From a virus, in the IMG/VR virus record IMGVR_UViG_3300028706_000004: a DNA stretch of 51,259 nucleotides; one strand, 5' to 3'. This document shows positions 1-51,259 of this stretch, in pieces (position 1 is the first letter of the stretch; every line of letters starts with the position of its first letter). The translations under genes and the position numbers were made by a program. Below the pieces are notes generated by a model. It did not search any database, was not told where the DNA came from, and was given only the letters and a program-made list of their open reading frames with translations.

Positions 1-318
1 GGGTTAGCACAACGAGTACAAGACATTCGTCAAAGTCAACTAAGAGTCCTCCATTTTCATGAGCCTGCGTTGCTCTCCGTCGAAAGAGGCTGGCAGGCTG
101 GAGGACCGGCCTCGATTAAAGGTGGTCCGTCCGTCATTTCTCAAAGGAGCAGCACATGGACTGAACTCCAACATGTCTGCTCTTGGTGTGTCAAGAACCA
201 CCCCAGCGGTGACAAACCGTACAGGGGACGCTTCTATCGTCCGCATTTGTTGGAGGAGTACAACAAGAGGATGCAATCGCTCTTTGGAGAAGAACACATG
301 TGGATCGTTCCCTCGTAA
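1..318 (+). CDS. hypothetical protein, 5'-partial
   Basis: Frame of ORF 70..318 is open from base 1; followed by a terminator-like hairpin. Confidence 0.55.
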   Translation, partial: GLAQRVQDIRQSQLRVLHFHEPALLSVERGWQAGGPASIKGGPSVISQRSSTWTELQHVCSWCVKNHPSGDKPYRGRFYRPHLLEEYNKRMQSLFGEEHMWIVPS

Positions 319-363
319 GCGGGACTACCGATGAGCTCTAGAAGCGCTCACGGGTGAAATCAT

Positions 364-409
364 GGAACCCTCCAGTTTCTGCCCTGTCACTGGGGGGTTC
401 CGCCTTTCT
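364..409 (+). terminator. intrinsic terminator-like hairpin
   Basis: GGAACCCTCCAGT...ACTGGGGGGTTCC inverted repeat followed by GCCTTTCT. Confidence 0.6.
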
Positions 410-410
410 G

Positions 411-446
411 GTTGGATTCAACTGGTATTCGGTGTACGCTTGACCC
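411..446 (+). promoter_or_regulatory. early-type promoter, leaderless
   Basis: TTGGAT-17bp-TACGCT, with the ATG at 447 six nt after the -10 box. Confidence 0.65.
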
Positions 447-1469
447 ATGAGCCACGACCTAGAACTACGCACCGATGGAACGGCCAAATTCGCCTATTCC
501 AACCGAGAAATTCCATGGCATCGCCTAGGCAAACCCATGAGTGGACTTCAAACTGCTGAAGCAATGCTTGAAGCGGCAGAAGCCGATTACGACGTAATTC
601 TCGCCAAAGTCGCCGCTGTTGATGACGACGGCAATTGGATTCTCAATCCGGATGGCAGCAAAATCATTGTTGAAGACTCACGAGCCACTCTGCGACAAAA
701 CAACGACGGAAGCTTTAACGGATTAGCGACCGTAGGGACCCGATACGTCGTTCAGCAGAACAGGGACTGCATTCAGTACGCATTAGACATCGTCGGCGCC
801 TCAGCCGGAGATGCAGTCGTCGACACATGTGGAGTACTGCATGGAGGTCGCCAATTCTTCGCCTGCATCGACATGGGCGGATTGATCATCGACCCCACGG
901 GTATCAACGACAGGTTGGAACGATACCTACTAGTACACACGGGTCATGACGGCAAGATCGCTATGACCTACGCCAACACGGCTATCCGAAGCGTGTGCAA
1001 CAACACGGTCACCCTCGGCAAGAAAACTGCCAAGTCTGTCTTCACCGCTAAGCACACTCGCAATGCCAAGCTTGCTGTTGATCACGCCAAAGAAGTTCTC
1101 GGGATATCCACGGACTGGGCTGACGGTTTCAAGACCACAGCCAACGAGATGTTGGCCACACCAATGATTGCGGGTTCACGTCAATTTGACAGACTTCTAA
1201 ATGTTGTACTTCCTCCCAAGGGCAACGAAACCAGCAGGCAACGGTCGAATCGTGAAGAAACCGGATCGGTTATTCGCCGTTTGTTCACTTCTTCCCGGAA
1301 CGCAGGTGGCTACGGGTACAACGCATGGTCTGCCTACAACGCAGTAGTTGAGTACTTCGACCACACCCGTGACGCCGAACCCAAGGACCGTGCACTGGCC
1401 TCAATGACCCACAATTCATGGGTGTCGAGTAAGAAATCGGCTGCAGAAGAATACCTACTGTCTCTTTAG
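447..1469 (+). CDS. DUF932 family (phage/plasmid-like TIGR03299-type) protein
   Basis: PWHRLG, VGTRYVVQQN, GHDG, IRSVCNNT, HT and AWSAYNAVVEYFDH motifs typical of DUF932. Confidence 0.85.
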   Translation: MSHDLELRTDGTAKFAYSNREIPWHRLGKPMSGLQTAEAMLEAAEADYDVILAKVAAVDDDGNWILNPDGSKIIVEDSRATLRQNNDGSFNGLATVGTRYVVQQNRDCIQYALDIVGASAGDAVVDTCGVLHGGRQFFACIDMGGLIIDPTGINDRLERYLLVHTGHDGKIAMTYANTAIRSVCNNTVTLGKKTAKSVFTAKHTRNAKLAVDHAKEVLGISTDWADGFKTTANEMLATPMIAGSRQFDRLLNVVLPPKGNETSRQRSNREETGSVIRRLFTSSRNAGGYGYNAWSAYNAVVEYFDHTRDAEPKDRALASMTHNSWVSSKKSAAEEYLLSL

Positions 1470-1526
1470 AGCATCCCCGCATGGCACAATAGGGGAGGCT
1501 GCGCTTGTCGAAAGGAAGGGACTGGT

Positions 1527-1970
1527 ATGTCTGATGAAATCGAAGGCGGAGAATCGAGTTCGGATACCGGCGAAGTTAGCCGTCAGGAGCTAATTGAGTT
1601 CCTTGGCGACTTCATGTCGGGCACTATGCGTATCGAGCAGGTGTATCGCTCACACCTCTGCTCAACCCTTGTCCAACGGGTTCACTCAGAATTCGGACCC
1701 GAAGGACTCGCAGAGATGATGATCAAAATCGACGAAACTGGCGGGTGGATCTCTGACATCTTGCTAGAAGCCCCGGATCTGGAGAACGCCATGTTCGACA
1801 AGTTCGGCGTCTTTGACCCGCAAGTCACCCATAAAGCTCGTGACACCAAGGCCATGTACGAGATGAACAAGAAGATTTGGCGACTTCGGAAACGCTACGC
1901 CAAGCTGATTGTCGATGAGATCTTCGAAGAGAACAACGCTCCCCAACCTGTCGAACCCGAGACTGAGTAG
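1527..1970 (+). CDS. hypothetical protein
   Basis: RBS AAAGGAAGG; 147 aa; coupled to the next ORF. Confidence 0.7.
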   Translation: MSDEIEGGESSSDTGEVSRQELIEFLGDFMSGTMRIEQVYRSHLCSTLVQRVHSEFGPEGLAEMMIKIDETGGWISDILLEAPDLENAMFDKFGVFDPQVTHKARDTKAMYEMNKKIWRLRKRYAKLIVDEIFEENNAPQPVEPETE

Positions 1971-2251
1971 TGTCCCACTTCTGGGGAAAACTTACTCGTC
2001 TGGTTCCAACGTTCACGGGTACCCCTGAAGAAGCAAAAGACAACACGCAATCGCACAGCTGGAGAACCGTTCGTCTCGCCGACCGATTCAACGAGGTCAA
2101 CAACTCTGCCCTCAAAGTTACCGAGTGTTCGAAATGCGGAATCCTTGCTCGGCATCACGCTTCTAGCTACCCATGCGGGACTCCCCCGGAGGAGCTCACG
2201 TTAGAAGAGTTGCTACAGCAAAAAGAAAGCGGCCCCACCCCCAAGCCGTAG
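1970..2251 (+). CDS. small Cys/His Zn-binding hypothetical protein
   Basis: HSW...CSKCG...YPC; start overlaps previous stop. Confidence 0.6.
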   Translation: MSHFWGKLTRLVPTFTGTPEEAKDNTQSHSWRTVRLADRFNEVNNSALKVTECSKCGILARHHASSYPCGTPPEELTLEELLQQKESGPTPKP

Positions 2252-2312
2252 CCTGAGAGTGGAGCCGCTAACCCGTCCGTGACCCCTAGGTGGATGAGGG
2301 GGGAAGGGGTTC

Positions 2313-2510
2313 CTAGATGCCCCAGACAGAACGGTGCTGATCTTCGATGAACTTGGCTTGTACCTCATCGACACAGCGCATTCGAAAGATCTGCGAATCG
2401 GACGAGTCGCCGTCAGGACTGGCGAACCAGAGGTGTAGGTAGTTACCCACAACTTCGGTTCCGGTCAGTGTTCCCTTCATGCGGACTCTTGGCCTTGCTT
2501 CGGTTTCCAT
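2313..2510 (-). CDS. hypothetical protein
   Basis: 65 aa; RBS GGAAGGGG; conserved promoter at 2550-2580. Confidence 0.65.
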   Translation of the reverse strand: METEARPRVRMKGTLTGTEVVGNYLHLWFASPDGDSSDSQIFRMRCVDEVQAKFIEDQHRSVWGI

Positions 2511-2549
2511 TTAAACCCCTTCCATGGGTTGATTTGCCTTACAACAAAC

Positions 2550-2580
2550 AACCTAGTCGTTATTGCGACTACTGCCAACC
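2550..2580 (-). promoter_or_regulatory. early-type promoter
   Basis: GG-TTGGCA-gtagtcgcaataacgac-TAGGTT. Confidence 0.6.
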
Positions 2581-2758
2581 TTTATGACGCTTTTTCTTTA
2601 GAACTTGCGGTATTTCTTTCTCAACCCGATTGACCGTGGCTTCACATCGAAATACTCGGTCTTCGTCGTCCCCTGTTTCGGATCGAGAGTCACCTTCCCA
2701 AACGGAGTGACCCACTCAGTCACCACCTCGTCATCGTCGAGCTCTTCAGCCCCGCTGT

Positions 2759-2923
2759 TCACTTGTTCGTTCCTATCTTGTTGACGGTAATCAACTCTTC
2801 GTAGTAAGCCTTGCGTCTAGCATCGGCTTCTTTCTTACGCAAGGCACGACGCTTCGCTTTAGCAGGACTCAACTTGGCCCTGTTCCTTACATGTTGTTGC
2901 GTCTTCTTACGTTTCTTTCGCAT
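2759..2923 (-). CDS. small highly basic protein (54 aa)
   Basis: Hand translation MRKKRKKTQQHVRNRAKLSPAKAKRRALRKKEADARRKAYYEELITVNKIGTNK; overlaps neighbours in operon style. Confidence 0.5.
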   Translation of the reverse strand: MRKKRKKTQQHVRNRAKLSPAKAKRRALRKKEADARRKAYYEELITVNKIGTNK

Positions 2924-3365
2924 TCAACGAGACTAGCGCAGGAGATGGATGCGGAAGATCACCATTGACCAACCACTCAGGACGGATCTCTCTCCATCCA
3001 ATCATCTCGCACTGCCATGCTCGGCGTTCACTCTTACCGATGAGGGTGATGATGTCACCATGCATCATCGAGCGAATGCCCAACTTCTCGGGTAGGTCGC
3101 CACGTTCGATGTTCTGAAGCTTCCTAAAGTAGTAGTCCTGCCATTCGGGCACGTTAGCGATAATGGCGACGTTCGCTATCTCTTCGTGAAAAACCTCAAC
3201 CAACGAATAAGGACTGTGTTCGACGGGTGGGTTCAGAGGCGTCTTCGCCATCCAGCTTGGGTCTTTGCGATAGTAAATCGCTACCTCATCCACTGTCGCC
3301 CGCTGCCTTATCCAGTTTGGCCACACCCTCGTACACATAAAACGATCCACCAGAGAGAGCCACAT
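2907..3365 (-). CDS. YodL-like domain protein
   Basis: IRSMMHGDII...AWQCEMIGW resembles the YodL C-terminal motif (RSLSVGDVV...YxCDSxGF); true start may be downstream. Confidence 0.55.
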   Translation of the reverse strand: MWLSLVDRFMCTRVWPNWIRQRATVDEVAIYYRKDPSWMAKTPLNPPVEHSPYSLVEVFHEEIANVAIIANVPEWQDYYFRKLQNIERGDLPEKLGIRSMMHGDIITLIGKSERRAWQCEMIGWREIRPEWLVNGDLPHPSPALVSLNAKET

Positions 3366-3528
3366 GCGCCACAGGTGTCAGGTCACTCATCTGCTGCCTC
3401 CAGTCGGCCCATTAGAGCCTCCATCTCAACAGCCATCGGGGTTGTCGGTTGTGTCTGTCGCACCCACCACAGAGCGGACACGATCAGTCGTCGGTCAGCA
3501 GTAGACAACGGCACCATCTCCGAGTCAC

Positions 3529-3864
3529 TCACTGGTCGTCCTCCTTGGTTTGCAGCCGCAACCGCCGACACACAACACAGTGCGTCCACACGGCACTGAC
3601 ACCAAACTCCTCGGTCACTCTCGCCCGCCGCCATGTGTGGCACGGGTCGTGCGCGTGGCCGCTGCATTTGTCGCATTCCTCACCGTTGGGGTCACAAAAC
3701 GATTCAGTCACTGAATCCTCAACGCCGTAGGTCATGTCCTCATCTGCCACGCCGTAACCCGTATCGATGGGTGGAGGTTTTCTTTCACTTGGCATCGTTA
3801 CAGCAACCTTTCTTTCATTCTGATAAACCCTGCATACTCTGATAAACCTGAGTCTCAATCTCAT
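3529..3864 (-). CDS. Zn-ribbon hypothetical protein
   Basis: CDKCSGHAHDPC...HCVVC; probable start at MPSERKPP. Confidence 0.55.
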   Translation of the reverse strand: MRLRLRFIRVCRVYQNERKVAVTMPSERKPPPIDTGYGVADEDMTYGVEDSVTESFCDPNGEECDKCSGHAHDPCHTWRRARVTEEFGVSAVWTHCVVCRRLRLQTKEDDQ

Positions 3865-4351
3865 CCAAGTTGGCCAACATGCGGCGCTGGAAGTCGAACT
3901 GCGGGTAATCCGTTGCGCCGCGCCTCTTTGATGTCCGGTTTGAACCGGCCAAAATCATCCATGAGTGTCGCCTCCATGCTGCCTCCCGCAGATGTTGGCT
4001 CCGAAACTCGCCAAGAATCTCCAACAGATCCTCCGCTTGGCGGCGGGACAACGTGACATCATTCTTGGGCGATCCTTCGACCTCATCGAATGAACGCCCA
4101 ACTGGATCTGCGCTACCAGACGGACGGTCTTGGCAGCGGCATTCTTCGACTACATCGGATGGCCGCACAACGTCGTCCATTGCGTCGTCCCGCAACCCCG
4201 ACAAGCACCTATCCCGCTCATGCACACCGTCGTCATCTGTTATTGGTTCCCACGACCAATCCAAGGTTTCCAACTCAAACGTCGGGAACGTGTACTTGCC
4301 GCAGCAACAAGGCGTCGACTGTCTATTACTGGTTTTTGCCATCGAACCCAT
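3815..4351 (-). CDS. hypothetical protein
   Basis: 178 aa ORF in an overlapping minus-strand run. Confidence 0.55.
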   Translation of the reverse strand: MGSMAKTSNRQSTPCCCGKYTFPTFELETLDWSWEPITDDDGVHERDRCLSGLRDDAMDDVVRPSDVVEECRCQDRPSGSADPVGRSFDEVEGSPKNDVTLSRRQAEDLLEILGEFRSQHLREAAWRRHSWMILAGSNRTSKRRGATDYPQFDFQRRMLANLDEIETQVYQSMQGLSE

Positions 4352-4769
4352 GGGTTTCTCCGTTCATAAATGGGTCGCTGTTCACGATTTCAAGGCTTGG
4401 AGGATCGGGCCAATCGGCTCCAATCTTCTTCACCGGATACTCACGAGGTGTCGTCTTCATCGTCCATGCAAACTCACAACACGGATTCTCGTCGGTTGAG
4501 TCCATCAAGTCAACTGGGTGTCCACCCTTCGACTCTTCGGTCAACTTCGGGATCTCTCTAACCAGCCACAAGCAACAGTCGTGGCACAGGTGAAGCGTCA
4601 CGAGTGGTTTCCCCATGAAAGACAGCGAGTCGTAAAACCCACCGTCATAGCCAATAACTTGGAGGTGTAGCCCGCCCCGCAACTGGGTTACGAACTCTGG
4701 CATGTCCAAGAACTCTGGTCGGGTTGGCGTGTCACACCTGTCGCATCGGTACCAATCATTCGGAGTCAT
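4326..4769 (-). CDS. Zn-binding hypothetical protein
   Basis: CDRC...GYDGGFYD...LCHDC; RBS GAGGAGG. Confidence 0.65.
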   Translation of the reverse strand: MTPNDWYRCDRCDTPTRPEFLDMPEFVTQLRGGLHLQVIGYDGGFYDSLSFMGKPLVTLHLCHDCCLWLVREIPKLTEESKGGHPVDLMDSTDENPCCEFAWTMKTTPREYPVKKIGADWPDPPSLEIVNSDPFMNGETHGFDGKNQ

Positions 4770-4881
4770 GCTTCCTCCTCATCGAACAGGCAATCTTCGG
4801 GTGTGTCGTCAAGATGCTCCGGCACTGGGCATGCAGGCTGGTGCGAGATGCTCCAGACACGGTTGTCCACGGTGCGGTCCT

Positions 4882-6498
4882 TCATCGTCGCAACACTCCA
4901 ATCGATCGATCTTTGATAAATGGCGCATGTTCCGGTCCAACGTCAGTGTCTATGACCCGATGCTCAACTCGGCCACACTCATCGCAGATGCGCCAGTCGT
5001 ACTCGTCCTTATGGGGACGGTACACATGCCTACAGGTGCGGTCGCCCGCCTTGCCCTGATTACCTCTCCAATGGCTCATCCGATGATGACGAGTCGTCAA
5101 TGGACCACGGCTCAGGTACCGGCCTTCACGACGCAGTCCCTCTTCTACGGGCTTACGCAATGTGTAGACACGGAGAGCAGTGTCTTTAGCGATTCCCCGC
5201 TTCTTGAGCCCTCGTTGAACATCGCGAGGAGCGCCTTCGGACGGGTAAACATCTTCTGCGTACAGGTAGTCCTCGCCCAACATCCGGATGACCTCGCAGG
5301 CGAAAGCAATCATCGTCCACTGGTCGGCAGTCCGATCAGCGGTTTCTTGCTCTGTCTCCGGCTCATGCGGAAACGGCACCAGTGTCGACTTGCCGTTCTC
5401 GTTCCACCACAGTTCGTGGCCTGCACCGAACTCGTCCGGTGAAGGAGCGCCGGGCTGGTCTGGGCGCAACAGTGGCACGTTTGCCTCACCGGTAGGACTG
5501 AAACTCCTACCGTCTTTGGGTGCAGAGTCCACATCAAACGTGTTCATCCGTGGCGACCAGAAGTGGTACGGAATCAAACGCTGGGGTCCGCTGCTACCTC
5601 GATAGTTGTGGTTCTGGTCCTCACTGTCATCGAGGCTCGGACCATACTTGTATGACTCCTGAGCTTCGTTCATCATTATCTGCCACAGTTCGGCGTGATT
5701 GGTCGCCAAGTCCATGATCTGTGCAAACTCGCTGGTGCCCGCCAGTGGCGGCTGGGGCGGAATGACCTTATTGCTCGTCAACATCGAGCCATTGTCGAAC
5801 TCGCTGTTCGACCAGAACCCTTCACCCGCTAACCATTTGATCGAGTTGCTTGCGTGGTTCCATCCAGCATCGCAGATCCAGAAGATCGTGATCTTGTTCC
5901 CGTCTAGGTTCCATGCGATAGCAGGTGTGATCTCTTGCTGCCCAGTGGGGGCTACGTCCTGTTGTTGGAAGTTCATGTCATCCGTTACGGGTAACCACAC
6001 GATGCCCGTTGGGGTCACCAACTCATGGGGCTCGATAAACGCTTCGGTTCGACGGACCATCCGTCGGGCTGCCTGATCTCCCATTTCGGGAGTGACGTAA
6101 TACATGCGTCCGTGCACGGCCTTGTTGTATGACCGAATGGCACTCCTGACGATAGAACTAGCCAGTCCACCGCAAATCTCGCCTTCGGGTCCAACGATCC
6201 CGGTGCCTGCGTGTACCGCACTTGTAGGAAGGTCCCATCCTGAGGTGAGCCCTCCCATCGTTGCCTGCGGCTTGAAGATTTCATCGACCAACGATCTTGC
6301 CTGTTCAAACTGATCGACAACGGGCTGTATGCCTGTGCCTACACCCGTCCGTGATGCCGCCCACTGACCCGTCTGGTCAACTTGAAGCATCCACCAGTCC
6401 AGATACATGCGACCTAGCTCGCTGTTGACCCACTCTCGCAGGGCAGCAGTGTCTCTGCCGATCGCCAGTTTCAGTCTGGGAGTCAGTTCTGTACCCAC
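4882..6498 (-). CDS. conserved phage hypothetical protein with C-terminal HxxxxHWR motif and Zn ribbon
   Basis: HHRMSHWRGNQG...CRH...CDECG...GPEHAPF; start moved to GTG 6498 because of the leaderless promoter. Confidence 0.7.
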   Translation of the reverse strand: MGTELTPRLKLAIGRDTAALREWVNSELGRMYLDWWMLQVDQTGQWAASRTGVGTGIQPVVDQFEQARSLVDEIFKPQATMGGLTSGWDLPTSAVHAGTGIVGPEGEICGGLASSIVRSAIRSYNKAVHGRMYYVTPEMGDQAARRMVRRTEAFIEPHELVTPTGIVWLPVTDDMNFQQQDVAPTGQQEITPAIAWNLDGNKITIFWICDAGWNHASNSIKWLAGEGFWSNSEFDNGSMLTSNKVIPPQPPLAGTSEFAQIMDLATNHAELWQIMMNEAQESYKYGPSLDDSEDQNHNYRGSSGPQRLIPYHFWSPRMNTFDVDSAPKDGRSFSPTGEANVPLLRPDQPGAPSPDEFGAGHELWWNENGKSTLVPFPHEPETEQETADRTADQWTMIAFACEVIRMLGEDYLYAEDVYPSEGAPRDVQRGLKKRGIAKDTALRVYTLRKPVEEGLRREGRYLSRGPLTTRHHRMSHWRGNQGKAGDRTCRHVYRPHKDEYDWRICDECGRVEHRVIDTDVGPEHAPFIKDRSIGVLRR

Positions 6499-6505
6499 AA
6501 GCGCA

Positions 6506-6536
6506 ACCCTATCGGTTATGGACAGACAACACAACG
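6506..6536 (-). promoter_or_regulatory. early-type promoter, leaderless
   Basis: G-TTGTGT-tgtctgtccataaccga-TAGGGT-7nt-GTG. Confidence 0.7.
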
Positions 6537-6539
6537 CCG

Positions 6540-8477
6540 TCAGGCAACAATATTTTGATTCAACAGGTTTTCCACAAGGGATGCAGCGGGACTCGCTAGC
6601 TCTAGCTCCCCAAGTTCTCCTTCGGTTGCCAGATCCACGACCGCTCGCTTCGCTTCAATCAGGTCATAGATGTCTTGATCCACCGTGTTGGAGGCCAGCA
6701 TGTACGTCGCCGTCACCGAACCCTGCTGTCCGATGCGGTGTAGCCGTGAGTAGGTTTGGTCAACATCGGCAGGCGTCCACGGTTGCTCAACGAACAAGAT
6801 GTCCTGTGCTGCCGTCAGTGTGTGACCCGTCTTTGCTGCTTGGATGCTCAACACGATCACCGGAGCTTCTTCGACTGGTTCGTCTTGGAAACGCCGCTTC
6901 GCTGCTTCAACCGCTTCGACCGACATCCCTCCTTGGATCTTGAGCCCTCCGTGTCGGTTGGCAATCTCATCCACGATGTCCCTGTGGTGCGCAGCAACCA
7001 CGACTTTTCGACCTTCTTCTACCCTCTGCGTAATCCACTCTTCGACGTGAGGCATCTTGGCCTTCGCTGCCAGTCTCCTCAGAATCGACAACTTCACAAG
7101 ATGCTGGTTCGATTCAGCACGGAAGCGTGCCCGAACGGCTGCTGACCCCACGGGTTCACCCAACTCTCGGGCTATTGCCTTCGCTCGATCAACGAGGTAC
7201 TGAACGATGTCAGCCTCAGCCTTCTTGTACTCCTTCATAGCTGCGACAGTCCCGTCAACAACAACCGGATCGTGCAGAACGGGAGGCAACTCTTTCATTA
7301 CCTCGTCCTTGGTACGACGGATGTAGCAGGTGGATCGCAACTTATCGTTGAGTTCATCAAGGTTGGAGTGTCCCTCCAGATGCCACTGGCCCCACTTGTC
7401 CTTGAATGCTCCGCAATATCGTCGGTAAAAGCCCCACTCTCCCCCAAACTTGTCGATCTGTCCGATGATGTCCAGTTGGGCTGCGTATTCCATGGGCCTG
7501 TTCGTGATGGGCGTACCGGTGAGCATGAAGACCGGGGCCTCCGGGGAGCTCTTAGCTATCTTCTTGCAAGCCTTTGTCCGCTGCGAGGTCTTGGTTTTGG
7601 CGTAGTGGCTTTCATCGAATATGTAGCCATTGTGCCTTGACAACTCCCTCACCCATGTGTTAGTGTTGCTATAACCTACAATGACTACCTCATAGTCCGT
7701 AGGGAATTCTTTGCGATTCGCCACCACCGCAGTAGTCCGATGCGGCAAAAAGCGGGAATACTCGCTCTCCCAGTTCAGAACAAGGTTGGGGGGGCATACG
7801 ACCACTGCCGGATAAGCGTGCAAAATTTCCAACGCCGCTATCCCCTGCAGGGTCTTGCCGAGTCCCATCTCATCTGCGATGAAACATCGTTCCGCTGCGA
7901 CCGCATAGTTGATCCCCGCCTTCTGATACGGGAAGAGCTCAGCTTGGAGCCCCGCTACCTCTAGTTCAGCATCAGTAGCCCGACTTGCATCGAGAAGTGC
8001 CCCCAGTTGCGCTTTGACCGACTCTCCCTCGACCTGCACCTCGGGGTGAACAGGGATTCCGAAGATTTCCGCCCATCTCAGCGCCTCCTCAACCGAAGTC
8101 AACGGCGCTCTCCACGCCATCGTCTTGTCATCCCATGTGACGCCGGGGATCTGCTTGACCGACTCGATCTTCACACGGTCATACCCGAACGCCATGTGGA
8201 TGTAGCCGTCTATCCCCAATGTCACCGACGATCCGTCGTTCTTGTGCTTGGGCGGATTGAACAGCAACACCTCATTCGAAATCGTGTAACCGTGAGCTGC
8301 AGCGAAGTCCCGTACTTCAGTTACCGCAGACATTGGGAAGCGCCACAGTTTGTTGCGCCTATCCCACTTTGCGCCAGCGATCTGTTTGACCTCTGCCACC
8401 TGTTCTGCGACATACGGGAAGTCGATCGCCAGTTCTCTGCTGTCGAAGAGGAACAGGTCGGCGTCAGCCAAGGTCAA
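6540..8477 (-). CDS. SNF2-family helicase with two N-terminal HARP-like domains (SMARCAL1-like annealing helicase)
   Basis: ADEMGLGKT, DESH, LTGTP, WTPADVDQTYSRLHRIGQ; duplicated KQIxGxxWDxxxxxWxxP HARP motif. Confidence 0.9.
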   Translation of the reverse strand: MTLADADLFLFDSRELAIDFPYVAEQVAEVKQIAGAKWDRRNKLWRFPMSAVTEVRDFAAAHGYTISNEVLLFNPPKHKNDGSSVTLGIDGYIHMAFGYDRVKIESVKQIPGVTWDDKTMAWRAPLTSVEEALRWAEIFGIPVHPEVQVEGESVKAQLGALLDASRATDAELEVAGLQAELFPYQKAGINYAVAAERCFIADEMGLGKTLQGIAALEILHAYPAVVVCPPNLVLNWESEYSRFLPHRTTAVVANRKEFPTDYEVVIVGYSNTNTWVRELSRHNGYIFDESHYAKTKTSQRTKACKKIAKSSPEAPVFMLTGTPITNRPMEYAAQLDIIGQIDKFGGEWGFYRRYCGAFKDKWGQWHLEGHSNLDELNDKLRSTCYIRRTKDEVMKELPPVLHDPVVVDGTVAAMKEYKKAEADIVQYLVDRAKAIARELGEPVGSAAVRARFRAESNQHLVKLSILRRLAAKAKMPHVEEWITQRVEEGRKVVVAAHHRDIVDEIANRHGGLKIQGGMSVEAVEAAKRRFQDEPVEEAPVIVLSIQAAKTGHTLTAAQDILFVEQPWTPADVDQTYSRLHRIGQQGSVTATYMLASNTVDQDIYDLIEAKRAVVDLATEGELGELELASPAASLVENLLNQNIVA

Positions 8478-8679
8478 TCCTGTCCGCTTCGTTCGCTAGT
8501 GGGTTGTTCACGACATCGCCAATCCAGCGAATCTGAACCTGAAGAAACCTTGTCTCCCATTTTGATTTGAGAGACAAGGCTTCTTGCAGGTTGTCAGTGA
8601 TGTACCAATTGTGGGACTCACTGTTGTATTCGTTGTATCCCAGCACGATGTACTGGCGGCGGCTGCGCCCCAAATTCAT
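8464..8679 (-). CDS. hypothetical protein
   Basis: 71 aa; fills the gap between Fic and helicase. Confidence 0.55.
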   Translation of the reverse strand: MNLGRSRRQYIVLGYNEYNSESHNWYITDNLQEALSLKSKWETRFLQVQIRWIGDVVNNPLANEADRIDLG

Positions 8680-8681
8680 GG

Positions 8682-9194
8682 TTAGACCTTAGCGTCTTCG
8701 ATCCATCCGTCAACAGTGGGGACACAAATGAAGTCTCGATGGTGTGTCCTCCGATTCAGGAGAATCGCTGCAGTCCGACCATTTCCGTCTGCGAAGGGAT
8801 GAATCCGTAGGAACTCAATACAGAACTCCTCGATTCTTCCATCCCAGAACAGATGACTTTTGCACAACTGGTTCACGAGGCGAGGGATCTCTCGCCAGTC
8901 AGCGCCATCGTTGCCGTTGGAAAACACCACGGGTGTAGTCCTGTAGCCCTGATGACGCAGATCTCGCTTGGAATTGTCCCACTCGTCGGTCACCATCATG
9001 TTGACATACACGATCTGACGTTCCAGATCCATGTGGTCGCTCATGAAAAAGTTATTCCGTGAGTAATCCCAAGCTTGAATGAACTGCGGAGCTAAGCCCG
9101 GGGCTCCCTGTCGGGTTACCTCGCGCTCTGCCCACGCCCATGCTTCGGGTCGCTTCGGTTGATCTTCTGCTTTGGTCTTCAGTTCAGTCTTCAT
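8682..9194 (-). CDS. Fic/Doc family protein
   Basis: IHPFADGNGRTAA motif, GYRTTPV flap; start MKTEL after RBS GGAAAG. Confidence 0.85.
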   Translation of the reverse strand: MKTELKTKAEDQPKRPEAWAWAEREVTRQGAPGLAPQFIQAWDYSRNNFFMSDHMDLERQIVYVNMMVTDEWDNSKRDLRHQGYRTTPVVFSNGNDGADWREIPRLVNQLCKSHLFWDGRIEEFCIEFLRIHPFADGNGRTAAILLNRRTHHRDFICVPTVDGWIEDAKV

Positions 9195-9208
9195 GTCTTT
9201 CCGTTCTG

Positions 9209-9727
9209 TTAGCAGATCTCGAATCCACCTGAGTGAATGAGAAAGTCTGCGAACTCTGTTACGCATCCCTCTTCGACTCCGTATGAAGTCCAGATGGACT
9301 CTTGCTTCCCCAGTCCGTTGCAGCCGTTGCACCAGCCGAACTCTCGTCCGACGATGATGGCTACTTCGTCGTCTAACTTCTTGTCGTGCTGTCCGGCGTT
9401 CATCCCGACCTCATCGGTGCGGATGCCAGTTGAGTCGCAGAACTGGCACTCTTCCAGCGGAAGGTCGGCTTGTGCGGCTCGAAACTCCTCGATCCATTGC
9501 AACGCCTTGCCCTTTTCGACTGCGTTGTGCAGCGCATAGCCAAGAGCGGCAGCGTCTATGGCTCCCAGTCCGTCGCCGTCGTTTGTGTGTGGCGACTCGA
9601 CTTTCGTGGCGACATCGGGGACGAGCGCTTCAACGCACTCCCAGAGTGGTCGCCATCCCCAGACGTTCCGGCGGAAGTGTTCGCCAGTCTCGTTTGTCGG
9701 CTCTTTGCCGTAGATATCCATGCCCAT
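9209..9727 (-). CDS. phage hypothetical protein with DnaJ-type Zn finger insert
   Basis: MGMDIYG...FRRNVWGWRPLW...CQFCDSTG...CNGCNGLG...SGGFEIC. Confidence 0.75.
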   Translation of the reverse strand: MGMDIYGKEPTNETGEHFRRNVWGWRPLWECVEALVPDVATKVESPHTNDGDGLGAIDAAALGYALHNAVEKGKALQWIEEFRAAQADLPLEECQFCDSTGIRTDEVGMNAGQHDKKLDDEVAIIVGREFGWCNGCNGLGKQESIWTSYGVEEGCVTEFADFLIHSGGFEIC

Positions 9728-9728
9728 G

Positions 9729-9872
9729 TCAGCACCCTTCTTCGGGCGACTTCTGCCAGATGGCTAGCCGCAAGTTGGCGACGAACTTGAACTGGTTGTA
9801 CCGGACTTTCTGATCTTCCGTCAGAGAGTCATAGCCTTCCCAGTTAGTAGTCCGTAGCAGTGTGTCGCTCAT
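9729..9872 (-). CDS. small hypothetical protein (47 aa), leaderless
   Basis: MSDTLLRTTNWEGYDSL...; ATG 7 nt after the TAGGGT promoter box. Confidence 0.6.
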   Translation of the reverse strand: MSDTLLRTTNWEGYDSLTEDQKVRYNQFKFVANLRLAIWQKSPEEGC

Positions 9873-9879
9873 AGGAGCA

Positions 9880-9911
9880 ACCCTAGCCGATAAGAAAGGT
9901 CAACGCAACCT
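9880..9911 (-). promoter_or_regulatory. early-type promoter, leaderless
   Basis: GG-TTGCGT-tgacctttcttatcggc-TAGGGT-7nt-ATG. Confidence 0.7.
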
Positions 9912-10057
9912 CTTACGCAACATCTCTTGACTTTCTTTTGATCTAGTGCAGTAGACTGCAAACGCAGCCCCGCTGATCACTTTTGCAAGATTTTGAGGAG
10001 GATCTGGGTTTTCCCTCACCTGACTGACTCGTCAGTCAACGATAATAACCGTTATTA

Positions 10058-10210
10058 CTAGAGCCCAGCTAAATCCTCGTCAAGAAGACCTTTGAGCTCC
10101 AAAGCCCCGGCTTCAACCATGACGATTTGGTTATCCCAAAAGTCCAAATCGTCATCAACCACGTCAGGAATTACCCCACTTCTTAGTACGGTGGTGGATG
10201 AGTCAGTCAT
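10058..10210 (-). CDS. small acidic hypothetical protein
   Basis: MTDSSTTVLRSG...; CATAAT 6 nt upstream of ATG. Confidence 0.5.
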   Translation of the reverse strand: MTDSSTTVLRSGVIPDVVDDDLDFWDNQIVMVEAGALELKGLLDEDLAGL

Positions 10211-10226
10211 AAACTCATTATGACAC

Positions 10227-10553
10227 TTACAACTCCTCCAACGAGTGAAGTCCTGCCATAATGATTGGCGTGTTCTCGCCGATCCATGCCCCAGCGATGT
10301 TGAACGAATACCATTCCCACGCTTCGTCATGGGACATGCCCTGTTCATCCATCAACACGTTCAGGATGCGACCTTCGTCGTAGACCACTACGGGAGGTTT
10401 GGAATATTGGTTTCCAATACCCAGAATGGCGTCATCAAGCCCATCCATAAACAGTGCCCCCGGGTTGAGCTCTTGGCAGCCCCGTTCCGCTAGCTCCCGT
10501 TTAGAGCCAACGGTTGTTTCGGATGAACTCTCTGAACCGGTTGATGTGGTCAT
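10227..10553 (-). CDS. conserved aquatic-phage hypothetical protein
   Basis: DGLDDAILG...VVYD...EAWEWYSFNIAGAWIGENTP, recognised as a widespread phage family. Confidence 0.75.
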   Translation of the reverse strand: MTTSTGSESSSETTVGSKRELAERGCQELNPGALFMDGLDDAILGIGNQYSKPPVVVYDEGRILNVLMDEQGMSHDEAWEWYSFNIAGAWIGENTPIIMAGLHSLEEL

Positions 10554-10741
10554 TTATATTTCCCACTCCCCTTCTTGCGATGCCACAAAATAAATGCGGT
10601 GGCTGATAGTAGTCCTGCTACGCAGATTAGTACCCATCCGCTGTGTAAGTCAAGGGTTATGTTGAACTCCATTTGATTTCTCCTCAGTGTTATGCGGGAC
10701 TCTTCCCGTCGTTACGTTGAGGTAATGAAGTAACAGTTGTC

Positions 10742-10984
10742 TTAGCCAGTCCAGTACCGGATCTTGTCTCGGCAGATGGTTCGATTCCCCTCTTTTTTGC
10801 GATCAACGAATGTTGCGGCACGGCACTTCCGGCCTTCTCGCAGGGCGTTGACCTGTGCGTCGCGGCTCGCCCGTCGGATGGACTTCAAGTCCTCCTTGGC
10901 GATGCGGCGACTGGTCTTGCCAATCGGGGTACGGTCCTTCTTCCTCATAGCGACAATCTTATCCTTTATAACTGACAACGACAA
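10742..10984 (-). CDS. small basic hypothetical protein
   Basis: Arg/Lys-rich; probable start at MRKKDR. Confidence 0.55.
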   Translation of the reverse strand: MSLSVIKDKIVAMRKKDRTPIGKTSRRIAKEDLKSIRRASRDAQVNALREGRKCRAATFVDRKKEGNRTICRDKIRYWTG

Positions 10985-11387
10985 CGTGTTTGAGGAGCTC
11001 CTCGCTGAGTCCCGCTATTTGCGGCAGCCAGCACATCGGGGTCTTTGCCCCATCACCGCTTTGACGATCCTTTCACCTACCGTCATTTGACGACCCAAGC
11101 CATTCAGTTCGGCTTCGGTTTTACCGATGGGTTCGTCGGGTGAGCTCTCCTCCCCTTCATTACTCATGTAATCATTTTACACGAAGAGCGGGGCTCTGAT
11201 CTGCAGCTCAGGCAGAAGGAGGCACAGGGCTGGGCGGTTCGACAGGCGGCGCCGGAGAAGTAATCGGTCGAGAGTTGTCCTCTCGGGTCATATCGTTATC
11301 GTCTGGATCTGGTGTGTCGCTCATGTCTTACAGTCTACAACAAATCAAGAAGACATCCCCGAACGGGGCTTCCAGCTGCAGCTCACC

Positions 11388-11420
11388 AAAAAGCAGAAAA
11401 CCCCCACCGAAGTGAGGGTT
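11388..11420 (-). terminator. intrinsic terminator
   Basis: AACCCTCAC-TTCG-GTGGGGGTT followed by TTCTGCTTTTT on the minus strand. Confidence 0.75.
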
Positions 11421-11467
11421 CCCTTTGATCGACTCCGAGAAGTTGACCGGCTCGCCGTGTTACCAGT

Positions 11468-11620
11468 CTACAGCATGGCGTAGATGCAGGGTACACACAT
11501 GACCCGGTTGCGACCAGTCTCGGTCTTGATGGGCTCCATGCTGGGGGAGTAGACCATGTCGTCGCCGCATTTGCGGCATGAGACGAATCCCGGTCCCTCC
11601 ATTGGTGCCAGTTCACTCAT
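11468..11620 (-). CDS. Zn-ribbon microprotein (50 aa)
   Basis: Hand translation MSELAPMEGPGFVSCRKCGDD...MCVPCIYAML; not in the ORF track. Confidence 0.6.
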   Translation of the reverse strand: MSELAPMEGPGFVSCRKCGDDMVYSPSMEPIKTETGRNRVMCVPCIYAML

Positions 11621-11650
11621 CGGTCATTTCCCCTATCGTGATAGTAGTAA

Positions 11651-11989
11651 TCAGGTGTAGAGCTGCGTGTCAAGAGGCGCGATGTCTTGGGCGGTCACGA
11701 TCATCCGGTCACAACCGTCTTCGAAGTTGTGACCGTTACGCCAGATCACTTCGACGTTCTTGTTGCGCTTTTCGGCTGCCCTGATGACAGTATGGCGAAA
11801 GAACCGGCTTTCAGTCTCATAGTCGCCATGGGTGTAGCCGCCGCTCAGAGAGCGCTTTGGTTGACGCACCAGCAGGTGGGTCTGTCCGTCGAACCATTTG
11901 TGCCACGGGTATTTGCACGGGCGACCCAACGGATCAACCGTCTTCGCCCAAGTGGGTTTATCAGTCAGAATCTGACTCATTCGATACAC
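11651..11989 (-). CDS. hypothetical protein, possibly DNA-binding
   Basis: GRPCKYPWHKWFDG motif; RBS AAGGAG; promoter at 12034-12064. Confidence 0.65.
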   Translation of the reverse strand: MYRMSQILTDKPTWAKTVDPLGRPCKYPWHKWFDGQTHLLVRQPKRSLSGGYTHGDYETESRFFRHTVIRAAEKRNKNVEVIWRNGHNFEDGCDRMIVTAQDIAPLDTQLYT

Positions 11990-12033
11990 TCCTTGTGTAG
12001 TCCTTGCAAGACTCCAGTCTCGCTTGTGATAAC

Positions 12034-12064
12034 AGGCTAACGTTAAAGCCCACCATACGCAACC
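12034..12064 (-). promoter_or_regulatory. early-type promoter
   Basis: GG-TTGCGT-atggtgggctttaacgt-TAGCCT. Confidence 0.6.
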
Positions 12065-12381
12065 TTGGGCAACTCACCGAGCTTCCAGATAGTCGGCAGC
12101 GTTGCGAATGCGGGCAGCCCCGCTTGACGCTTCGCTCCGGAGCGGGCTTAACTTCGGGGCTACAGGAGACCCCCGCCCGAAGGCGAAGGTCAACTGGGGT
12201 CAGCAGATACCCGAACCGACCATGTCGGGGTCGGCATCCCACATGTCGTAGTAGAAGTCGCCCCGCGCCTCCTCAGAAGAGAAGGCAGCCCCGCCATCAT
12301 CGTCGGAGCTATCGAACTCGCTATCGTCGCGTGGATTTGGCATAAGTAACACCCCCTTTCCCTCATCTAGTAGGTAATGCA

Positions 12382-12412
12382 ACCCTACCCGTAATAAGGT
12401 ATAAGGGCAACG
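12382..12412 (-). promoter_or_regulatory. early-type promoter
   Basis: G-TTGCCC-ttataccTTATTACGGg-TAGGGT. Confidence 0.7.
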
Positions 12413-12416
12413 CGCC

Positions 12417-12635
12417 TTACTCGAAAAGGCTCATGGTTTCTGGACCACCGTCCCGGTAGCCCCGCAAACACCAATCGTGAAGGTATTTGTATTCGTCGTT
12501 TTCCACATACTGAATAGACTTGCCCTCACCCTTCACCCAACCCCTAATCAAACGAAGCGTGTTAGAGCTGGACTTCGTAACGGGGCTACCGCATTGGACA
12601 CAGACAAACTGGTCGGGTAAATGATTCATTGACAT
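12417..12635 (-). CDS. Zn-ribbon hypothetical protein
   Basis: CVQCG...HDWC. Confidence 0.6.
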   Translation of the reverse strand: MSMNHLPDQFVCVQCGSPVTKSSSNTLRLIRGWVKGEGKSIQYVENDEYKYLHDWCLRGYRDGGPETMSLFE

Positions 12636-12671
12636 AACACGCGCTTCTTCTTACGGTGGAGGAAAGCCCTC

Positions 12672-12863
12672 TCAACCCGTAGCAACTGTGTTGTCTAATC
12701 GACGGTCAACCTCGTCTGACCAACGATCAGAGAGAAACTGCATGTGGCACACCTTGTGCACCCACATCGTTTTCAGGTCGTTCGGAACCGGGACTTCCAC
12801 GTCCCCTTCTTCGGGGCGGCAGGGCAACCCACAAAAACCACACTTCACTGGACGATCTCCCAT
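12672..12863 (-). CDS. Zn-ribbon hypothetical protein
   Basis: CGFCG...HKVC. Confidence 0.6.
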   Translation of the reverse strand: MGDRPVKCGFCGLPCRPEEGDVEVPVPNDLKTMWVHKVCHMQFLSDRWSDEVDRRLDNTVATG

Positions 12864-13048
12864 CTGTCGCCTGACTCTGGAATCAAGGATAGCCCTGAAC
12901 CATCGTCCCAGTCAACGTGTAGTTGGTCGTATTCATCCATGACGTTCTCTCGGAACTTGCGAACCGTGCCCATAGCCCCGGCCTGAAGCTTTGTTGCGAA
13001 GTCGGATGTGTGGATAAGGCGAACTCGGTCGCCTTTCTGCGGCGTCAT
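12845..13048 (-). CDS. DUF4314-like SH3-fold protein
   Basis: GDRVRLIHTSD...GAMGTV...QLHVDWDDGSGLSLIP..D. Confidence 0.75.
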   Translation of the reverse strand: MTPQKGDRVRLIHTSDFATKLQAGAMGTVRKFRENVMDEYDQLHVDWDDGSGLSLIPESGDRWEIVQ

Positions 13049-13289
13049 CAGACGCCCCACGGATGTTTGTCGGAACAGAGGTAGAGAACTACCCCCAATA
13101 GGAAAAACGCAATCACCGTGTGTGCCTCCCGGGTCGGGCGAGTCCGTATTCGTTGGCTCGCTCATGGTCGCACTCAGCGCAGATTGCGCCGAATGTCTTG
13201 TCAGAGCAACGGGGGAATAGTGGAAACTCGTAACCGGCTCCCGATCCTCCGCAGATCGTGCAAGTGGGTATGCTTTGCTTCATAATGGG

Positions 13290-13372
13290 AATCTAGCCGT
13301 AAAGGCAACGTGACACAACATTTGAACAATCTTTATTATTAGGTAGACGTTATTAGTTATTACCGATAGGAT
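13290..13372. promoter_or_regulatory. divergent pair of early-type leaderless promoters
   Basis: Minus: TTGTGT-cacgttgcctttacggc-TAGATT-6nt-ATG(13283). Plus: TAGACG-ttattagttattaccga-TAGGAT-6nt-ATG(13379). Confidence 0.7.
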
Positions 13373-13378
13373 GCCATT

Positions 13379-13672
13379 ATGAGCGAAACACTTGTCATAC
13401 CAGATGGACTAGAAGAAGCAGTCCAAGAAGCTGCCGCACAGGCAGACGGTTACGACCCCTCCTCCGAGTGCGAGGATCTAAACGAAGATCTTGGCGACTT
13501 CGACGAGGGTACCCACCCGTGGCGTGGCTGGACTTGGGGCTACCACCTTGAGACACGATGCACCTACAGACAAACCCTAGAAAGTCCTGCCGAGTACGAG
13601 GTATTCGGGCATGTCTGGATCGACTACGATGGAAAAACCGTCGTAGATTGGAAAGCATCACAGCTGTGGTAA
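13379..13672 (+). CDS. acidic hypothetical protein, leaderless
   Basis: 97 aa; promoter directly upstream. Confidence 0.7.
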   Translation: MSETLVIPDGLEEAVQEAAAQADGYDPSSECEDLNEDLGDFDEGTHPWRGWTWGYHLETRCTYRQTLESPAEYEVFGHVWIDYDGKTVVDWKASQLW

Positions 13673-14013
13673 AAACGTACACACAGGAAGAACTGGGAGG
13701 GTTCATCCCACCCGGTAGTCGAGTTGTCTGGTGGAGCGATGCCAAATACGGCGGGCTCCCCATCGGGGCTGTGTACCAGTCCAAGGGGCAGATAGAGGCA
13801 GAAGGCGTCGGCTCTGATGTCGCCATCTTCGAGAACGCAGGCACGTTCTACACGATTGACCTTTGGACTGACGAAATCATCCGAGTTCACGCCCCGGAAG
13901 GCGAAGCCCCGGATCGGCAGCTAACCAGCAGAACTCACCACGAACAAGCGCTCATCACAACAGCGCTTCTAACTCGTTACGGTGGAGGAAAGGGCTCAAT
14001 AGAGGGGGACTAA
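13666..14013 (+). CDS. hypothetical protein
   Basis: GTG start overlapping the previous gene end; same frame as ORF 13558..14013. Confidence 0.6.
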   Translation: MVKTYTQEELGGFIPPGSRVVWWSDAKYGGLPIGAVYQSKGQIEAEGVGSDVAIFENAGTFYTIDLWTDEIIRVHAPEGEAPDRQLTSRTHHEQALITTALLTRYGGGKGSIEGD

Positions 14014-14391
14014 CACCTGCGGACCTACCTTTTCAACAGAATAGGTCACGCAAGTCGAGAGATGTACCTCACTAGCTAGCTCAACCTCTTGCCCATCCTG
14101 AGTCAAGACAAAGGCTGTGTCCTGATACGGGTTGTACCTTACTCTGCCCATCATCGCAAAGGTGCTGCGCGCTGAATACTCGTACCAATCGCCTTCGATA
14201 AACGCATGTACGTTTTTGCGCTTTTCACCGCGAACTCTTTTATTCCCGGACAGTTGAACAACGAACTTTGCGTCTTTCAACATCAGCTCGCTCAAATGGC
14301 AAACCAGTCTGCCCTTCTTGCGAGAGCGGGGCTCCCAATCAAGCACGGAATAACAGTCCTTGTGAAGATTCCAGTAGACCCGAACTCTCAC
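13996..14391 (-). CDS. conserved phage hypothetical protein
   Basis: VYWNLHK...KRKNVHAFIEG...YNPY, recognised as a widespread phage family. Confidence 0.75.
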   Translation of the reverse strand: MRVRVYWNLHKDCYSVLDWEPRSRKKGRLVCHLSELMLKDAKFVVQLSGNKRVRGEKRKNVHAFIEGDWYEYSARSTFAMMGRVRYNPYQDTAFVLTQDGQEVELASEVHLSTCVTYSVEKVGPQVLVPLY

Positions 14392-14669
14392 TTACCTGCC
14401 ACCACTTCCTCAATGCCGTACAGCTCGAACAGGTCGTGCCACTCTGTCTCGCACTCAGGGCAGCGCACCCATTGGTACACCATGTTCTCGAAGGCTTCCA
14501 ACTTCGTGGCCTCGATGACCGGGTGCTCGCAGAACGGGCAGAAGTAGGGGCGCTTGATGTAGTCCCTCAATGCCGGTGCTGATCGCCACTCCAGTCGGCG
14601 TTCTGGGTCAGTCCTCATGACTTGTTGATCATGGTGATCACGTCGGAGGACAGAATATCGTCCGCCCAC
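14388..14669 (-). CDS. Zn-ribbon hypothetical protein
   Basis: CPFCE...CPECETEWHDLFEL. Confidence 0.65.
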   Translation of the reverse strand: MGGRYSVLRRDHHDQQVMRTDPERRLEWRSAPALRDYIKRPYFCPFCEHPVIEATKLEAFENMVYQWVRCPECETEWHDLFELYGIEEVVAGK

Positions 14670-14873
14670 TCGGCAAGGTCTAGGTGCACCGTCCCTAGAT
14701 CCATGTTCGGAGCCTTGCCGGTGCTGGCGTCTAGCAGCACCTCCAGCAGTATCTCCGCTACTTGCTCGCTTACGTTTTCCATAGCGTGTATCCCTCTCTA
14801 GTTGGTTGACTTACTATCGTCCCCGCTCCGGCCACGCTCCGAAGATGGACTACCCGGGGGAAACCTCAGGGCG

Positions 14874-15245
14874 TCAAACCCACACGCCCAAAGCCTGCAA
14901 AACCTCATCGACCAGATCGCCCGACATCTCCACGCTAGTACGCTCCACGCCCCACTGAGTACCCCACGAATGGGTGAGCGTAGCCCCACTATGCTCCGAC
15001 GACCAGCGAGAATCCCACTCAACGCGAACGGTGGGACCGCCGACCGTCAGAACCAATTCGGCCTTGTTCCGAAAATCGTCGCCCCTCCACGTCAGCACCT
15101 CCAGAAACATGTCATGCAGCCTCTGCTCTTCGATCAGCCGCTCGTCATACCCATGCAAGGCCTTCATGGCATCAAGCACTTCCCGGAGATCTCGTTCCAA
15201 TCCCCCCCTAAATTCCAGAATGTCTACCGTGTGGTCAGTGCCCAT
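14874..15245 (-). CDS. phage hypothetical protein
   Basis: ELVLTVGGPTVRV...SWG; RBS GGAAGGGAAG before MGTDH. Confidence 0.65.
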   Translation of the reverse strand: MGTDHTVDILEFRGGLERDLREVLDAMKALHGYDERLIEEQRLHDMFLEVLTWRGDDFRNKAELVLTVGGPTVRVEWDSRWSSEHSGATLTHSWGTQWGVERTSVEMSGDLVDEVLQALGVWV

Positions 15246-15282
15246 AATCTTCCCTTCCTTGTCGGTCAGATTGGTCAGGTTG

Positions 15283-15543
15283 CTACGCGTGGTCCACCCC
15301 GTCTGCCAGATCGTAGAACCGGTCCCGGTCCCACCGGGGATGATCCGCCACCATTGACGCCGCCACCCCATATGTGACCATGTGCCACGTAGCGTTCATG
15401 CCCTGCCGGAACGCATCCCGCTCCTCATCTGTCGCCCAGATCTGCTGGTCCGCAAGGTTGCCGGAAGATTCCCGCACCCTTGCCAGCATCCCGGCCATCG
15501 TGTCCGTGTGTATCGTTGCCATCACAGACCCTGCCTTGCGCAA
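15283..15543 (-). CDS. hypothetical protein
   Basis: ORF in a co-oriented run. Confidence 0.55.
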   Translation of the reverse strand: MRKAGSVMATIHTDTMAGMLARVRESSGNLADQQIWATDEERDAFRQGMNATWHMVTYGVAASMVADHPRWDRDRFYDLADGVDHA

Positions 15544-15568
15544 TCACGGTGCGACTCCAAAGCCGGGA

Positions 15569-15775
15569 TCAGAATGTCCAGTCCGCCCACTCCTCAAAGG
15601 TCATGCCGACTGTGCCCAGATGGGTGTCCGTTTCCGGCGTGAACCCTCGCAGGTACACATCCATGATGACACCCTCATGGGTAATGTTGATGTCTAGGTA
15701 CCGACCATCATCCAAATTGATGCTGGATCGGCATGGGGATGCACACCCCTCTACGGTAATAGTTGGTTCGCTCAT
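15569..15775 (-). CDS. hypothetical protein
   Basis: RBS AGGAGG; promoter at 15800-15830. Confidence 0.7.
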   Translation of the reverse strand: MSEPTITVEGCASPCRSSINLDDGRYLDINITHEGVIMDVYLRGFTPETDTHLGTVGMTFEEWADWTF

Positions 15776-15799
15776 TAGTAGTAGTACCTCCTGAATAAG

Positions 15800-15830
15800 A
15801 GCGTAACTGTAATAGGTGTCGCTTACAACC
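15800..15830 (-). promoter_or_regulatory. early-type promoter
   Basis: GG-TTGTAA-gcgacaccTATTACAGT-TACGCT. Confidence 0.7.
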
Positions 15831-16104
15831 TATGCGTTGTAATCAACAGCAATCAATTTGGGTTCTTCACCCGCCCAAGCTGTGTAGTGAGCGTGGTCAA
15901 GAACTTCAAACTCGTCTTTATCCGTTGCGTACAGATGCCCGTGTTCGGTTTCGATGCGCAACCATCCCCTAAGGAGGGAGCTCGGCTCAACGCTGAAGAC
16001 AGCTGATAGCCCCGCACACTAACCCACGATCACATTCTCGTCGGTCAGGTTTTCTGCGAGTTTGGTGAGCGTCACCCAGTCGTGTGTGGGCACCTCCGTG
16101 GAGG

Positions 16105-16377
16105 TCACAGCAACTCCTCCAGCTTCTCCGTAATGGCAAGATCGGTTGCCCTCTGGATCGACTCCACCATGTCTGGCACGGCGAATCCGTCCATCGGCCA
16201 ATCCTCTTGGGGAGTGGCGCCTCCTTGGAGCCAGTCCTGCATCGCCTCGTCTGTCCCACAGGGAGAGCAGACGTAGACGGGAGTGTCCTCCGACGTTCTG
16301 GTCGTGCGACTGAGAGCGTTCAGAGCAGGGCGTTCCTCCTCCAAAGCGTTCTTCCCGCATCGTGGGCAGGCGATCAT
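16105..16377 (-). CDS. Zn-ribbon hypothetical protein
   Basis: CPRCG...NALSR...VCSPCGTDEA. Confidence 0.7.
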   Translation of the reverse strand: MIACPRCGKNALEEERPALNALSRTTRTSEDTPVYVCSPCGTDEAMQDWLQGGATPQEDWPMDGFAVPDMVESIQRATDLAITEKLEELL

Positions 16378-16727
16378 GACTTTAGAGCTTCCTGCACCTC
16401 AATGGGCATGATGTTGTTCTTCTTGACCCAGTTGGCCGTCTTGCCCAACGACAGGTGAAGCAGGAACTCGGCTAGAACAAGAACGCTGTCCTTAACCTCG
16501 TAGGTGTAAGCCTTGCCACTCCAGACAACGACAATGGTGTTGTCGGGGAGCGCCTGAATCCTGTCAACACAAGAGGAGGTTCCGTTGCCTTCAATCTTGA
16601 AGTTGAAGGAACCGTCAGTCCACTTGTTCATGTAGAGATCCAAGTGGCCATCATCAAGTTCGATACGCCTATGGGCGCTGTCCTCAATGATTACGTCTGC
16701 GATAACCGCAGTAGTGGTTTCATCCAT
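16374..16727 (-). CDS. KTSC-like domain protein (paralogue 1), leaderless
   Basis: SSCVDRI...VVW...YTY...LSLGKTANWVKK; TACGAT -10 box 7 nt before ATG 16727. Confidence 0.6.
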   Translation of the reverse strand: MDETTTAVIADVIIEDSAHRRIELDDGHLDLYMNKWTDGSFNFKIEGNGTSSCVDRIQALPDNTIVVVWSGKAYTYEVKDSVLVLAEFLLHLSLGKTANWVKKNNIMPIEVQEALKS

Positions 16728-16734
16728 GTACCGA

Positions 16735-16764
16735 ATCGTATCCGTAATAAACGACAATCACTAC
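16735..16764 (-). promoter_or_regulatory. early-type promoter, leaderless
   Basis: TAGTGA-ttgtcgtTTATTACGGA-TACGAT-7nt-ATG. Confidence 0.7.
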
Positions 16765-16790
16765 ATTATTTGACATCTGTGGATAACTTT

Positions 16791-17024
16791 TCACCACTTC
16801 ACCAGCTCGCTCAGAGAGAACACCAGCGTTCCGTCGTCGTCGTCCTCCATCCAGTCGGCAGCGTCGTCGTCCAGAACGACAGCCTTGCCGCCGTCCCAGC
16901 GCACGATCTTGCCGTGGATCTCTTGATCCTTGACTTTCACCAAATCGCCGAGCTGGAACACAGCCCCGTCGTCGCGCTTGCGCTCATTCGGGGGCGGGTC
17001 GGTCCAATGCGGAATCATGTTCAC
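16791..17024 (-). CDS. small SH3/KOW-like protein
   Basis: FQLGDLVKVK...GKIVRWD...LVFSLSEL. Confidence 0.55.
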   Translation of the reverse strand: MNMIPHWTDPPPNERKRDDGAVFQLGDLVKVKDQEIHGKIVRWDGGKAVVLDDDAADWMEDDDDGTLVFSLSELVKW

Positions 17025-17356
17025 TCCTCTTCGTCGTAACTGTCATTCACGTCAAGAGCTTCTACGAGTTCGTCCCTGTCTTGATCCAACTGGGCTACCC
17101 GCTCTTTCAGGGCGGTCAGGATTCGGGCTTGCCCGTCGGGGCTTTCCAGCGTGGCGTACCCGTCCTCTTCCTCGCACAGCGGAACTGCGAAGGCGAGTAG
17201 GTAGGCGTGGTTCCACGTCACGTCAGATCCTCGGGTCGGTGGAGAGGTAGTCGTGGGCCATTTCCTTGTCGCAGAAACGGCAGCCCTCGTCGTCGCAGTT
17301 CTCGCACGCTGCCGCCGTGTACGGGCTTTCCAGCCATGCGTCATATCCGGTCATGC

Positions 17357-17683
17357 TCATGCTGCTGCGTGCTCCGTTGTGTGAACCAAGGTGCCTGTCT
17401 TTTTGATGGCGTTAGCGGTCTTGCCGACAGAGAGCGTCGCTGCGAAGATCGACAACGCCCAGAAGGCGTCTATGTCGTCATAGCGGTAGGTTGCGTTGCC
17501 CCAATGAACTGAGGCTGTTTTGTACCCACCATCCAGCGCGATGTAGCTCACGTCAGAAGTGGTCGCATCATCGTGCGGACAGATCGTGACGTAGTGCCCT
17601 GACTCGTAGTAGGTGGTGCCGACGCTAATAACGCCGCCATCGACCTCGTGAATAATGCTGTGGTGTTCTCTGTTCTCATCCAT
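17357..17683 (-). CDS. KTSC-like domain protein (paralogue 2), leaderless
   Basis: TSDVSYI...VHW...YRY...LSVGKTANAIKK; TTATTACGGA-TACGCT-6nt-ATG. Confidence 0.6.
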   Translation of the reverse strand: MDENREHHSIIHEVDGGVISVGTTYYESGHYVTICPHDDATTSDVSYIALDGGYKTASVHWGNATYRYDDIDAFWALSIFAATLSVGKTANAIKKTGTLVHTTEHAAA

Positions 17684-17841
17684 AACCAGAGCGTATCCGT
17701 AATAAGGGACACTCCCTCACTTTCCATAGAGATTTCTTGACAGGTCGAGCGATTTCTTCGAACTTCGACAGCGCAGCTGGCACAGCCCCGCCTCGGGTTT
17801 CCCAAATCTCACCGAAGAATGTGCCAAACAAGGTGTAAGTA

Positions 17842-18063
17842 TTACGCTGTGCTTACATCGACGGTGGTGGAAAGCACCCATGTGGCAATGGGTATCGCAA
17901 TCTTCTCCACCGTCTCCCACGGTATTTCACCGCAAGCTTCGATCTCTTCGTAGACCTCTTCACGCTCATCGTCATCGAGTATGTCAATGTCAATGAAGTA
18001 AGCGCCGTCGTTGGCCCCAAAGAAGGTGCCGGTGCCTGAGTGGTAAATCAGTTGGTTGCTCAT
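17842..18063 (-). CDS. acidic hypothetical protein, leaderless
   Basis: MSNQLIYHSGTGT...; promoter 7 nt upstream. Confidence 0.65.
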   Translation of the reverse strand: MSNQLIYHSGTGTFFGANDGAYFIDIDILDDDEREEVYEEIEACGEIPWETVEKIAIPIATWVLSTTVDVSTA

Positions 18064-18070
18064 GGGTGGG

Positions 18071-18152
18071 AGCGTATCCGTAATAACACCCTGACGCAAC
18101 CTCAGACAAATCTAACCATAGGGTTGTCGTAGGTGTTCATTTCGGATACCCT
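18071..18152. promoter_or_regulatory. divergent pair of early-type promoters
   Basis: Minus: TTGCGT-cagggtgTTATTACGGA-TACGCT. Plus: TTGTCG-taggtgttcatttcgga-TACCCT. Confidence 0.7.
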
Positions 18153-18192
18153 TGCACTTACAAGGCTTACTAACGAAAGAGGCACCTTTACT

Positions 18193-18720
18193 ATGGGACT
18201 AGACAACATGCCCCATGCTTATCCTTGTAAGGAACAAGGCACAGCAGTCATTGAAAAGAAAACCCACACTTGGGAGGACGAGAATGGTAACACCCAATCT
18301 GAGAACTCCTATCCAGTGGACTGCGACAAGACCATCGAAGCTGGTGGCTGTCCCTACACAAACGCCAGCCCACCCGAAACCGGCTCAGTAACAGGCATGT
18401 TCGGTACCTACTGTTGGTACAGGGGCAAGTACGGCAACTGGCTTATCAACGCTCTTGACGCCCCCAAAACAATGAACATCGACAACATAGACCCTTACGG
18501 TGCTGACGACGATGCCAGTTTCTATGGCACGGACCCTGAGGGGCGGTACCGCCCACCTCAAGCATGTCGTGATCTAGCCGATCAGATGGAGTCCGCTCTA
18601 AATGAGCGTGGCGGTCAACTCGTATTCAATAAAGATGACCGTACTGACGACGTTCTGTTCGCCATCTGGTATCTACGCTGGGTCGCCAAAGAGTGCGACG
18701 GCATGGATGCGTGGTACTGA
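18193..18720 (+). CDS. phage hypothetical protein
   Basis: MGLDN...WYRGKYG...MDAWY; RBS GAAAGAGG. Confidence 0.7.
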   Translation: MGLDNMPHAYPCKEQGTAVIEKKTHTWEDENGNTQSENSYPVDCDKTIEAGGCPYTNASPPETGSVTGMFGTYCWYRGKYGNWLINALDAPKTMNIDNIDPYGADDDASFYGTDPEGRYRPPQACRDLADQMESALNERGGQLVFNKDDRTDDVLFAIWYLRWVAKECDGMDAWY

Positions 18721-19057
18721 TGGACTTCTGGCCGAGAGGCGTCTACCACAGAGCGAAAAAGATCGCCCGTGGTCCGAGAAGCAAGGAAGGCACCAGCCTG
18801 AGATTCGGCATGGATGGCTTTCGGAGAGTTCGCAAGAAGGGGCGGAAGTCCCGGGATAGCTCCAAATCCGAGCCGGACTGCGTCAACTACAACCTATTTT
18901 GCCGAAGCTTTGGCTCCTGTGACGGACAGGTGTGTGAGTACTAATGAATCACATCACTGTCATTAGAAATCTTTACAGCGCAGGTTGTCACTGTCAATCA
19001 TTAACTGTAGTCTCGTCTCCATACTAAACAATGACACACCCCTGAGGAGGGGCGCAT

Positions 19058-19642
19058 ATGAAACTTGTAGATACTGAAACACCCAACCCGGATCGGTTCG
19101 CTCGCACAGCGGACGGAAAGATCGACTTTGACGCCTACGTCGGCCTAACGGCTGACTACCACGTCAATGACCTCGTGTTCCTGATGCGGATCGACGGCTC
19201 ACGCCAGCGATTTGGACATCTGGATCTCTTGGTCTCTCCTGCACAGGGTTCCGGCGATCGCTGGGTCGAACTGAAAAACTTAGTTATTCATAACGACCCC
19301 GGTAACAAGACCGTGACTCCCGTGAAACCTTCCGTCCCTACGACGGTCCACACAACTACGCGAATCGCTGGACCTATGCCGATTCCTTCACCATATGTCG
19401 CAGAGGTAGCAGAGATCGTTGAGGAAGAGGTGGCAGAAGTTGTTACCGTACCTTCCATACCTGCTCCGGCTCCGATTCCGGCTGCCAGCGTCAACTACGG
19501 CACCCATTGGACGGAAAGCACCAATTCGATAACCCCAGCGCCAGCTGAGGTTTCTACAGAAGTTGTGGAAGAGTCCACAGCGAGTGACATGGAAGTTCAA
19601 GTTGAGACCATTCTCAACGAAGACAGCCCTGTCATCAAGTAA
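19058..19642 (+). CDS. hypothetical protein with Pro/Glu/Thr low-complexity tail
   Basis: RBS GAGGAGG; promoter TTGTCA-17-TAGTCT at 18985-19013. Confidence 0.7.
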   Translation: MKLVDTETPNPDRFARTADGKIDFDAYVGLTADYHVNDLVFLMRIDGSRQRFGHLDLLVSPAQGSGDRWVELKNLVIHNDPGNKTVTPVKPSVPTTVHTTTRIAGPMPIPSPYVAEVAEIVEEEVAEVVTVPSIPAPAPIPAASVNYGTHWTESTNSITPAPAEVSTEVVEESTASDMEVQVETILNEDSPVIK

Positions 19643-19676
19643 CAGCGCCATCTCACACCTGCGGAGGTACTAAAAA

Positions 19677-19967
19677 ATGGCGAATGCAATCAAGATAAGG
19701 CTGGAGAACCCTCCCGACTCGAAGCGTGGTCGCCACGCAACAGCCGGAGCTATCCAGACCTACATCAAAACTCTTCGTGAGGAGCATCCCGGCCAGTGGG
19801 CCGTGTTGGACCGCAAGAAGAAGAACATCGCGTACTTGTACGCCCTCAAGAAACAGCATAAGGATCTTGAGGTAACCACCCGCAAGAACACCGACGGCAC
19901 CCATGGTGTCTGGCTCAAGGTTGGTAAGGAAATCAAGCGTCGGAAGACAGCTAAAGCTTCTGCCTAA
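19677..19967 (+). CDS. small basic protein, possibly DNA-binding
   Basis: RBS GGAGG; HPGQWAV; Lys-rich. Confidence 0.7.
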   Translation: MANAIKIRLENPPDSKRGRHATAGAIQTYIKTLREEHPGQWAVLDRKKKNIAYLYALKKQHKDLEVTTRKNTDGTHGVWLKVGKEIKRRKTAKASA

Positions 19968-19979
19968 CACCCAATACGA

Positions 19980-20037
19980 AGAGCCCTCTGGTGGTCGCCT
20001 CGTAAAAAAGGTCGACCCCTAGAGGGCTCCTCTATTT
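19980..20037. terminator. hairpin terminator between convergent genes
   Basis: GAGCCCTCTGG...CTAGAGGGCTC inverted repeat. Confidence 0.55.
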
Positions 20038-20174
20038 CCCACCAGCTACCCCAGAGCCGAAGCCCCGCTGTGCCAGTCGAGAAACTGGGGCGAGGGTTCG
20101 GTGCTTGCACTTGATTCGTAGCCTCTGGGAATCCGGCTAAGGATTCGGTTTGGGGTTACGGTGGTGGAAAGGGC

Positions 20175-20297
20175 TTACTTCTTGTCAGCTTTGGGAGCAG
20201 GCTTCTCTGCTTTCGCCGGGGCTGCGCCGTCGCTGTGACCGGACGTATCCATTTCTGTGCCTTCACCCATGGGGCTTGGCTGAGTTGCTTTTTTCAT
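20175..20297 (-). CDS. 40-aa Lys/Ala/Pro-rich microprotein
   Basis: MKKATQPSPMGEGTEMDTSGHSDGAAPAKAEKPAPKADKK; RBS AGGAG. Confidence 0.5.
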   Translation of the reverse strand: MKKATQPSPMGEGTEMDTSGHSDGAAPAKAEKPAPKADKK

Positions 20298-20440
20298 AGT
20301 GTCTCCTGAACCTTGTAGGACGTACCCATTTTAGCAGTCGTTACGCAAATCTTTTGTCAAGTGTTGTGACGACCTCGAATAACGGCTACGGTTGCCAATA
20401 CCGAGGGAAAACCCAGAAGGGGTAAACAGAAAGGCAACAC

Positions 20441-20935
20441 ATGAGCTTAAAGAGAAAGCTCGACGACGAAACTATTAACGGTATACACCATAAGGCATGG
20501 GATAAAGAGATCGAGAGGTATGGGTCAGCTATAGCTATTCCCAAAGAAAAGGCAGACCTCATCGCCGAACGTGACCGTGCAATGTATTGCTTACAGGTGT
20601 GGATTCGCAAGGGCGAGCAGGGGTCGGTCTACGCTCACCTCTATCCCTACAGCCTTCGACTGGGAACACTTGAATGGGTAATCAAGAAGTTCTGCGAAAA
20701 AGACGACCTGACTCCACCTGAGAAGCGCAAAAAAAACCAGAAGGCCCGCTGGCGGGACTTGGAAGCTCACGCCGTCCAACATGTGTGCGAGCAGTTCACT
20801 ACCGCTGAACTCGCTGAGATAAGCGGATTCGGCGCACAGACCGTTGTTAAATGGCTTGCGACCAGCCGTCACTACAACAAGATCAAGCGTGGGCTCTATG
20901 AGGCTCGCGACCCCCACAAGAAGAGCTCAGATTAA
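20441..20935 (+). CDS. hypothetical protein with C-terminal winged-HTH-like region
   Basis: FTTAELAEISGFGAQTVVKWL...KIKRGLY; promoter TTGTGA-17-TACGGT at 20364-20392. Confidence 0.65.
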   Translation: MSLKRKLDDETINGIHHKAWDKEIERYGSAIAIPKEKADLIAERDRAMYCLQVWIRKGEQGSVYAHLYPYSLRLGTLEWVIKKFCEKDDLTPPEKRKKNQKARWRDLEAHAVQHVCEQFTTAELAEISGFGAQTVVKWLATSRHYNKIKRGLYEARDPHKKSSD

Positions 20936-20956
20936 TTTGGGTGATGTTGCATCCGA

Positions 20957-20987
20957 GGTTGCCTCACGGCTTTATTACGGATACCAT
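20957..20987 (+). promoter_or_regulatory. early-type promoter
   Basis: GG-TTGCCT-cacggctTTATTACGGA-TACCAT. Confidence 0.7.
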
Positions 20988-21037
20988 TCCCCTTGGTGGC
21001 AACAACGCCACTATCACTACTACTAACAAAGGCAGTT

Positions 21038-21769
21038 ATGACTACTACAGACTCCGACGGAAACGTCGTACTTCCTGAGTGCTGGCAAACACTTGAGGAT
21101 TCACTCAACGCTGGTATCGACCGGATCGTACTTTTCGGTCCCCCGGGTACCGGCAAGACCTTCGCTGGTCTCACCTTCGGCGACACGTCAGCAGGTGCGT
21201 TCCGCATGGTATGCACAGAGGACATGACCAATGGTGATGTCACTGGCTCATTCATGCCCAACTCCAACGGCTCATTCTCATGGGTCGCCGGAGCCGCGCT
21301 CAAGGCGTGGGAAGGCGACGGTGTGCGTGGCGGTCGACTCATCGCTGATGAGATCGACAAGGCTGGTGGCGACGTAGCCGCGAACCTTCTCGCCATGCTT
21401 GACGGTGAGGACTCCGCTTCATGGGAGCATCCTGAGACCCATCGCATCCACCGTCCCCGTCAGGGTTTCTCAGCCGTGATGACGACGAACATTGAGAACA
21501 TGGAAGAGTTGCCTCCGGCACTACTTGACCGGTTCCCTGTTCGGGTGCGTATCGATCAGCCCCATCCCGACGCTCTGCAGCGGATCTCCCGTGACCTGCG
21601 TGGGATCGCCGTGTCGCTGGCCGACGCTGGCTCCCGACGGGTTTCCATGAGAACGCTGATGGCGTTCGACAAGATCCGTAAGGTCCATGACGAAGAGAGG
21701 GCTGCAACCATCGTGTTCGGCGATCGTGCAGAGGACATTCTGGACGGCATGAAAGTGGAGCGAGTCTGA
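21038..21769 (+). CDS. MoxR/CbbQ-type AAA+ ATPase
   Basis: Walker A GPPGTGKT, Walker B IADEID, MTTN sensor, ALLDRF. Confidence 0.9.
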   Translation: MTTTDSDGNVVLPECWQTLEDSLNAGIDRIVLFGPPGTGKTFAGLTFGDTSAGAFRMVCTEDMTNGDVTGSFMPNSNGSFSWVAGAALKAWEGDGVRGGRLIADEIDKAGGDVAANLLAMLDGEDSASWEHPETHRIHRPRQGFSAVMTTNIENMEELPPALLDRFPVRVRIDQPHPDALQRISRDLRGIAVSLADAGSRRVSMRTLMAFDKIRKVHDEERAATIVFGDRAEDILDGMKVERV

Positions 21770-23274
21770 TGGCTCTCCACTCGCCCGAACCTGAGATCCT
21801 GACCCGTGGGGACACGGAGCCGGGTCGCTGGGAGGTAGAGGATTGCCCACCTAAGCGTGGACTGCCTCATACCGACATTGTGAATCGGCGCATGGTCTCG
21901 CCCGGTGACGACTCAGAGATGAGTCGGGTCATCCGTGCCCATGAGATGATGCATGCCAAAGTCTCTCCGGCTGATGAATGGCCGAAGTGGATTGCCCGTG
22001 GCATCGCCAGTAAGCAGGGCATGGAAGCCGTTGAAGAACTACGGGTGAACCTGTTGTGCCAGAAGGCTGGCTTCAACATGAAGGAACACCTGTCTGACGA
22101 CGGCGAGACCTACGACGGCGAGCGCATCGGTGCCAACACTGATTGGGCTGGTGCTGTCTACATGACCATCGCTTGCGCTGGCACGGCATCGCTCAAGAAG
22201 TACCTGACTGGCATCCGGCGTAACAACCGGCTGTGGGGCAAGGCGCTCAAGAGGATCGCTACCAGAGCCGAACGTGAGATGGGCAACTACTACAACCACG
22301 ACAACCTCGCTTCCACTGAGATCCATGAGGACTCCGGTCTCGCCCCCTACGGCATGTTCTTCACAGAGAGCATCGCCGAATGGATCGACAGGATAGCTGC
22401 ATCACCACCACCCGAACCAGAGCCGGTGGCTGTCGTCCCTAAAGACGACGCAGAGGCCGACGAGGCTGATGAGGGTGACGAAGATGCCGATGAGGTCGAA
22501 GGCAGAAGCCACTCCAACATCGGAGTAACGGACCCTGTGAAGTTTGAGAGGTGGGAGGAACGACTCAAGTCGGTCACTCACGAACGGGTGGGTGGCTACA
22601 AGGGGATTCCCTGCTGGGAAGAACTACGGATCGGCGCACAACAACTCTCCATCCACGCTCCCGGGTCAATCGGCAAAAAGAGGATTCCTGCCAATACTGG
22701 TAAGCACCCTCGCCGACTCCACCGGCTGCTCACCGATCCCGAACGTCGAATCTTCGACCGGACGATCCATGGACGTGGTGGCGTAGTCGTAATCGACTGC
22801 TCCGGCTCCATGAGCCTGTCTGTTGAAGAGATCAAAGAGATCCTGTCGGCTGCACCGGGAGCAACAATCCTTGGCTACTCCGATCTTGGCAACGAGGGCA
22901 CGAACGCCTACATCCTTGCTCACAAGGGCAAGATGGTTGCGGAGATCCCGAAGATGGGTGGAGGCAACGGAGTCGATCATCCTGCTCTGGAATGGGGCAT
23001 CAAGGCAAAACAACGCCCAACCAGTCCGGTGATCTTCATTACTGACGGAGGTGTCTGTGGCAAGAACTCTGGATTCATCGACGCTCTGGCCATGCAATGC
23101 ATCAAGACGATCATCAGGAACAACGTGCTGGTCTACGAACACGTCGAAGATAGCGTCAAGGCGCTCAAGGCGATGAGTCGTGGCGAGAAGCCAGTACGAA
23201 ACTGGCCCTACATGTTCAAGAGCGTCTGGTATCGCCAGATGGGAACCCGACTCACGGTGAACACAGGGCTATGA
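21769..23274 (+). CDS. vWA (MIDAS) protein with N-terminal HExxH metallopeptidase-like domain; MoxR partner
   Basis: AHEMMH, acidic linker, DCSGSM, ITDG; translationally coupled to the ATPase. Confidence 0.85.
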   Translation: MALHSPEPEILTRGDTEPGRWEVEDCPPKRGLPHTDIVNRRMVSPGDDSEMSRVIRAHEMMHAKVSPADEWPKWIARGIASKQGMEAVEELRVNLLCQKAGFNMKEHLSDDGETYDGERIGANTDWAGAVYMTIACAGTASLKKYLTGIRRNNRLWGKALKRIATRAEREMGNYYNHDNLASTEIHEDSGLAPYGMFFTESIAEWIDRIAASPPPEPEPVAVVPKDDAEADEADEGDEDADEVEGRSHSNIGVTDPVKFERWEERLKSVTHERVGGYKGIPCWEELRIGAQQLSIHAPGSIGKKRIPANTGKHPRRLHRLLTDPERRIFDRTIHGRGGVVVIDCSGSMSLSVEEIKEILSAAPGATILGYSDLGNEGTNAYILAHKGKMVAEIPKMGGGNGVDHPALEWGIKAKQRPTSPVIFITDGGVCGKNSGFIDALAMQCIKTIIRNNVLVYEHVEDSVKALKAMSRGEKPVRNWPYMFKSVWYRQMGTRLTVNTGL

Positions 23275-23353
23275 CGGTCGGCTGGTGGGATGTTCCTGCC
23301 TTTCATCCCATCAGTCTTATGAAGGACTGGCGCCGGGTGTTTCCGGCCCGGCG

Positions 23354-23578
23354 TCAGTTCTTCCTCCTACCGAACAGGGCAACGTTCCACATTTTGAGGG
23401 CAATGTAGATGGCTGCTATCCCTGCGGCAGCGTGCCAAGAAAGTGAGTTTTCAGCAAGCTGTGAGCTGTCGAGCAGCTTCGCAAAAAGCCAAAAACCGAG
23501 CGCGTGTATTAGAACCGTGAAGACGAAACCCAAACAAACGGCAGCTGGGCTCTCGGTATTAGGCGTTTTCAGTGACAA
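23354..23578 (-). CDS. small membrane protein (2 TM)
   Basis: Two hydrophobic stretches. Confidence 0.6.
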   Translation of the reverse strand: MSLKTPNTESPAAVCLGFVFTVLIHALGFWLFAKLLDSSQLAENSLSWHAAAGIAAIYIALKMWNVALFGRRKN

Positions 23579-23927
23579 TTTGGTGCACCCTCTGTCTGCT
23601 CAGGCCGAACGTGTCGGCAATTTGGGACAAGGACTGTCCTCGAAGACGAGCTTGTCTGATGTTCTTGTCTCTGTTCTCTTTTCTGGGAGGCCCGGGACGC
23701 AACGGTCCCCACTCCCAACCGGGGAACATCTCCAAAGAACGCACCCTCTCAGGAGGAAGCTCTCCCCTACGTTTCCTCTGGCGGGTGTAGTTTGCCCAAT
23801 TGCCAAGAGTGAGCCTTTCCTCATCCAGAACTTCCACATGGATTGCCGGGACTTTGACGTGTCCTTCTCGCAGTCGGAACTGGTTGAGCGCCCGAATGTA
23901 CAAAAGGAATCTTTGATCGTGATTCAT
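23559..23927 (-). CDS. helicase-associated (HA) domain fused to a sigma70-region-4-like HTH
   Basis: ALNQFRLREGHVKVP...LGNW...QR...L..ERVRSL..PGWEW, then SLSQIADTFGLSRQRVHQI. Confidence 0.8.
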   Translation of the reverse strand: MNHDQRFLLYIRALNQFRLREGHVKVPAIHVEVLDEERLTLGNWANYTRQRKRRGELPPERVRSLEMFPGWEWGPLRPGPPRKENRDKNIRQARLRGQSLSQIADTFGLSRQRVHQIVTENA

Positions 23928-23994
23928 AACGTCTACAATAGTGGGAGAAATCTCGTGAAGCAACCCGAGTTCCTAGCTACGGTGGTGGAAAGCA

Positions 23995-24435
23995 ATGGAT
24001 GAAGAGTTCGATGAGCAGCAAATGATGGATTTCATCAATTCTCTACCAAAAGAACAGAAAGATCAGCTGCACGAGCTCCTCAACGTCCTTGTATACGAAC
24101 TATTCAGTACAACCAATAAGGAACAAGACGTTGTCTTCTGCGGTTCGAACGGAACAAGTGTAATTAAATGCTTAAACGCATCGAGGAGCTCCCTTGGTGA
24201 AGACGGCCCAGTTCTCTTGCCTTCCTCTAATCCAACTGTTATCTTGTTTGCTGTGGCGACGGAATATCTCCAAGAGACGGTAGAAAGCTACAAAAATCTC
24301 TACCCCGACCCAGAGCTCTGCGAAAAGGAATGGCAAAAGTTCTTTGATTCCCTAGCTACCCAAGCATCCCAGCTGGCCGATTCGGCTGAACCCGCTAGAT
24401 GGGAACAGTTATTAGATGTAGGGCATAACGAGTGA
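23995..24435 (+). CDS. hypothetical protein
   Basis: 146 aa; coupled to the next gene. Confidence 0.65.
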   Translation: MDEEFDEQQMMDFINSLPKEQKDQLHELLNVLVYELFSTTNKEQDVVFCGSNGTSVIKCLNASRSSLGEDGPVLLPSSNPTVILFAVATEYLQETVESYKNLYPDPELCEKEWQKFFDSLATQASQLADSAEPARWEQLLDVGHNE

Positions 24436-25049
24436 TTGGACCAAAAGGCATGCGTGTCCCCGCAGGCTCTTGGGAAGACTCGTGCGAAAACAAGCTTTTA
24501 CACAGTTTTCGCAGGTCACCCGGAGCTGCAGAACAATCCAAAAAAAGTGAAGATTCCGCTGCCAGCACTGTAGCTAGCACCTCCGAAAAACAACTTTCCG
24601 ACTCCGATCAGCTTCAGCAAATTCGCCAAAAGGTCGACCTTCTGATTAATGAATACTTGGGTTCTGCAGGCCCGGGGGGTGGCACACGAGATGCCTATTC
24701 TCCAGTTTTTGAACAGATCTGGGAATACCTAGCTGCCTCGGCTTGCGAAGTACTTCAAGACCGGGGAGCTCTACCCGGTAGCCCCGTCGCGGCAGCCCAC
24801 GAAGTGGCACAGCTTCTCGTGCGCAAACAACGAGACTACGGCACTGAGAACATCTCCCGCTTTGGGCGCATTGGCCTCATGATTCGAATGCACGACAAGG
24901 TCGCTCGATTGGAGCACCTCGCCGAGCTGCGGGGCTCCGGGGGGGTACCTGAGAACGAATCGATAGATGACAACCTCATGGACGTGATCGGCTATAGCAC
25001 GATCGGCCTCATGTGGGAAGATCAGACTTTCTTCATCCCCCTGAAGTGA
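24432..25049 (+). CDS. DUF1599 / nucleotide-modification-associated domain 1 protein
   Basis: KQRDYG...RMHDKVARL...ESIDDNLMDVIGY. Confidence 0.8.
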   Translation: MIGPKGMRVPAGSWEDSCENKLLHSFRRSPGAAEQSKKSEDSAASTVASTSEKQLSDSDQLQQIRQKVDLLINEYLGSAGPGGGTRDAYSPVFEQIWEYLAASACEVLQDRGALPGSPVAAAHEVAQLLVRKQRDYGTENISRFGRIGLMIRMHDKVARLEHLAELRGSGGVPENESIDDNLMDVIGYSTIGLMWEDQTFFIPLK

Positions 25050-25293
25050 GAATAATTCTCAAAAGTCTTCTGCAGAAAAGCTAGTTTTCCACAAAGTGCG
25101 TTTTTCGCACTGACGGTGGTGGAAAGGGAGAGCTCCGGGCGCCGATGCCACCTGCAAACCACACAGCACCCAGAACTCGATCCCCATTCAGCCCGACGAA
25201 GGAAAGGAGACTTCGGTCGGTCAAATAAATAATACCATACGCCTGCAAATACAGGGCTCGGCGGTGCTATCGAAAACTTTTTGATATTTTGAC

Positions 25294-25322
25294 TTGCGCA
25301 GCTGCGCGAACTGATGTAGTGT
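25294..25322 (+). promoter_or_regulatory. promoter with overlapping palindrome (possible operator)
   Basis: TTGCGC-17-TAGTGT; perfect palindrome GCGCAGCTGCGC at 25296-25307. Confidence 0.45.
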
Positions 25323-25548
25323 CAAGGACGAGCAATTAGAGGTACCTCACCTTCATAGCCACCTACACCTTGTAAATACAAGTTCTGCGGAAGCCTGCCC
25401 CAAAATAAGTTTGGGCATTTCTAAAGGTTCCCCCAGACCCCCTCCAAAGAGGGACAAAGGGATTTACATTGAATAAATGTAGAAGGAACCGATTAGTTTT
25501 CCTTCAACGCGGTGGAAATCAGCTATGGTCATGAATATACTGAAATCC

Positions 25549-25941
25549 ATGGATCAGCTGACTATCACAGGGGAGCTCGTGGCCACTAAGAAAACACGAG
25601 GACCTTCGAAGCTCACCCGCCAGCAGCTGGCAAAAGCCGAAAAAGTACCTGAAGCCGAAGTCCAAGAGCTTTATGAGTACTGGTGCTCAACGATGCGTCC
25701 GGGGAAGAAGCGGGTTCCAGCTCTCGATGCCAAGAGATGGCTTAAGGTTGCCAGTGCTATCGCCGACTATGGGGTCGAGGAATGCAAGCTTGCTGTCGAC
25801 GGTTGCGCAACCAGCGATTTCCATATGGGGCGGAATAAGCAGAATAAGCGCTACGACGATATTGAGTTGATCTTCCGGGATCAGGACCACGTCGAGCGGT
25901 TTTTAAGCTATGTGCGGGACGCCGGGGGTGATAGCTGGTGA
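25549..25941 (+). CDS. phage replication-initiator C-terminal-like protein
   Basis: ELYEYW...R...I...YGVEECKLAVDGC..SDFHMG.N...YDDIELIFR...VERFL; TATACT 7 nt before ATG. Confidence 0.65.
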   Translation: MDQLTITGELVATKKTRGPSKLTRQQLAKAEKVPEAEVQELYEYWCSTMRPGKKRVPALDAKRWLKVASAIADYGVEECKLAVDGCATSDFHMGRNKQNKRYDDIELIFRDQDHVERFLSYVRDAGGDSW

Positions 25942-26438
25942 CTAAGGCTGAGTTGGCACAGTTGGTACGGTTGGTGTATGCGTCGTTTAATCGGGATTTG
26001 TTGCCTTCGGAGGAGAAGGTGATCTTTGCTGCTTGGTGGGCACTCCTGCAGGATTTACCCGAAAAAGAAACCCGAAAAGAACTCACCACTCTTTGTACCC
26101 TACAAAAGTACATGCCGAATCCGGGGGCATTGCGGCGTCAGTACTTTAAAACCCGAATAAAAAACCCGCCACCAACATCCCAACAAATGTGGAGCTATCT
26201 ACAAGACCTTATAAGGAGCAAGCACTCCGGTGTCCCACTAAAACTCCCGAAAGAAATATCCGAACACGAATGTGTTCAAAACACCATGTCCGAACTCGGG
26301 GCTTCCGCCTATTCCATGAACACGAACGGCGATCGCCAATTCGTGCTCGAAGCCTACCAAAGACACGTCGAAAGCTGGCAAGAGACAGCGTTCAGTGTGA
26401 CGGTGGTGGAAAGGAACGATTCAGATGATGAAACGTAA
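25938..26438 (+). CDS. helicase loader/inhibitor (G39P-like) protein
   Basis: MTKAELAQLV...AWWALLQDL...KYMPNPGALR...W; directly after the initiator-like gene. Confidence 0.6.
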   Translation: MTKAELAQLVRLVYASFNRDLLPSEEKVIFAAWWALLQDLPEKETRKELTTLCTLQKYMPNPGALRRQYFKTRIKNPPPTSQQMWSYLQDLIRSKHSGVPLKLPKEISEHECVQNTMSELGASAYSMNTNGDRQFVLEAYQRHVESWQETAFSVTVVERNDSDDET

Positions 26439-26595
26439 CGTAGGACGGCCACCAGTCGTACCAAACGGCGGCAAATCGTCCATAACCATGAAGGTGCCTG
26501 CTGAATTCAAACAGACAGTGCTAGACCAAGCCGCCGCCTACGGAATGACCATCACCGAATACATCCAAACGCTAGTAGAACGCGATGCCAGCTAA
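26428..26595 (+). CDS. ribbon-helix-helix DNA-binding protein (55 aa)
   Basis: Hand translation MKRNVGRPP...SITMKVPAEFKQTVLDQAAAYGMTITEYIQTLVERDAS; not in the ORF track. Confidence 0.7.
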   Translation: MKRNVGRPPVVPNGGKSSITMKVPAEFKQTVLDQAAAYGMTITEYIQTLVERDAS

Positions 26596-26929
26596 CGCCA
26601 AGCCCGCAAAATACCCATCACGCCTCTACAACATCGTGCTCCGGGTAACAGGAAAAGAAAAAAACAAAATCCTAAAAGCGGCAAAGAAAGAAAACCTCTC
26701 CCTAAGCGAATACATCAAATACTGCGTATGGGTAACAATGCGTAACGAACAAGGTATTCCGCCTCCTACAACGACAAAAATCGAGCTGCCAACAATTGAC
26801 GCGCATTTGCGGGCATATTTGAGGGGTGAGAACCTTCTTCAGCCTTGTGGTGAGGTGGAGTGTGACATGGTGGTGGAAACGTTTGGGGTTATGAAGGTTT
26901 GTGCTACTTGTAATTTGAGGGTAGGCTGA
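26585..26929 (+). CDS. RHH protein with C-terminal Zn ribbon
   Basis: IVLRVTGKEKNKILKAAKKENLSLSEYI...CGEVEC...CATC. Confidence 0.7.
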   Translation: MPANAKPAKYPSRLYNIVLRVTGKEKNKILKAAKKENLSLSEYIKYCVWVTMRNEQGIPPPTTTKIELPTIDAHLRAYLRGENLLQPCGEVECDMVVETFGVMKVCATCNLRVG

Positions 26930-26934
26930 TCCTT

Positions 26935-27387
26935 ATGGCTGTTACTTATCATGAGGAGACTTCACTGTTTGAGTTGCCTGCTGATGGCTTTTGTCATGGT
27001 GTGAATACTCGGGGGAGTATTGGTGGTTTGGCTGCTGATGTGTTTGGGCGTCTTCCTGATATGAAGGAGGTCTATAAGATGGCCTGTCTTCAGGGGACGT
27101 TTGAGGGTGGAGACATCTTCCCTTGTGATTTCGAGACGTTTTGGGTGTATAACCTGTTTTCTCAGGCGGAGCCGGGTGCTAATGCGAAGCTGGGGTTTTT
27201 GGCGGATGCTTTGGCGAAGATGCGGGATCACATGAAGGAGAATGAGGTGAAGACTATGAATATTCCTCAGATTGGTTGTGGTATTGGGGGGTTGGAGTGG
27301 TCTGAGGTGAAGGGGGTCATCGAGGATGTGTTTGGTCCTGATGATGCGGTGATTTTGCAGGTGGTTACGCAAACCACATTTGACTGA
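26935..27387 (+). CDS. macrodomain ADP-ribose hydrolase (TARG1/DarG-like)
   Basis: HGVNTRGSIGGLA...VYNLFSQ...IPQIGCGIGGLEWSEV. Confidence 0.85.
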   Translation: MAVTYHEETSLFELPADGFCHGVNTRGSIGGLAADVFGRLPDMKEVYKMACLQGTFEGGDIFPCDFETFWVYNLFSQAEPGANAKLGFLADALAKMRDHMKENEVKTMNIPQIGCGIGGLEWSEVKGVIEDVFGPDDAVILQVVTQTTFD

Positions 27388-27682
27388 GGGTTGGTCTTGT
27401 TGGTTTGACGCCTCGTCGTTTTTGTTCTGCTGCGAGTTGTCTTGAGGTCATTCCGGCCCATACTCCGTGCATGTCTGCAGGTGGGTATTCGAGGGCGTAT
27501 TCTAGGCAGGGTTTTTTTTGGGGGCAGTTTTCGCAGAGGGCTCTTGCTTCGGCTATGTAAGTAATATCCTTGTGTTCCTTGGGGAACATGAGGTGGGTTT
27601 GTCCTTTACAGTTTCCTTCGTCCATCCACTTGTATCGGTGTATAGCTAGTGGGTTAGTGGGTGGGTCTTTTTTCTCGGACAT
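27365..27682 (-). CDS. whiB: WhiB family Fe-S transcription regulator
   Basis: W...C...FP...ARALCENCPQKKPCLEYAL...HGVWAG. Confidence 0.92.
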   Translation of the reverse strand: MSEKKDPPTNPLAIHRYKWMDEGNCKGQTHLMFPKEHKDITYIAEARALCENCPQKKPCLEYALEYPPADMHGVWAGMTSRQLAAEQKRRGVKPTRPTLSQMWFA

Positions 27683-27969
27683 TATGTTCTGGTGTTTTCG
27701 TGTGCTTTTAATAGGTCTGTGAGATGGTTGTTTTGGTCAACCAGATACATGATCCTTTTCGTGTACCAGTCCATTCCCATGTCTTTACAGGGCTCATAGT
27801 CACCAAGAGAGTAAGTGTTGTCCCCTGTAGGGGAGTCTCCCTCTGCCTTTGCAATCATTGAAGGATTCTGCGCGGCTTTATTCTTGGCTTCGAGTTCTTC
27901 TTTAAGTCGGTCGATCTCTTCATGGCTCTCTCGAAGCTTCATGTGTAGGTAGTTCTGCTGAGGGGTCAC
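27682..27969 (-). CDS. coiled-coil hypothetical protein
   Basis: 95 aa; coupled to whiB. Confidence 0.6.
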   Translation of the reverse strand: MTPQQNYLHMKLRESHEEIDRLKEELEAKNKAAQNPSMIAKAEGDSPTGDNTYSLGDYEPCKDMGMDWYTKRIMYLVDQNNHLTDLLKAHENTRT

Positions 27970-28054
27970 GACCCATTAGGCCATTGTCCGAGGGACCATG
28001 CCCATGCACCGAAGGCTGCTGCAACTGCGAAAAGAGCCAGAATCGCTTCGCCCA

Positions 28055-29308
28055 TTAGTTGATGAGGTGCAGGTTGTTCCAGCCGTCAGCATCAACTGTG
28101 AAGTTGAGGGTTCCGGGCCGGGTCTTAACTCCCATGGAGTCTTGGAAGTATTCTCCTACTTTGGTGAGGCTTGGGGCGATTATGAGGGCTCTACCTTCTT
28201 GTTCTTTGACATTGAGGTGGTGATAGTGGCCGGTTATCAACACGTCTGCATCAGCGACACCTTTATGGGCGCGTCCCATGGCCTGTTTAGACCACCATGT
28301 CCAGACAGCTTGCGCGGCGTTTGCTCCTGCTTTGCTGAGGTGTCCGTGGGTAAATCCGACGATGTGGCCTGCGAGTTCGATACTTAGGGTTAGCTGGTCT
28401 AGTGGCAGCTTGAATCCGACGTGTCCGAATGCTTTGTTGTTTACGGAAAAGATTTCTGCGATTTGCTCAAATACGGCTACGTCGTCGTTGTCTCCTGTGG
28501 TGGTGAACCCTTTGCCGCCACCGTTGCCACGGTTCTCTCCATGGTTGCCGCCGACGGCTAGCACCGTCATTTTGTCTACGGTAGGGGCCGTGGAAAGGAT
28601 GATGTCGCGTACCCCGCGCCGGACGAGTTTGAGTTGTTCGCGTCGGTCGACTTCAATTCGGAACTGTTGGGCTGGGTAATGGCCGCAGGTGCCTTCGACA
28701 AGATCACCCAAGCCAGCGATAACAACATGCCCGATATTATGACCGCTATCTCGAAGGTTTTGTATCCGATCTGGGATGGCTTCGACAAGGTTTGAGATCT
28801 TCTCTGCTTGTTCTTCAACTCCGCCTCCATCGCGATTGCCCATTTGCCAGTCGCTCAGTGCAACGACAAAATGAGTGTCTCCCTTAGGGGCCTTCTTTTT
28901 GCTCTTTTTGGCCTTTCGAACTTCCTGATATACGTCTTCCGGAATGGGTTGCTGGTTAATGACGTGAGCTCTTAAACGAATTTCCGTTTTGTACGAATAG
29001 CAGATGGTGCTGTACGCCTCTTCTCCGGGGGCGTCTCGTTTCCAGCCGTCGTAGCTGGTCCACCTGATTGTGTCGCCGACGATTTCGTAGATAGCAGGAT
29101 CTAATCCTCGTTCTGCTAGGAGTTCATCCCAGTCGCCGACCGTGTCGTACACGGTATTTGTGGTGAGTTCTCCCTTTTCGCCGTCCCAGACAACTCCGGG
29201 TTCCCAGCCGGGAGGAGCAATCTTGCTTTTGACTGCATCCTGCATTTCGGCTTGACCCTCGACTGCTGCAAGGCGCTTCCTAAGGGAATCACTCATTTTC
29301 TGAGGCAC
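28055..29308 (-). CDS. calcineurin-like metallophosphoesterase (actinophage type)
   Basis: LSDWQ, GDLVEG, GNHGE, THGH, GHYHH motifs. Confidence 0.88.
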   Translation of the reverse strand: MPQKMSDSLRKRLAAVEGQAEMQDAVKSKIAPPGWEPGVVWDGEKGELTTNTVYDTVGDWDELLAERGLDPAIYEIVGDTIRWTSYDGWKRDAPGEEAYSTICYSYKTEIRLRAHVINQQPIPEDVYQEVRKAKKSKKKAPKGDTHFVVALSDWQMGNRDGGGVEEQAEKISNLVEAIPDRIQNLRDSGHNIGHVVIAGLGDLVEGTCGHYPAQQFRIEVDRREQLKLVRRGVRDIILSTAPTVDKMTVLAVGGNHGENRGNGGGKGFTTTGDNDDVAVFEQIAEIFSVNNKAFGHVGFKLPLDQLTLSIELAGHIVGFTHGHLSKAGANAAQAVWTWWSKQAMGRAHKGVADADVLITGHYHHLNVKEQEGRALIIAPSLTKVGEYFQDSMGVKTRPGTLNFTVDADGWNNLHLIN

Positions 29309-29579
29309 CTTCAGTCAAGAGAAGAAGACAACTGCATTTGAGTTGTCCTTTGAGGATTCTTCGGGCGTGGTCAACGGCATCTCTCGACACCTTGTGTCCT
29401 TCGACGTTTAATGCAGTGGTGATAGACCGGGTGGATGCTGGTCCCTTGAGGACAGTGCGCAGCATGATGCGGGTTTCTTCATCCTGTTGGCGGAAGACCT
29501 GCGGCATTCGACAATTCCACTGATTGCTCGGTGATTCGAGTATTTCAGTGAGTTTGTCTTTGAGCATGGTAATCTCCAA
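29289..29579 (-). CDS. small HTH/Zn protein upstream of the phosphoesterase
   Basis: C...STRSITTAL..EG..VSRDAVDH.R...CSC. Confidence 0.6.
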   Translation of the reverse strand: MEITMLKDKLTEILESPSNQWNCRMPQVFRQQDEETRIMLRTVLKGPASTRSITTALNVEGHKVSRDAVDHARRILKGQLKCSCLLLLTEGASENE

Positions 29580-29658
29580 ATGATGGCCTGCAGCGAACTA
29601 CTTATATGTTATTACATCGGCGGGGTCCGTGTGCGGACAAGGCTATGATGAGTACATT

Positions 29659-30186
29659 ATGAGCAGTAACCTCTCTTCTAGGGAATTACGCAACGCTTTG
29701 GCGGAAGCCGTCTCTCAGCCAGTTGAATCAGCCGCCGTTGAGGATTTGATGCGCGTTCTTGACCGGACAAAGCTATTCAGATACCACCAAGATGAGTCGG
29801 TATCCTTGATGTCGACTGCTGGGAAGGTACTAGCGGCCATTATCGAAGACCCGACCCTCACCCAGAGGGCGATTTCGGTGTATTTGGGGTGTAGTGAAAC
29901 CCTCGTCGATAAAACTGTTAAAACCCTTGCAGAATCAGGGCTGATTACAAAGACAAAAGTCAACCGCAAAAATGTTTACAAAATCGACCTACAAAACGTC
30001 AAAAACCATAGTGATATCACCCATTTATCTGGTGTGCTCGAACTGCTCGAAAAGTTAGAGAGTGCGTCTCAGGTGTCACCAAACCAGTTGGATTCAGCGG
30101 ACACCTCTGAAAAGTCTGAAAAAGATCTCGGAGATGTCGGAACCGTACCCATGACCCCCATCGGTGGAACTGCCGACATCTTCTAG
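29659..30186 (+). CDS. winged-helix (MarR/HTH_24-like) regulator
   Basis: LTQRAISVYLGCSETLVDKTVKTLAESGLITKTKVNRKNVY. Confidence 0.75.
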   Translation: MSSNLSSRELRNALAEAVSQPVESAAVEDLMRVLDRTKLFRYHQDESVSLMSTAGKVLAAIIEDPTLTQRAISVYLGCSETLVDKTVKTLAESGLITKTKVNRKNVYKIDLQNVKNHSDITHLSGVLELLEKLESASQVSPNQLDSADTSEKSEKDLGDVGTVPMTPIGGTADIF

Positions 30187-30198
30187 TAAGATCCGAAT

Positions 30199-30519
30199 AT
30201 GCTCATACAGTCTGGATGGATCACTAAACTCGGATTTGAAATCGAATCTCCTACCCATAGTTTGCTTGGTTTCATAAAAGCGATGGGTGGGAAGGCCGAT
30301 ACGGCTCTGACGCTTGAGGTGATTGCTGGCAAATTTGACGATAAGTCGAAAGTTGCGAGATCAGCGAAGGTTCTTCTTCAAAATAGATATATCACGGCCA
30401 CGAAAGGTGGCAAGTGGACTATCACTGCCGAAGGAAACAACGCTTTGATCACAGCGACATCTCGTGTAGGTTTACCAAAACCTTCTAATCCACAACACAG
30501 ACGGAAAAGAAAGCGATAA
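30199..30519 (+). CDS. winged-helix-like basic protein
   Basis: VARSAKVLLQNRYI...WTITAEG; TAAGAT 6 nt before ATG. Confidence 0.55.
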   Translation: MLIQSGWITKLGFEIESPTHSLLGFIKAMGGKADTALTLEVIAGKFDDKSKVARSAKVLLQNRYITATKGGKWTITAEGNNALITATSRVGLPKPSNPQHRRKRKR

Positions 30520-30798
30520 GAGATGGGTTCAGCTCCAGAGAAAAAAAAGGTCAGGACGCAAAATCCACGACCTGCTAACAAGATACCCAGAATCGATAAA
30601 TCTAGTATCCATGACACCTACACCCGTGGAGAGCTCATGCGCTTACGCGAAGAAGAAGTGGAGAAATTTAGAAATGCCCAAATTAAGTCAAGCAAAAATT
30701 GACAAGTGGAAAAAGAAGCACGCTCAAATTACTCCGAACCCTTATGGGACCGGATGGGCTAACGAAGCTATCACCAAAGAAGAGATACTAAGAAGTCG

Positions 30799-31143
30799 TT
30801 AATCATCTGTGGGACGCTGGTTCATCCAAGCGTAGAAAACCTCATCCTTGATAGGAACGAACCACAGTTGCCCGGTTTCGACATCGCCGAAATTACCCTG
30901 TAAGCACCAACAGATCTCCATCTGTTCTTCTGGTGCGCAAACACCTATGTTGCACTCCAGACCGTAAACGGCTATGAAGTAAGAAACAACGCAACCCAGA
31001 TCAGATCGGCAAGGGGCTTCGTCGTCGTCCTCGTGAGGACATTCGATTTCAGCAACTTCCAGTTCAGCCTTATTTAAACGCAAGCTGATTTTGTGGCCGT
31101 CGTTATTCCATGCAACTTCGTCTTCAGCTATCAAGGCGGGCAT
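30799..31143 (-). CDS. Cys-containing acidic hypothetical protein
   Basis: MPALIAED...; TATGAT 7 nt before ATG. Confidence 0.6.
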   Translation of the reverse strand: MPALIAEDEVAWNNDGHKISLRLNKAELEVAEIECPHEDDDEAPCRSDLGCVVSYFIAVYGLECNIGVCAPEEQMEICWCLQGNFGDVETGQLWFVPIKDEVFYAWMNQRPTDD

Positions 31144-31651
31144 GGTGACCATCATAACGGAAGATGAGGGTAGGGCGCTGCTTTCCTCCCTACCCCCACC
31201 GACCAAATTACAGGTCACCTCCAGACTTGAGGCTTACAGATGAATTAGGAGAAAAGGCCCTTTTTCCCTAACGCCGAGATCCGAAGACCTTGGCTACACA
31301 AAGTATACCTTATAGCGGTATGTCTTCTGGTGGATGGTGCGGAAAGCAGGAAAACTGCAAATTTGCCCCTAGGGGGCTTGAAGCTCTAAATGTAAAATAC
31401 TTTTCGATTGTCTGACGGTGACGTTTGACCACCACTCACCTGTGCTCGTTCGGCCTTCAGTCCTGTATCTTTGAAGTTGGACAAGATCAGAAAGAAATGA
31501 ATGAAGACCCTAATCAAAAAAGTGAAGAACGTACTAAAGCCAAGAACCCACTACTACCAGAATCAGGTTTTCACCGATGCGCTAGAGCGCGAGCTAATGA
31601 AGGCTTACGCTGGAACCCCTTTTAGATTCAACCGAAAAGGTCGCCGCTTTT

Positions 31652-32203
31652 CTAGTAGAAATCAGGTCCGCGCATCCAAGCGACCAGTGCCCAGCGTTCA
31701 CCCGTAATCAAGGGCTTTACCTCATGAAGAGTCCACGACGGCCAGACGGTGGCATAACCCTGCATTTGGGTAACAGTCCATGGCTCAGGACCGTCGTATA
31801 GTAAAACTTCTCCACCCCCATATTGTCGGGAGTCCGACAATTGGATGGTCATAGATAATTTGCGTTCCCGGTAAAACGGACTCCAGTCAGTGTGAGGCTT
31901 GTAGAAATCGCCCTCCTTGTAGTGGAGGACCTCCACAAGTGGAAGTGAATCCGTTCCCCAGTAAGTACAGAAGTCCCACACGTTGTGGTCACCAAAAGCA
32001 TTTAAGAGTTGATTGAGCACTCCCAGATCTTCGACCCTGTATCTCTCGGTTGATCGAATGTCCGGTTTCCGCTGTGCCCCTTGAGCTATGACACGAGCTT
32101 CGTGGGCTTCTCCCTTTTGTGCAATGTCAAGAACCTGCTGGCACTGCTCCTGATCCCAGAGATGGAATTCTTGGAAGGTTGTAATCGTCGGAGGCTTGGT
32201 CAA
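31652..32203 (-). CDS. PKHD-type 2OG-Fe(II) oxygenase
   Basis: HTD...RKLSMTIQLS...YGGG...PSWTLHEVKPLITGERWALVAW. Confidence 0.9.
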   Translation of the reverse strand: MTKPPTITTFQEFHLWDQEQCQQVLDIAQKGEAHEARVIAQGAQRKPDIRSTERYRVEDLGVLNQLLNAFGDHNVWDFCTYWGTDSLPLVEVLHYKEGDFYKPHTDWSPFYRERKLSMTIQLSDSRQYGGGEVLLYDGPEPWTVTQMQGYATVWPSWTLHEVKPLITGERWALVAWMRGPDFY

Positions 32204-33201
32204 TCCTCGTAACCTCCGCCCGGCTTGGTACGAGACTCCGCTAGATCTTCCGGAGACGACATGCTGTGAAAGTGAATTTCATCTTTTTCGTCAACCTCAA
32301 AAGCGTTTTCTTCTTCCATTATGTCTATCTTGCGCTTACCGCCATACCAAACCGCGTCCATGCCCACTAGACCTCGGTTGAAACTGCGAGGACCCATCCA
32401 TCCGGAAAACGAATGAAGGTTACAGCGGTTATCCCAAATCAAAAAATTTCCTTCTTCCCAACGAAACCACTGTTGATTCTCGGGATCATTAATCTGATCG
32501 TGTATCCACTGCATATATTCCACAAATTCTGGCTGTTCATCCGAACCCATATATCCGTAGCCTTCTATGCCCGCTGCGGGGTCTAAGCCCGCACCCCATC
32601 CACTCCCCAACGCATCTTTGGAAGCTCCTATGGGCAGCATGCGGCTGTCCGAGATGCATAAACTCGTTTTACCGGTAACAGGGTGCGTTCTTAAAGCTGG
32701 ATGGATTTGAGCTTCGATACTCTCGTCTATCTGGACGCCCCCCTTGGCGGGATGGGCAAGATTCAGATCTTCTAAATACTCTTTATATGGACATTTTTCG
32801 TACAGATCCTCTAGATTGACAAGAACGGTGTCCCCTTGTCCCTCCGGGCAATCGTATTCCAACATGCTCATACTCAAATAAGAGACCGGACGCTTGTACT
32901 CAACACAATCTGCGTGCCAGTTGGACTTCATGCAGTCCAACGGATCTTTGTCTTCAGTCAGCCGACCAGCGGGAGAAAGGTTCTCGTAGGTGTTGTCTGT
33001 CCAGATACTGGCACCCCTAGTCGAATAAACATTTCGACATAAATCAAAATCAAAAAGGCGCAGCAGTACTTTTCCGTGCTGCTCGGGTGTCAAGTAAAGG
33101 GGGTCCTCAAAGCCAAGAGCTTTGTGTTCTAATAGTAAATCCGCGTAGACCTCAAAGCCATCGATGAGGTCGTTATAGGAACCGCCTGCGACTCTGTGCA
33201 T
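32200..33201 (-). CDS. TauD/TfdA family 2OG-dependent dioxygenase
   Basis: WHAD, GDT, HPALRTHPVTG, WDNRCNLH...R. Confidence 0.88.
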   Translation of the reverse strand: MHRVAGGSYNDLIDGFEVYADLLLEHKALGFEDPLYLTPEQHGKVLLRLFDFDLCRNVYSTRGASIWTDNTYENLSPAGRLTEDKDPLDCMKSNWHADCVEYKRPVSYLSMSMLEYDCPEGQGDTVLVNLEDLYEKCPYKEYLEDLNLAHPAKGGVQIDESIEAQIHPALRTHPVTGKTSLCISDSRMLPIGASKDALGSGWGAGLDPAAGIEGYGYMGSDEQPEFVEYMQWIHDQINDPENQQWFRWEEGNFLIWDNRCNLHSFSGWMGPRSFNRGLVGMDAVWYGGKRKIDIMEEENAFEVDEKDEIHFHSMSSPEDLAESRTKPGGGYED

Positions 33202-33301
33202 AGGTATATCTTAGACCGTCCATATGTCCGCAACAGTCACAATGATTGCAGCTACACGGGCATGATGGACAACTGCAATTTGGACATCCTGAATCTGACA
33301 T
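33173..33301 (-). CDS. Cys-rich metallothionein-like peptide (42 aa)
   Basis: MSDSGCPNCSCPSCPCSCNHCDCCGH...; RBS AAGGAGGG. Confidence 0.6.
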   Translation of the reverse strand: MSDSGCPNCSCPSCPCSCNHCDCCGHMDGLRYTYAQSRRRFL

Positions 33302-33311
33302 AATTCCCTCC

Positions 33312-33575
33312 TTAGACGGTTTGAGTATTTGTTCCGCCTTTTTTGCCTGTAGGAGCACTAGCGAAAACCTTGTTAACGTCTTCCTTGGATAGTTCGCCGT
33401 CCACGAGGTAGGCCCTAGCTAGCCCACCGACAACTGTCGCCACACCTGACAGGCCAGCGATAAGACAAGACTGCAAAATGTCGACACCAGCAATGGCGCC
33501 TGCTCCGATCACACTCAACGCATTCGCCACAAAAACGGCAATACAGCGCATAACAATTGTGGCAAGTCGTCTCAT
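33312..33575 (-). CDS. putative holin
   Basis: Two TM helices and a charged C-terminus; downstream of the endolysin. Confidence 0.65.
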   Translation of the reverse strand: MRRLATIVMRCIAVFVANALSVIGAGAIAGVDILQSCLIAGLSGVATVVGGLARAYLVDGELSKEDVNKVFASAPTGKKGGTNTQTV

Positions 33576-33820
33576 TTGAATGCCCCTCGGGCATGATCGG
33601 CTACATGCTCATCTAAATTTGCTTCTGTTCGTTGGGTGGATTCACGGACTTCATCAATAGATCTACCCAACCCCCGAGCGATCATGTCAAGTTTCATGGC
33701 GACAATACTGTGGTCGCGCTTATTGTCCCTACGGACCTTTTCGATCAACGCCACCGATGTCATAGCAAAGAAGCCAATTAAGGCAACAACGATCTCAGTC
33801 ATAGTTACGCCCTGTCCCAT
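33572..33820 (-). CDS. lysis-cassette membrane protein (N-terminal TM plus coiled coil, DUF2746-like)
   Basis: TM helix, then RRDNKRDH...LDEHVADH. Confidence 0.6.
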   Translation of the reverse strand: MGQGVTMTEIVVALIGFFAMTSVALIEKVRRDNKRDHSIVAMKLDMIARGLGRSIDEVRESTQRTEANLDEHVADHARGAFK

Positions 33821-34236
33821 CCCGGATTATCTTCAGCTACTGGTAGGTATTTACTAAACATCCTGCCTGCCACCAAAGCTAAGACGGTTGCTATTCCTGC
33901 TGCAACCAATGAAGTCTGAGCAATGTCGGCCCGTGAGGTGCCGTAGGTCGGCGATTGCGCGATCATTTCGACCCCGAAGGTCGCTACGCCGCAAAGCGCT
34001 GCTCGTGTCCAGTTGTTAACACGAAGTCCAAACACTGCAACTACGGTTGCGATAGCTGCTGTCAAACCACCCGACCTGAGAGCGTTAGCCCAATGGTCTC
34101 CTGTGATGGCAGACACGTCACCGCCAGTCATGGCAGTCAAACAGCCAAGAAACGTACTGCTTAGGTGCGTTTGTGGCTGTGCCACCTTGATCCGGTCAAC
34201 CACCCCATTCATAACTATGATTCCAATACAGCCCAA
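33805..34236 (-). CDS. multi-TM membrane protein
   Basis: 3-4 hydrophobic helices; in the lysis cassette. Confidence 0.65.
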   Translation of the reverse strand: MGCIGIIVMNGVVDRIKVAQPQTHLSSTFLGCLTAMTGGDVSAITGDHWANALRSGGLTAAIATVVAVFGLRVNNWTRAALCGVATFGVEMIAQSPTYGTSRADIAQTSLVAAGIATVLALVAGRMFSKYLPVAEDNPGWDRA

Positions 34237-34976
34237 GTTTTAGAACCACACACTCCATCAACGACTAAAGCATGATCATGTTGAAATGCTTTAACTCGCT
34301 GTTCAGTTTGAGGTCCGAATGCGCCGTCTGCAGTGATAGAAGTTGCTCCACCACAAACGTTGCATGCATGGCTATTTAAGAGTTCCTGCATGTATTGAGT
34401 GGCCTTACCTTTAGAGCCTTTTTTGCAAGTTGTTTTACGAGGTTTTGCAGGGGCAGCAATCATTCCATCTATTGCTCCCTCCGCCAGAGGGATGCTTCCT
34501 CCCCATAGAGGGGTTACGGCTGCTGCATAGTGGTCTGCATCGTCAGCGAATTCATTAGAGATTTCGACGTGAACCCAGTCTCCACCGGGTGTGAGGGACA
34601 TCACTTTGCGGTCATACGCTGTCCATCGTTGCCGGTCACATTTCCAGCCGCGCCCAAATGGCTTAGGCCAGTAGTCATAGACAGCTTCCACGCCCAGTTT
34701 TTCAGCGTGTTCTACAAGAAAGTCCATGACTTTGCGAGCCATTTCGTAGTCACCGTTGCCTTTAGTGCCCATGTCACGCCAAGAAATATCAAAAGCTCGA
34801 CCAGTTCCGTGTACGGAAGGAGACGATTTTCCACGTTTATTGCGGACAACCCAAGAACCGTTATGCCACATGCCGTTATTCGTGGCTTTGTTGATTTCTT
34901 TTATCAACTGTTCGGTCCCTTCTCTTCTACTGTTTGCTGTTTTATCAAAACCCGTATATGGGCGGGATTCAACCAT
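34215..34976 (-). CDS. endolysin: M15-type Zn peptidase plus PG-binding domain
   Basis: SVHGTGRAFD...DWVHVE; C-terminal DGAFGPQT...VKAFQ...LVVDGVCGSKTW. Confidence 0.85.
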   Translation of the reverse strand: MVESRPYTGFDKTANSRREGTEQLIKEINKATNNGMWHNGSWVVRNKRGKSSPSVHGTGRAFDISWRDMGTKGNGDYEMARKVMDFLVEHAEKLGVEAVYDYWPKPFGRGWKCDRQRWTAYDRKVMSLTPGGDWVHVEISNEFADDADHYAAAVTPLWGGSIPLAEGAIDGMIAAPAKPRKTTCKKGSKGKATQYMQELLNSHACNVCGGATSITADGAFGPQTEQRVKAFQHDHALVVDGVCGSKTWAVLES

Positions 34977-35092
34977 TATTACTCCAAAGACAACTACGTC
35001 AAAAACCTACGACGCCATACACATTGTACCTGACAGATAATAGAGCTCTTCTTTACTACTTCCCAATTTTGTATAAAGACACTCTTTATTCA

Positions 35093-38000
35093 TCAATCAA
35101 CCTCTTCGATAGTTAGTCGATACCACCCACTGTTGTTCCCGTTGTATACGGCAGCCTGTACCACATAGTCGCCCACAGCCATGTCCGTGCGGACGATGCG
35201 AGCATCCCACTGATCGCTCACGTTGTCGATCACGGCGACACCATCAGAGCAAGCGCCCCCGGTATCGCAGTAGGTGATCGTCGGGGTTTCGTCTACATCC
35301 ACGGCGTTGCTAGGCGGGGTAGCGCAGGTGCTTCCACAGTCACTTCCCCCATCGTCGTCCGTTTCAATCTGGGCACCAACCGTGACAGCACCAGTGTCCC
35401 CGGAATGATCCCCGGTGTCAGAGTCGTTGTCATTGTTCAGGTAGATGTACGGGTCGCCAGCCTCGTTGCTGGACCCGAACTGGGCGCTAGTCAGGTTCGA
35501 TTCGGCGTCGATACGGACACTGGTTACCTCGTCCAACGAGAACTGAATATGGTCACGGTCGGTGCGGCTAGAGGATTGCACGATGCACCAGTCGCCCATG
35601 CCTCTCCATCCACCCTCAGAGCAGCCTTCCTCGGTGTTCACAGCCTCAGCCGTTGTAGTAGACGCTGATGTGTAGGCGTCGCCAGCGGTAACCGTCGTGG
35701 TTTGAGGACTCCAGCCGCGCACCGTTGAGCAACTCTGCTGAACACCATCTGAGAACGTGCAGGTCGTCATATCCGATCCGGCGCGAGCCACCACGGTTGT
35801 CGTGTCTACATGAGTCGTCGTAACCGTCGTCGCCGTTGTGGTTGCAAGATGCCAGTGACCATCGTTGCTGTTGTGGGTCAAGATTCCGCTCTCAGCGGTT
35901 GTGGTGGCGGTCCCCGTCTGAGCAGTAGTGGTGCTCGTAGAGATCGTCTCGGACAAGGCAGCGTTCGTGGTCGTGTAGGTGATGGTCGGGTAGTAGACCG
36001 CTATCGGGACCACGACCGGGATGTACGCCTCTTGGACTTCTTCGGGGAGGTATTCCTGAGCGACATCTATTGGAACTATCCCTGCCTCAACTTCAAGAGT
36101 GAAACCAGCCCATGTGGTGTAGCCGCCCGGTGGTGCACCCCAATCGTCGTAGTAGGTGGGATCGTTGGCTGCGTCGTAAGCCTCCCAAGTTTCAAAGCCC
36201 CCGGGGGCACTGTCGCAAGCTGAGGTGCCCCTACAGCCTTCATAGGGGTCTACCCACTCCGGTTCCTCTGGTTCCGGCTCTGGTTCTGGCTCTGGCTCTG
36301 GTTCCGGTTCTGGTTCTATTTCTTCAGAAGGCAGCTCCGTTTCATCCATTTGCTCTTCATCCACTTGCGTTTCTGAAGATGTATCTGGGTCGGATTCTGC
36401 GTCTTCGTCACCGGGTTCGAACCATTCGTCCTCCTCTATGGGATCATCTTCAGTATCCCACTCTTCTTCATCGGGAAACTCTTCCCAAAGGGGTTCGTTC
36501 TCTTCGTCGTAAGCAACCCAATCTTCCTCTGTCCAATCCCACGACTCGCTAGGCGATGGACCCCAATCTTCCGGCCACTCCTCTAAGCCCATCTCCTCAA
36601 GGATGAGGGCTTCTTCGTCTTCAGCAGTCCATTCCTCTACTTCTTCTTCAAATTCTTCGACCTCTTCTTCAGTGAGACCTTCAAGCATTTCAAAGAAAGC
36701 CTGTTCTTGCTCTTCGTCATAAGTCACCCAATCCTCTTCGTCCCATGGACCCTCTTCACACTCGTCGCACCATTCAGCATCATCAGGCCAGAACTCTTCT
36801 TGCCAATCGTCCCATTCCTCTTCAGTGTTAAGCTCCCACGACTCTTCTTCTGCTATCTGCTCCTCTTCCCACAAAGAGTGCATCTCATCGTCGTAAGCCT
36901 GCCAATCACCGTCATCCCACAGCGCTGTTTCACTAGGAGAAGGACCCCAATCTTCTGGCCACTCATCAAGACCCTCTTCTTCAAGAATCATGGCTTCTTC
37001 GTCGGCTGCCCACTCTTGGTCGTAGGTGTCCCAGTCGTCCTCAGTCCACTCTGCGGCCTCCGTAGGTGACGGACCCCAGTCTTCGGGCCATTCCTCTACG
37101 CCCAGCTCCTCCAGCAGTGATTCTTCCCACGATGTGGGATCTTCCATCTCTTCTTCCCAGACGGAATCCATTTCCTCGTCGTAGACAATCCAATCCTCTT
37201 CTTCCCAATCGACAGTTTCAGTGGGAGACGGACCTAAGAGTGTTTCGTTCCACTCCTCCAGCCCCATCTCTTCGAGAATCATTTCTTCTTCTAATTCAGC
37301 GTCGTATTCCTGAAATGCAAAATCCTCTTCGTAATATTCTTCTTCGTACTCCTCCCAGAATTCCTCCTCGTCAAGCTCTTCATGCTCCTCGAAGAACACA
37401 ATGCGCTCTTCTTCAACCTCCGCCATGAATGATTCAACTTCTTCGAATAGTTCTTCTACATCGACAGCCTCACCAAAGAGGTCATCCATCAGCTCCTGCT
37501 CATCTTCGAACCATTCGTCTGTGTATTCAACCTCCTCCCACTGTTCGTCCTCCCAATATTCTTCGTCCACGCTAAGGAGGATTTCTACAAAGTCGATCTC
37601 ATCCTCCTCGAACGACTCAGGAGCCTCCCATTCCTCAACCGATTCAATCTCTTCTACATAAGAAGTACCCAGAACCTCTTCAATGCGATCTTCGGCGACT
37701 GCTTGGAAATACTCGGCATCTGAAGCCACCCACGCTTCAACCTCGACCTCCTCCGTGGTGATCTCCCCAGCATCTGCGTCGAACGTAAGTTCGATAACAA
37801 CGGGAACGACAACCGGTTCTGGTTCCGGTTGTGGAGGCAACGTGGTGACTGGCTCGTCTGGTCGAGCTGGAACAGTGACAGTTGGTTCCTCGAACACCTG
37901 TTCGGTAACCCGATAGTCGGTCATATCGACCTCTACCTCAGCCAACACCTCACCCTCATTATCCTGAATAGCAATGTCCAGCGTGTCCCTAACCGGCTCA

Positions 38001-39586
38001 GGTTCAGGAGTCGGAGCGCCGGGCTGTTCGACTTCGGGTTGAGGTTCGGGTTCCGCAGCGAAGGCCACCTCGATTTGCTGACCAGCCTCCAATTCGATCT
38101 CAACTTCAAGGGCATCAACTGCGATAGCGACAGTGGCTTCTTCAATCTCCGCAATTTCAACTGCTTCTTCAGAGAAGCTCAACAATGATTGAACCTCTTC
38201 GGGCTCTCCCTCCTCTTCCGGCTGTTCCCACCGCTCAGGCGTTTCTTCTTCTACGATTACAGCTTCAATCTGAACAGATTTCTCTTCGTTTAAAACCAGC
38301 AAAGAAAACTTCTGTTCGGTTTCTTCTTCTGTCTGTTCCTCTATTGCCTCTTTAATCCTGTCCTGAGTAGAGCTGGGCTTCTCTGTTTCCGGAGTTGGAA
38401 TATCAATCTCTTCAACATCTGCGGAGAATGCCTCCACCCCGGGAGGGAGGAATACCAGCACCGGGTCCGCCGTACTCGGTCCTGAAATCAGGTAACGATA
38501 AGTAGCTCCTTCAATCTCATTGATAAACACGCCGTCGTAGTAGCCCAGCCTGTTACCAGATTCAGTTTCGATTTTGAGAGCCATTTGCTTGTCGCCGGAA
38601 GCGGCAACAGTAAGCATCGTTCCTGATTCTTCCCCATCTTCTTGAGGGCAGAAACTGCATGTGAATGGACCTGACCGAGAACGCATCGGAGTGAGCTCCA
38701 TGGTTCCTGTCCCACCAGACCATGCTTCCGACTGTTCGGTGGGGTTGGTGGCAGCCAATGCATATATCCACTGACCGTCTTTAGATACGTCAATCCAGCG
38801 TTCTTCGTTGGGCCAGTTAGAGTCATAGATATAGATGCGGTAGCCACCGGCCATTTCTTCGACCCGGTAAGGGGTGACGGCGTGGCCCCCCTGTTCGCTG
38901 TAAATACCGATTGTGAAGCCGGTGTGTGGGTTTCCCTTTTCTGCTTCTGAGAAGTCATAAAGAAGAACTTGTGCGAGCTCTGTTGGGGATTTCTCCAGAT
39001 AGGAAGAAGCTTCCTGCTGCACCTCCATAGCAAACTGCGTCACATACCAGTACGCGATCTCGGAGAGGAGTGCTGGGTCTTGCTTAATCAGTTCCGCGAC
39101 AGTTTGAGTATTCTGAAATGTTGCAAGAGTCTCTATGTCACCTGCAAGACGTAAACTCAGAACAGCCAAGCCTTCACATAGCCCACCACGCATTGACTTG
39201 TTGGCCTGTGACATCAACTGCAGAATCACCGGGTACGGCGTACATTTACCGTCAGTTACATCTGAACAGACCTGACTGTCACCATATAGGCGACGTGTCA
39301 TATTGACCGTTAAGTCTGCTGGGGCTTCCCCACCACTGAAGTTCTGAAACGAAAAGGTGTCATCGTTGGTTGTGTAGTTTGGGATGGCATGGTCGGCGAG
39401 GGGCGCTTTTTCTAATACCTCTGGAGCAACGGTCGACGTAGTTGAGATGACCCCATCGGTAGTTGTCGTGACGATTTTAGTAGTCGTTGGGGGGAACAGA
39501 GTGTCTGTTGGAGCAGTCGGTTCCGAACTAGAGCAGCCGGAAAGGACCAGAACGCCAGCCAAGAAGGCAGAGAGAAGCCGTTTCAT
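35093..39586 (-). CDS. large lipoprotein: Cys-His-Asp papain-like domain, acidic Trp-rich repeat stalk, C-terminal PPC-like domain
   Basis: Lipobox LVLSGC; GGLCEG / GGHAV / YDSN; E/W-rich repeats; DPYIYL...DDDGG...GDYVVQA...GWYRLTI. Confidence 0.75.
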   Translation of the reverse strand: MKRLLSAFLAGVLVLSGCSSSEPTAPTDTLFPPTTTKIVTTTTDGVISTTSTVAPEVLEKAPLADHAIPNYTTNDDTFSFQNFSGGEAPADLTVNMTRRLYGDSQVCSDVTDGKCTPYPVILQLMSQANKSMRGGLCEGLAVLSLRLAGDIETLATFQNTQTVAELIKQDPALLSEIAYWYVTQFAMEVQQEASSYLEKSPTELAQVLLYDFSEAEKGNPHTGFTIGIYSEQGGHAVTPYRVEEMAGGYRIYIYDSNWPNEERWIDVSKDGQWIYALAATNPTEQSEAWSGGTGTMELTPMRSRSGPFTCSFCPQEDGEESGTMLTVAASGDKQMALKIETESGNRLGYYDGVFINEIEGATYRYLISGPSTADPVLVFLPPGVEAFSADVEEIDIPTPETEKPSSTQDRIKEAIEEQTEEETEQKFSLLVLNEEKSVQIEAVIVEEETPERWEQPEEEGEPEEVQSLLSFSEEAVEIAEIEEATVAIAVDALEVEIELEAGQQIEVAFAAEPEPQPEVEQPGAPTPEPEPVRDTLDIAIQDNEGEVLAEVEVDMTDYRVTEQVFEEPTVTVPARPDEPVTTLPPQPEPEPVVVPVVIELTFDADAGEITTEEVEVEAWVASDAEYFQAVAEDRIEEVLGTSYVEEIESVEEWEAPESFEEDEIDFVEILLSVDEEYWEDEQWEEVEYTDEWFEDEQELMDDLFGEAVDVEELFEEVESFMAEVEEERIVFFEEHEELDEEEFWEEYEEEYYEEDFAFQEYDAELEEEMILEEMGLEEWNETLLGPSPTETVDWEEEDWIVYDEEMDSVWEEEMEDPTSWEESLLEELGVEEWPEDWGPSPTEAAEWTEDDWDTYDQEWAADEEAMILEEEGLDEWPEDWGPSPSETALWDDGDWQAYDDEMHSLWEEEQIAEEESWELNTEEEWDDWQEEFWPDDAEWCDECEEGPWDEEDWVTYDEEQEQAFFEMLEGLTEEEVEEFEEEVEEWTAEDEEALILEEMGLEEWPEDWGPSPSESWDWTEEDWVAYDEENEPLWEEFPDEEEWDTEDDPIEEDEWFEPGDEDAESDPDTSSETQVDEEQMDETELPSEEIEPEPEPEPEPEPEPEPEEPEWVDPYEGCRGTSACDSAPGGFETWEAYDAANDPTYYDDWGAPPGGYTTWAGFTLEVEAGIVPIDVAQEYLPEEVQEAYIPVVVPIAVYYPTITYTTTNAALSETISTSTTTAQTGTATTTAESGILTHNSNDGHWHLATTTATTVTTTHVDTTTVVARAGSDMTTCTFSDGVQQSCSTVRGWSPQTTTVTAGDAYTSASTTTAEAVNTEEGCSEGGWRGMGDWCIVQSSSRTDRDHIQFSLDEVTSVRIDAESNLTSAQFGSSNEAGDPYIYLNNDNDSDTGDHSGDTGAVTVGAQIETDDDGGSDCGSTCATPPSNAVDVDETPTITYCDTGGACSDGVAVIDNVSDQWDARIVRTDMAVGDYVVQAAVYNGNNSGWYRLTIEEVD
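36500..37290 (-). repeat. coding repeats, about 37 aa x4 plus a partial copy
   Basis: Consensus ILEExGLEEWPEDWGPSPxExxxWxEEDWxxYDEE. Confidence 0.8.
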
Positions 39587-39589
39587 GGC

Positions 39590-40030
39590 TTACCCTCGTT
39601 TACGTTTACTCTGGTACCAGATCAGAAAGCCGATAAAGATAACGATGCAGGCAGCAGCAATAATGACAGTGGCCGACCCCCCGGGGGCTCCACTCATATC
39701 AATGGAAAAGTTTTTGGCTCCGCCGCCGAGCAGGTCGTTCTCAGCCTTTAGTTCTGCTACGGCTTCTTCTAATTGGGCGACTTGATAGGACAGAGCTGCT
39801 TCCTCGTTGGAGTTTTGCCAAAGGAACCCAAAGGCGCCAGAAATGGCGGCTGGAAGTCCAAGGACCCAAGCAATGTTGTCCTTGCACTTTGTGAGTAGCT
39901 TTGTGGCCTTTTTCGCCTGACTCAGAGAAGCCTTTTTCTCGGGCTTCGCAGGGGTAGAGGCGGTTTCGGCCAGTGTTTCTTCAATAACAGCGGCGCTGCG
40001 CTTTAAATACTTTTGGAGGTCCCCATCCAT
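39590..40030 (-). CDS. membrane protein (2 TM with coiled coil between)
   Basis: Two hydrophobic helices; directly upstream of the lipoprotein. Confidence 0.65.
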   Translation of the reverse strand: MDGDLQKYLKRSAAVIEETLAETASTPAKPEKKASLSQAKKATKLLTKCKDNIAWVLGLPAAISGAFGFLWQNSNEEAALSYQVAQLEEAVAELKAENDLLGGGAKNFSIDMSGAPGGSATVIIAAACIVIFIGFLIWYQSKRKRG

Positions 40031-40080
40031 CCTTGCCCCCTATAACTAACAAGCCTAGGAGGCCATTTTACACTACAGAA

Positions 40081-40368
40081 CTAGACGACTCTGTTGGGTC
40101 CTTCGAGTTTTCCGACAATATTGATGAAATTTTCAGATAATTTCTTTAGATTCTCATACGGTTTCTTATCCGCCTCAGGGAAATCGTCTATTAGGGAAAC
40201 TCCTTCAACATCGGTTTGCCATAAAACATCAGGTTGTGTGAAATCCATAGCATCAGCATCTAACCCCATACCGAAAGCCAGTTCAAACATGGTCGTTTCA
40301 ACGTCTTTTCTAGCTCGCAGAAGAATCTGACGACGTTCCGCTGTTGTCATTGAATGTGGAATAGCCAT
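40081..40368 (-). CDS. hypothetical protein (possible fibre chaperone)
   Basis: Directly downstream of the Gly-rich fibre gene. Confidence 0.55.
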   Translation of the reverse strand: MAIPHSMTTAERRQILLRARKDVETTMFELAFGMGLDADAMDFTQPDVLWQTDVEGVSLIDDFPEADKKPYENLKKLSENFINIVGKLEGPNRVV

Positions 40369-40394
40369 AATGCATCACCAACTAGATTTTATCA

Positions 40395-41810
40395 TTAGAC
40401 AGCAGCATCAATATGGGTATATGTAGCGCTTGTCAAGGTTATGTTGCTTGTTATTGTCGAAGAAGCCGTGTCTGTGATTAGAACGATGCCACCGAAACGA
40501 CCCAGACCGCCTGTTGTTCCGGTCCCACCAGCACCGCCAGCACCGCCAGCGCCTCCCGGATCTTGGTTTCCTGCAGAGTGGTGAGCCCCATGGGACGGAT
40601 TGGTGTTTCCACCGGTTACCGGGTTGACATTTCCACCCGGATTTACATTGCCACCCGTCGGCGGATTGACATTTCCACCTTCGACTGGGTTGACATTTCC
40701 ACCGTGAGTCGGGTTGACATTTCCGCCGGGATTGGTGTTTCCACCTTCGACTGGGTTGACATTTCCACCGACCGGGGAATGGGTGGGTGGGCCGGGTCCG
40801 TAAGCCGTGTATGGATTTCCGGGAGAGTGGTACCCATTTGTTGGGTGATGGAAGCTCGGGTTGTGCGCTCCGTGTGAAACCGGGTTTCCCGGAGATTCCT
40901 TATGGTGAGACGGATTGACGTTTCCGCCCGTTACTGGGTTGACATTTCCACCCGGGTTGACAGTGCCGCCTTCGACCGGATTGACATTTCCACCGGTTAC
41001 CGGGTTGACATTTCCACCGGTTACTGGATTGACGTTTCCGCCGGGATTAACGTTTCCGCCCGTTACTGGGTTGGTATTTCCACCCCCGGCAGGAGTGTGC
41101 GAACCGGGATTAATCGCTCCCGCATTTCCCGGGTTTCCAGCAGCCCCAGTAGCTCCAGTAGACCCAGCAGACCCAGCTACTCCGGCACTAACAATCGTTC
41201 CAGAACCGCTAATCGTTTTGGCTGCCACTACAACCAAACCTCCGCCAGCGCCTCCAGCGCCACCAGAACCTGTGCCTCCCGTACTTCCGGGGTTTCCCGG
41301 ATTACCCAACGGTGGAGTTCCCGGCGCAGCACCACCTGCGCCTCCCGGACTTCCCCCAGTATCAGAACCGGTATCACCATCGCTGCCAGCTTCAAAACGT
41401 TTAAAACCGTCGGTGGGGTCCCAGTTCCAACCCTGAATAGCTTGCTCTAAGTCCTTCAATATCGACGCAGGAACTTGAGTTGCACCACCTGCGGTAGAAT
41501 CTCCCAAAACGTAGGTTTTAGGGATGCTTCCATCGTCAACACGACCAGTAACCGTTCCGAGCCCAACTGTATGTTGCACAGCAGAAGGCATACCCAAGGT
41601 TCCCGTTATGTCTAAGTCTCCAGTACAAAAAACACGGAATCCATTAGTAAATAGAATTGCACCACTTTGTATAGTGCAGGTCGTGTAGTACATGTCACGA
41701 GTCATTACGACGGTTCCAGTAATAGACGCGGCACCGTCAACGCCCGTTCCATAAATAATGTCGTTGCCGAGACGTTGAACAACGGGTCTGTTATGTCGAA
41801 TGATAGGCAT
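40395..41810 (-). CDS. glycine-rich virion/tail-fibre-like protein with GGNVNP repeat insertion
   Basis: YGTGVDG...MTRDMYY...TNGFRVF...GGAGGGLVVVAAKTISGSG glycine-rich scaffold; 16 GGNxNP repeats. Confidence 0.75.
   Translation of the reverse strand: MPIIRHNRPVVQRLGNDIIYGTGVDGAASITGTVVMTRDMYYTTCTIQSGAILFTNGFRVFCTGDLDITGTLGMPSAVQHTVGLGTVTGRVDDGSIPKTYVLGDSTAGGATQVPASILKDLEQAIQGWNWDPTDGFKRFEAGSDGDTGSDTGGSPGGAGGAAPGTPPLGNPGNPGSTGGTGSGGAGGAGGGLVVVAAKTISGSGTIVSAGVAGSAGSTGATGAAGNPGNAGAINPGSHTPAGGGNTNPVTGGNVNPGGNVNPVTGGNVNPVTGGNVNPVEGGTVNPGGNVNPVTGGNVNPSHHKESPGNPVSHGAHNPSFHHPTNGYHSPGNPYTAYGPGPPTHSPVGGNVNPVEGGNTNPGGNVNPTHGGNVNPVEGGNVNPPTGGNVNPGGNVNPVTGGNTNPSHGAHHSAGNQDPGGAGGAGGAGGTGTTGGLGRFGGIVLITDTASSTITSNITLTSATYTHIDAAV
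40590..41084 (-). repeat. two 60-aa arrays of GG(N/T)(V/T)NP(xx) repeats flanking a His-rich 45-aa spacer
   Basis: Arrays at 41084-40905 and 40769-40590, each with unit lengths 8-6-8-8-8-6-8-8. Confidence 0.9.
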
Positions 41811-42535
41811 TAGTCAACCTCAATGTAGATGGTTGTCCCATCAGTGTGGTTACCTGAACCGCTTCCTTTCGCCGCCGACAATGTCAAGTGTGTTTGGGCG
41901 TTGAACGTAGCTTCGTCATTTGACGAAAAGAAGATAATGGCACCTCCGCCCGCTTGGGCGCCCCCAGTTGCAGAAATCGTGCAAGCTCCTGCTGTGGAGA
42001 TGTATCGTGCTGCAACAATTACTACCCCTCCGCCAACCCCTTGACCAGTTGGACCACCTGCTCCACCCTGCAAATGAGTGGGAGTGGTTGCTGAAGCAGT
42101 AACCGCGTAACCACGAACAGCCTGAGCTGGATATCGCCAGTATGCGGTTCCGCCTTGTGCTGCCGTGGGGGCGGTAGCAGTGCCCCCATCAGCGGAACTA
42201 TCTGTGTTTCCGTTGCCACCGAGGCTGCATGTCGTATTAACTGTGACTGCCGCTCCAGCTTTTAGGGTACCCACAGCGGTTGAACCACCGGGAAGGCCGA
42301 TAACCGACGAAGCTCCCATAGTTAAAACGTTTTTTACAAATAACCGATACCCACCAGTATTTAGTGTGATACCACCATTAACAGTCAAGTTGTAGTAGTA
42401 CATGTCACTGGACATGGTGGCATTAGTAGCTATCGTTGCATCTAAATCTGCGCCTGAGCCATAAACGTCATCCGGGGAATCTAGGAAGCTTGCCAATTTT
42501 CCCGGCGAGTTGACCTTAACCCTGCCCCATGTCAT
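41810..42535 (-). CDS. glycine-rich virion protein, paralogue of 40395..41810 without the repeat insertion
   Basis: YGSGAD...MSSDMYY...TGGYRLF...GGGVVIVAARYI. Confidence 0.75.
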   Translation of the reverse strand: MTWGRVKVNSPGKLASFLDSPDDVYGSGADLDATIATNATMSSDMYYYNLTVNGGITLNTGGYRLFVKNVLTMGASSVIGLPGGSTAVGTLKAGAAVTVNTTCSLGGNGNTDSSADGGTATAPTAAQGGTAYWRYPAQAVRGYAVTASATTPTHLQGGAGGPTGQGVGGGVVIVAARYISTAGACTISATGGAQAGGGAIIFFSSNDEATFNAQTHLTLSAAKGSGSGNHTDGTTIYIEVD

Positions 42536-42876
42536 TAGGTGATCTCAATTCCGCTCACCGTCGCATTAACGCTAGAAGCGTTGCCACATAACATATGCAA
42601 CTCGTCTCCGGTGTTCATAACCATTGACATGTTGAGAAGCGTTGTTTCTTTTTCTGTAAGGGATAAGTCTTTGAATATCTGATGTGTGTCAGCAATGGTG
42701 ACACCGTTTGGCTTCAGTGTGAGGGTTACCGTCTGTGCTGAAGCTGTGATATTTGTCAGGACTATTTGTTTTACAATTGTTGATGTGCCGCCCCCTACTG
42801 TGTATTGGACGCCACCGTATGTACCCGTGTTGATTACAACTGCGGGTCCAGACAACCTTGTTTGTGTCAGTGCCAT
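42535..42876 (-). CDS. small beta-sandwich virion structural protein
   Basis: YTV...TIVKQIVLTN...VMNTGDEL...VNATVSGIEI, recognised from aquatic phage tail regions. Confidence 0.65.
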   Translation of the reverse strand: MALTQTRLSGPAVVINTGTYGGVQYTVGGGTSTIVKQIVLTNITASAQTVTLTLKPNGVTIADTHQIFKDLSLTEKETTLLNMSMVMNTGDELHMLCGNASSVNATVSGIEIT

Positions 42877-42929
42877 AGATTGGGTCCTTCCCGGAAAGCT
42901 GCACTCTTCTACATATTACCAGTCATACC

Positions 42930-43793
42930 CTACAACGTATTGCCCTTTGGGGGGTTTAACTCGCCGAAGATCCAATCGGATAGGCGTTTTTTGAAAGACT
43001 TCTGTTTTCCAGCCACAGGACACACTTCTGGAATCGGCGCATCCTTTTGTTCTCGACGGTAGGCACCACTTCTATCCGCAGGTATGCCGATAGGTGATTG
43101 CATGCCGAGATTTATTAACCATTCAGCTATTTTCGGCTGACCATACATAATATTTTGGTGATTTCGTGGAAATGTAATCATTTGGGCAATAGGCCAGCCC
43201 ATAGGGATCACGAATTCTTTGTCAGTGAAGATATTAATAACCCAATTCATAGTGTGGTAATAATCGGTATTGACAATCCCCGGCATGAGTGACCATTCCC
43301 GTGGTTCCTCCATCCAGCACGGTAATAGCAGTGTTGACCAGCCGGGAGCTGTTTTAATTGTCCACGGATTGACTACTTTGATGTGGTTACTCTCAGGCAG
43401 TCCACGTCCTTCGTTGAATGGACAGCCCGCTCCGCTGGATTCATAAGTAAAAATATCTACAGCGAGACCGTGATTTCTCTCGTCTCCAGCTATGTCCCAG
43501 CGAGCTTCCCATTTCTGTGCGTCTGCCGACGGTCGGAATCTAAGAGGGGCAGGTAATCTCCATGTGCCCCCCAAGGAAATGTAATCAGATGTTCCCTGAC
43601 AGGCTTTAAATCCGCCTCCTGCGTTTCTTCTCCAAGAAGGCCAAACCTTAGAGTTATCCAAGGGGGTTATTTTGGGGTCATAAAATCTGTCGTGTTGTGG
43701 ACTCAAAAGGATGTGACCCGGAGGTATCTCGATATCAGAAGCTAACAAATAGTCGTCGCCGAGAAGATCTTCTCCACGGATTTTGAAGTCCAT
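42930..43793 (-). CDS. DUF6065-like (dUTPase-like beta-clip) protein
   Basis: FKAC...PWTIKTAPGWSTLL...GIVNTD...IPMGWPIAQMITFPR. Confidence 0.6.
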   Translation of the reverse strand: MDFKIRGEDLLGDDYLLASDIEIPPGHILLSPQHDRFYDPKITPLDNSKVWPSWRRNAGGGFKACQGTSDYISLGGTWRLPAPLRFRPSADAQKWEARWDIAGDERNHGLAVDIFTYESSGAGCPFNEGRGLPESNHIKVVNPWTIKTAPGWSTLLLPCWMEEPREWSLMPGIVNTDYYHTMNWVINIFTDKEFVIPMGWPIAQMITFPRNHQNIMYGQPKIAEWLINLGMQSPIGIPADRSGAYRREQKDAPIPEVCPVAGKQKSFKKRLSDWIFGELNPPKGNTL

Positions 43794-43811
43794 ACGAATA
43801 CTTTAGTCTAA

Positions 43812-44507
43812 TTAGGCAGTTTTGACCGCCACAGAAACTCCAAGACCTGAAGCCATGTGGTACAGATTTGCATCTGCTCTATCTGTGAGATTCGAATACA
43901 AATTGACGTAGTCGTGAGCACTGTCGAACTCGAACCACCTACCATGATCGTTTGTACTGGTTAGGATTATTGATCCCCCTACCGGGAGCTGATCAAAGAT
44001 GTTCGTTACGATTTCAAAATTATGGTTTACCTGCGGCATGTGAATCGATGCCATATCGAAAGTCTTAGGAAAACTATTTAATTCGATCGCGCCCATCGTA
44101 ATGGTTTCGTATTCCAATCCAGACACGTCCATATGGCGTTCCATGTAATCCAAGTGCAGATTGTTAACCAAGGTTATGTTGCCTACGCCCAACTTGAGCG
44201 GACAATAGGGAATTCCGATCACAAGCAGTTCAGACGGAGCACTTAAACGAATCAGCATTTCCTGCATGCTCCGCATGTGTGCGTTGACCGCGTTAAAGCT
44301 CGGGGAGTTGGAAGCAACTCGCTCGTAGACGCACAGCTCGTCGTTGTAACCAACGGTCTCCGTGCTTCGATCCATCCCGTGTCCGGTTTCTTCGTTAACT
44401 ATTGCCGTAGCAGAAGCAATTTGTGCGTCAGAATCTAAGTTCGACGTATGGTCAGCTGAGGTGTATTTTTCTGCGACCTTTATCATGTCGATTGCATTCA
44501 GCGCCAT
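43812..44507 (-). CDS. degenerate class I SAM-methyltransferase-like protein
   Basis: PSELLVIG...FDMASI...QLPVGGSIIL strand pattern; SAM-binding Gly loop poorly conserved. Confidence 0.45.
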   Translation of the reverse strand: MALNAIDMIKVAEKYTSADHTSNLDSDAQIASATAIVNEETGHGMDRSTETVGYNDELCVYERVASNSPSFNAVNAHMRSMQEMLIRLSAPSELLVIGIPYCPLKLGVGNITLVNNLHLDYMERHMDVSGLEYETITMGAIELNSFPKTFDMASIHMPQVNHNFEIVTNIFDQLPVGGSIILTSTNDHGRWFEFDSAHDYVNLYSNLTDRADANLYHMASGLGVSVAVKTA

Positions 44508-44782
44508 TATCCGTTCCTAGCTGTCAGAAGGTCACGCTGGTATATGAATTTACGAGCGTTATCAAATTTTCGTTGTCTGGATCTATAAATGGTCCTTTGC
44601 GCCACTGTCCATCCTTCAGGAACATGGGGATCGCCGATACCGGCGTGAGCGGTGGCGATCAACTCTTTGAGGTCAGCATAAGTGATCGACCCAGCAGAGG
44701 TTTCGTCACCCCCAACGGAGGCGATTATGACCCCAAGCGAATTACAGATAGATGTGTAATTGGCGTCTGCATCGTAAGCCAT
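44507..44782 (-). CDS. hypothetical protein
   Basis: RBS GGAGGAGG; coupled to the next gene. Confidence 0.6.
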   Translation of the reverse strand: MAYDADANYTSICNSLGVIIASVGGDETSAGSITYADLKELIATAHAGIGDPHVPEGWTVAQRTIYRSRQRKFDNARKFIYQRDLLTARNG

Positions 44783-44785
44783 TGC

Positions 44786-44929
44786 TTATTCCTCCTCCGG
44801 TGGATTTAAAAGGGGATCATCTATTGTCATAACAGGAGAATCGTACATTGTGCATAACACGATAGAGTCGTCTGGTTGAACATCACGATCTAACGATGAA
44901 TCCCACTTTTCGGGTTTCACATCAGGCAT
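44786..44929 (-). CDS. 47-aa acidic microprotein
   Basis: MPDVKPEKWDSSLDRDVQPDDSIVLCTMYDSPVMTIDDPLLNPPEEE; RBS GGAG. Confidence 0.5.
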   Translation of the reverse strand: MPDVKPEKWDSSLDRDVQPDDSIVLCTMYDSPVMTIDDPLLNPPEEE

Positions 44930-44964
44930 AATAGGTTCTCCAGCGCAGTCCTACTTTCATTGTA

Positions 44965-45756
44965 TCAGTTGTCTTTCTCGACAATTTGGTCTTCAGTCTC
45001 CACACTTTCTACATCTACTTTGAGTGGAGTAGCCATAGGTGCCAGAGATCGACCATGACTCTGTGTGTCTCCCTGAATGTTTTCACATGTAATAAAGCTG
45101 TTGAGAATAAATTTGTCGGAAGATAACGGAGTTAGTCCGAGATGTGGATGCGTCCAAGCTGTAGGAAATACGGCCACACGGCCAGCAACAGCTGAAACGA
45201 TTTGTCTCTGTTCTGGAAACTTTGTGCCACCACCGGATTCCACAGTATTGAGATATATGATAATTCCAAGAACACGGGGTAAATCGTCCCCTGAAGCGTA
45301 CCTTTCCCATGGAGTTGCATCACAATGCTGTCTATACCATCCTCCGGCTTGGTGATAATGCTGCAGACGGAAACCAGTGTCACACAGACCCGGAGCAGTC
45401 CATAGTTCCCTGTATTGCTCCCTGTACTTAGCAATCGCCGTATACATCGCCCGTTGAGCTTGAACTCGCATGGACCCAAATACAGATACCGAATCAAGAT
45501 CTCTGTCCTGTAACCACGCCGGATCGATAGAGGCGTCCATGCTTTTTTTCATATCTGGACGAACACCACCCCAAGTGGGGCCGGGTTCAAACATCACCTC
45601 ATAATGTTGTTTACAAGCATCTAAAAATTCTTGACATAACGACTCTTCAATACTCCCATCAAGAGTAAGTAGGAAATTTCTAGTACCACCGGGAAAATCA
45701 AAAGAAAGAGTCACTTCACTGCTCCAATCTGGGAATGAGTTGTCCACCGAAATCAT
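44965..45756 (-). CDS. prolyl-4-hydroxylase-like 2OG-Fe(II) oxygenase
   Basis: HCD...IIYLNTVESGGGTKF...FPTAWTHPHLG...K. Confidence 0.88.
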   Translation of the reverse strand: MISVDNSFPDWSSEVTLSFDFPGGTRNFLLTLDGSIEESLCQEFLDACKQHYEVMFEPGPTWGGVRPDMKKSMDASIDPAWLQDRDLDSVSVFGSMRVQAQRAMYTAIAKYREQYRELWTAPGLCDTGFRLQHYHQAGGWYRQHCDATPWERYASGDDLPRVLGIIIYLNTVESGGGTKFPEQRQIVSAVAGRVAVFPTAWTHPHLGLTPLSSDKFILNSFITCENIQGDTQSHGRSLAPMATPLKVDVESVETEDQIVEKDN

Positions 45757-47248
45757 CAAAATGCCAGTCGGCACGCTTGTCTGAGTATATTTTGTGGGCG
45801 CGATCAAGGACCACCCTATGCGCCACTTCAAGAGGATTTTCACTAGAGCTTTTGACCTCTTCCAGCATGCTTCTTGCTGGTTGGGTAGATCCGTATGCTT
45901 CGACCCCAACCCTAGCCCCCTCCTTGCTGATCAGACCCTGACCTTGAGCTACATGCCAAAAGTGGGGTATCTGGAAAAGCTCGTAGCCAGTCATGGGTAA
46001 GTCGTGAGCCTCAGGGCCTCTGTGGCTAAACATTTCTATTAAGAAATTGAGTAGCTCGGGCCTTGGCGAATGCTGTTGGTCAATCCACATTGGTGAATCC
46101 TGACGATCTGAAACATAATGCATAGCCACCATCGTTAGAAGATTATCAAACATCGAATCAAAAACCTTGCTGTACCCCTGTTGTGGGGCTGTCGAGTTCG
46201 ACCTGTAGGTGGGCAAGTATGAACAAATCAATCTAGATTGCTCGATAGTCGCAGCTATTGAAGTTGCTTCTAGTGGTTCAATAAAGTTGGACGCCAACCC
46301 TACCGCAACACAGTTGAATTGCCATGAATTTTCTACTTTAAATGGCTTGTACTTGATGATTCGAGCGTCGGTTACTGGCTCATTTATATACTCTTCAACT
46401 TCTTTAGCCGCTCGTTCTTCATCCGTATAGCGAGAAGAGAATACATACCCATGACCCCTTCGTTCATAGGTGGGAATCTCCCAATGCCACCCAGCAGATA
46501 AGGCTTTAGCCTCAGTAAAAGGTTTGATCGTATGGTTTTCTTGCGTTTGAAACACCAAAACAGAGTCACAAGGGAGATATTCTTCATAAGAACTTTGCCA
46601 AATCTCACCCAACTCTTTCAGTATTACTTGGTTAAAACCGCTGGCATCAATAACGAAATCTGTTTCGATGTTTCCTGTAGAAGTAATAACGCTAGTAATG
46701 TCACCCGAGGAAGGGTCTCTTTCAATCCCGCTGACCATAGCGTCAACGAACTTGATACCCATGGTTTCTGCGTGACCAATTAAATATGTATTTAATTTGG
46801 CACTGTCAAAATGAAATTGATTAGTTTGATGCCACGGGTTAGGAGTGTCTGGGACTAGATTGTTTATTAATCCTGCATGGGTAAGTGAAGGGGTCAGCTG
46901 CCTGTCGGAAGAATGAATGTAATTATAAAGACCATTAAATGTACCTGTGTTGGTATATAAAATACGACCAGAAATACTATGAAAATAGTCTGGCGTATGG
47001 TTGGTCCAATCTAAAAATCTAATTCCATATTTGAAGGTAGCCATAGAGTCTCTAATTAAATGAGGTCTATCTATCCCAACACGATCCTCATATGCCGCCC
47101 ATTGTTCCGTGCTGCCTTCGCCCACACCAATAGGCTCGATCTCTTTCGAAGAAACTACCGTGACCTCGAAGTCCGCGAAAGTCGCCTTTATGGTTGTTGC
47201 CGCAATCAGCCCTGCTTGACCAGAGCCCACTATAAGAATGTGTTTCAT
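45716..47248 (-). CDS. flavin-dependent halogenase (tryptophan halogenase family)
   Basis: GSGQAG, IGVGEGS, ATFKYGIRF (catalytic Lys), WHWEIP, FIEPLEATSI. Confidence 0.9.
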   Translation of the reverse strand: MKHILIVGSGQAGLIAATTIKATFADFEVTVVSSKEIEPIGVGEGSTEQWAAYEDRVGIDRPHLIRDSMATFKYGIRFLDWTNHTPDYFHSISGRILYTNTGTFNGLYNYIHSSDRQLTPSLTHAGLINNLVPDTPNPWHQTNQFHFDSAKLNTYLIGHAETMGIKFVDAMVSGIERDPSSGDITSVITSTGNIETDFVIDASGFNQVILKELGEIWQSSYEEYLPCDSVLVFQTQENHTIKPFTEAKALSAGWHWEIPTYERRGHGYVFSSRYTDEERAAKEVEEYINEPVTDARIIKYKPFKVENSWQFNCVAVGLASNFIEPLEATSIAATIEQSRLICSYLPTYRSNSTAPQQGYSKVFDSMFDNLLTMVAMHYVSDRQDSPMWIDQQHSPRPELLNFLIEMFSHRGPEAHDLPMTGYELFQIPHFWHVAQGQGLISKEGARVGVEAYGSTQPARSMLEEVKSSSENPLEVAHRVVLDRAHKIYSDKRADWHFDDFGGQLIPRLEQ

Positions 47249-47815
47249 TTATACAGGCCACATGTATTTGAAGTATAGAAACGCTTCATCATTTACTGAT
47301 CTAGCTCTTAAATCAAATGGAAACAGACACGGCAAAATAAGCACATCTCCAGCAAACATGTCATATTCAATATCGTGTGCTTCTAAACGAATCGTAACAT
47401 CGGAAAGAGCAAACATCGCTGCCGTCGTATAAGAATTGGTAGGTGGATCGAGGGTCCCAGAAAATTGGTTGCCATTTTTCTCTATCCATATGAACTGAGG
47501 GCCACTATCTCTTAAGTAAAAAGTTTCGTGATACAGAGAGTAACTATTCAAGCAGTTTTCTACTATTTCGTTCATTTCATAGAAAGCTTCTTTCATTTCC
47601 AGTAAACGGTCAGCAACCGCAGTCAACACCGGACTCAAAGGGGTGTAGTGACTATTGCAATGCTCCAAATCGTTGCTGAATCCCCCAAAAGATGGGAGAT
47701 ACGACCATGTTCGTGCAGTCTCTTCTTTGTAGCCTTCTATAACGGCTTTAGCATCATGGCCGCAGTGAAATATTTCTACAGTAGGAATGATTGTTGTGAC
47801 ATCTTTTATCGTCAT
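47249..47815 (-). CDS. 2OG-Fe(II)-oxygenase-like protein lacking iron ligands
   Basis: AGDVLILPCLFPF matches GNIVLFPSSYAYAH of its neighbour, but HxD and the distal His are absent. Confidence 0.5.
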   Translation of the reverse strand: MTIKDVTTIIPTVEIFHCGHDAKAVIEGYKEETARTWSYLPSFGGFSNDLEHCNSHYTPLSPVLTAVADRLLEMKEAFYEMNEIVENCLNSYSLYHETFYLRDSGPQFIWIEKNGNQFSGTLDPPTNSYTTAAMFALSDVTIRLEAHDIEYDMFAGDVLILPCLFPFDLRARSVNDEAFLYFKYMWPV

Positions 47816-48474
47816 GTAAAAAATGCCGCCATACTGTATTTGACTTCTCCGCTGTATCGTCCAGCTGGTTCAGAAGCATGAGCATAAGCATATGAAGAAG
47901 GAAAGAGAACGATGTTTCCTTCAATGCAATCAGTTGCGACATTTTGGAATGGGAAAAAAGTTCTACCACCATCCTTAACGGTATTTAAATAACAAACAAC
48001 CGACAACAGTCTGGGGTCATCAGTACCATGATCGGCGTGAACCTTATATTGTCCGCCATGCCCGTATTTATTGATAACCCAACCCGAATGATCTTGAAGT
48101 TTTAAATTATTCTTGATTCGATAATCCCAAACAGCCCGCTCAACATGGTATAAAACCGGGTACGCAGCCTTCTGTAGCTCCGTATAGGTTTCAATCTCAG
48201 CTTCGGGATCGAACACACTCAAATGGTCCGTCAATACTTGAGAACGAGAGTCCCTATACAGGCCGATTCGTTGATTGTCTCCACGACCAACCTTTGCGGC
48301 GTTCCAACGGGTTATGTCTCCGTCTTTTTCAATAGCATCAACTAACGCTTGACCGTCAAACGGATAATGGTAAACGTAGAGAAACGGAGCGATTTCGAGA
48401 TGAGGAAATGGATCATCCTCCAATGAGGTGCGAGCAAGGTGGGGATTTGGTATCCCCTTTGGAAATTTCACCAC
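47812..48474 (-). CDS. prolyl-4-hydroxylase-like 2OG-Fe(II) oxygenase
   Basis: HAD...VCYLN...GGRTFF...FPSSYAYAH...KYS. Confidence 0.9.
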   Translation of the reverse strand: MVKFPKGIPNPHLARTSLEDDPFPHLEIAPFLYVYHYPFDGQALVDAIEKDGDITRWNAAKVGRGDNQRIGLYRDSRSQVLTDHLSVFDPEAEIETYTELQKAAYPVLYHVERAVWDYRIKNNLKLQDHSGWVINKYGHGGQYKVHADHGTDDPRLLSVVCYLNTVKDGGRTFFPFQNVATDCIEGNIVLFPSSYAYAHASEPAGRYSGEVKYSMAAFFT

Positions 48475-48890
48475 GGATTCACCGTGATTTTCTCAGACGC
48501 TATATCTCCGTCTTTGTCATAAACTCTGACCTCATATTCTCCCGGACTGGGAAAACGAATCCTCCAACCCTTGTAATGAGGATCGCCCGACATTAGTGCT
48601 CCGACCTCCGTGGTTCCCTGAGGTCCGTCATAAGCCAGACATACATTGCCTACAAGCGTGAATTCGTCTACATAGTTACACGCAAGGGTTTGGTAAGGTC
48701 TAAGGAATGAGTCAGAGATCTTAAAATGCTGTTCAATTGGGATATTTAATATCTGAACTTTATCCCTGTCGAAGTCAAGCGCTTCCGTTGCTTGACTCTC
48801 TCCAGTTTGAACATGAATACCCCACGGTAGAGCCAACTCCATAGCTTCCTCGACCAGATCGTCGGAGGGGCAATAGCAGATCCGTTCCAT
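48468..48890 (-). CDS. hypothetical protein with Ig-like C-terminus
   Basis: FPSPGEYEVRVYD...EKITV. Confidence 0.55.
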   Translation of the reverse strand: MERICYCPSDDLVEEAMELALPWGIHVQTGESQATEALDFDRDKVQILNIPIEQHFKISDSFLRPYQTLACNYVDEFTLVGNVCLAYDGPQGTTEVGALMSGDPHYKGWRIRFPSPGEYEVRVYDKDGDIASEKITVNPW

Positions 48891-48893
48891 TGT

Positions 48894-49094
48894 TTATTCC
48901 TCTACGGAATCGTCAGTTACGAGCTCCACGTCTTCAATGGCTGCCGCTGGTGGACCGTCAGGAGCCGCTGCCACCTGTTGCTGTTGCATTTGCTTAATAG
49001 CTGTACGGAGTACCGCATTATCTATAGATAATCGCTTTACTTGGTCAGCCAAATCGTCAATGACACCTTGTGGAGAAACCGCATCGTTTTGCAT
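48894..49094 (-). CDS. small coiled-coil protein
   Basis: IDDLADQVKRLSIDNAVLRTAIKQMQ. Confidence 0.65.
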   Translation of the reverse strand: MQNDAVSPQGVIDDLADQVKRLSIDNAVLRTAIKQMQQQQVAAAPDGPPAAAIEDVELVTDDSVEE

Positions 49095-49344
49095 GCCTAG
49101 ACCTTACCATGAACGTGAGGTCTTCCCCGTCGGGAGTTAGGTTTAAAAAGCGGGTTGGGGATGACTCGATTTGTTCTGGAGTAAAGGTGTACCCGCCTCT
49201 ATTCACATAGTTGCCATCATCGTTAATTGTGTAATCGCTTGGCTCACATTCCCTGCGCAACGACATCCAATTATCTAAAACATCTGGATCTACGTTAAAA
49301 ACGTCCGGGAACTCGACAATCCCTCCGTGATGAACTACCTGCAT
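49057..49344 (-). pseudogene. probable truncated N-terminal part of a 2OG-Fe(II) oxygenase
   Basis: GGIVEFPDVF...YVNRGGYTF resembles an oxygenase N-terminus; no HxD; runs out of frame into the next gene near 49110. Confidence 0.45.
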
Positions 49345-49985
49345 ATTCTTTCTCCCCAGCCTTCGGGCATATAGTTAGCTTTAGCGGACTCTTCTTTAAA
49401 TTCTCTAGCTTGCACTCCCGAAGGTAAGACAATCGGGACAATAGAAGCTAACGGATCGTTGAGGAACAGGTCTGAGACAGACTCTGCATCATCGCCACTT
49501 AGCCACATGAAGCGTCTCAAATCGCCCATCTCGTGTGACAAGGGGTACCCGTAGATACCACACTCAACGTAGCTGTTGAGCAAGGTGGCGTTTTCTCGAA
49601 AGTCCTCCCAGTTGCTCGGGTGAACCCAATTGCAGTCAACATAAATACCTGAAAAATCAACTTCTATGGCTGCGTCCATCGTTGGGTATGACTCAGCTCT
49701 AGGATAAATGCCTTCTTCTGTGACCATTGTTTGCTTTTCTTGGTCCCACACGGCACTTTCTCCGATGATGACGCCGCCAAACTGGGAGACAGAAAACACA
49801 ACATCTGCTTCTTCGAATACTCGATCTGGGGTTTCAACCTCTCTTGTCCCCACTATGCGAGCTCGTTCTTGGGTTAATTCAGAACGATCCTTTGTGGCCG
49901 ACAACACATCATGACCGGCTCGAAGTAACGAATCGGCAATGGTGACTCCCATGGACCCTGTGTGGAGTATTCCTATTGTTGCCAT
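49335..49985 (-). CDS. NAD(P)-binding Rossmann protein (6PGD/beta-hydroxyacid dehydrogenase N-domain)
   Basis: IGILHTGSMGVTIADSL...ADVVFS...YVDCN...YVECGIYG. Confidence 0.75.
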   Translation of the reverse strand: MATIGILHTGSMGVTIADSLLRAGHDVLSATKDRSELTQERARIVGTREVETPDRVFEEADVVFSVSQFGGVIIGESAVWDQEKQTMVTEEGIYPRAESYPTMDAAIEVDFSGIYVDCNWVHPSNWEDFRENATLLNSYVECGIYGYPLSHEMGDLRRFMWLSGDDAESVSDLFLNDPLASIVPIVLPSGVQAREFKEESAKANYMPEGWGERICR

Positions 49986-50578
49986 AGGTCGCCACTCAGC
50001 ACGCCTTGGCGTGTTTCTCGTTGTATTGCGATGCCCGTGGGCTCATAGGGATATAGGTTACCAGCTATAGATACACGGTCTCTGTCAGGAAATTGCCTTG
50101 TTGTCATGTGTTGGTAATAGGCCCCAAAGATGACTAATAGGCCCGGGCGGAGTGGGATGCTTTCAAGAACTTCAAGACGATTGCAGTACATGATGTGAAT
50201 CACCATGTCAGCATCATCTTCTTGACAGAGGGGGTAATAGCAGAAGGAGAAGTGTTCCTCTGGATTCAGCCAAGTATTCGACCAGTGGGAATGGGCCATA
50301 ACGGACTGTCCGGGTCCTGTGTACACACCCCAGATGGCGTCTATGTAATACGGTCGACCCAATAGCTCGCAGGCAGCGCTTGTGATTTGCTGCCGCAAGT
50401 CCATAGTGATATTTCCGATTGGTAGATCAAGGTCCTCATGTGGCACATGCTTTTCAACAACAAGGTTATGGATAGCTTTAGCATCACGGCTATCCAACTC
50501 GCATGTCCAATAACCAATATCAACAATTGAATGTCGTTGAACATTCCGTATCGGCGGAGGTGGTTCTCTATCTTGCAT
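49973..50578 (-). CDS. TIGR02466-like 2OG-Fe(II) oxygenase
   Basis: IWGV...AHSH...SFCYYP...GLLVIFGAYYQH...RVSIAGN. Confidence 0.8.
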   Translation of the reverse strand: MQDREPPPPIRNVQRHSIVDIGYWTCELDSRDAKAIHNLVVEKHVPHEDLDLPIGNITMDLRQQITSAACELLGRPYYIDAIWGVYTGPGQSVMAHSHWSNTWLNPEEHFSFCYYPLCQEDDADMVIHIMYCNRLEVLESIPLRPGLLVIFGAYYQHMTTRQFPDRDRVSIAGNLYPYEPTGIAIQRETRQGVLSGDLWQQ

Positions 50579-50903
50579 CGGGGAGTTTGTAACCTTCTGG
50601 CATATAAATATTTGTTGTTATGTCTGCCGCTTCTGGGTGTTCAAGCGGGTCTATAACAGGCTCGTTAAACGCGCCATTTGGCGTTCCGTGGCAATACCAC
50701 CCTACATGCGAATACCTTGACCCTCCGGAAACCTCAGAAACAGAATGTGCCGCCATGTAATTTGCAGGGAATAAAACAATGTCGCCCTTGCTTGGCTTGT
50801 ATTCAATACCCAGATATTCCCATGACACCAGCCCCCCTGTGAAGTTGGTTCCGTCTAGCTCTGCTTCGGTCTCAACATGGTCGTTAAGGCATGCCAGTTG
50901 CCC
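50568..50903 (-). pseudogene. C-terminal half of a 2OG-Fe(II) oxygenase
   Basis: LNDHV...NFTGG...GDIVLFPANYMAAHSV...GSRYS present; in-frame TAG at 50904-50906; HxD motif missing. Confidence 0.6.
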
Positions 50904-50966
50904 CTAATGAAATCTTCCGAAGATTCGAAGACGTTCAACGGGTGTTGTTCTACCATCCACGAATGA

Positions 50967-51168
50967 TCAATATTTAGGATATTTCCTTGCGACGGTGGGC
51001 GCGACCTGATTGATGCCAACCCTGTTGTTCCCAGAGTCAACCTTCAAGACATCAGGAGCGAGAGAGACGCCATAGGCGATCCACTTCTCACTATCCCACT
51101 GCCACTGCTTGCCGCTTACAGTGTGGATGTCACCCGTTTGACGGGCTGTTTGGAAAGTCAATAGCCAT
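50967..51168 (-). pseudogene. frameshifted, truncated tail-fibre gene
   Basis: MAIDFPNSPSNG then a frame change to DIHTVSGKQWQWDSEKW...NNRVGINQVAPT; extra base in CCC 51133-51135; ends abruptly. Confidence 0.65.
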
Positions 51169-51259
51169 TATTCGATCTCCTCTTTACGATACTGCATCAA
51201 CTTGGCGTAGTAGGCCATACGATTAGCGATACACGGTCTGCCGTAGACGGTAAATCTCG
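51168..51259 (-). CDS. hypothetical protein, 5'-partial
   Basis: ...RFTVYGRPCIANRMAYYAKLMQYRKEEIE stop, overlapping the next ATG (TAATG). Confidence 0.5.
   Translation of the reverse strand, partial: RFTVYGRPCIANRMAYYAKLMQYRKEEIE

Follow-up and report, generated by a model that had tools for sequence, protein, structure and literature searches.

Halogenase and oxygenase genes linked to Gly-rich tail-fibre-region proteins in a group of uncultured phages

A minus-strand gene run at positions 40081-51259 of a viral DNA of 51,259 nucleotides (the whole stretch analysed, hereafter the window) is composite, consisting of a conserved core and window-specific add-ons. The core comprises o140, the P4H-like oxygenase OG_A, a flavin-dependent halogenase, and the dUTPase-fold protein o287, together with the trio of o113, gly241, and a large Gly-rich paralogue of gly241. 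OG_A, the halogenase, and o287 were all located 2.5-6.3 kb from the trio (gly241) in 77 of 77 informative relatives. We tentatively favour the reading, with a probability of roughly 0.45, that these enzymes would tailor a Gly-rich fibre-region protein post-translationally. The genes of the run are as follows.

40081..40368, minus: o95, last gene in the run (ORF list)
40395..41810, minus: large Gly-rich paralogue of gly241, 471 aa (Asn-Pro count, alignment A1)
41810..42535, minus: gly241, Gly-rich, predicted beta-solenoid (AF2 model, homologues)
42535..42876, minus: o113, small protein, first in the Gly-rich trio (phrog_1276 and phrog_20100 matches)
42930..43793, minus: o287, core dUTPase-fold protein, homologue of Syn9 gp43 (AF2, Foldseek, alignment A3, HMM)
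43812..44507, minus: o231, clade-specific (tblastn matches in 12 loci)
44507..44782, minus: o91, small protein of the window's clade only (tblastn matches in 7 loci)
44965..45714, minus: OG_B, second P4H-like oxygenase (PF13640, 32.8 bits)
45716..47248, minus: core flavin-dependent (Trp-type) halogenase (PF04820 1e-89, motifs)
47249..47815, minus: o188, OG_A paralogue without HxD metal ligands (motif check, HMM, BLAST)
47812..48474, minus: OG_A, core P4H-like 2OG-Fe(II) oxygenase (PF13640, 42.4 bits; cutoff 27)
48468..48890, minus: o140, small protein, companion of OG_A in most relatives (HMM, tblastn)
48894..49094, minus: o66, small protein (synteny with L005, L006, and L009)
49335..49985, minus: NAD(P)-binding Rossmann protein, 216 aa (PF03807, F420_oxidored, 6.8e-6)
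49973..50578, minus: 2OG_Oxy_5-like oxygenase, 201 aa (PF13759 E 1e-3, phrog_81 8e-13)
50568..50828, minus: C-terminal fragment of a P4H-type 2OG oxygenase, 86 aa (PF13640, 27.7 bits)
51197..51259, minus: 3' part of a Phage_tail_APC gene, 95 aa in full (PF16778 7e-21)

The tight packing of these genes bears out the single minus-strand run described in an earlier note on this DNA. The stop codon of o113 overlaps the start of gly241, o140 and the start of OG_A share 7 nt, and a terminator scan placed a terminator-like hairpin at 40064-40052, past o95. In the close relatives L005, L006, and L009, the operon begins with o66, and the genes upstream lie on the opposite strand. The "tail-fibre remnant" noted at 51168 proved instead to be the C-terminal part of an intact tail-fibre assembly chaperone (Phage_tail_APC), whose gene is cut by the window edge and extends to 51484. 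Upstream of the chaperone gene come a tail-fibre gene, whose product is no shorter than 497 aa, and three small paralogues (ORFs of L002).

The relatives comprised 86 related phage loci, 77 of which were informative; the other 9 are truncated, with at most 3.8 kb left beyond gly241 on the downstream side. The halogenase (in five gene orders), OG_A, and o113 were each present in 77 of the 86 loci, and o140 gave HMM matches in most loci and tblastn matches in 47 of 86. The linkage was kept whether the enzyme block was upstream of the trio, downstream of it, or on the opposite strand, and across identities down to ~40% for gly241 and ~37% for the halogenase. In many loci, a fibre-like gene was found 0.8-2.5 kb upstream in the same orientation, and portal and capsid genes were located upstream in L012 and L014. 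The earlier suggestion that the genes are not metabolic AMGs is thus supported insofar as they are not sporadic AMGs, although the conservation of linkage could partly mirror the shared ancestry of one phage group. On the other hand, the Rossmann protein, the 2OG_Oxy_5-like oxygenase, and the cut-down oxygenase fragment gene were found in 0 of 86 relatives; they are recent additions particular to the window's phage.

The identification of a flavin-dependent halogenase was upheld by the Trp_halogenase profile and by the motifs GSGQAG, Lys73, WHWEIP, and FIEPLE, all of which are kept in 50-57 of 57 homologues. Since these motifs are intact, the halogenase appears to be active. The Rossmann protein, likewise confirmed by its profile, had a single weak PDB match and could be a flavin reductase. 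Of three intact 2OG oxygenases claimed earlier, two are P4H-type enzymes with the HxD...H triad. In OG_A, the triad (H146, D148, H199) and K212 are invariant in 32 family members, and on this basis the enzyme appears to be active. OG_B (ORF 44965-45909, with a GTG at 45714 as the likely true start) also keeps the triad (H195xD197). The third, at 49973-50578, stands on weaker ground: it shows an HSH...H...R pattern, and its PF13759 score falls under the Pfam cutoff. One of two proposed oxygenase fragments was recovered, covering PF13640 profile positions 60-97 only; its tblastn matches in 23 loci land in full-length oxygenase genes of the relatives, and only its oxygenase domain matches. The other fragment had no profile match. 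The ligand-less oxygenase homologue was verified as o188, which has no HxD/E motif and is confined to the window's clade; the O188 HMM also matches OG_A ORFs, and BLAST matched o188 to OG_A of L009 (E 0.006). No Pfam or NCBIfam profile assigned o231 to a family, and its description as methyltransferase-like was not supported.

The AF2 model of gly241 (pLDDT 84.5, pTM 0.83) predicted a beta-solenoid whose fold weakly resembles those of adhesins and tailspikes (Z at most 6.2), and more than 130 homologues were found. From gene position and this weak fold likeness, we infer that the Gly-rich trio are candidate virion proteins. As the earlier note had counted, the large protein contains more than 20 Asn-Pro dipeptides, namely 23 against ~4 expected by composition, with 16 GG[NT][VT]NP units; its DNA carries diverged repeats with periods of 24/42/66. 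Alignment A1 resolved the protein into a gly241-like scaffold with an insertion of two GGNVNP arrays flanking a His-rich spacer. The number of Asn-Pro dipeptides in orthologues is 0-25; they lie in an insert of hypervariable sequence with abundant His, Gly, Asn, and Tyr, and the GGNVNP arrays are lineage-specific. The T4/S16 gp38-type fibre-tip adhesins are similar in that Gly-rich motifs and hypervariable segments alternate, and in being encoded after the fibre genes with an assembly chaperone nearby. However, no sequence match to them was obtained, the structural likeness reached a Z of only 3.9, and gly241 is a predicted beta-solenoid.

A co-variation of oxygenases with fibre repeats, raised earlier as a check, was seen as a positive trend. 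Large Gly-rich proteins had a median of 14 Asn-Pro dipeptides in loci with OG_B and 2 in those without it (Mann-Whitney p 3e-8, uncorrected). Six phylogenetically independent OG_B contrasts went in the same direction in most pairings, with a p of 0.03 at best, and only three of the six are on well-supported branches. L091 is an exception, having 17 Asn-Pro dipeptides and no OG_B. These results are suggestive, not conclusive, of OG_B presence tracking Asn-Pro richness. The tie between the cluster and the repeats held only in part, as relatives with 0-4 Asn-Pro dipeptides retain the core enzymes. Therefore, a conserved target of the core enzymes must be something other than Asn-Pro.

In the reading that we favour, the module is a conserved tail-fibre-region unit that a large group of uncultured phages has in common. 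The trio is co-translated, and its members may be fibre-tip or adhesin proteins. The insert of the larger paralogue, rich in His, Gly, Asn, Tyr, and Pro, would be the most likely substrate of the co-inherited enzymes. The modifying set would consist of OG_A and its companion o140, the halogenase, and o287 with its conserved cysteine; hydroxylation of residues would fall to the oxygenases, and the halogenase would act on electron-rich side chains, e.g., Tyr, His, or Trp. In Asn-Pro-rich lineages, OG_B is additionally present and would be the most plausible (Asn-)Pro hydroxylase. The tracking of Asn-Pro by OG_B and the link to fibre genes together provide a testable guess at the substrate of these viral enzymes.

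Precedents for such chemistry differ between the two enzyme types. The closest solved relatives of OG_A and OG_B are peptidyl-prolyl 4-hydroxylases, with low similarity (E 1e-4 to 7e-3). Those of Bacillus anthracis (5HV0/3ITQ) and Chlamydomonas (2JIG), the best PDB matches of OG_A, act in Pro hydroxylation of Gly/Pro-rich repeat proteins, whereas neither collagen-like Gly-X-Y nor polyproline is seen here, the repeats being of the GGNVNP or His-rich type. The P4H of chlorella virus PBCV-1 and the collagen hydroxylase L230 of Mimivirus provide earlier examples of viruses that hydroxylate repeat proteins of their own. For the halogenase, MibH, SrpI, and ChlH belong to the same superfamily and act on ribosomally made polypeptides. 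These RiPP enzymes, however, modify Trp residues of short peptides that are leader-guided or cyclised, while the candidate substrates here are 241-471 aa long; no conserved Trp that could serve a Trp halogenase was found across the Gly-rich proteins, and a leader peptide, a recognition element, and a protease were likewise not found. The term "RiPP-like" is thus not retained. We know of no precedent for protein Tyr/His halogenation by Trp_halogenase-type enzymes.

The enzyme set itself is already known from cyanophage Syn9; the link to fibre genes is what is added here. Syn9 gp41-gp54 encode dioxygenases, Trp-type halogenases, and a dUTPase-fold protein with a conserved cysteine, for which small-molecule biosynthesis was proposed (Iyer, Abhiman, de Souza, Aravind 2010; PMC2938197). 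In Syn9/Syn10-type neighbourhoods, as here, Trp-type halogenases, several classical 2OG-Fe(II) dioxygenases, and the dUTPase-fold protein occur together, and the Syn9 order is also alike (fibres, Gly-rich gp36/38/39, halogenases, dUTPase-fold gp43, dioxygenases). Unlike Syn9, which is T4-like and has two halogenases and ten dioxygenases, the present phage group has an HK97-type head and a compact module with one halogenase and one or two core oxygenases; a JmjC/MINA-type member was not detected in the module, and the HMMs of the beta-solenoid gly241 and of o113 had no match in Syn9.

Applied here, the Syn9 proposal would have the enzymes convert an amino acid or indole during infection into a small metabolite bearing halogen and hydroxyl groups, and the fibre-side site would be only a tolerated insertion; this seems to us unlikely. 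The solved halogenases closest to that of the window, BrvH (phmmer 1e-52) and the more distant VirX1 (7e-33), act in vitro on free indole or small aromatics. VirX1 (PDB 6QGM), the Syn10 halogenase, is also phage-encoded, of the Trp_halogenase type, and has GxGxxG, Lys, and WxWxIP motifs; its active site is described as large and open, with no natural substrate known (PMC8407142), a point on the side of fibre tailoring. On the side of a metabolite, the halogenase loci of cyanomyoviruses P-SSM2 and S-H38 are without the trio and o287, and the Rossmann reductase and extra oxygenases of the window look pathway-like. Nevertheless, Pfam searches of the run and its neighbours in six relatives revealed no peptide synthetase, precursor, transporter, or scaffold-building gene. 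Retention of the enzymes in the fibre module of every informative locus through rearrangements is unexpected for a metabolic moron; the tracking of a neighbouring protein's sequence by OG_B also speaks against this reading.

It is less probable again that the enzymes act on another protein or surface, such as a different virion protein (the upstream tail fibre or a 1497-aa protein), a host envelope component, or a host translation factor, with the trio as a mere neighbour. P4H-type enzymes have diverse protein substrates, further large fibre-like genes surround the module, and elsewhere the pair of o287 and oxygenase adjoins different virion proteins without gly241 homologues. The neighbouring large proteins differ among the relatives, however, while the trio is constant, and the OG_B/Asn-Pro trend implicates the large Gly-rich protein itself.

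The o287 model (pLDDT 80.8) had dUTPases as its top Foldseek matches (probability 1.0), and Syn9 gp43 matched the O287 HMM at 2e-19. The earlier label "DUF6065-like" applied to just 1 of 34 family members and gives way to the dUTPase fold. Least probable of all are accessory genes with no functional link to the trio, lowering 2-oxoglutarate or repairing nucleic acids (Sullivan et al. 2010, PMC3037559; similarly PMC2984593) or acting on nucleotides or DNA with o287, whose haloarchaeal-virus homologue adjoins thymidylate synthase and DNA polymerase: the oxygenases are P4H-type and not AlkB or TET/JBP, His or Asn replaces the catalytic Asp of dUTPase motif 3 in o287 and motif 5 was not seen (alignment A3), and the module is constantly located in fibre operons, not in replication modules. 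The same alignment showed that Cys65 is invariant in the o287 family. In 80 of 80 other viral loci, an o287-like gene was followed directly by an OG_A-type oxygenase gene, amid tail-fibre and virion-structural genes.

The window represents the minus strand of bases 3505-54763 in an IMG/VR virus record that is 80,231 bp long and has an estimated completeness of 54%; four single-base differences separate it from the stored genome record (window 3442, 3453, 13778 and 18288). The genes of the run are densely packed, are all encoded on the minus strand and continue beyond the window end. In transcription order, the features are as follows.

Past the window end: tail-fibre gene, at least 497 aa
About 51492-53264 (L002:1500-3272): three paralogous small genes (products of 189, 212 and 190 aa), between the tail-fibre and chaperone genes
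Crossing the window end: tail-fibre assembly chaperone, intact, 95 aa (Phage_tail_APC, 7e-21)
50568-50828, minus: oxygenase fragment, 86 aa, C-terminal portion of a P4H-type oxygenase
49973-50578, minus: 2OG_Oxy_5-like oxygenase, a weak assignment (Pfam below cutoff; phrog_81, 8e-13)
49335-49985, minus: NAD(P)-binding Rossmann protein
47812-48474, minus: OG_A, predicted P4H-type 2OG-Fe(II) oxygenase (PF13640, 42.4 bits against a cutoff of 27)
47249-47815, minus: o188, OG_A paralogue without the HxD metal ligands
45716-47248, minus: predicted flavin-dependent halogenase (Pfam Trp_halogenase PF04820, 1e-89)
44965-45714, minus: OG_B, predicted P4H-type oxygenase (PF13640, 32.8 bits against a cutoff of 27; H195xD197)
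43812-44507, minus: o231, without a methyltransferase profile match
42930-43793, minus: o287, predicted dUTPase fold (AF2 pLDDT 80.8; Foldseek probability 1.0)
42535-42876, minus: o113, first of the Gly-rich trio
41810-42535, minus: gly241, predicted beta-solenoid (pLDDT 84.5)
40395-41810, minus: large Gly-rich protein, 471 aa, a gly241 paralogue with an insert of about 240 residues

The gene described in the earlier note as a tail-fibre remnant is the 3' part of the intact chaperone gene. The tandem 189-, 212- and 190-aa paralogues had no family match, and tblastn over 86 related loci gave one weak match to them (p189, L023). In close relatives, the operon starts with the small gene o66, upstream of which lie divergent genes. 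Fewer sites turned up in a sigma-70 promoter scan than after shuffling of the sequence, which makes the scan uninformative on operon starts.

The product of 45716-47248 is predicted from its sequence to be a flavin-dependent (Trp-type) halogenase. It scored 301.9 bits against PF04820 (curated cutoff, 21), and its motifs are intact, with GSGQAG at position 8, Lys73 in ATFKYGI, WHWEIP at 254 and FIEPLE at 322. The GxGxxG and WxWxIP motifs and the catalytic Lys and Glu are kept in 50-57 of 57 homologues. Its nearest solved relatives are BrvH (1e-52; aligned) and a Xanthomonas enzyme, and VirX1, the Syn10 halogenase in use as a biocatalyst, is more distant (7e-33). OG_A and OG_B are predicted P4H-type 2OG-Fe(II) oxygenases, and the nearest solved relatives of both are peptidyl-prolyl 4-hydroxylases. 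H146, D148, H199 and K212 of OG_A, which correspond to the HxD...H triad and the 2OG-binding Lys, are invariant across 32 sequences. The listed ORF of OG_B begins within the halogenase gene, and its alignment with relatives starts at the GTG at 45714. A PDB sequence search with the 2OG_Oxy_5-like protein returned no match, and one with the Rossmann protein returned a single weak match. No Pfam or NCBIfam family was found in scans of o231, and its likeness to class I SAM methyltransferases is loose and was judged by eye.

The genes for o113, gly241 and the large Gly-rich protein are joined by stop/start codon overlaps. The gly241 model is confidently predicted to be a beta-solenoid. Its likeness to adhesins and tailspikes is weak: the best matches are beta-helix adhesins (Z up to 6.2), comparison with the S16 gp38 fold gave VIA Z scores of 3.9 to 6F45 and 3.8 to 9V85, and no PDB entry reached E 0.001 in a Foldseek search. 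The insert of the 471-aa protein contains 23 Asn-Pro dipeptides, compared with about 4 expected, and 16 GG[NT][VT]NP units arranged in two arrays flanking a His-rich spacer. Among 61 distinct orthologues of this protein, the numbers of Asn-Pro, Pro-Pro and Trp ranged from 0 to 25, 0 to 18 and 0 to 12, respectively. His is abundant in most inserts (median 13% in the 26 that could be delimited), which also contain Tyr, Asn and Gly. In the two closest relatives, GGNVNP is replaced by GDPP/GNPPHT-type or GN(A/P)DHH-type units. A conserved-Trp target was ruled out, since no Trp is conserved in the Gly-rich proteins.

Homologues of gly241 numbered more than 130 in metagenomes and at least 303 in IMG/VR. 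Related loci were found with gly241 and with alignments as queries; a search with the single halogenase sequence found nothing. We retrieved 86 loci and searched each with HMMs made from the window and six relatives. The halogenase gene lay 2.5-6.3 kb from gly241 in 77 of the 86, and the nine loci without it all end within 3.8 kb downstream of gly241. OG_A accompanied the halogenase in 77/77 loci and o287 in 74/77, the other three (L030, L070 and L078) ending inside the halogenase gene. Five gene orders were seen: the enzymes lie upstream of the trio, as in the window, downstream in three internal orders, or downstream on the opposite strand. From these linkage counts, the conserved core is o113, gly241, the large Gly-rich protein, (the small gene o140,) OG_A, the halogenase and o287. 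Roughly half of the loci also have OG_B, and o188, o91 and o231 are limited to the clade of the window. The Rossmann protein and the 2OG_Oxy_5-like oxygenase were found in 0/86, and the 86-aa fragment matched solely within full-length oxygenase genes of the relatives. In many loci a fibre-like gene lies 0.8-2.5 kb upstream of the trio, and in L012 and L014 portal and capsid genes precede, indicating that the module belongs to the tail-fibre region. Searches of deposited phages with the region (megablast) and with o287 and gly241 (tblastn) gave no match; this phage group has no cultured member.

The core enzymes persist in relatives without Asn-Pro. Asn-Pro is thus not the conserved target of the core, and an Asn-Pro-specific function for the whole cassette was ruled out. 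The earlier note had proposed a test of whether oxygenase number and type co-vary with the fibre repeat, and this test gave a positive trend for OG_B, whose presence goes with Asn-Pro-rich inserts, with one contrary locus. The median number of Asn-Pro dipeptides was 14 (range 7-25) in loci with OG_A and OG_B versus 2 in loci without OG_B (Mann-Whitney p 3e-8, uncorrected for phylogeny). The contrary locus, L091, is a real exception; L070, L078 and L087 are apparent exceptions in truncated loci and were left out of the tree. On the gly241 tree, OG_B presence changed at least six times, and the tree allows six independent pairs. When pairs were chosen at random, Asn-Pro was more frequent on the OG_B side in 6/6 pairs for most of the pairings (sign test, 0.03 at best), and just three of the six pairs lie on well-supported branches. 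This co-variation is suggestive of an action of OG_B on the Asn-Pro repeats.

The observations of the earlier note proved largely right, and its interpretation was supported in part. In the best-supported reading, to which we give a probability of about 0.45, the hypervariable insert of the Gly-rich protein in the fibre region is the substrate that the enzymes tailor, OG_B being specialised for Asn-Pro repeats. The label of a RiPP-like cassette was ruled out, because the candidate substrates are 113-471 aa long and scans of the run found no protease, RRE or transporter family.

This kind of cluster is already known. The neighbourhood of cyanophage Syn9 holds ten dioxygenases and two Trp halogenases, for which synthesis of a halogenated secondary metabolite was proposed (Iyer et al. 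2010, PMC2938197). The gene order in Syn9 is fibre gp32-34, Gly-rich gp36/gp38/gp39, halogenases gp41/gp42, gp43 and then the dioxygenases; gp43 matched the O287 HMM at 2e-19, gp41/42 matched the HAL HMM, and the gly241 and o113 HMMs had no match in Syn9. As in Syn9, the run combines a halogenase of the Trp type with several classical 2OG dioxygenases and with a dUTPase-fold protein that has a conserved Cys. Syn9 also has a JmjC/MINA-type dioxygenase, gp49; Pfam scans of the run found no JmjC or cupin family. Unlike this group, the cyanomyoviruses P-SSM2 and S-H38 have halogenase loci without any other module family. New here are the minimal form of the cluster and its strict link to fibre genes in a phage group that is not T4-like, the coupling between the genes for the dUTPase-fold protein and an oxygenase, and co-variation, for the first time at the sequence level, of an enzyme with its candidate substrate. 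The group offers a minimal system: a single halogenase with one or two oxygenases and a single dUTPase-fold protein, tied to three candidate substrate genes. Biosynthesis of a small molecule by these enzymes, as proposed for Syn9, is considered unlikely. In cyanophage genome papers, the oxygenases were given roles in DNA repair or in drawing down 2OG, with an unknown or antibiotic role for the halogenase (PMC3037559; PMC2984593); the natural substrate of VirX1 is not known (PMC8407142).

The top 50 Foldseek matches of the o287 model, with probability 1.0 and E 6e-5, were all dUTPases or dCTP deaminases. The fold is present, but in alignment A3 His or Asn stands where motif 3 (GxID) has its catalytic Asp (PGVVHTDYYH; for the window, GIVNTDYYH), and A3 has no P-loop-like motif 5 at the C terminus; in these two features o287 differs from a canonical trimeric dUTPase. 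The family has invariant residues of its own, Cys65 among them. The DUF6065 profile matched 1 of 34 members (E 0.0044) and one distant relative at 19.5 bits, below the cutoff of 26.6. A profile search recovered 2,614 representatives; the alignment of distant relatives (A4) was too diverse for a pattern scan, and a closer subset (A5) was used. The context contigs of one distant relative, P0143, are just 1-2 kb long. In 80/80 further viral loci, the o287-like gene is followed immediately, with overlap, by an OG_A-type oxygenase gene. In a representative annotated with PHROGs (L164), genes for tail, tail-fibre and virion-structural proteins surround this pair and an o113-like gene is close by; its gene order, judged by gene size, is common to the 22 longest of the 80. 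The halogenase occurs in merely 3/80, and the O113 HMM matched 11/80. That the enzymes' target is another protein or surface is a possibility that we regard as less probable again than a small-molecule product. The translationally coupled pair seen in the IMG/VR loci L094-L173, phrog_7084 (dUTPase fold) and then phrog_61 (P4H-like), is widespread, with at least 589 viral contigs carrying it. Next after the pair come a protein to which PHROGs gives the label 'ferrochelatase' (phrog_2954) and a virion structural protein of 715 aa. Among cultured viruses, o287 homologues come almost entirely from haloarchaeal tailed viruses, apart from a match to one cyanophage record. The absence of any fibre link, or a nucleotide chemistry, is the least likely alternative, even with the homologue in Halorubrum virus HSTV-2 (gene 40; L174) adjoining thymidylate synthase and DNA polymerase genes, not fibre genes.

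Halogenases and 2OG oxygenases are among the commonest unexplained 'auxiliary' genes of aquatic phages. If the insert is tailored, its His, Tyr, Asn and Pro residues might be hydroxylated and halogenated at receptor-binding fibre tips, which would thereby be hardened, tuned or diversified. The dUTPase-fold protein could then be a new accessory subunit of the oxygenase, and the set of tailoring enzymes might evolve together with the insert sequence, as OG_B with the Asn-Pro repeats. This fuller scheme is put forward tentatively and is doubtful as a whole. If true, it would provide the first natural protein substrate of viral flavin-dependent halogenases and a new layer of host-range variation. 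Since one oxygenase tracks the Asn-Pro repeat, the substrate question becomes a small experiment. Confirmation of fibre tailoring would add post-translational chemistry to the factors that shape phage adsorption and host range, and would supply protein-acting halogenases and hydroxylases for biotechnology.

Directly after the module, a 1497-aa protein (35093-39586, minus) had no PHROG family. Five relatives have counterparts with 71-79% identity to it, and it probably serves as a further fibre or in host recognition. A protein of 146 aa whose C-terminal part has a hydrophobic segment (39590-40030, minus; about 90% identity in relatives) may belong to a lysis cassette with an endolysin that has a PG_binding_1-type C-terminus and is encoded after the fibre region (34215-34976, minus). 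Another 2OG oxygenase, intact and of the PKHD/YbiX type (31652-32203, minus; NCBIfam PRK05467, 1.7e-14; phrog_61, 2e-25), is encoded near the endolysin gene, 8 kb downstream of the run and outside the enzyme run. At the corresponding place, locus L009 carries TauD and another 2OG gene.

Follow-up and report, generated by a model that had tools for sequence, protein, structure and literature searches.

A histidine-rich excursion with matched repeat arms in a beta-helix protein family of aquatic phages: a candidate stalk-and-tip host-recognition loop

The window, a stretch of 51,259 nucleotides from the IMG/VR virus record IMGVR_UViG_3300028706_000004, carries on its minus strand a conserved, unnamed module of three genes encoding a protein of 113 aa, one of about 240 aa, and a long one. 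The 113-aa gene comes first (42535..42876, minus strand); it overlaps its neighbours at start and stop, and its only matches are weak ones to SP2_C and phrog_1276. It is followed by the gene for a short, 241-aa protein (41810..42535, minus strand) and by that for the 471-aa long family member (40395..41810, minus strand). Among 75 related loci, 69 have a homologue of the 113-aa gene and all 75 a match to the 241-aa protein, paralogues being able to cross-hit in the latter count. The 241-aa protein has 130 homologues, 132-422 aa in length. Farther along the minus strand lie a tryptophan-halogenase homologue (45716..47248; Pfam E 1.1e-89) and a 2OG-Fe(II) oxygenase (PF13640; 47812..48474; Pfam E 1.4e-10), both standing between the module and a tail-fibre gene found about 11.5 kb upstream of it on the same strand. 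Of 17 loci examined, 8 have a tail-fibre PHROG match (E<=2e-13) in the gene immediately upstream of the module. The phage also carries two WhiB genes, given in the cited text as a marker of actinobacterial phages (PMC10202952), and the source is a marine phage, probably actinobacterial. The same text describes, for 'Ca. Nanopelagicales' phages, a variable island that contains tail-fibre genes as well as collagen-like ones and has a suggested tie to host recognition (PMC10202952).

The 471-aa protein was modelled by AlphaFold (mean pLDDT 74.5) with a confident single-chain beta-helix body that serves as scaffold to a long excursion. Residues 1-207 (41190..41810), homologous to the 241-aa paralogue, comprise the N-terminal domain, glycine-rich rungs and the first beta segment (strands 191-201 and 204-207), with a pLDDT mostly at or above 87 from residue 21 and one 10-residue block at 80. 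The last beta rungs and a helix make up residues 440-471 (40398..40493; strands 440-445, 457-459 and 462-467, helix 449-455), and their elements follow the same order as residues 199-239 in the paralogue model. The initial annotation held that this adjacent paralogue has the same scaffold without the insert, which is borne out by hhalign (probability 99.9% over 130 columns) and by the matching order of strands and helices in the two models (pLDDT 89.3 for the paralogue). Where the paralogue has a 10-residue loop (189-198), the 471-aa protein has an excursion of 232 residues (208-439), which exits and rejoins the modelled scaffold at adjacent strands.

In the model, the stacked beta rungs form a single-chain solenoid that falls in the right-handed beta-helix adhesin/bactofilin-like fold class. 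The best fold matches were bactofilin (Z 7.4, 86 aligned residues), a tapirin-like adhesin (Z 7.3), pertactin, TPS domains and tailspike, and S16 gp38 also matched; residues 1-207 gave generic beta-helix matches with Z up to 7.4. Overall, Z ranged from 4.0 to 7.4 with none at or above 8, indicating a common fold class and not kinship. Foldseek against the PDB returned nothing at E<=0.001, and a PDB sequence profile search returned collagen and low-complexity matches only. BFVD gave collagen-like giant-virus proteins and uncharacterised phage proteins with low TM scores, while the Atlas neighbours were hypothetical proteins of viruses, from which Mtd_N and GP38 emerged as weak leads (0.75 for the GP38 lead). 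The 471-aa protein had no match in Pfam, PHROG or NCBIfam, and a Pfam scan at E<=0.01 assigned no family to it or to the 241-aa protein. The Pfam Collagen model (PF01391) did not match the 471-aa protein either, whose G-X-Y runs are all short, at about 8 triplets. Searches of 50,697 phage records gave no match by tblastn with the protein or by megablast with 21 kb, a result to which low-complexity filtering may contribute, and literature searches found no description of such a family.

The excursion (minus strand throughout) begins with an ascending Gly-X-Y-like limb (residues 208-242, 41085..41189) that ends in NPGSHTPAGG and is modelled at pLDDT 95-98 to about residue 230, lower beyond. Two repeat arms, each of eight GGNVNP(xx) units and with pLDDT <50, occupy residues 243-302 (arm 1, 40905..41084) and 348-407 (arm 2, 40590..40769). 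The spacer that the initial annotation had placed between them (residues 303-347, 40770..40904) indeed measures 45 aa and holds 7 His. It contains a 39-aa core, KESPG...GPGPP (residues 304-342, 40785..40901), modelled at pLDDT 68-87 as a predicted beta-hairpin tip (strands 305-315 and 332-342) with conserved His316 and His321. The descending limb (residues 408-439, 40494..40589), made of GAHHSAGNQDP and a Gly-rich run, leads back to the scaffold with a pLDDT rising to 98.

The two matched arrays with a common unit code, first noticed from the sequence alone, are real in the translation of the minus-strand gene 40395..41810, and the span given for them, 40590..41084, runs exactly from the outer end of arm 2 to that of arm 1. 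There are 16 GG[NT][VT]NP units, eight starting at residues 243-295 and eight at 348-400, and in either arm the unit lengths are 8-6-8-8-8-6-8-8 with the trailing SH counted. HxP stands ahead of each arm (HTP for arm 1, HSP for arm 2) and SH...GN behind it (SHHKESPGN and SHGAHHSAGN, respectively), as previously described. We can refine this description, since each arm consists of two copies of a 30-aa super-unit (8-6-8-8). The in-register super-unit pairs agree at 67 and 73 of 90 nt, with the same codon at 17/24 and 18/26 identical residues, compared to 61-64 of 90 nt and the same codon at 11-13 of 22-25 for the other four pairs; the in-register pairs are therefore the closest, indicating that the arms are related as whole blocks. 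Arm 1 and arm 2 share 50/60 aa and 140/180 nt, including an exact 32-nt word. Their 60 codons comprise 35 identical ones, 15 with synonymous and 10 with non-synonymous differences (dS 0.64, dN 0.16, dN/dS 0.26). The alignment score of one arm to the other is 310 in direct orientation vs 133 for the reversed-arm control, and Tandem Repeats Finder picks up both arrays with periods of 24, 42 and 66 nt. The arms as target of a diversity-generating retroelement were considered and rejected: of the 40 differing sites, A stands at 11 in arm 1 and at 12 in arm 2, the changes involve every base class, and no reverse transcriptase match came up in the ORFs scanned, either of the window or of the remainder of the record.

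Relatives of the 471-aa protein are numerous, with 342 cluster representatives at E<=1e-3 and at least 409 members in IMG/VR. Across the family, both the length and the sequence of the insert are hypervariable, and the Gly-rich limbs are conserved and confidently modelled. The median His content is 12.7% in the insert vs 0.6% elsewhere, and 52 of 79 inserts reach at least 8% His. The core measures 38-40 aa in all ten close homologues. No fewer than 6 of 8 homologues retain each of its positions K, E, P, G, P, V, HNP, H, P, G, Y, G and P, and the same holds for the two core His. An even number of Cys was counted in 29 of the 30 Cys-containing inserts, 21 of which have exactly two, and in 10 of these 21 the flanks outside the Cys pair differ by at most 8 residues. 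With the Cys pair as landmark, the lengths of the arms in the 21 two-Cys inserts are weakly correlated (Spearman 0.28, p 0.23; Pearson 0.44, p 0.04), the insert borders being trimmed automatically and the rows related. Several GGNVNP-like matches (P0070, P0076, P0084, P0087, P0093, P0104, P0128, P0131 and P0135) were set aside as unrelated low-complexity proteins. Among such matches, true GGNVNP arrays were seen in P0045 alone, which matches nothing else in this genome.

A comparison of arm lengths across homologues, proposed in the initial annotation, gave a mixed answer: the two arms agree to within 1-2 residues in 5/10 close homologues and differ by 8-24 aa in 5/10. Measured by homologous landmarks in the closest clade, they are 70/71, 69/71, 56/57, 54/55 and 56/57. 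Equal length does not imply likeness, since the arms of L002 share 10/56 identical residues and those of L003 28/69. The repeat type switches between homologues, L002 and L003 having other types in both arms; the scaffold dS between the 471-aa protein and L003 is 1.24. In P0003 the arms are nearly identical, arm 2 being longer by one 14-aa unit. Only 12 of 96 family rows have clear direct-repeat arms, defined by a direct score that is 1.5 or more times that of the reversed control. The arms are nevertheless not simply a recent duplication, the alternative envisaged at the outset, as lengths co-vary in the closest clade, the core His are conserved and the arm dS is 0.64.

Where contigs from the marine DNA runs X12, X13 and X14 cover the gene, they agree with it in every letter and in length; arm cover is patchy, and contigs drop rare variants. 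One X14 contig jumps 381 nt (40605 to 40987) with 32 letters common to both sides. Given the exact 32-nt word of the arms, a real deletion and a mis-join during k-mer assembly are equally likely, and this caveat extends to the homologue P0153, which has a single arm and no core and comes from a 1345-nt contig. If these single-arm forms are real, the tip would be dispensable. RNA-library contigs (X15) cover 41066..42211 and 42357..42600 identically, with DNA carry-over being possible.

The explanation that we favour, and to which we give an even chance, is that of a stalk-and-tip host-recognition loop, a hypervariable excursion on a single-chain beta-helix. The chain would leave the scaffold between its last two beta segments, go up the Gly-rich limb and arm 1, form the 39-aa hairpin core rich in His, Asn, Pro and Tyr, and return through arm 2 and the descending Gly-rich limb. 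The arms flank a predicted hairpin mini-domain on one excursion; each would be pinned to the scaffold at one end and to the hairpin at the other and, being held at both ends, they would lie side by side and antiparallel, projecting a His-bearing tip. They may thus act as a stalk, rigid or elastic, keeping the core away from the body. The earlier proposal of a hairpin or stalk presenting a His tip therefore stands as regards limbs of one excursion around a predicted beta-hairpin. Packing of the arms against each other is less secure, since at pLDDT <50 the model gives no paired structure and the arms may be disordered. As the hypervariable part of the family, the excursion most likely contacts the host surface, a functional step that we infer, and the tip His, Asn and Tyr could be ligand or metal binders. 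In this lineage, after its split from the nearest sampled relative, a 60-aa block may have been duplicated or converted to give the matched arms, with selection since then holding both their sequence and their equal length. Counting against this explanation are the low pLDDT of the arms, their unequal lengths in half of the close homologues, the small share of family rows with clear direct-repeat arms, the middling, generic fold matches, the single-arm forms if real, and the oxygenase and halogenase genes that part the module from the tail-fibre gene in this genome. In addition, no library names the family and searches of cultured phage records are without match, so that the virion location is deduced indirectly. 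The idea of an iron-loaded receptor decoy, given as an example in the initial annotation, found no support; the two WhiB genes point to an actinobacterial phage, and actinobacterial hosts are not known to have the outer-membrane siderophore receptors that this idea requires.

The arms could instead be disordered, slippage-born low-complexity linkers that do not pair, their match recording an intragenic block duplication or conversion and the excursion being tolerated variation or a flexible tether. This is rather unlikely in our estimation. In its favour are the low pLDDT of the arms, their Gly-, Asn- and Pro-rich composition, their direct and not mirror repeats, the exact word common to both, the extra unit in P0003, and the unequal arms in half of the close homologues. 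However, a dN/dS of 0.26 at a dS of 0.64 argues against such linkers, because under conversion the synonymous differences would vanish as well and under neutral drift the motif would be lost; so do the conserved core, the L002-type arms, equal in length (56/57, 54/55) yet identical at few positions, and the uniformity of the marine DNA contigs, patchy as they are over the arms. Quite improbable is a homotrimer whose three excursions would combine into a needle of six strands, stapled by metal and bearing a head, that resembles the receptor-binding tip of T4 gp37. The up-tip-down topology of the excursion would suit it, and collagen-type G-X-Y runs adjoin the insert, with PF01391 matching 4/58 homologues. 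T4 gp37 is reported in the cited text to bind seven iron ions by HxH motifs (PMC11705849), and distant family members are rich in this motif, with up to 25 per insert; the insert of the 471-aa protein has none, its scaffold is confidently modelled as a single chain, and gp37 is absent among the fold matches listed, although such an absence is compatible with a needle of this kind.

Another reading, improbable though compatible with the stalk-and-tip loop, takes the excursion chiefly as a substrate of the co-inherited oxygenase and halogenase; hydroxylation or halogenation of its Pro, Asn, His and Tyr would yield a modified stalk as the functional form. A PF13640-type oxygenase homologue lies within the 3-kb flanks of the module at 53/75 loci (at 51 a homologue of the 47812..48474 gene itself) and a halogenase homologue within 3 kb at 21/75. 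A homologue of the 140-aa ORF at 48468..48890 is present within the same distance at 18/75 loci and, where seen, separates the long gene from the oxygenase. Four matches of the 2OG-Fe(II) oxygenase type (one below the Pfam cut-off) and a TauD-family dioxygenase are encoded in the window, and arms and limbs offer many Asn-Pro-Gly sites. Nevertheless, synteny alone is no evidence for an enzyme-substrate relation, the same enzymes adjoin collagen-like tail-fibre genes that are equally good candidate substrates, and the role of phage halogenases is termed speculative in the cited part of a 2010 review (PMC2984593). We likewise grant a low probability to a dedicated phage system in which these enzymes hydroxylate or halogenate a hypervariable, metal-binding stalk-and-tip adhesin, with the length-matched arms as a paired stalk and its chemistry written post-translationally. 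Such a block would consist of a tail-fibre gene, the 113-aa, about-240-aa, long His-rich and about-140-aa genes, a prolyl-hydroxylase-type 2OG oxygenase and a tryptophan-halogenase homologue. Finally, a non-virion factor, acting at lysis time or on the host surface and released with the phage, is very improbable. The module adjoins a 146-aa protein with a weak spanin-like match (E 0.0084), a 1497-aa acidic lipoprotein-like gene and a PG_binding_1 endolysin are nearby, and structural PHROGs do not match the protein; against this, other phages place the module directly behind tail-fibre genes, homologues of the 146-aa and endolysin neighbours occur at only 5 and 2 of 75 loci, and the 471-aa protein has no N-terminal signal peptide in its sequence.

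If the stalk-and-tip explanation is true, a very common, unnamed family of aquatic phage proteins recognises hosts by a design undescribed for phage adhesins, in which a small beta-helix bears a single giant excursion, His-rich and of low complexity, whose conserved hairpin tip sits on arms of matched length. It would then provide a handle on the host range of uncultured marine actinobacterial phages and a natural test case for the length co-evolution of repeat arrays. From the tight synteny follows a hypothesis on phage 2OG oxygenases and halogenases that can be put to the test, and phage 'auxiliary' genes of these two types would gain a structural, host-recognition role if the modification reading is true. 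To the 'Ferrojan horse' debate, the family brings a His-rich phage surface candidate, without HxH motif in its 471-aa member.

Several known systems resemble parts of this protein. The NANP/NVDP repeats of the Plasmodium circumsporozoite protein are tandem short Asn-x-Asn-Pro-type units rich in turn-forming residues. The likeness of NVNP to them, pointed out in the initial annotation, holds in composition and nothing beyond it; there is no homology, and here 6- and 8-residue units with a Gly-Gly spacer form two matched arrays around a predicted folded core in a beta-helix protein. With the collagen-like and Gly-rich tail proteins of actinobacterial phages, the 471-aa protein has in common the G-X-Y runs that flank its insert and the place of its module behind collagen-like tail-fibre genes; unlike them, it has no Pfam Collagen match and its Gly-rich parts are modelled within a single-chain beta-helix body. 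The T4 gp37 tip, reportedly a six-stranded needle with a head in the work of Bartual in 2010, shares with our proposal an up-and-down chain path to a distal head and a His-rich stalk. It binds iron through HxH motifs according to the cited text (PMC11705849), unlike the insert here, and it is an intertwined trimer and not a predicted single chain, with neither a sequence match nor a listed fold match. An architectural parallel is found in gp38-type adhesins and Pam3 gp24, where, as described in the cited text, Gly-rich motifs run up and down and distal hypervariable segments set host specificity (PMC9608196). S16 gp38 (PDB 6F45), T2/T6 gp38 and the glycine-rich domain of Pam3 gp24 have a beta-helix or beta-sandwich body, to which the predicted beta-helix here may be comparable. 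The likeness of conserved Gly-rich motifs flanking a hypervariable segment is architectural only. In the comparison with the gp38 fold, a beta-helix plus polyglycine-II sandwich, 6f45_D scored Z 5.3 (rmsd 4.3, 117 aligned) and Z 4.0 (rmsd 3.4, 107 aligned), tying with many unrelated beta-helices, and the gp38 model PF05268 gave no match in the Pfam scan at E<=0.01. Whereas gp38 has several short loops, the family described here has one giant variable excursion, of about 100 to >1000 aa across members and 232 in the 471-aa protein, which, unlike gp38, is rich in His, low in complexity and built with matched arms around a conserved central core.

The two GGNVNP arrays lie in the 471-aa product of 40395..41810 (-), whose translation contains 16 GG[NT][VT]NP units, eight starting at residues 243-295 and eight at residues 348-400; the unit residues of both arrays map exactly onto 40590..41084. 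The initial annotation had described two 60-aa arrays with the common unit-length code 8-6-8-8-8-6-8-8, each preceded by HxP and followed by SH...GN, around a 45-aa spacer with seven His, and the translation agrees on every point (the trailing Ser-His is counted in the code, the motifs before the arrays are HTP and HSP, and SH...GN follows both). Tandem Repeats Finder also picked up both arrays. Arm 1 and arm 2, as we call them, are identical at 50 of 60 residues and 140 of 180 nucleotides, and their 60 codons comprise 35 that are the same, 15 with synonymous and 10 with non-synonymous differences. Each arm is built from a 30-aa super-unit (8-6-8-8) that occurs twice. Super-unit pairs in register across the arms match at 67 and 73 of 90 nt, with shared codons at 17/24 and 18/26 identical residues, versus 61-64 of 90 nt and 11-13 shared codons of 22-25 for all other pairings, indicating that the arms are related as whole 60-aa blocks. 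The arm-to-arm alignment score was 310 in the direct orientation versus 133 with one arm reversed, which served as a composition control.

Between these block-related arms, the Nei-Gojobori method gave a dS of 0.64 and a dN of 0.16 (ratio 0.26), showing that they are under purifying selection. The orthologous scaffold, compared with that of the related locus L003, has a dS of 1.24. On these values, the last common ancestor of the arms postdates the split from the L003 lineage, which fits the different repeats found in L003, and the arm split is old enough to have saturated a third of the synonymous sites with the peptide motif retained. The pattern is neither that of a simple recent duplication nor that of ongoing homogenisation. 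Differences between the arms show no adenine bias, and ORF family searches of the window and the rest of the record found no reverse transcriptase; a diversity-generating retroelement was therefore rejected.

Other observations concern the repeat region. In one contig of metagenome run X14, 40605 is joined to 40987; the in-frame gap of 381 nt runs from inside arm 1 to inside arm 2 and takes in the core, and 32 letters are common at the joint; P0153, an L003-like protein of 377 aa from a 1345-nt contig, has one arm and no core. Either could be a genuine deletion allele or the result of k-mer assembly collapse. Three long open frames antisense to the repeats (40563..40877, 40902..41450 and 40915..41436, all +) are most simply by-products of low-complexity coding repeats. 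Outside this genome, true GGNVNP/GGNTNP arrays flank a short central piece of the unrelated 712-aa protein P0045, which abounds in F/Y-x-G-x-R repeats, so the arm motif is present in a second protein context.

Pfam, PHROG and NCBIfam gave no family match for the 471-aa protein or for the adjacent 241-aa product of 41810..42535 (-), and the only source name found for relatives is "hypothetical protein". The family is large: a search at E<=1e-3 gave 342 cluster representatives, and IMG/VR contains at least 409 confirmed stretches. An AlphaFold model of the 471-aa protein, built on 71 homologues, has a confident body (pLDDT >=90 at 217 residues). The structures that match it best are beta-helices of the single-chain type, namely bactofilin (Z 7.4), a tapirin-like adhesin (Z 7.3), pertactin, two-partner-secretion domains, a tailspike and S16 gp38 (Z 5.3); since every match is below Z 8, they indicate fold class and not kinship. 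Foldseek found no match to this model in the PDB. The 241-aa protein (pLDDT 89.3) yields the same match list. As the initial annotation had it, this paralogue is the same scaffold without the insert: hhalign relates the long and short families with a probability of 99.9% over 130 columns, and the order of strands and helices is the same in both models. In the paralogue, E171-181 and E185-188 are followed by loop 189-198, E199-204, a helix and two strands; in the 471-aa protein, E191-201 and E204-207 are followed by residues 208-439, E440-445, a helix and two strands. The 232-residue excursion thus stands in for a 10-residue loop, and the models show a beta-helix body that it leaves at this one loop. 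Within it, Gly-rich limbs (residues ~208-230 and 411-439, pLDDT 76-98) run beside the body, the arms (240-303 and 347-410) have pLDDT <50, and the centre (304-346, pLDDT 68-87) is modelled as a beta-hairpin (E305-315, E332-342). Exit and re-entry at neighbouring strands and the hairpin centre would pin each arm at both ends beside the other, so that, on these models, the two must run antiparallel and side by side, ordered or not.

We compared the excursion with orthologues of 445 and 473 aa at two syntenic loci and with eight further close relatives from protein searches and IMG/VR. The core, 39 aa in this protein, is 38-40 aa long in 10/10 close homologues and follows the pattern K-E-x-P-G-x-P-V ... 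H-N-P ... H-x-P ... G ... Y ... G-x-P; 15 of its columns are conserved in six or more of eight sequences, among them two His (His316 and His321 in this protein) of the predicted hairpin. Against L003, the core (40785..40901) has a dS of 0.47, a small sample of 39 codons, below that of the scaffold; core recombination or codon-level constraint could be the cause. Arm repeats differ by lineage: the unit is GGNVNPxx in the 471-aa protein, G-D/N-P-P with six residues in L003, His-rich with eight residues in the L002 group, and G-x-P with five to seven residues in P0154. Between homologous landmarks, arms 1 and 2 measure 70 and 71 residues in the 471-aa protein, 69 and 71 in L003, 56 and 57 in L002, 54 and 55 in P0001, and 56 and 57 in P0151; in this closest clade, the arms thus change together, staying within 1-2 residues over a range of 54-71. 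In the L002 group they do so despite being unlike in sequence (10/56 residues identical), which gene conversion alone does not account for. In the other five, arm 2 exceeds arm 1 by 8-24 residues (55 and 63 in P0154, 60 and 75 in P0003, 77 and 101 in P0004, 78 and 87 in P0157, 78 and 96 in L011), the excess in P0003 being largely one additional 14-aa unit copy. The arms thus do match in length, though not strictly, and independent lineages are few. The alternative raised in the initial annotation, a simple recent duplication marked by unequal, independently varying arrays and no conserved His, does not describe the arms of this protein: two core His are kept among close homologues, and lengths track in the closest clade.

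Across 79 members with findable flanking anchors, the insert is hypervariable (19 to 1071 residues) and His-rich, with a median of 12.7% His versus 0.6% in the remaining protein; 52/79 inserts have at least 8% His and 11/79 less than 2%, some of the latter being Cys-rich or Tyr-rich instead. The Gly/Asn/Pro make-up of its arms puts the insert of the 471-aa protein at the low end, with 6.0% His; it lacks the HxH motif, which occurs up to 25 times in distant members. Of the 92 distinct inserts compared, 62 lack Cys, and 29 of the 30 with Cys have an even count (exactly two in 21), which suggests disulfides and extracellular life. The pair in two-Cys inserts usually brackets or sits at the centre, with flanks differing by <=8 residues in 10/21 (borders are approximate). 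With a threshold of 1.5 times the reversed control for the direct score, clear direct-repeat arms were seen in 12/96 rows (one insert is represented twice), the 471-aa protein being the strongest case. Sub-families with unusual inserts (P0048, P0186; P0183-P0190; P0024, P0059, P0143) include Cys-rich (9-11% Cys, ~26-40 Cys), Tyr-rich and His-free, and enormous (810-1071 residues) types.

The window belongs to an 80-kb IMG/VR virus record estimated at 54% complete. Start-stop overlaps join the genes for the 113-aa, 241-aa and 471-aa proteins, and among 75 related loci (L002, L003 and L011-L083) the 113-aa gene has a homologue in 69, with short and long members adjacent in at least 42 (strict motif test). 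The gene directly upstream of this module matches tail-fibre PHROGs (E<=2e-13) in 8/17 loci scanned for neighbours, several of these genes being collagen-like, and weaker structural matches were found in four more loci. In this genome, a tail-fibre gene is at the record's start, separated from the module by oxygenase and halogenase genes. Two genes upstream of the module (42930..44507, -), of 287 aa (a match to phrog_7084, function unknown) and 231 aa, accompany it in just 15/75 and 17/75 loci, and are thus a clade-specific extension of the cassette. A 1497-aa protein (35093..39586, -) with an N-terminus of lipoprotein type (…LSGC) contains Thr-rich stretches and an extremely acidic repeat region rich in Glu, Asp and Trp; it gave no family match, and its first 400 residues have no homologue in the 75 loci. 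Two PG_binding_1 endolysin-like genes occur in the record (34215..34976, -, and L005:3570-4346, outside the window).

Two WhiB-family (PF02467) genes also lie outside the window (L005:1518-2018, E 4.8e-17; L005:18277-18657, E 1.9e-12). Passages of PMC10202952 describe WhiB as confined to Actinobacteriota and as a sign of phages that infect them, and the host of this marine phage is probably actinobacterial. Marine and seawater metagenomes contain near-identical DNA: at least 0.88 of sampled words were present in each of six runs that carry no flag as a possible source, drawn from five named studies plus one run without a study name. Contigs of three metagenome DNA runs, aligned to the gene, showed no difference where they cover it, the arms being covered patchily.

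We propose, at about even confidence, that the excursion serves host recognition: the beta-helix body would send it out at one loop, the arms would form a stalk projecting the conserved hairpin tip, the excursion would touch the host surface and set specificity, by analogy with gp38-type adhesins, and tip His, Asn and Tyr may bind a ligand or metal. The hairpin or stalk of the initial annotation is thus retained in its antiparallel course and hairpin centre, and weakened by the low arm pLDDT and the five unequal pairs. These same features would suit a disordered repeat linker whose symmetry reflects history only, the main rival, which we consider rather doubtful; the arms are constrained and, in the closest clade, length-matched.

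A role as enzyme substrate, unlikely in our view, would be compatible with the stalk-and-tip proposal. The module sits in an oxygenase-dense region (31652..50578, -) with PF13640/PF13759-type 2OG-Fe(II) oxygenases at 31652..32203, 44965..45909, 47812..48474 and, below the Pfam cut-off, 49973..50578, a TauD-family dioxygenase (32200..33201), a tryptophan-halogenase homologue (45716..47248) and an NADP/F420 oxidoreductase-like gene (49335..49985), all on the - strand. Within 3-kb flanks, homologues of a window PF13640 oxygenase, the halogenase and a 140-aa ORF of the window occur in 53, 21 and 18 of the 75 loci. A trimeric metal needle like that of gp37 shares the topology and is quite improbable for a protein without HxH; the idea of an iron-loaded siderophore-receptor decoy found no support, given this same absence and the probable actinobacterial host. 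A non-virion role, set against the tail-fibre synteny, we regard as very improbable.

In gp38-type adhesins, according to passages of PMC9608196, hypervariable segments between Gly-rich motifs set specificity. In full-text literature outside subscription journals, neither this family nor a two-armed His-rich excursion was found described. The 471-aa protein would work most like the Gly-rich adhesin tips of the gp38/Pam3 type, although it is no demonstrated member of the gp38 group (no Pfam GP38 match, tied fold scores); it resembles the needle and head of T4 gp37 in topology but, lacking the motif, is no demonstrated member there either. On the proposed reading, it would belong with the phage proteins that use hypervariable tips to recognise their hosts.
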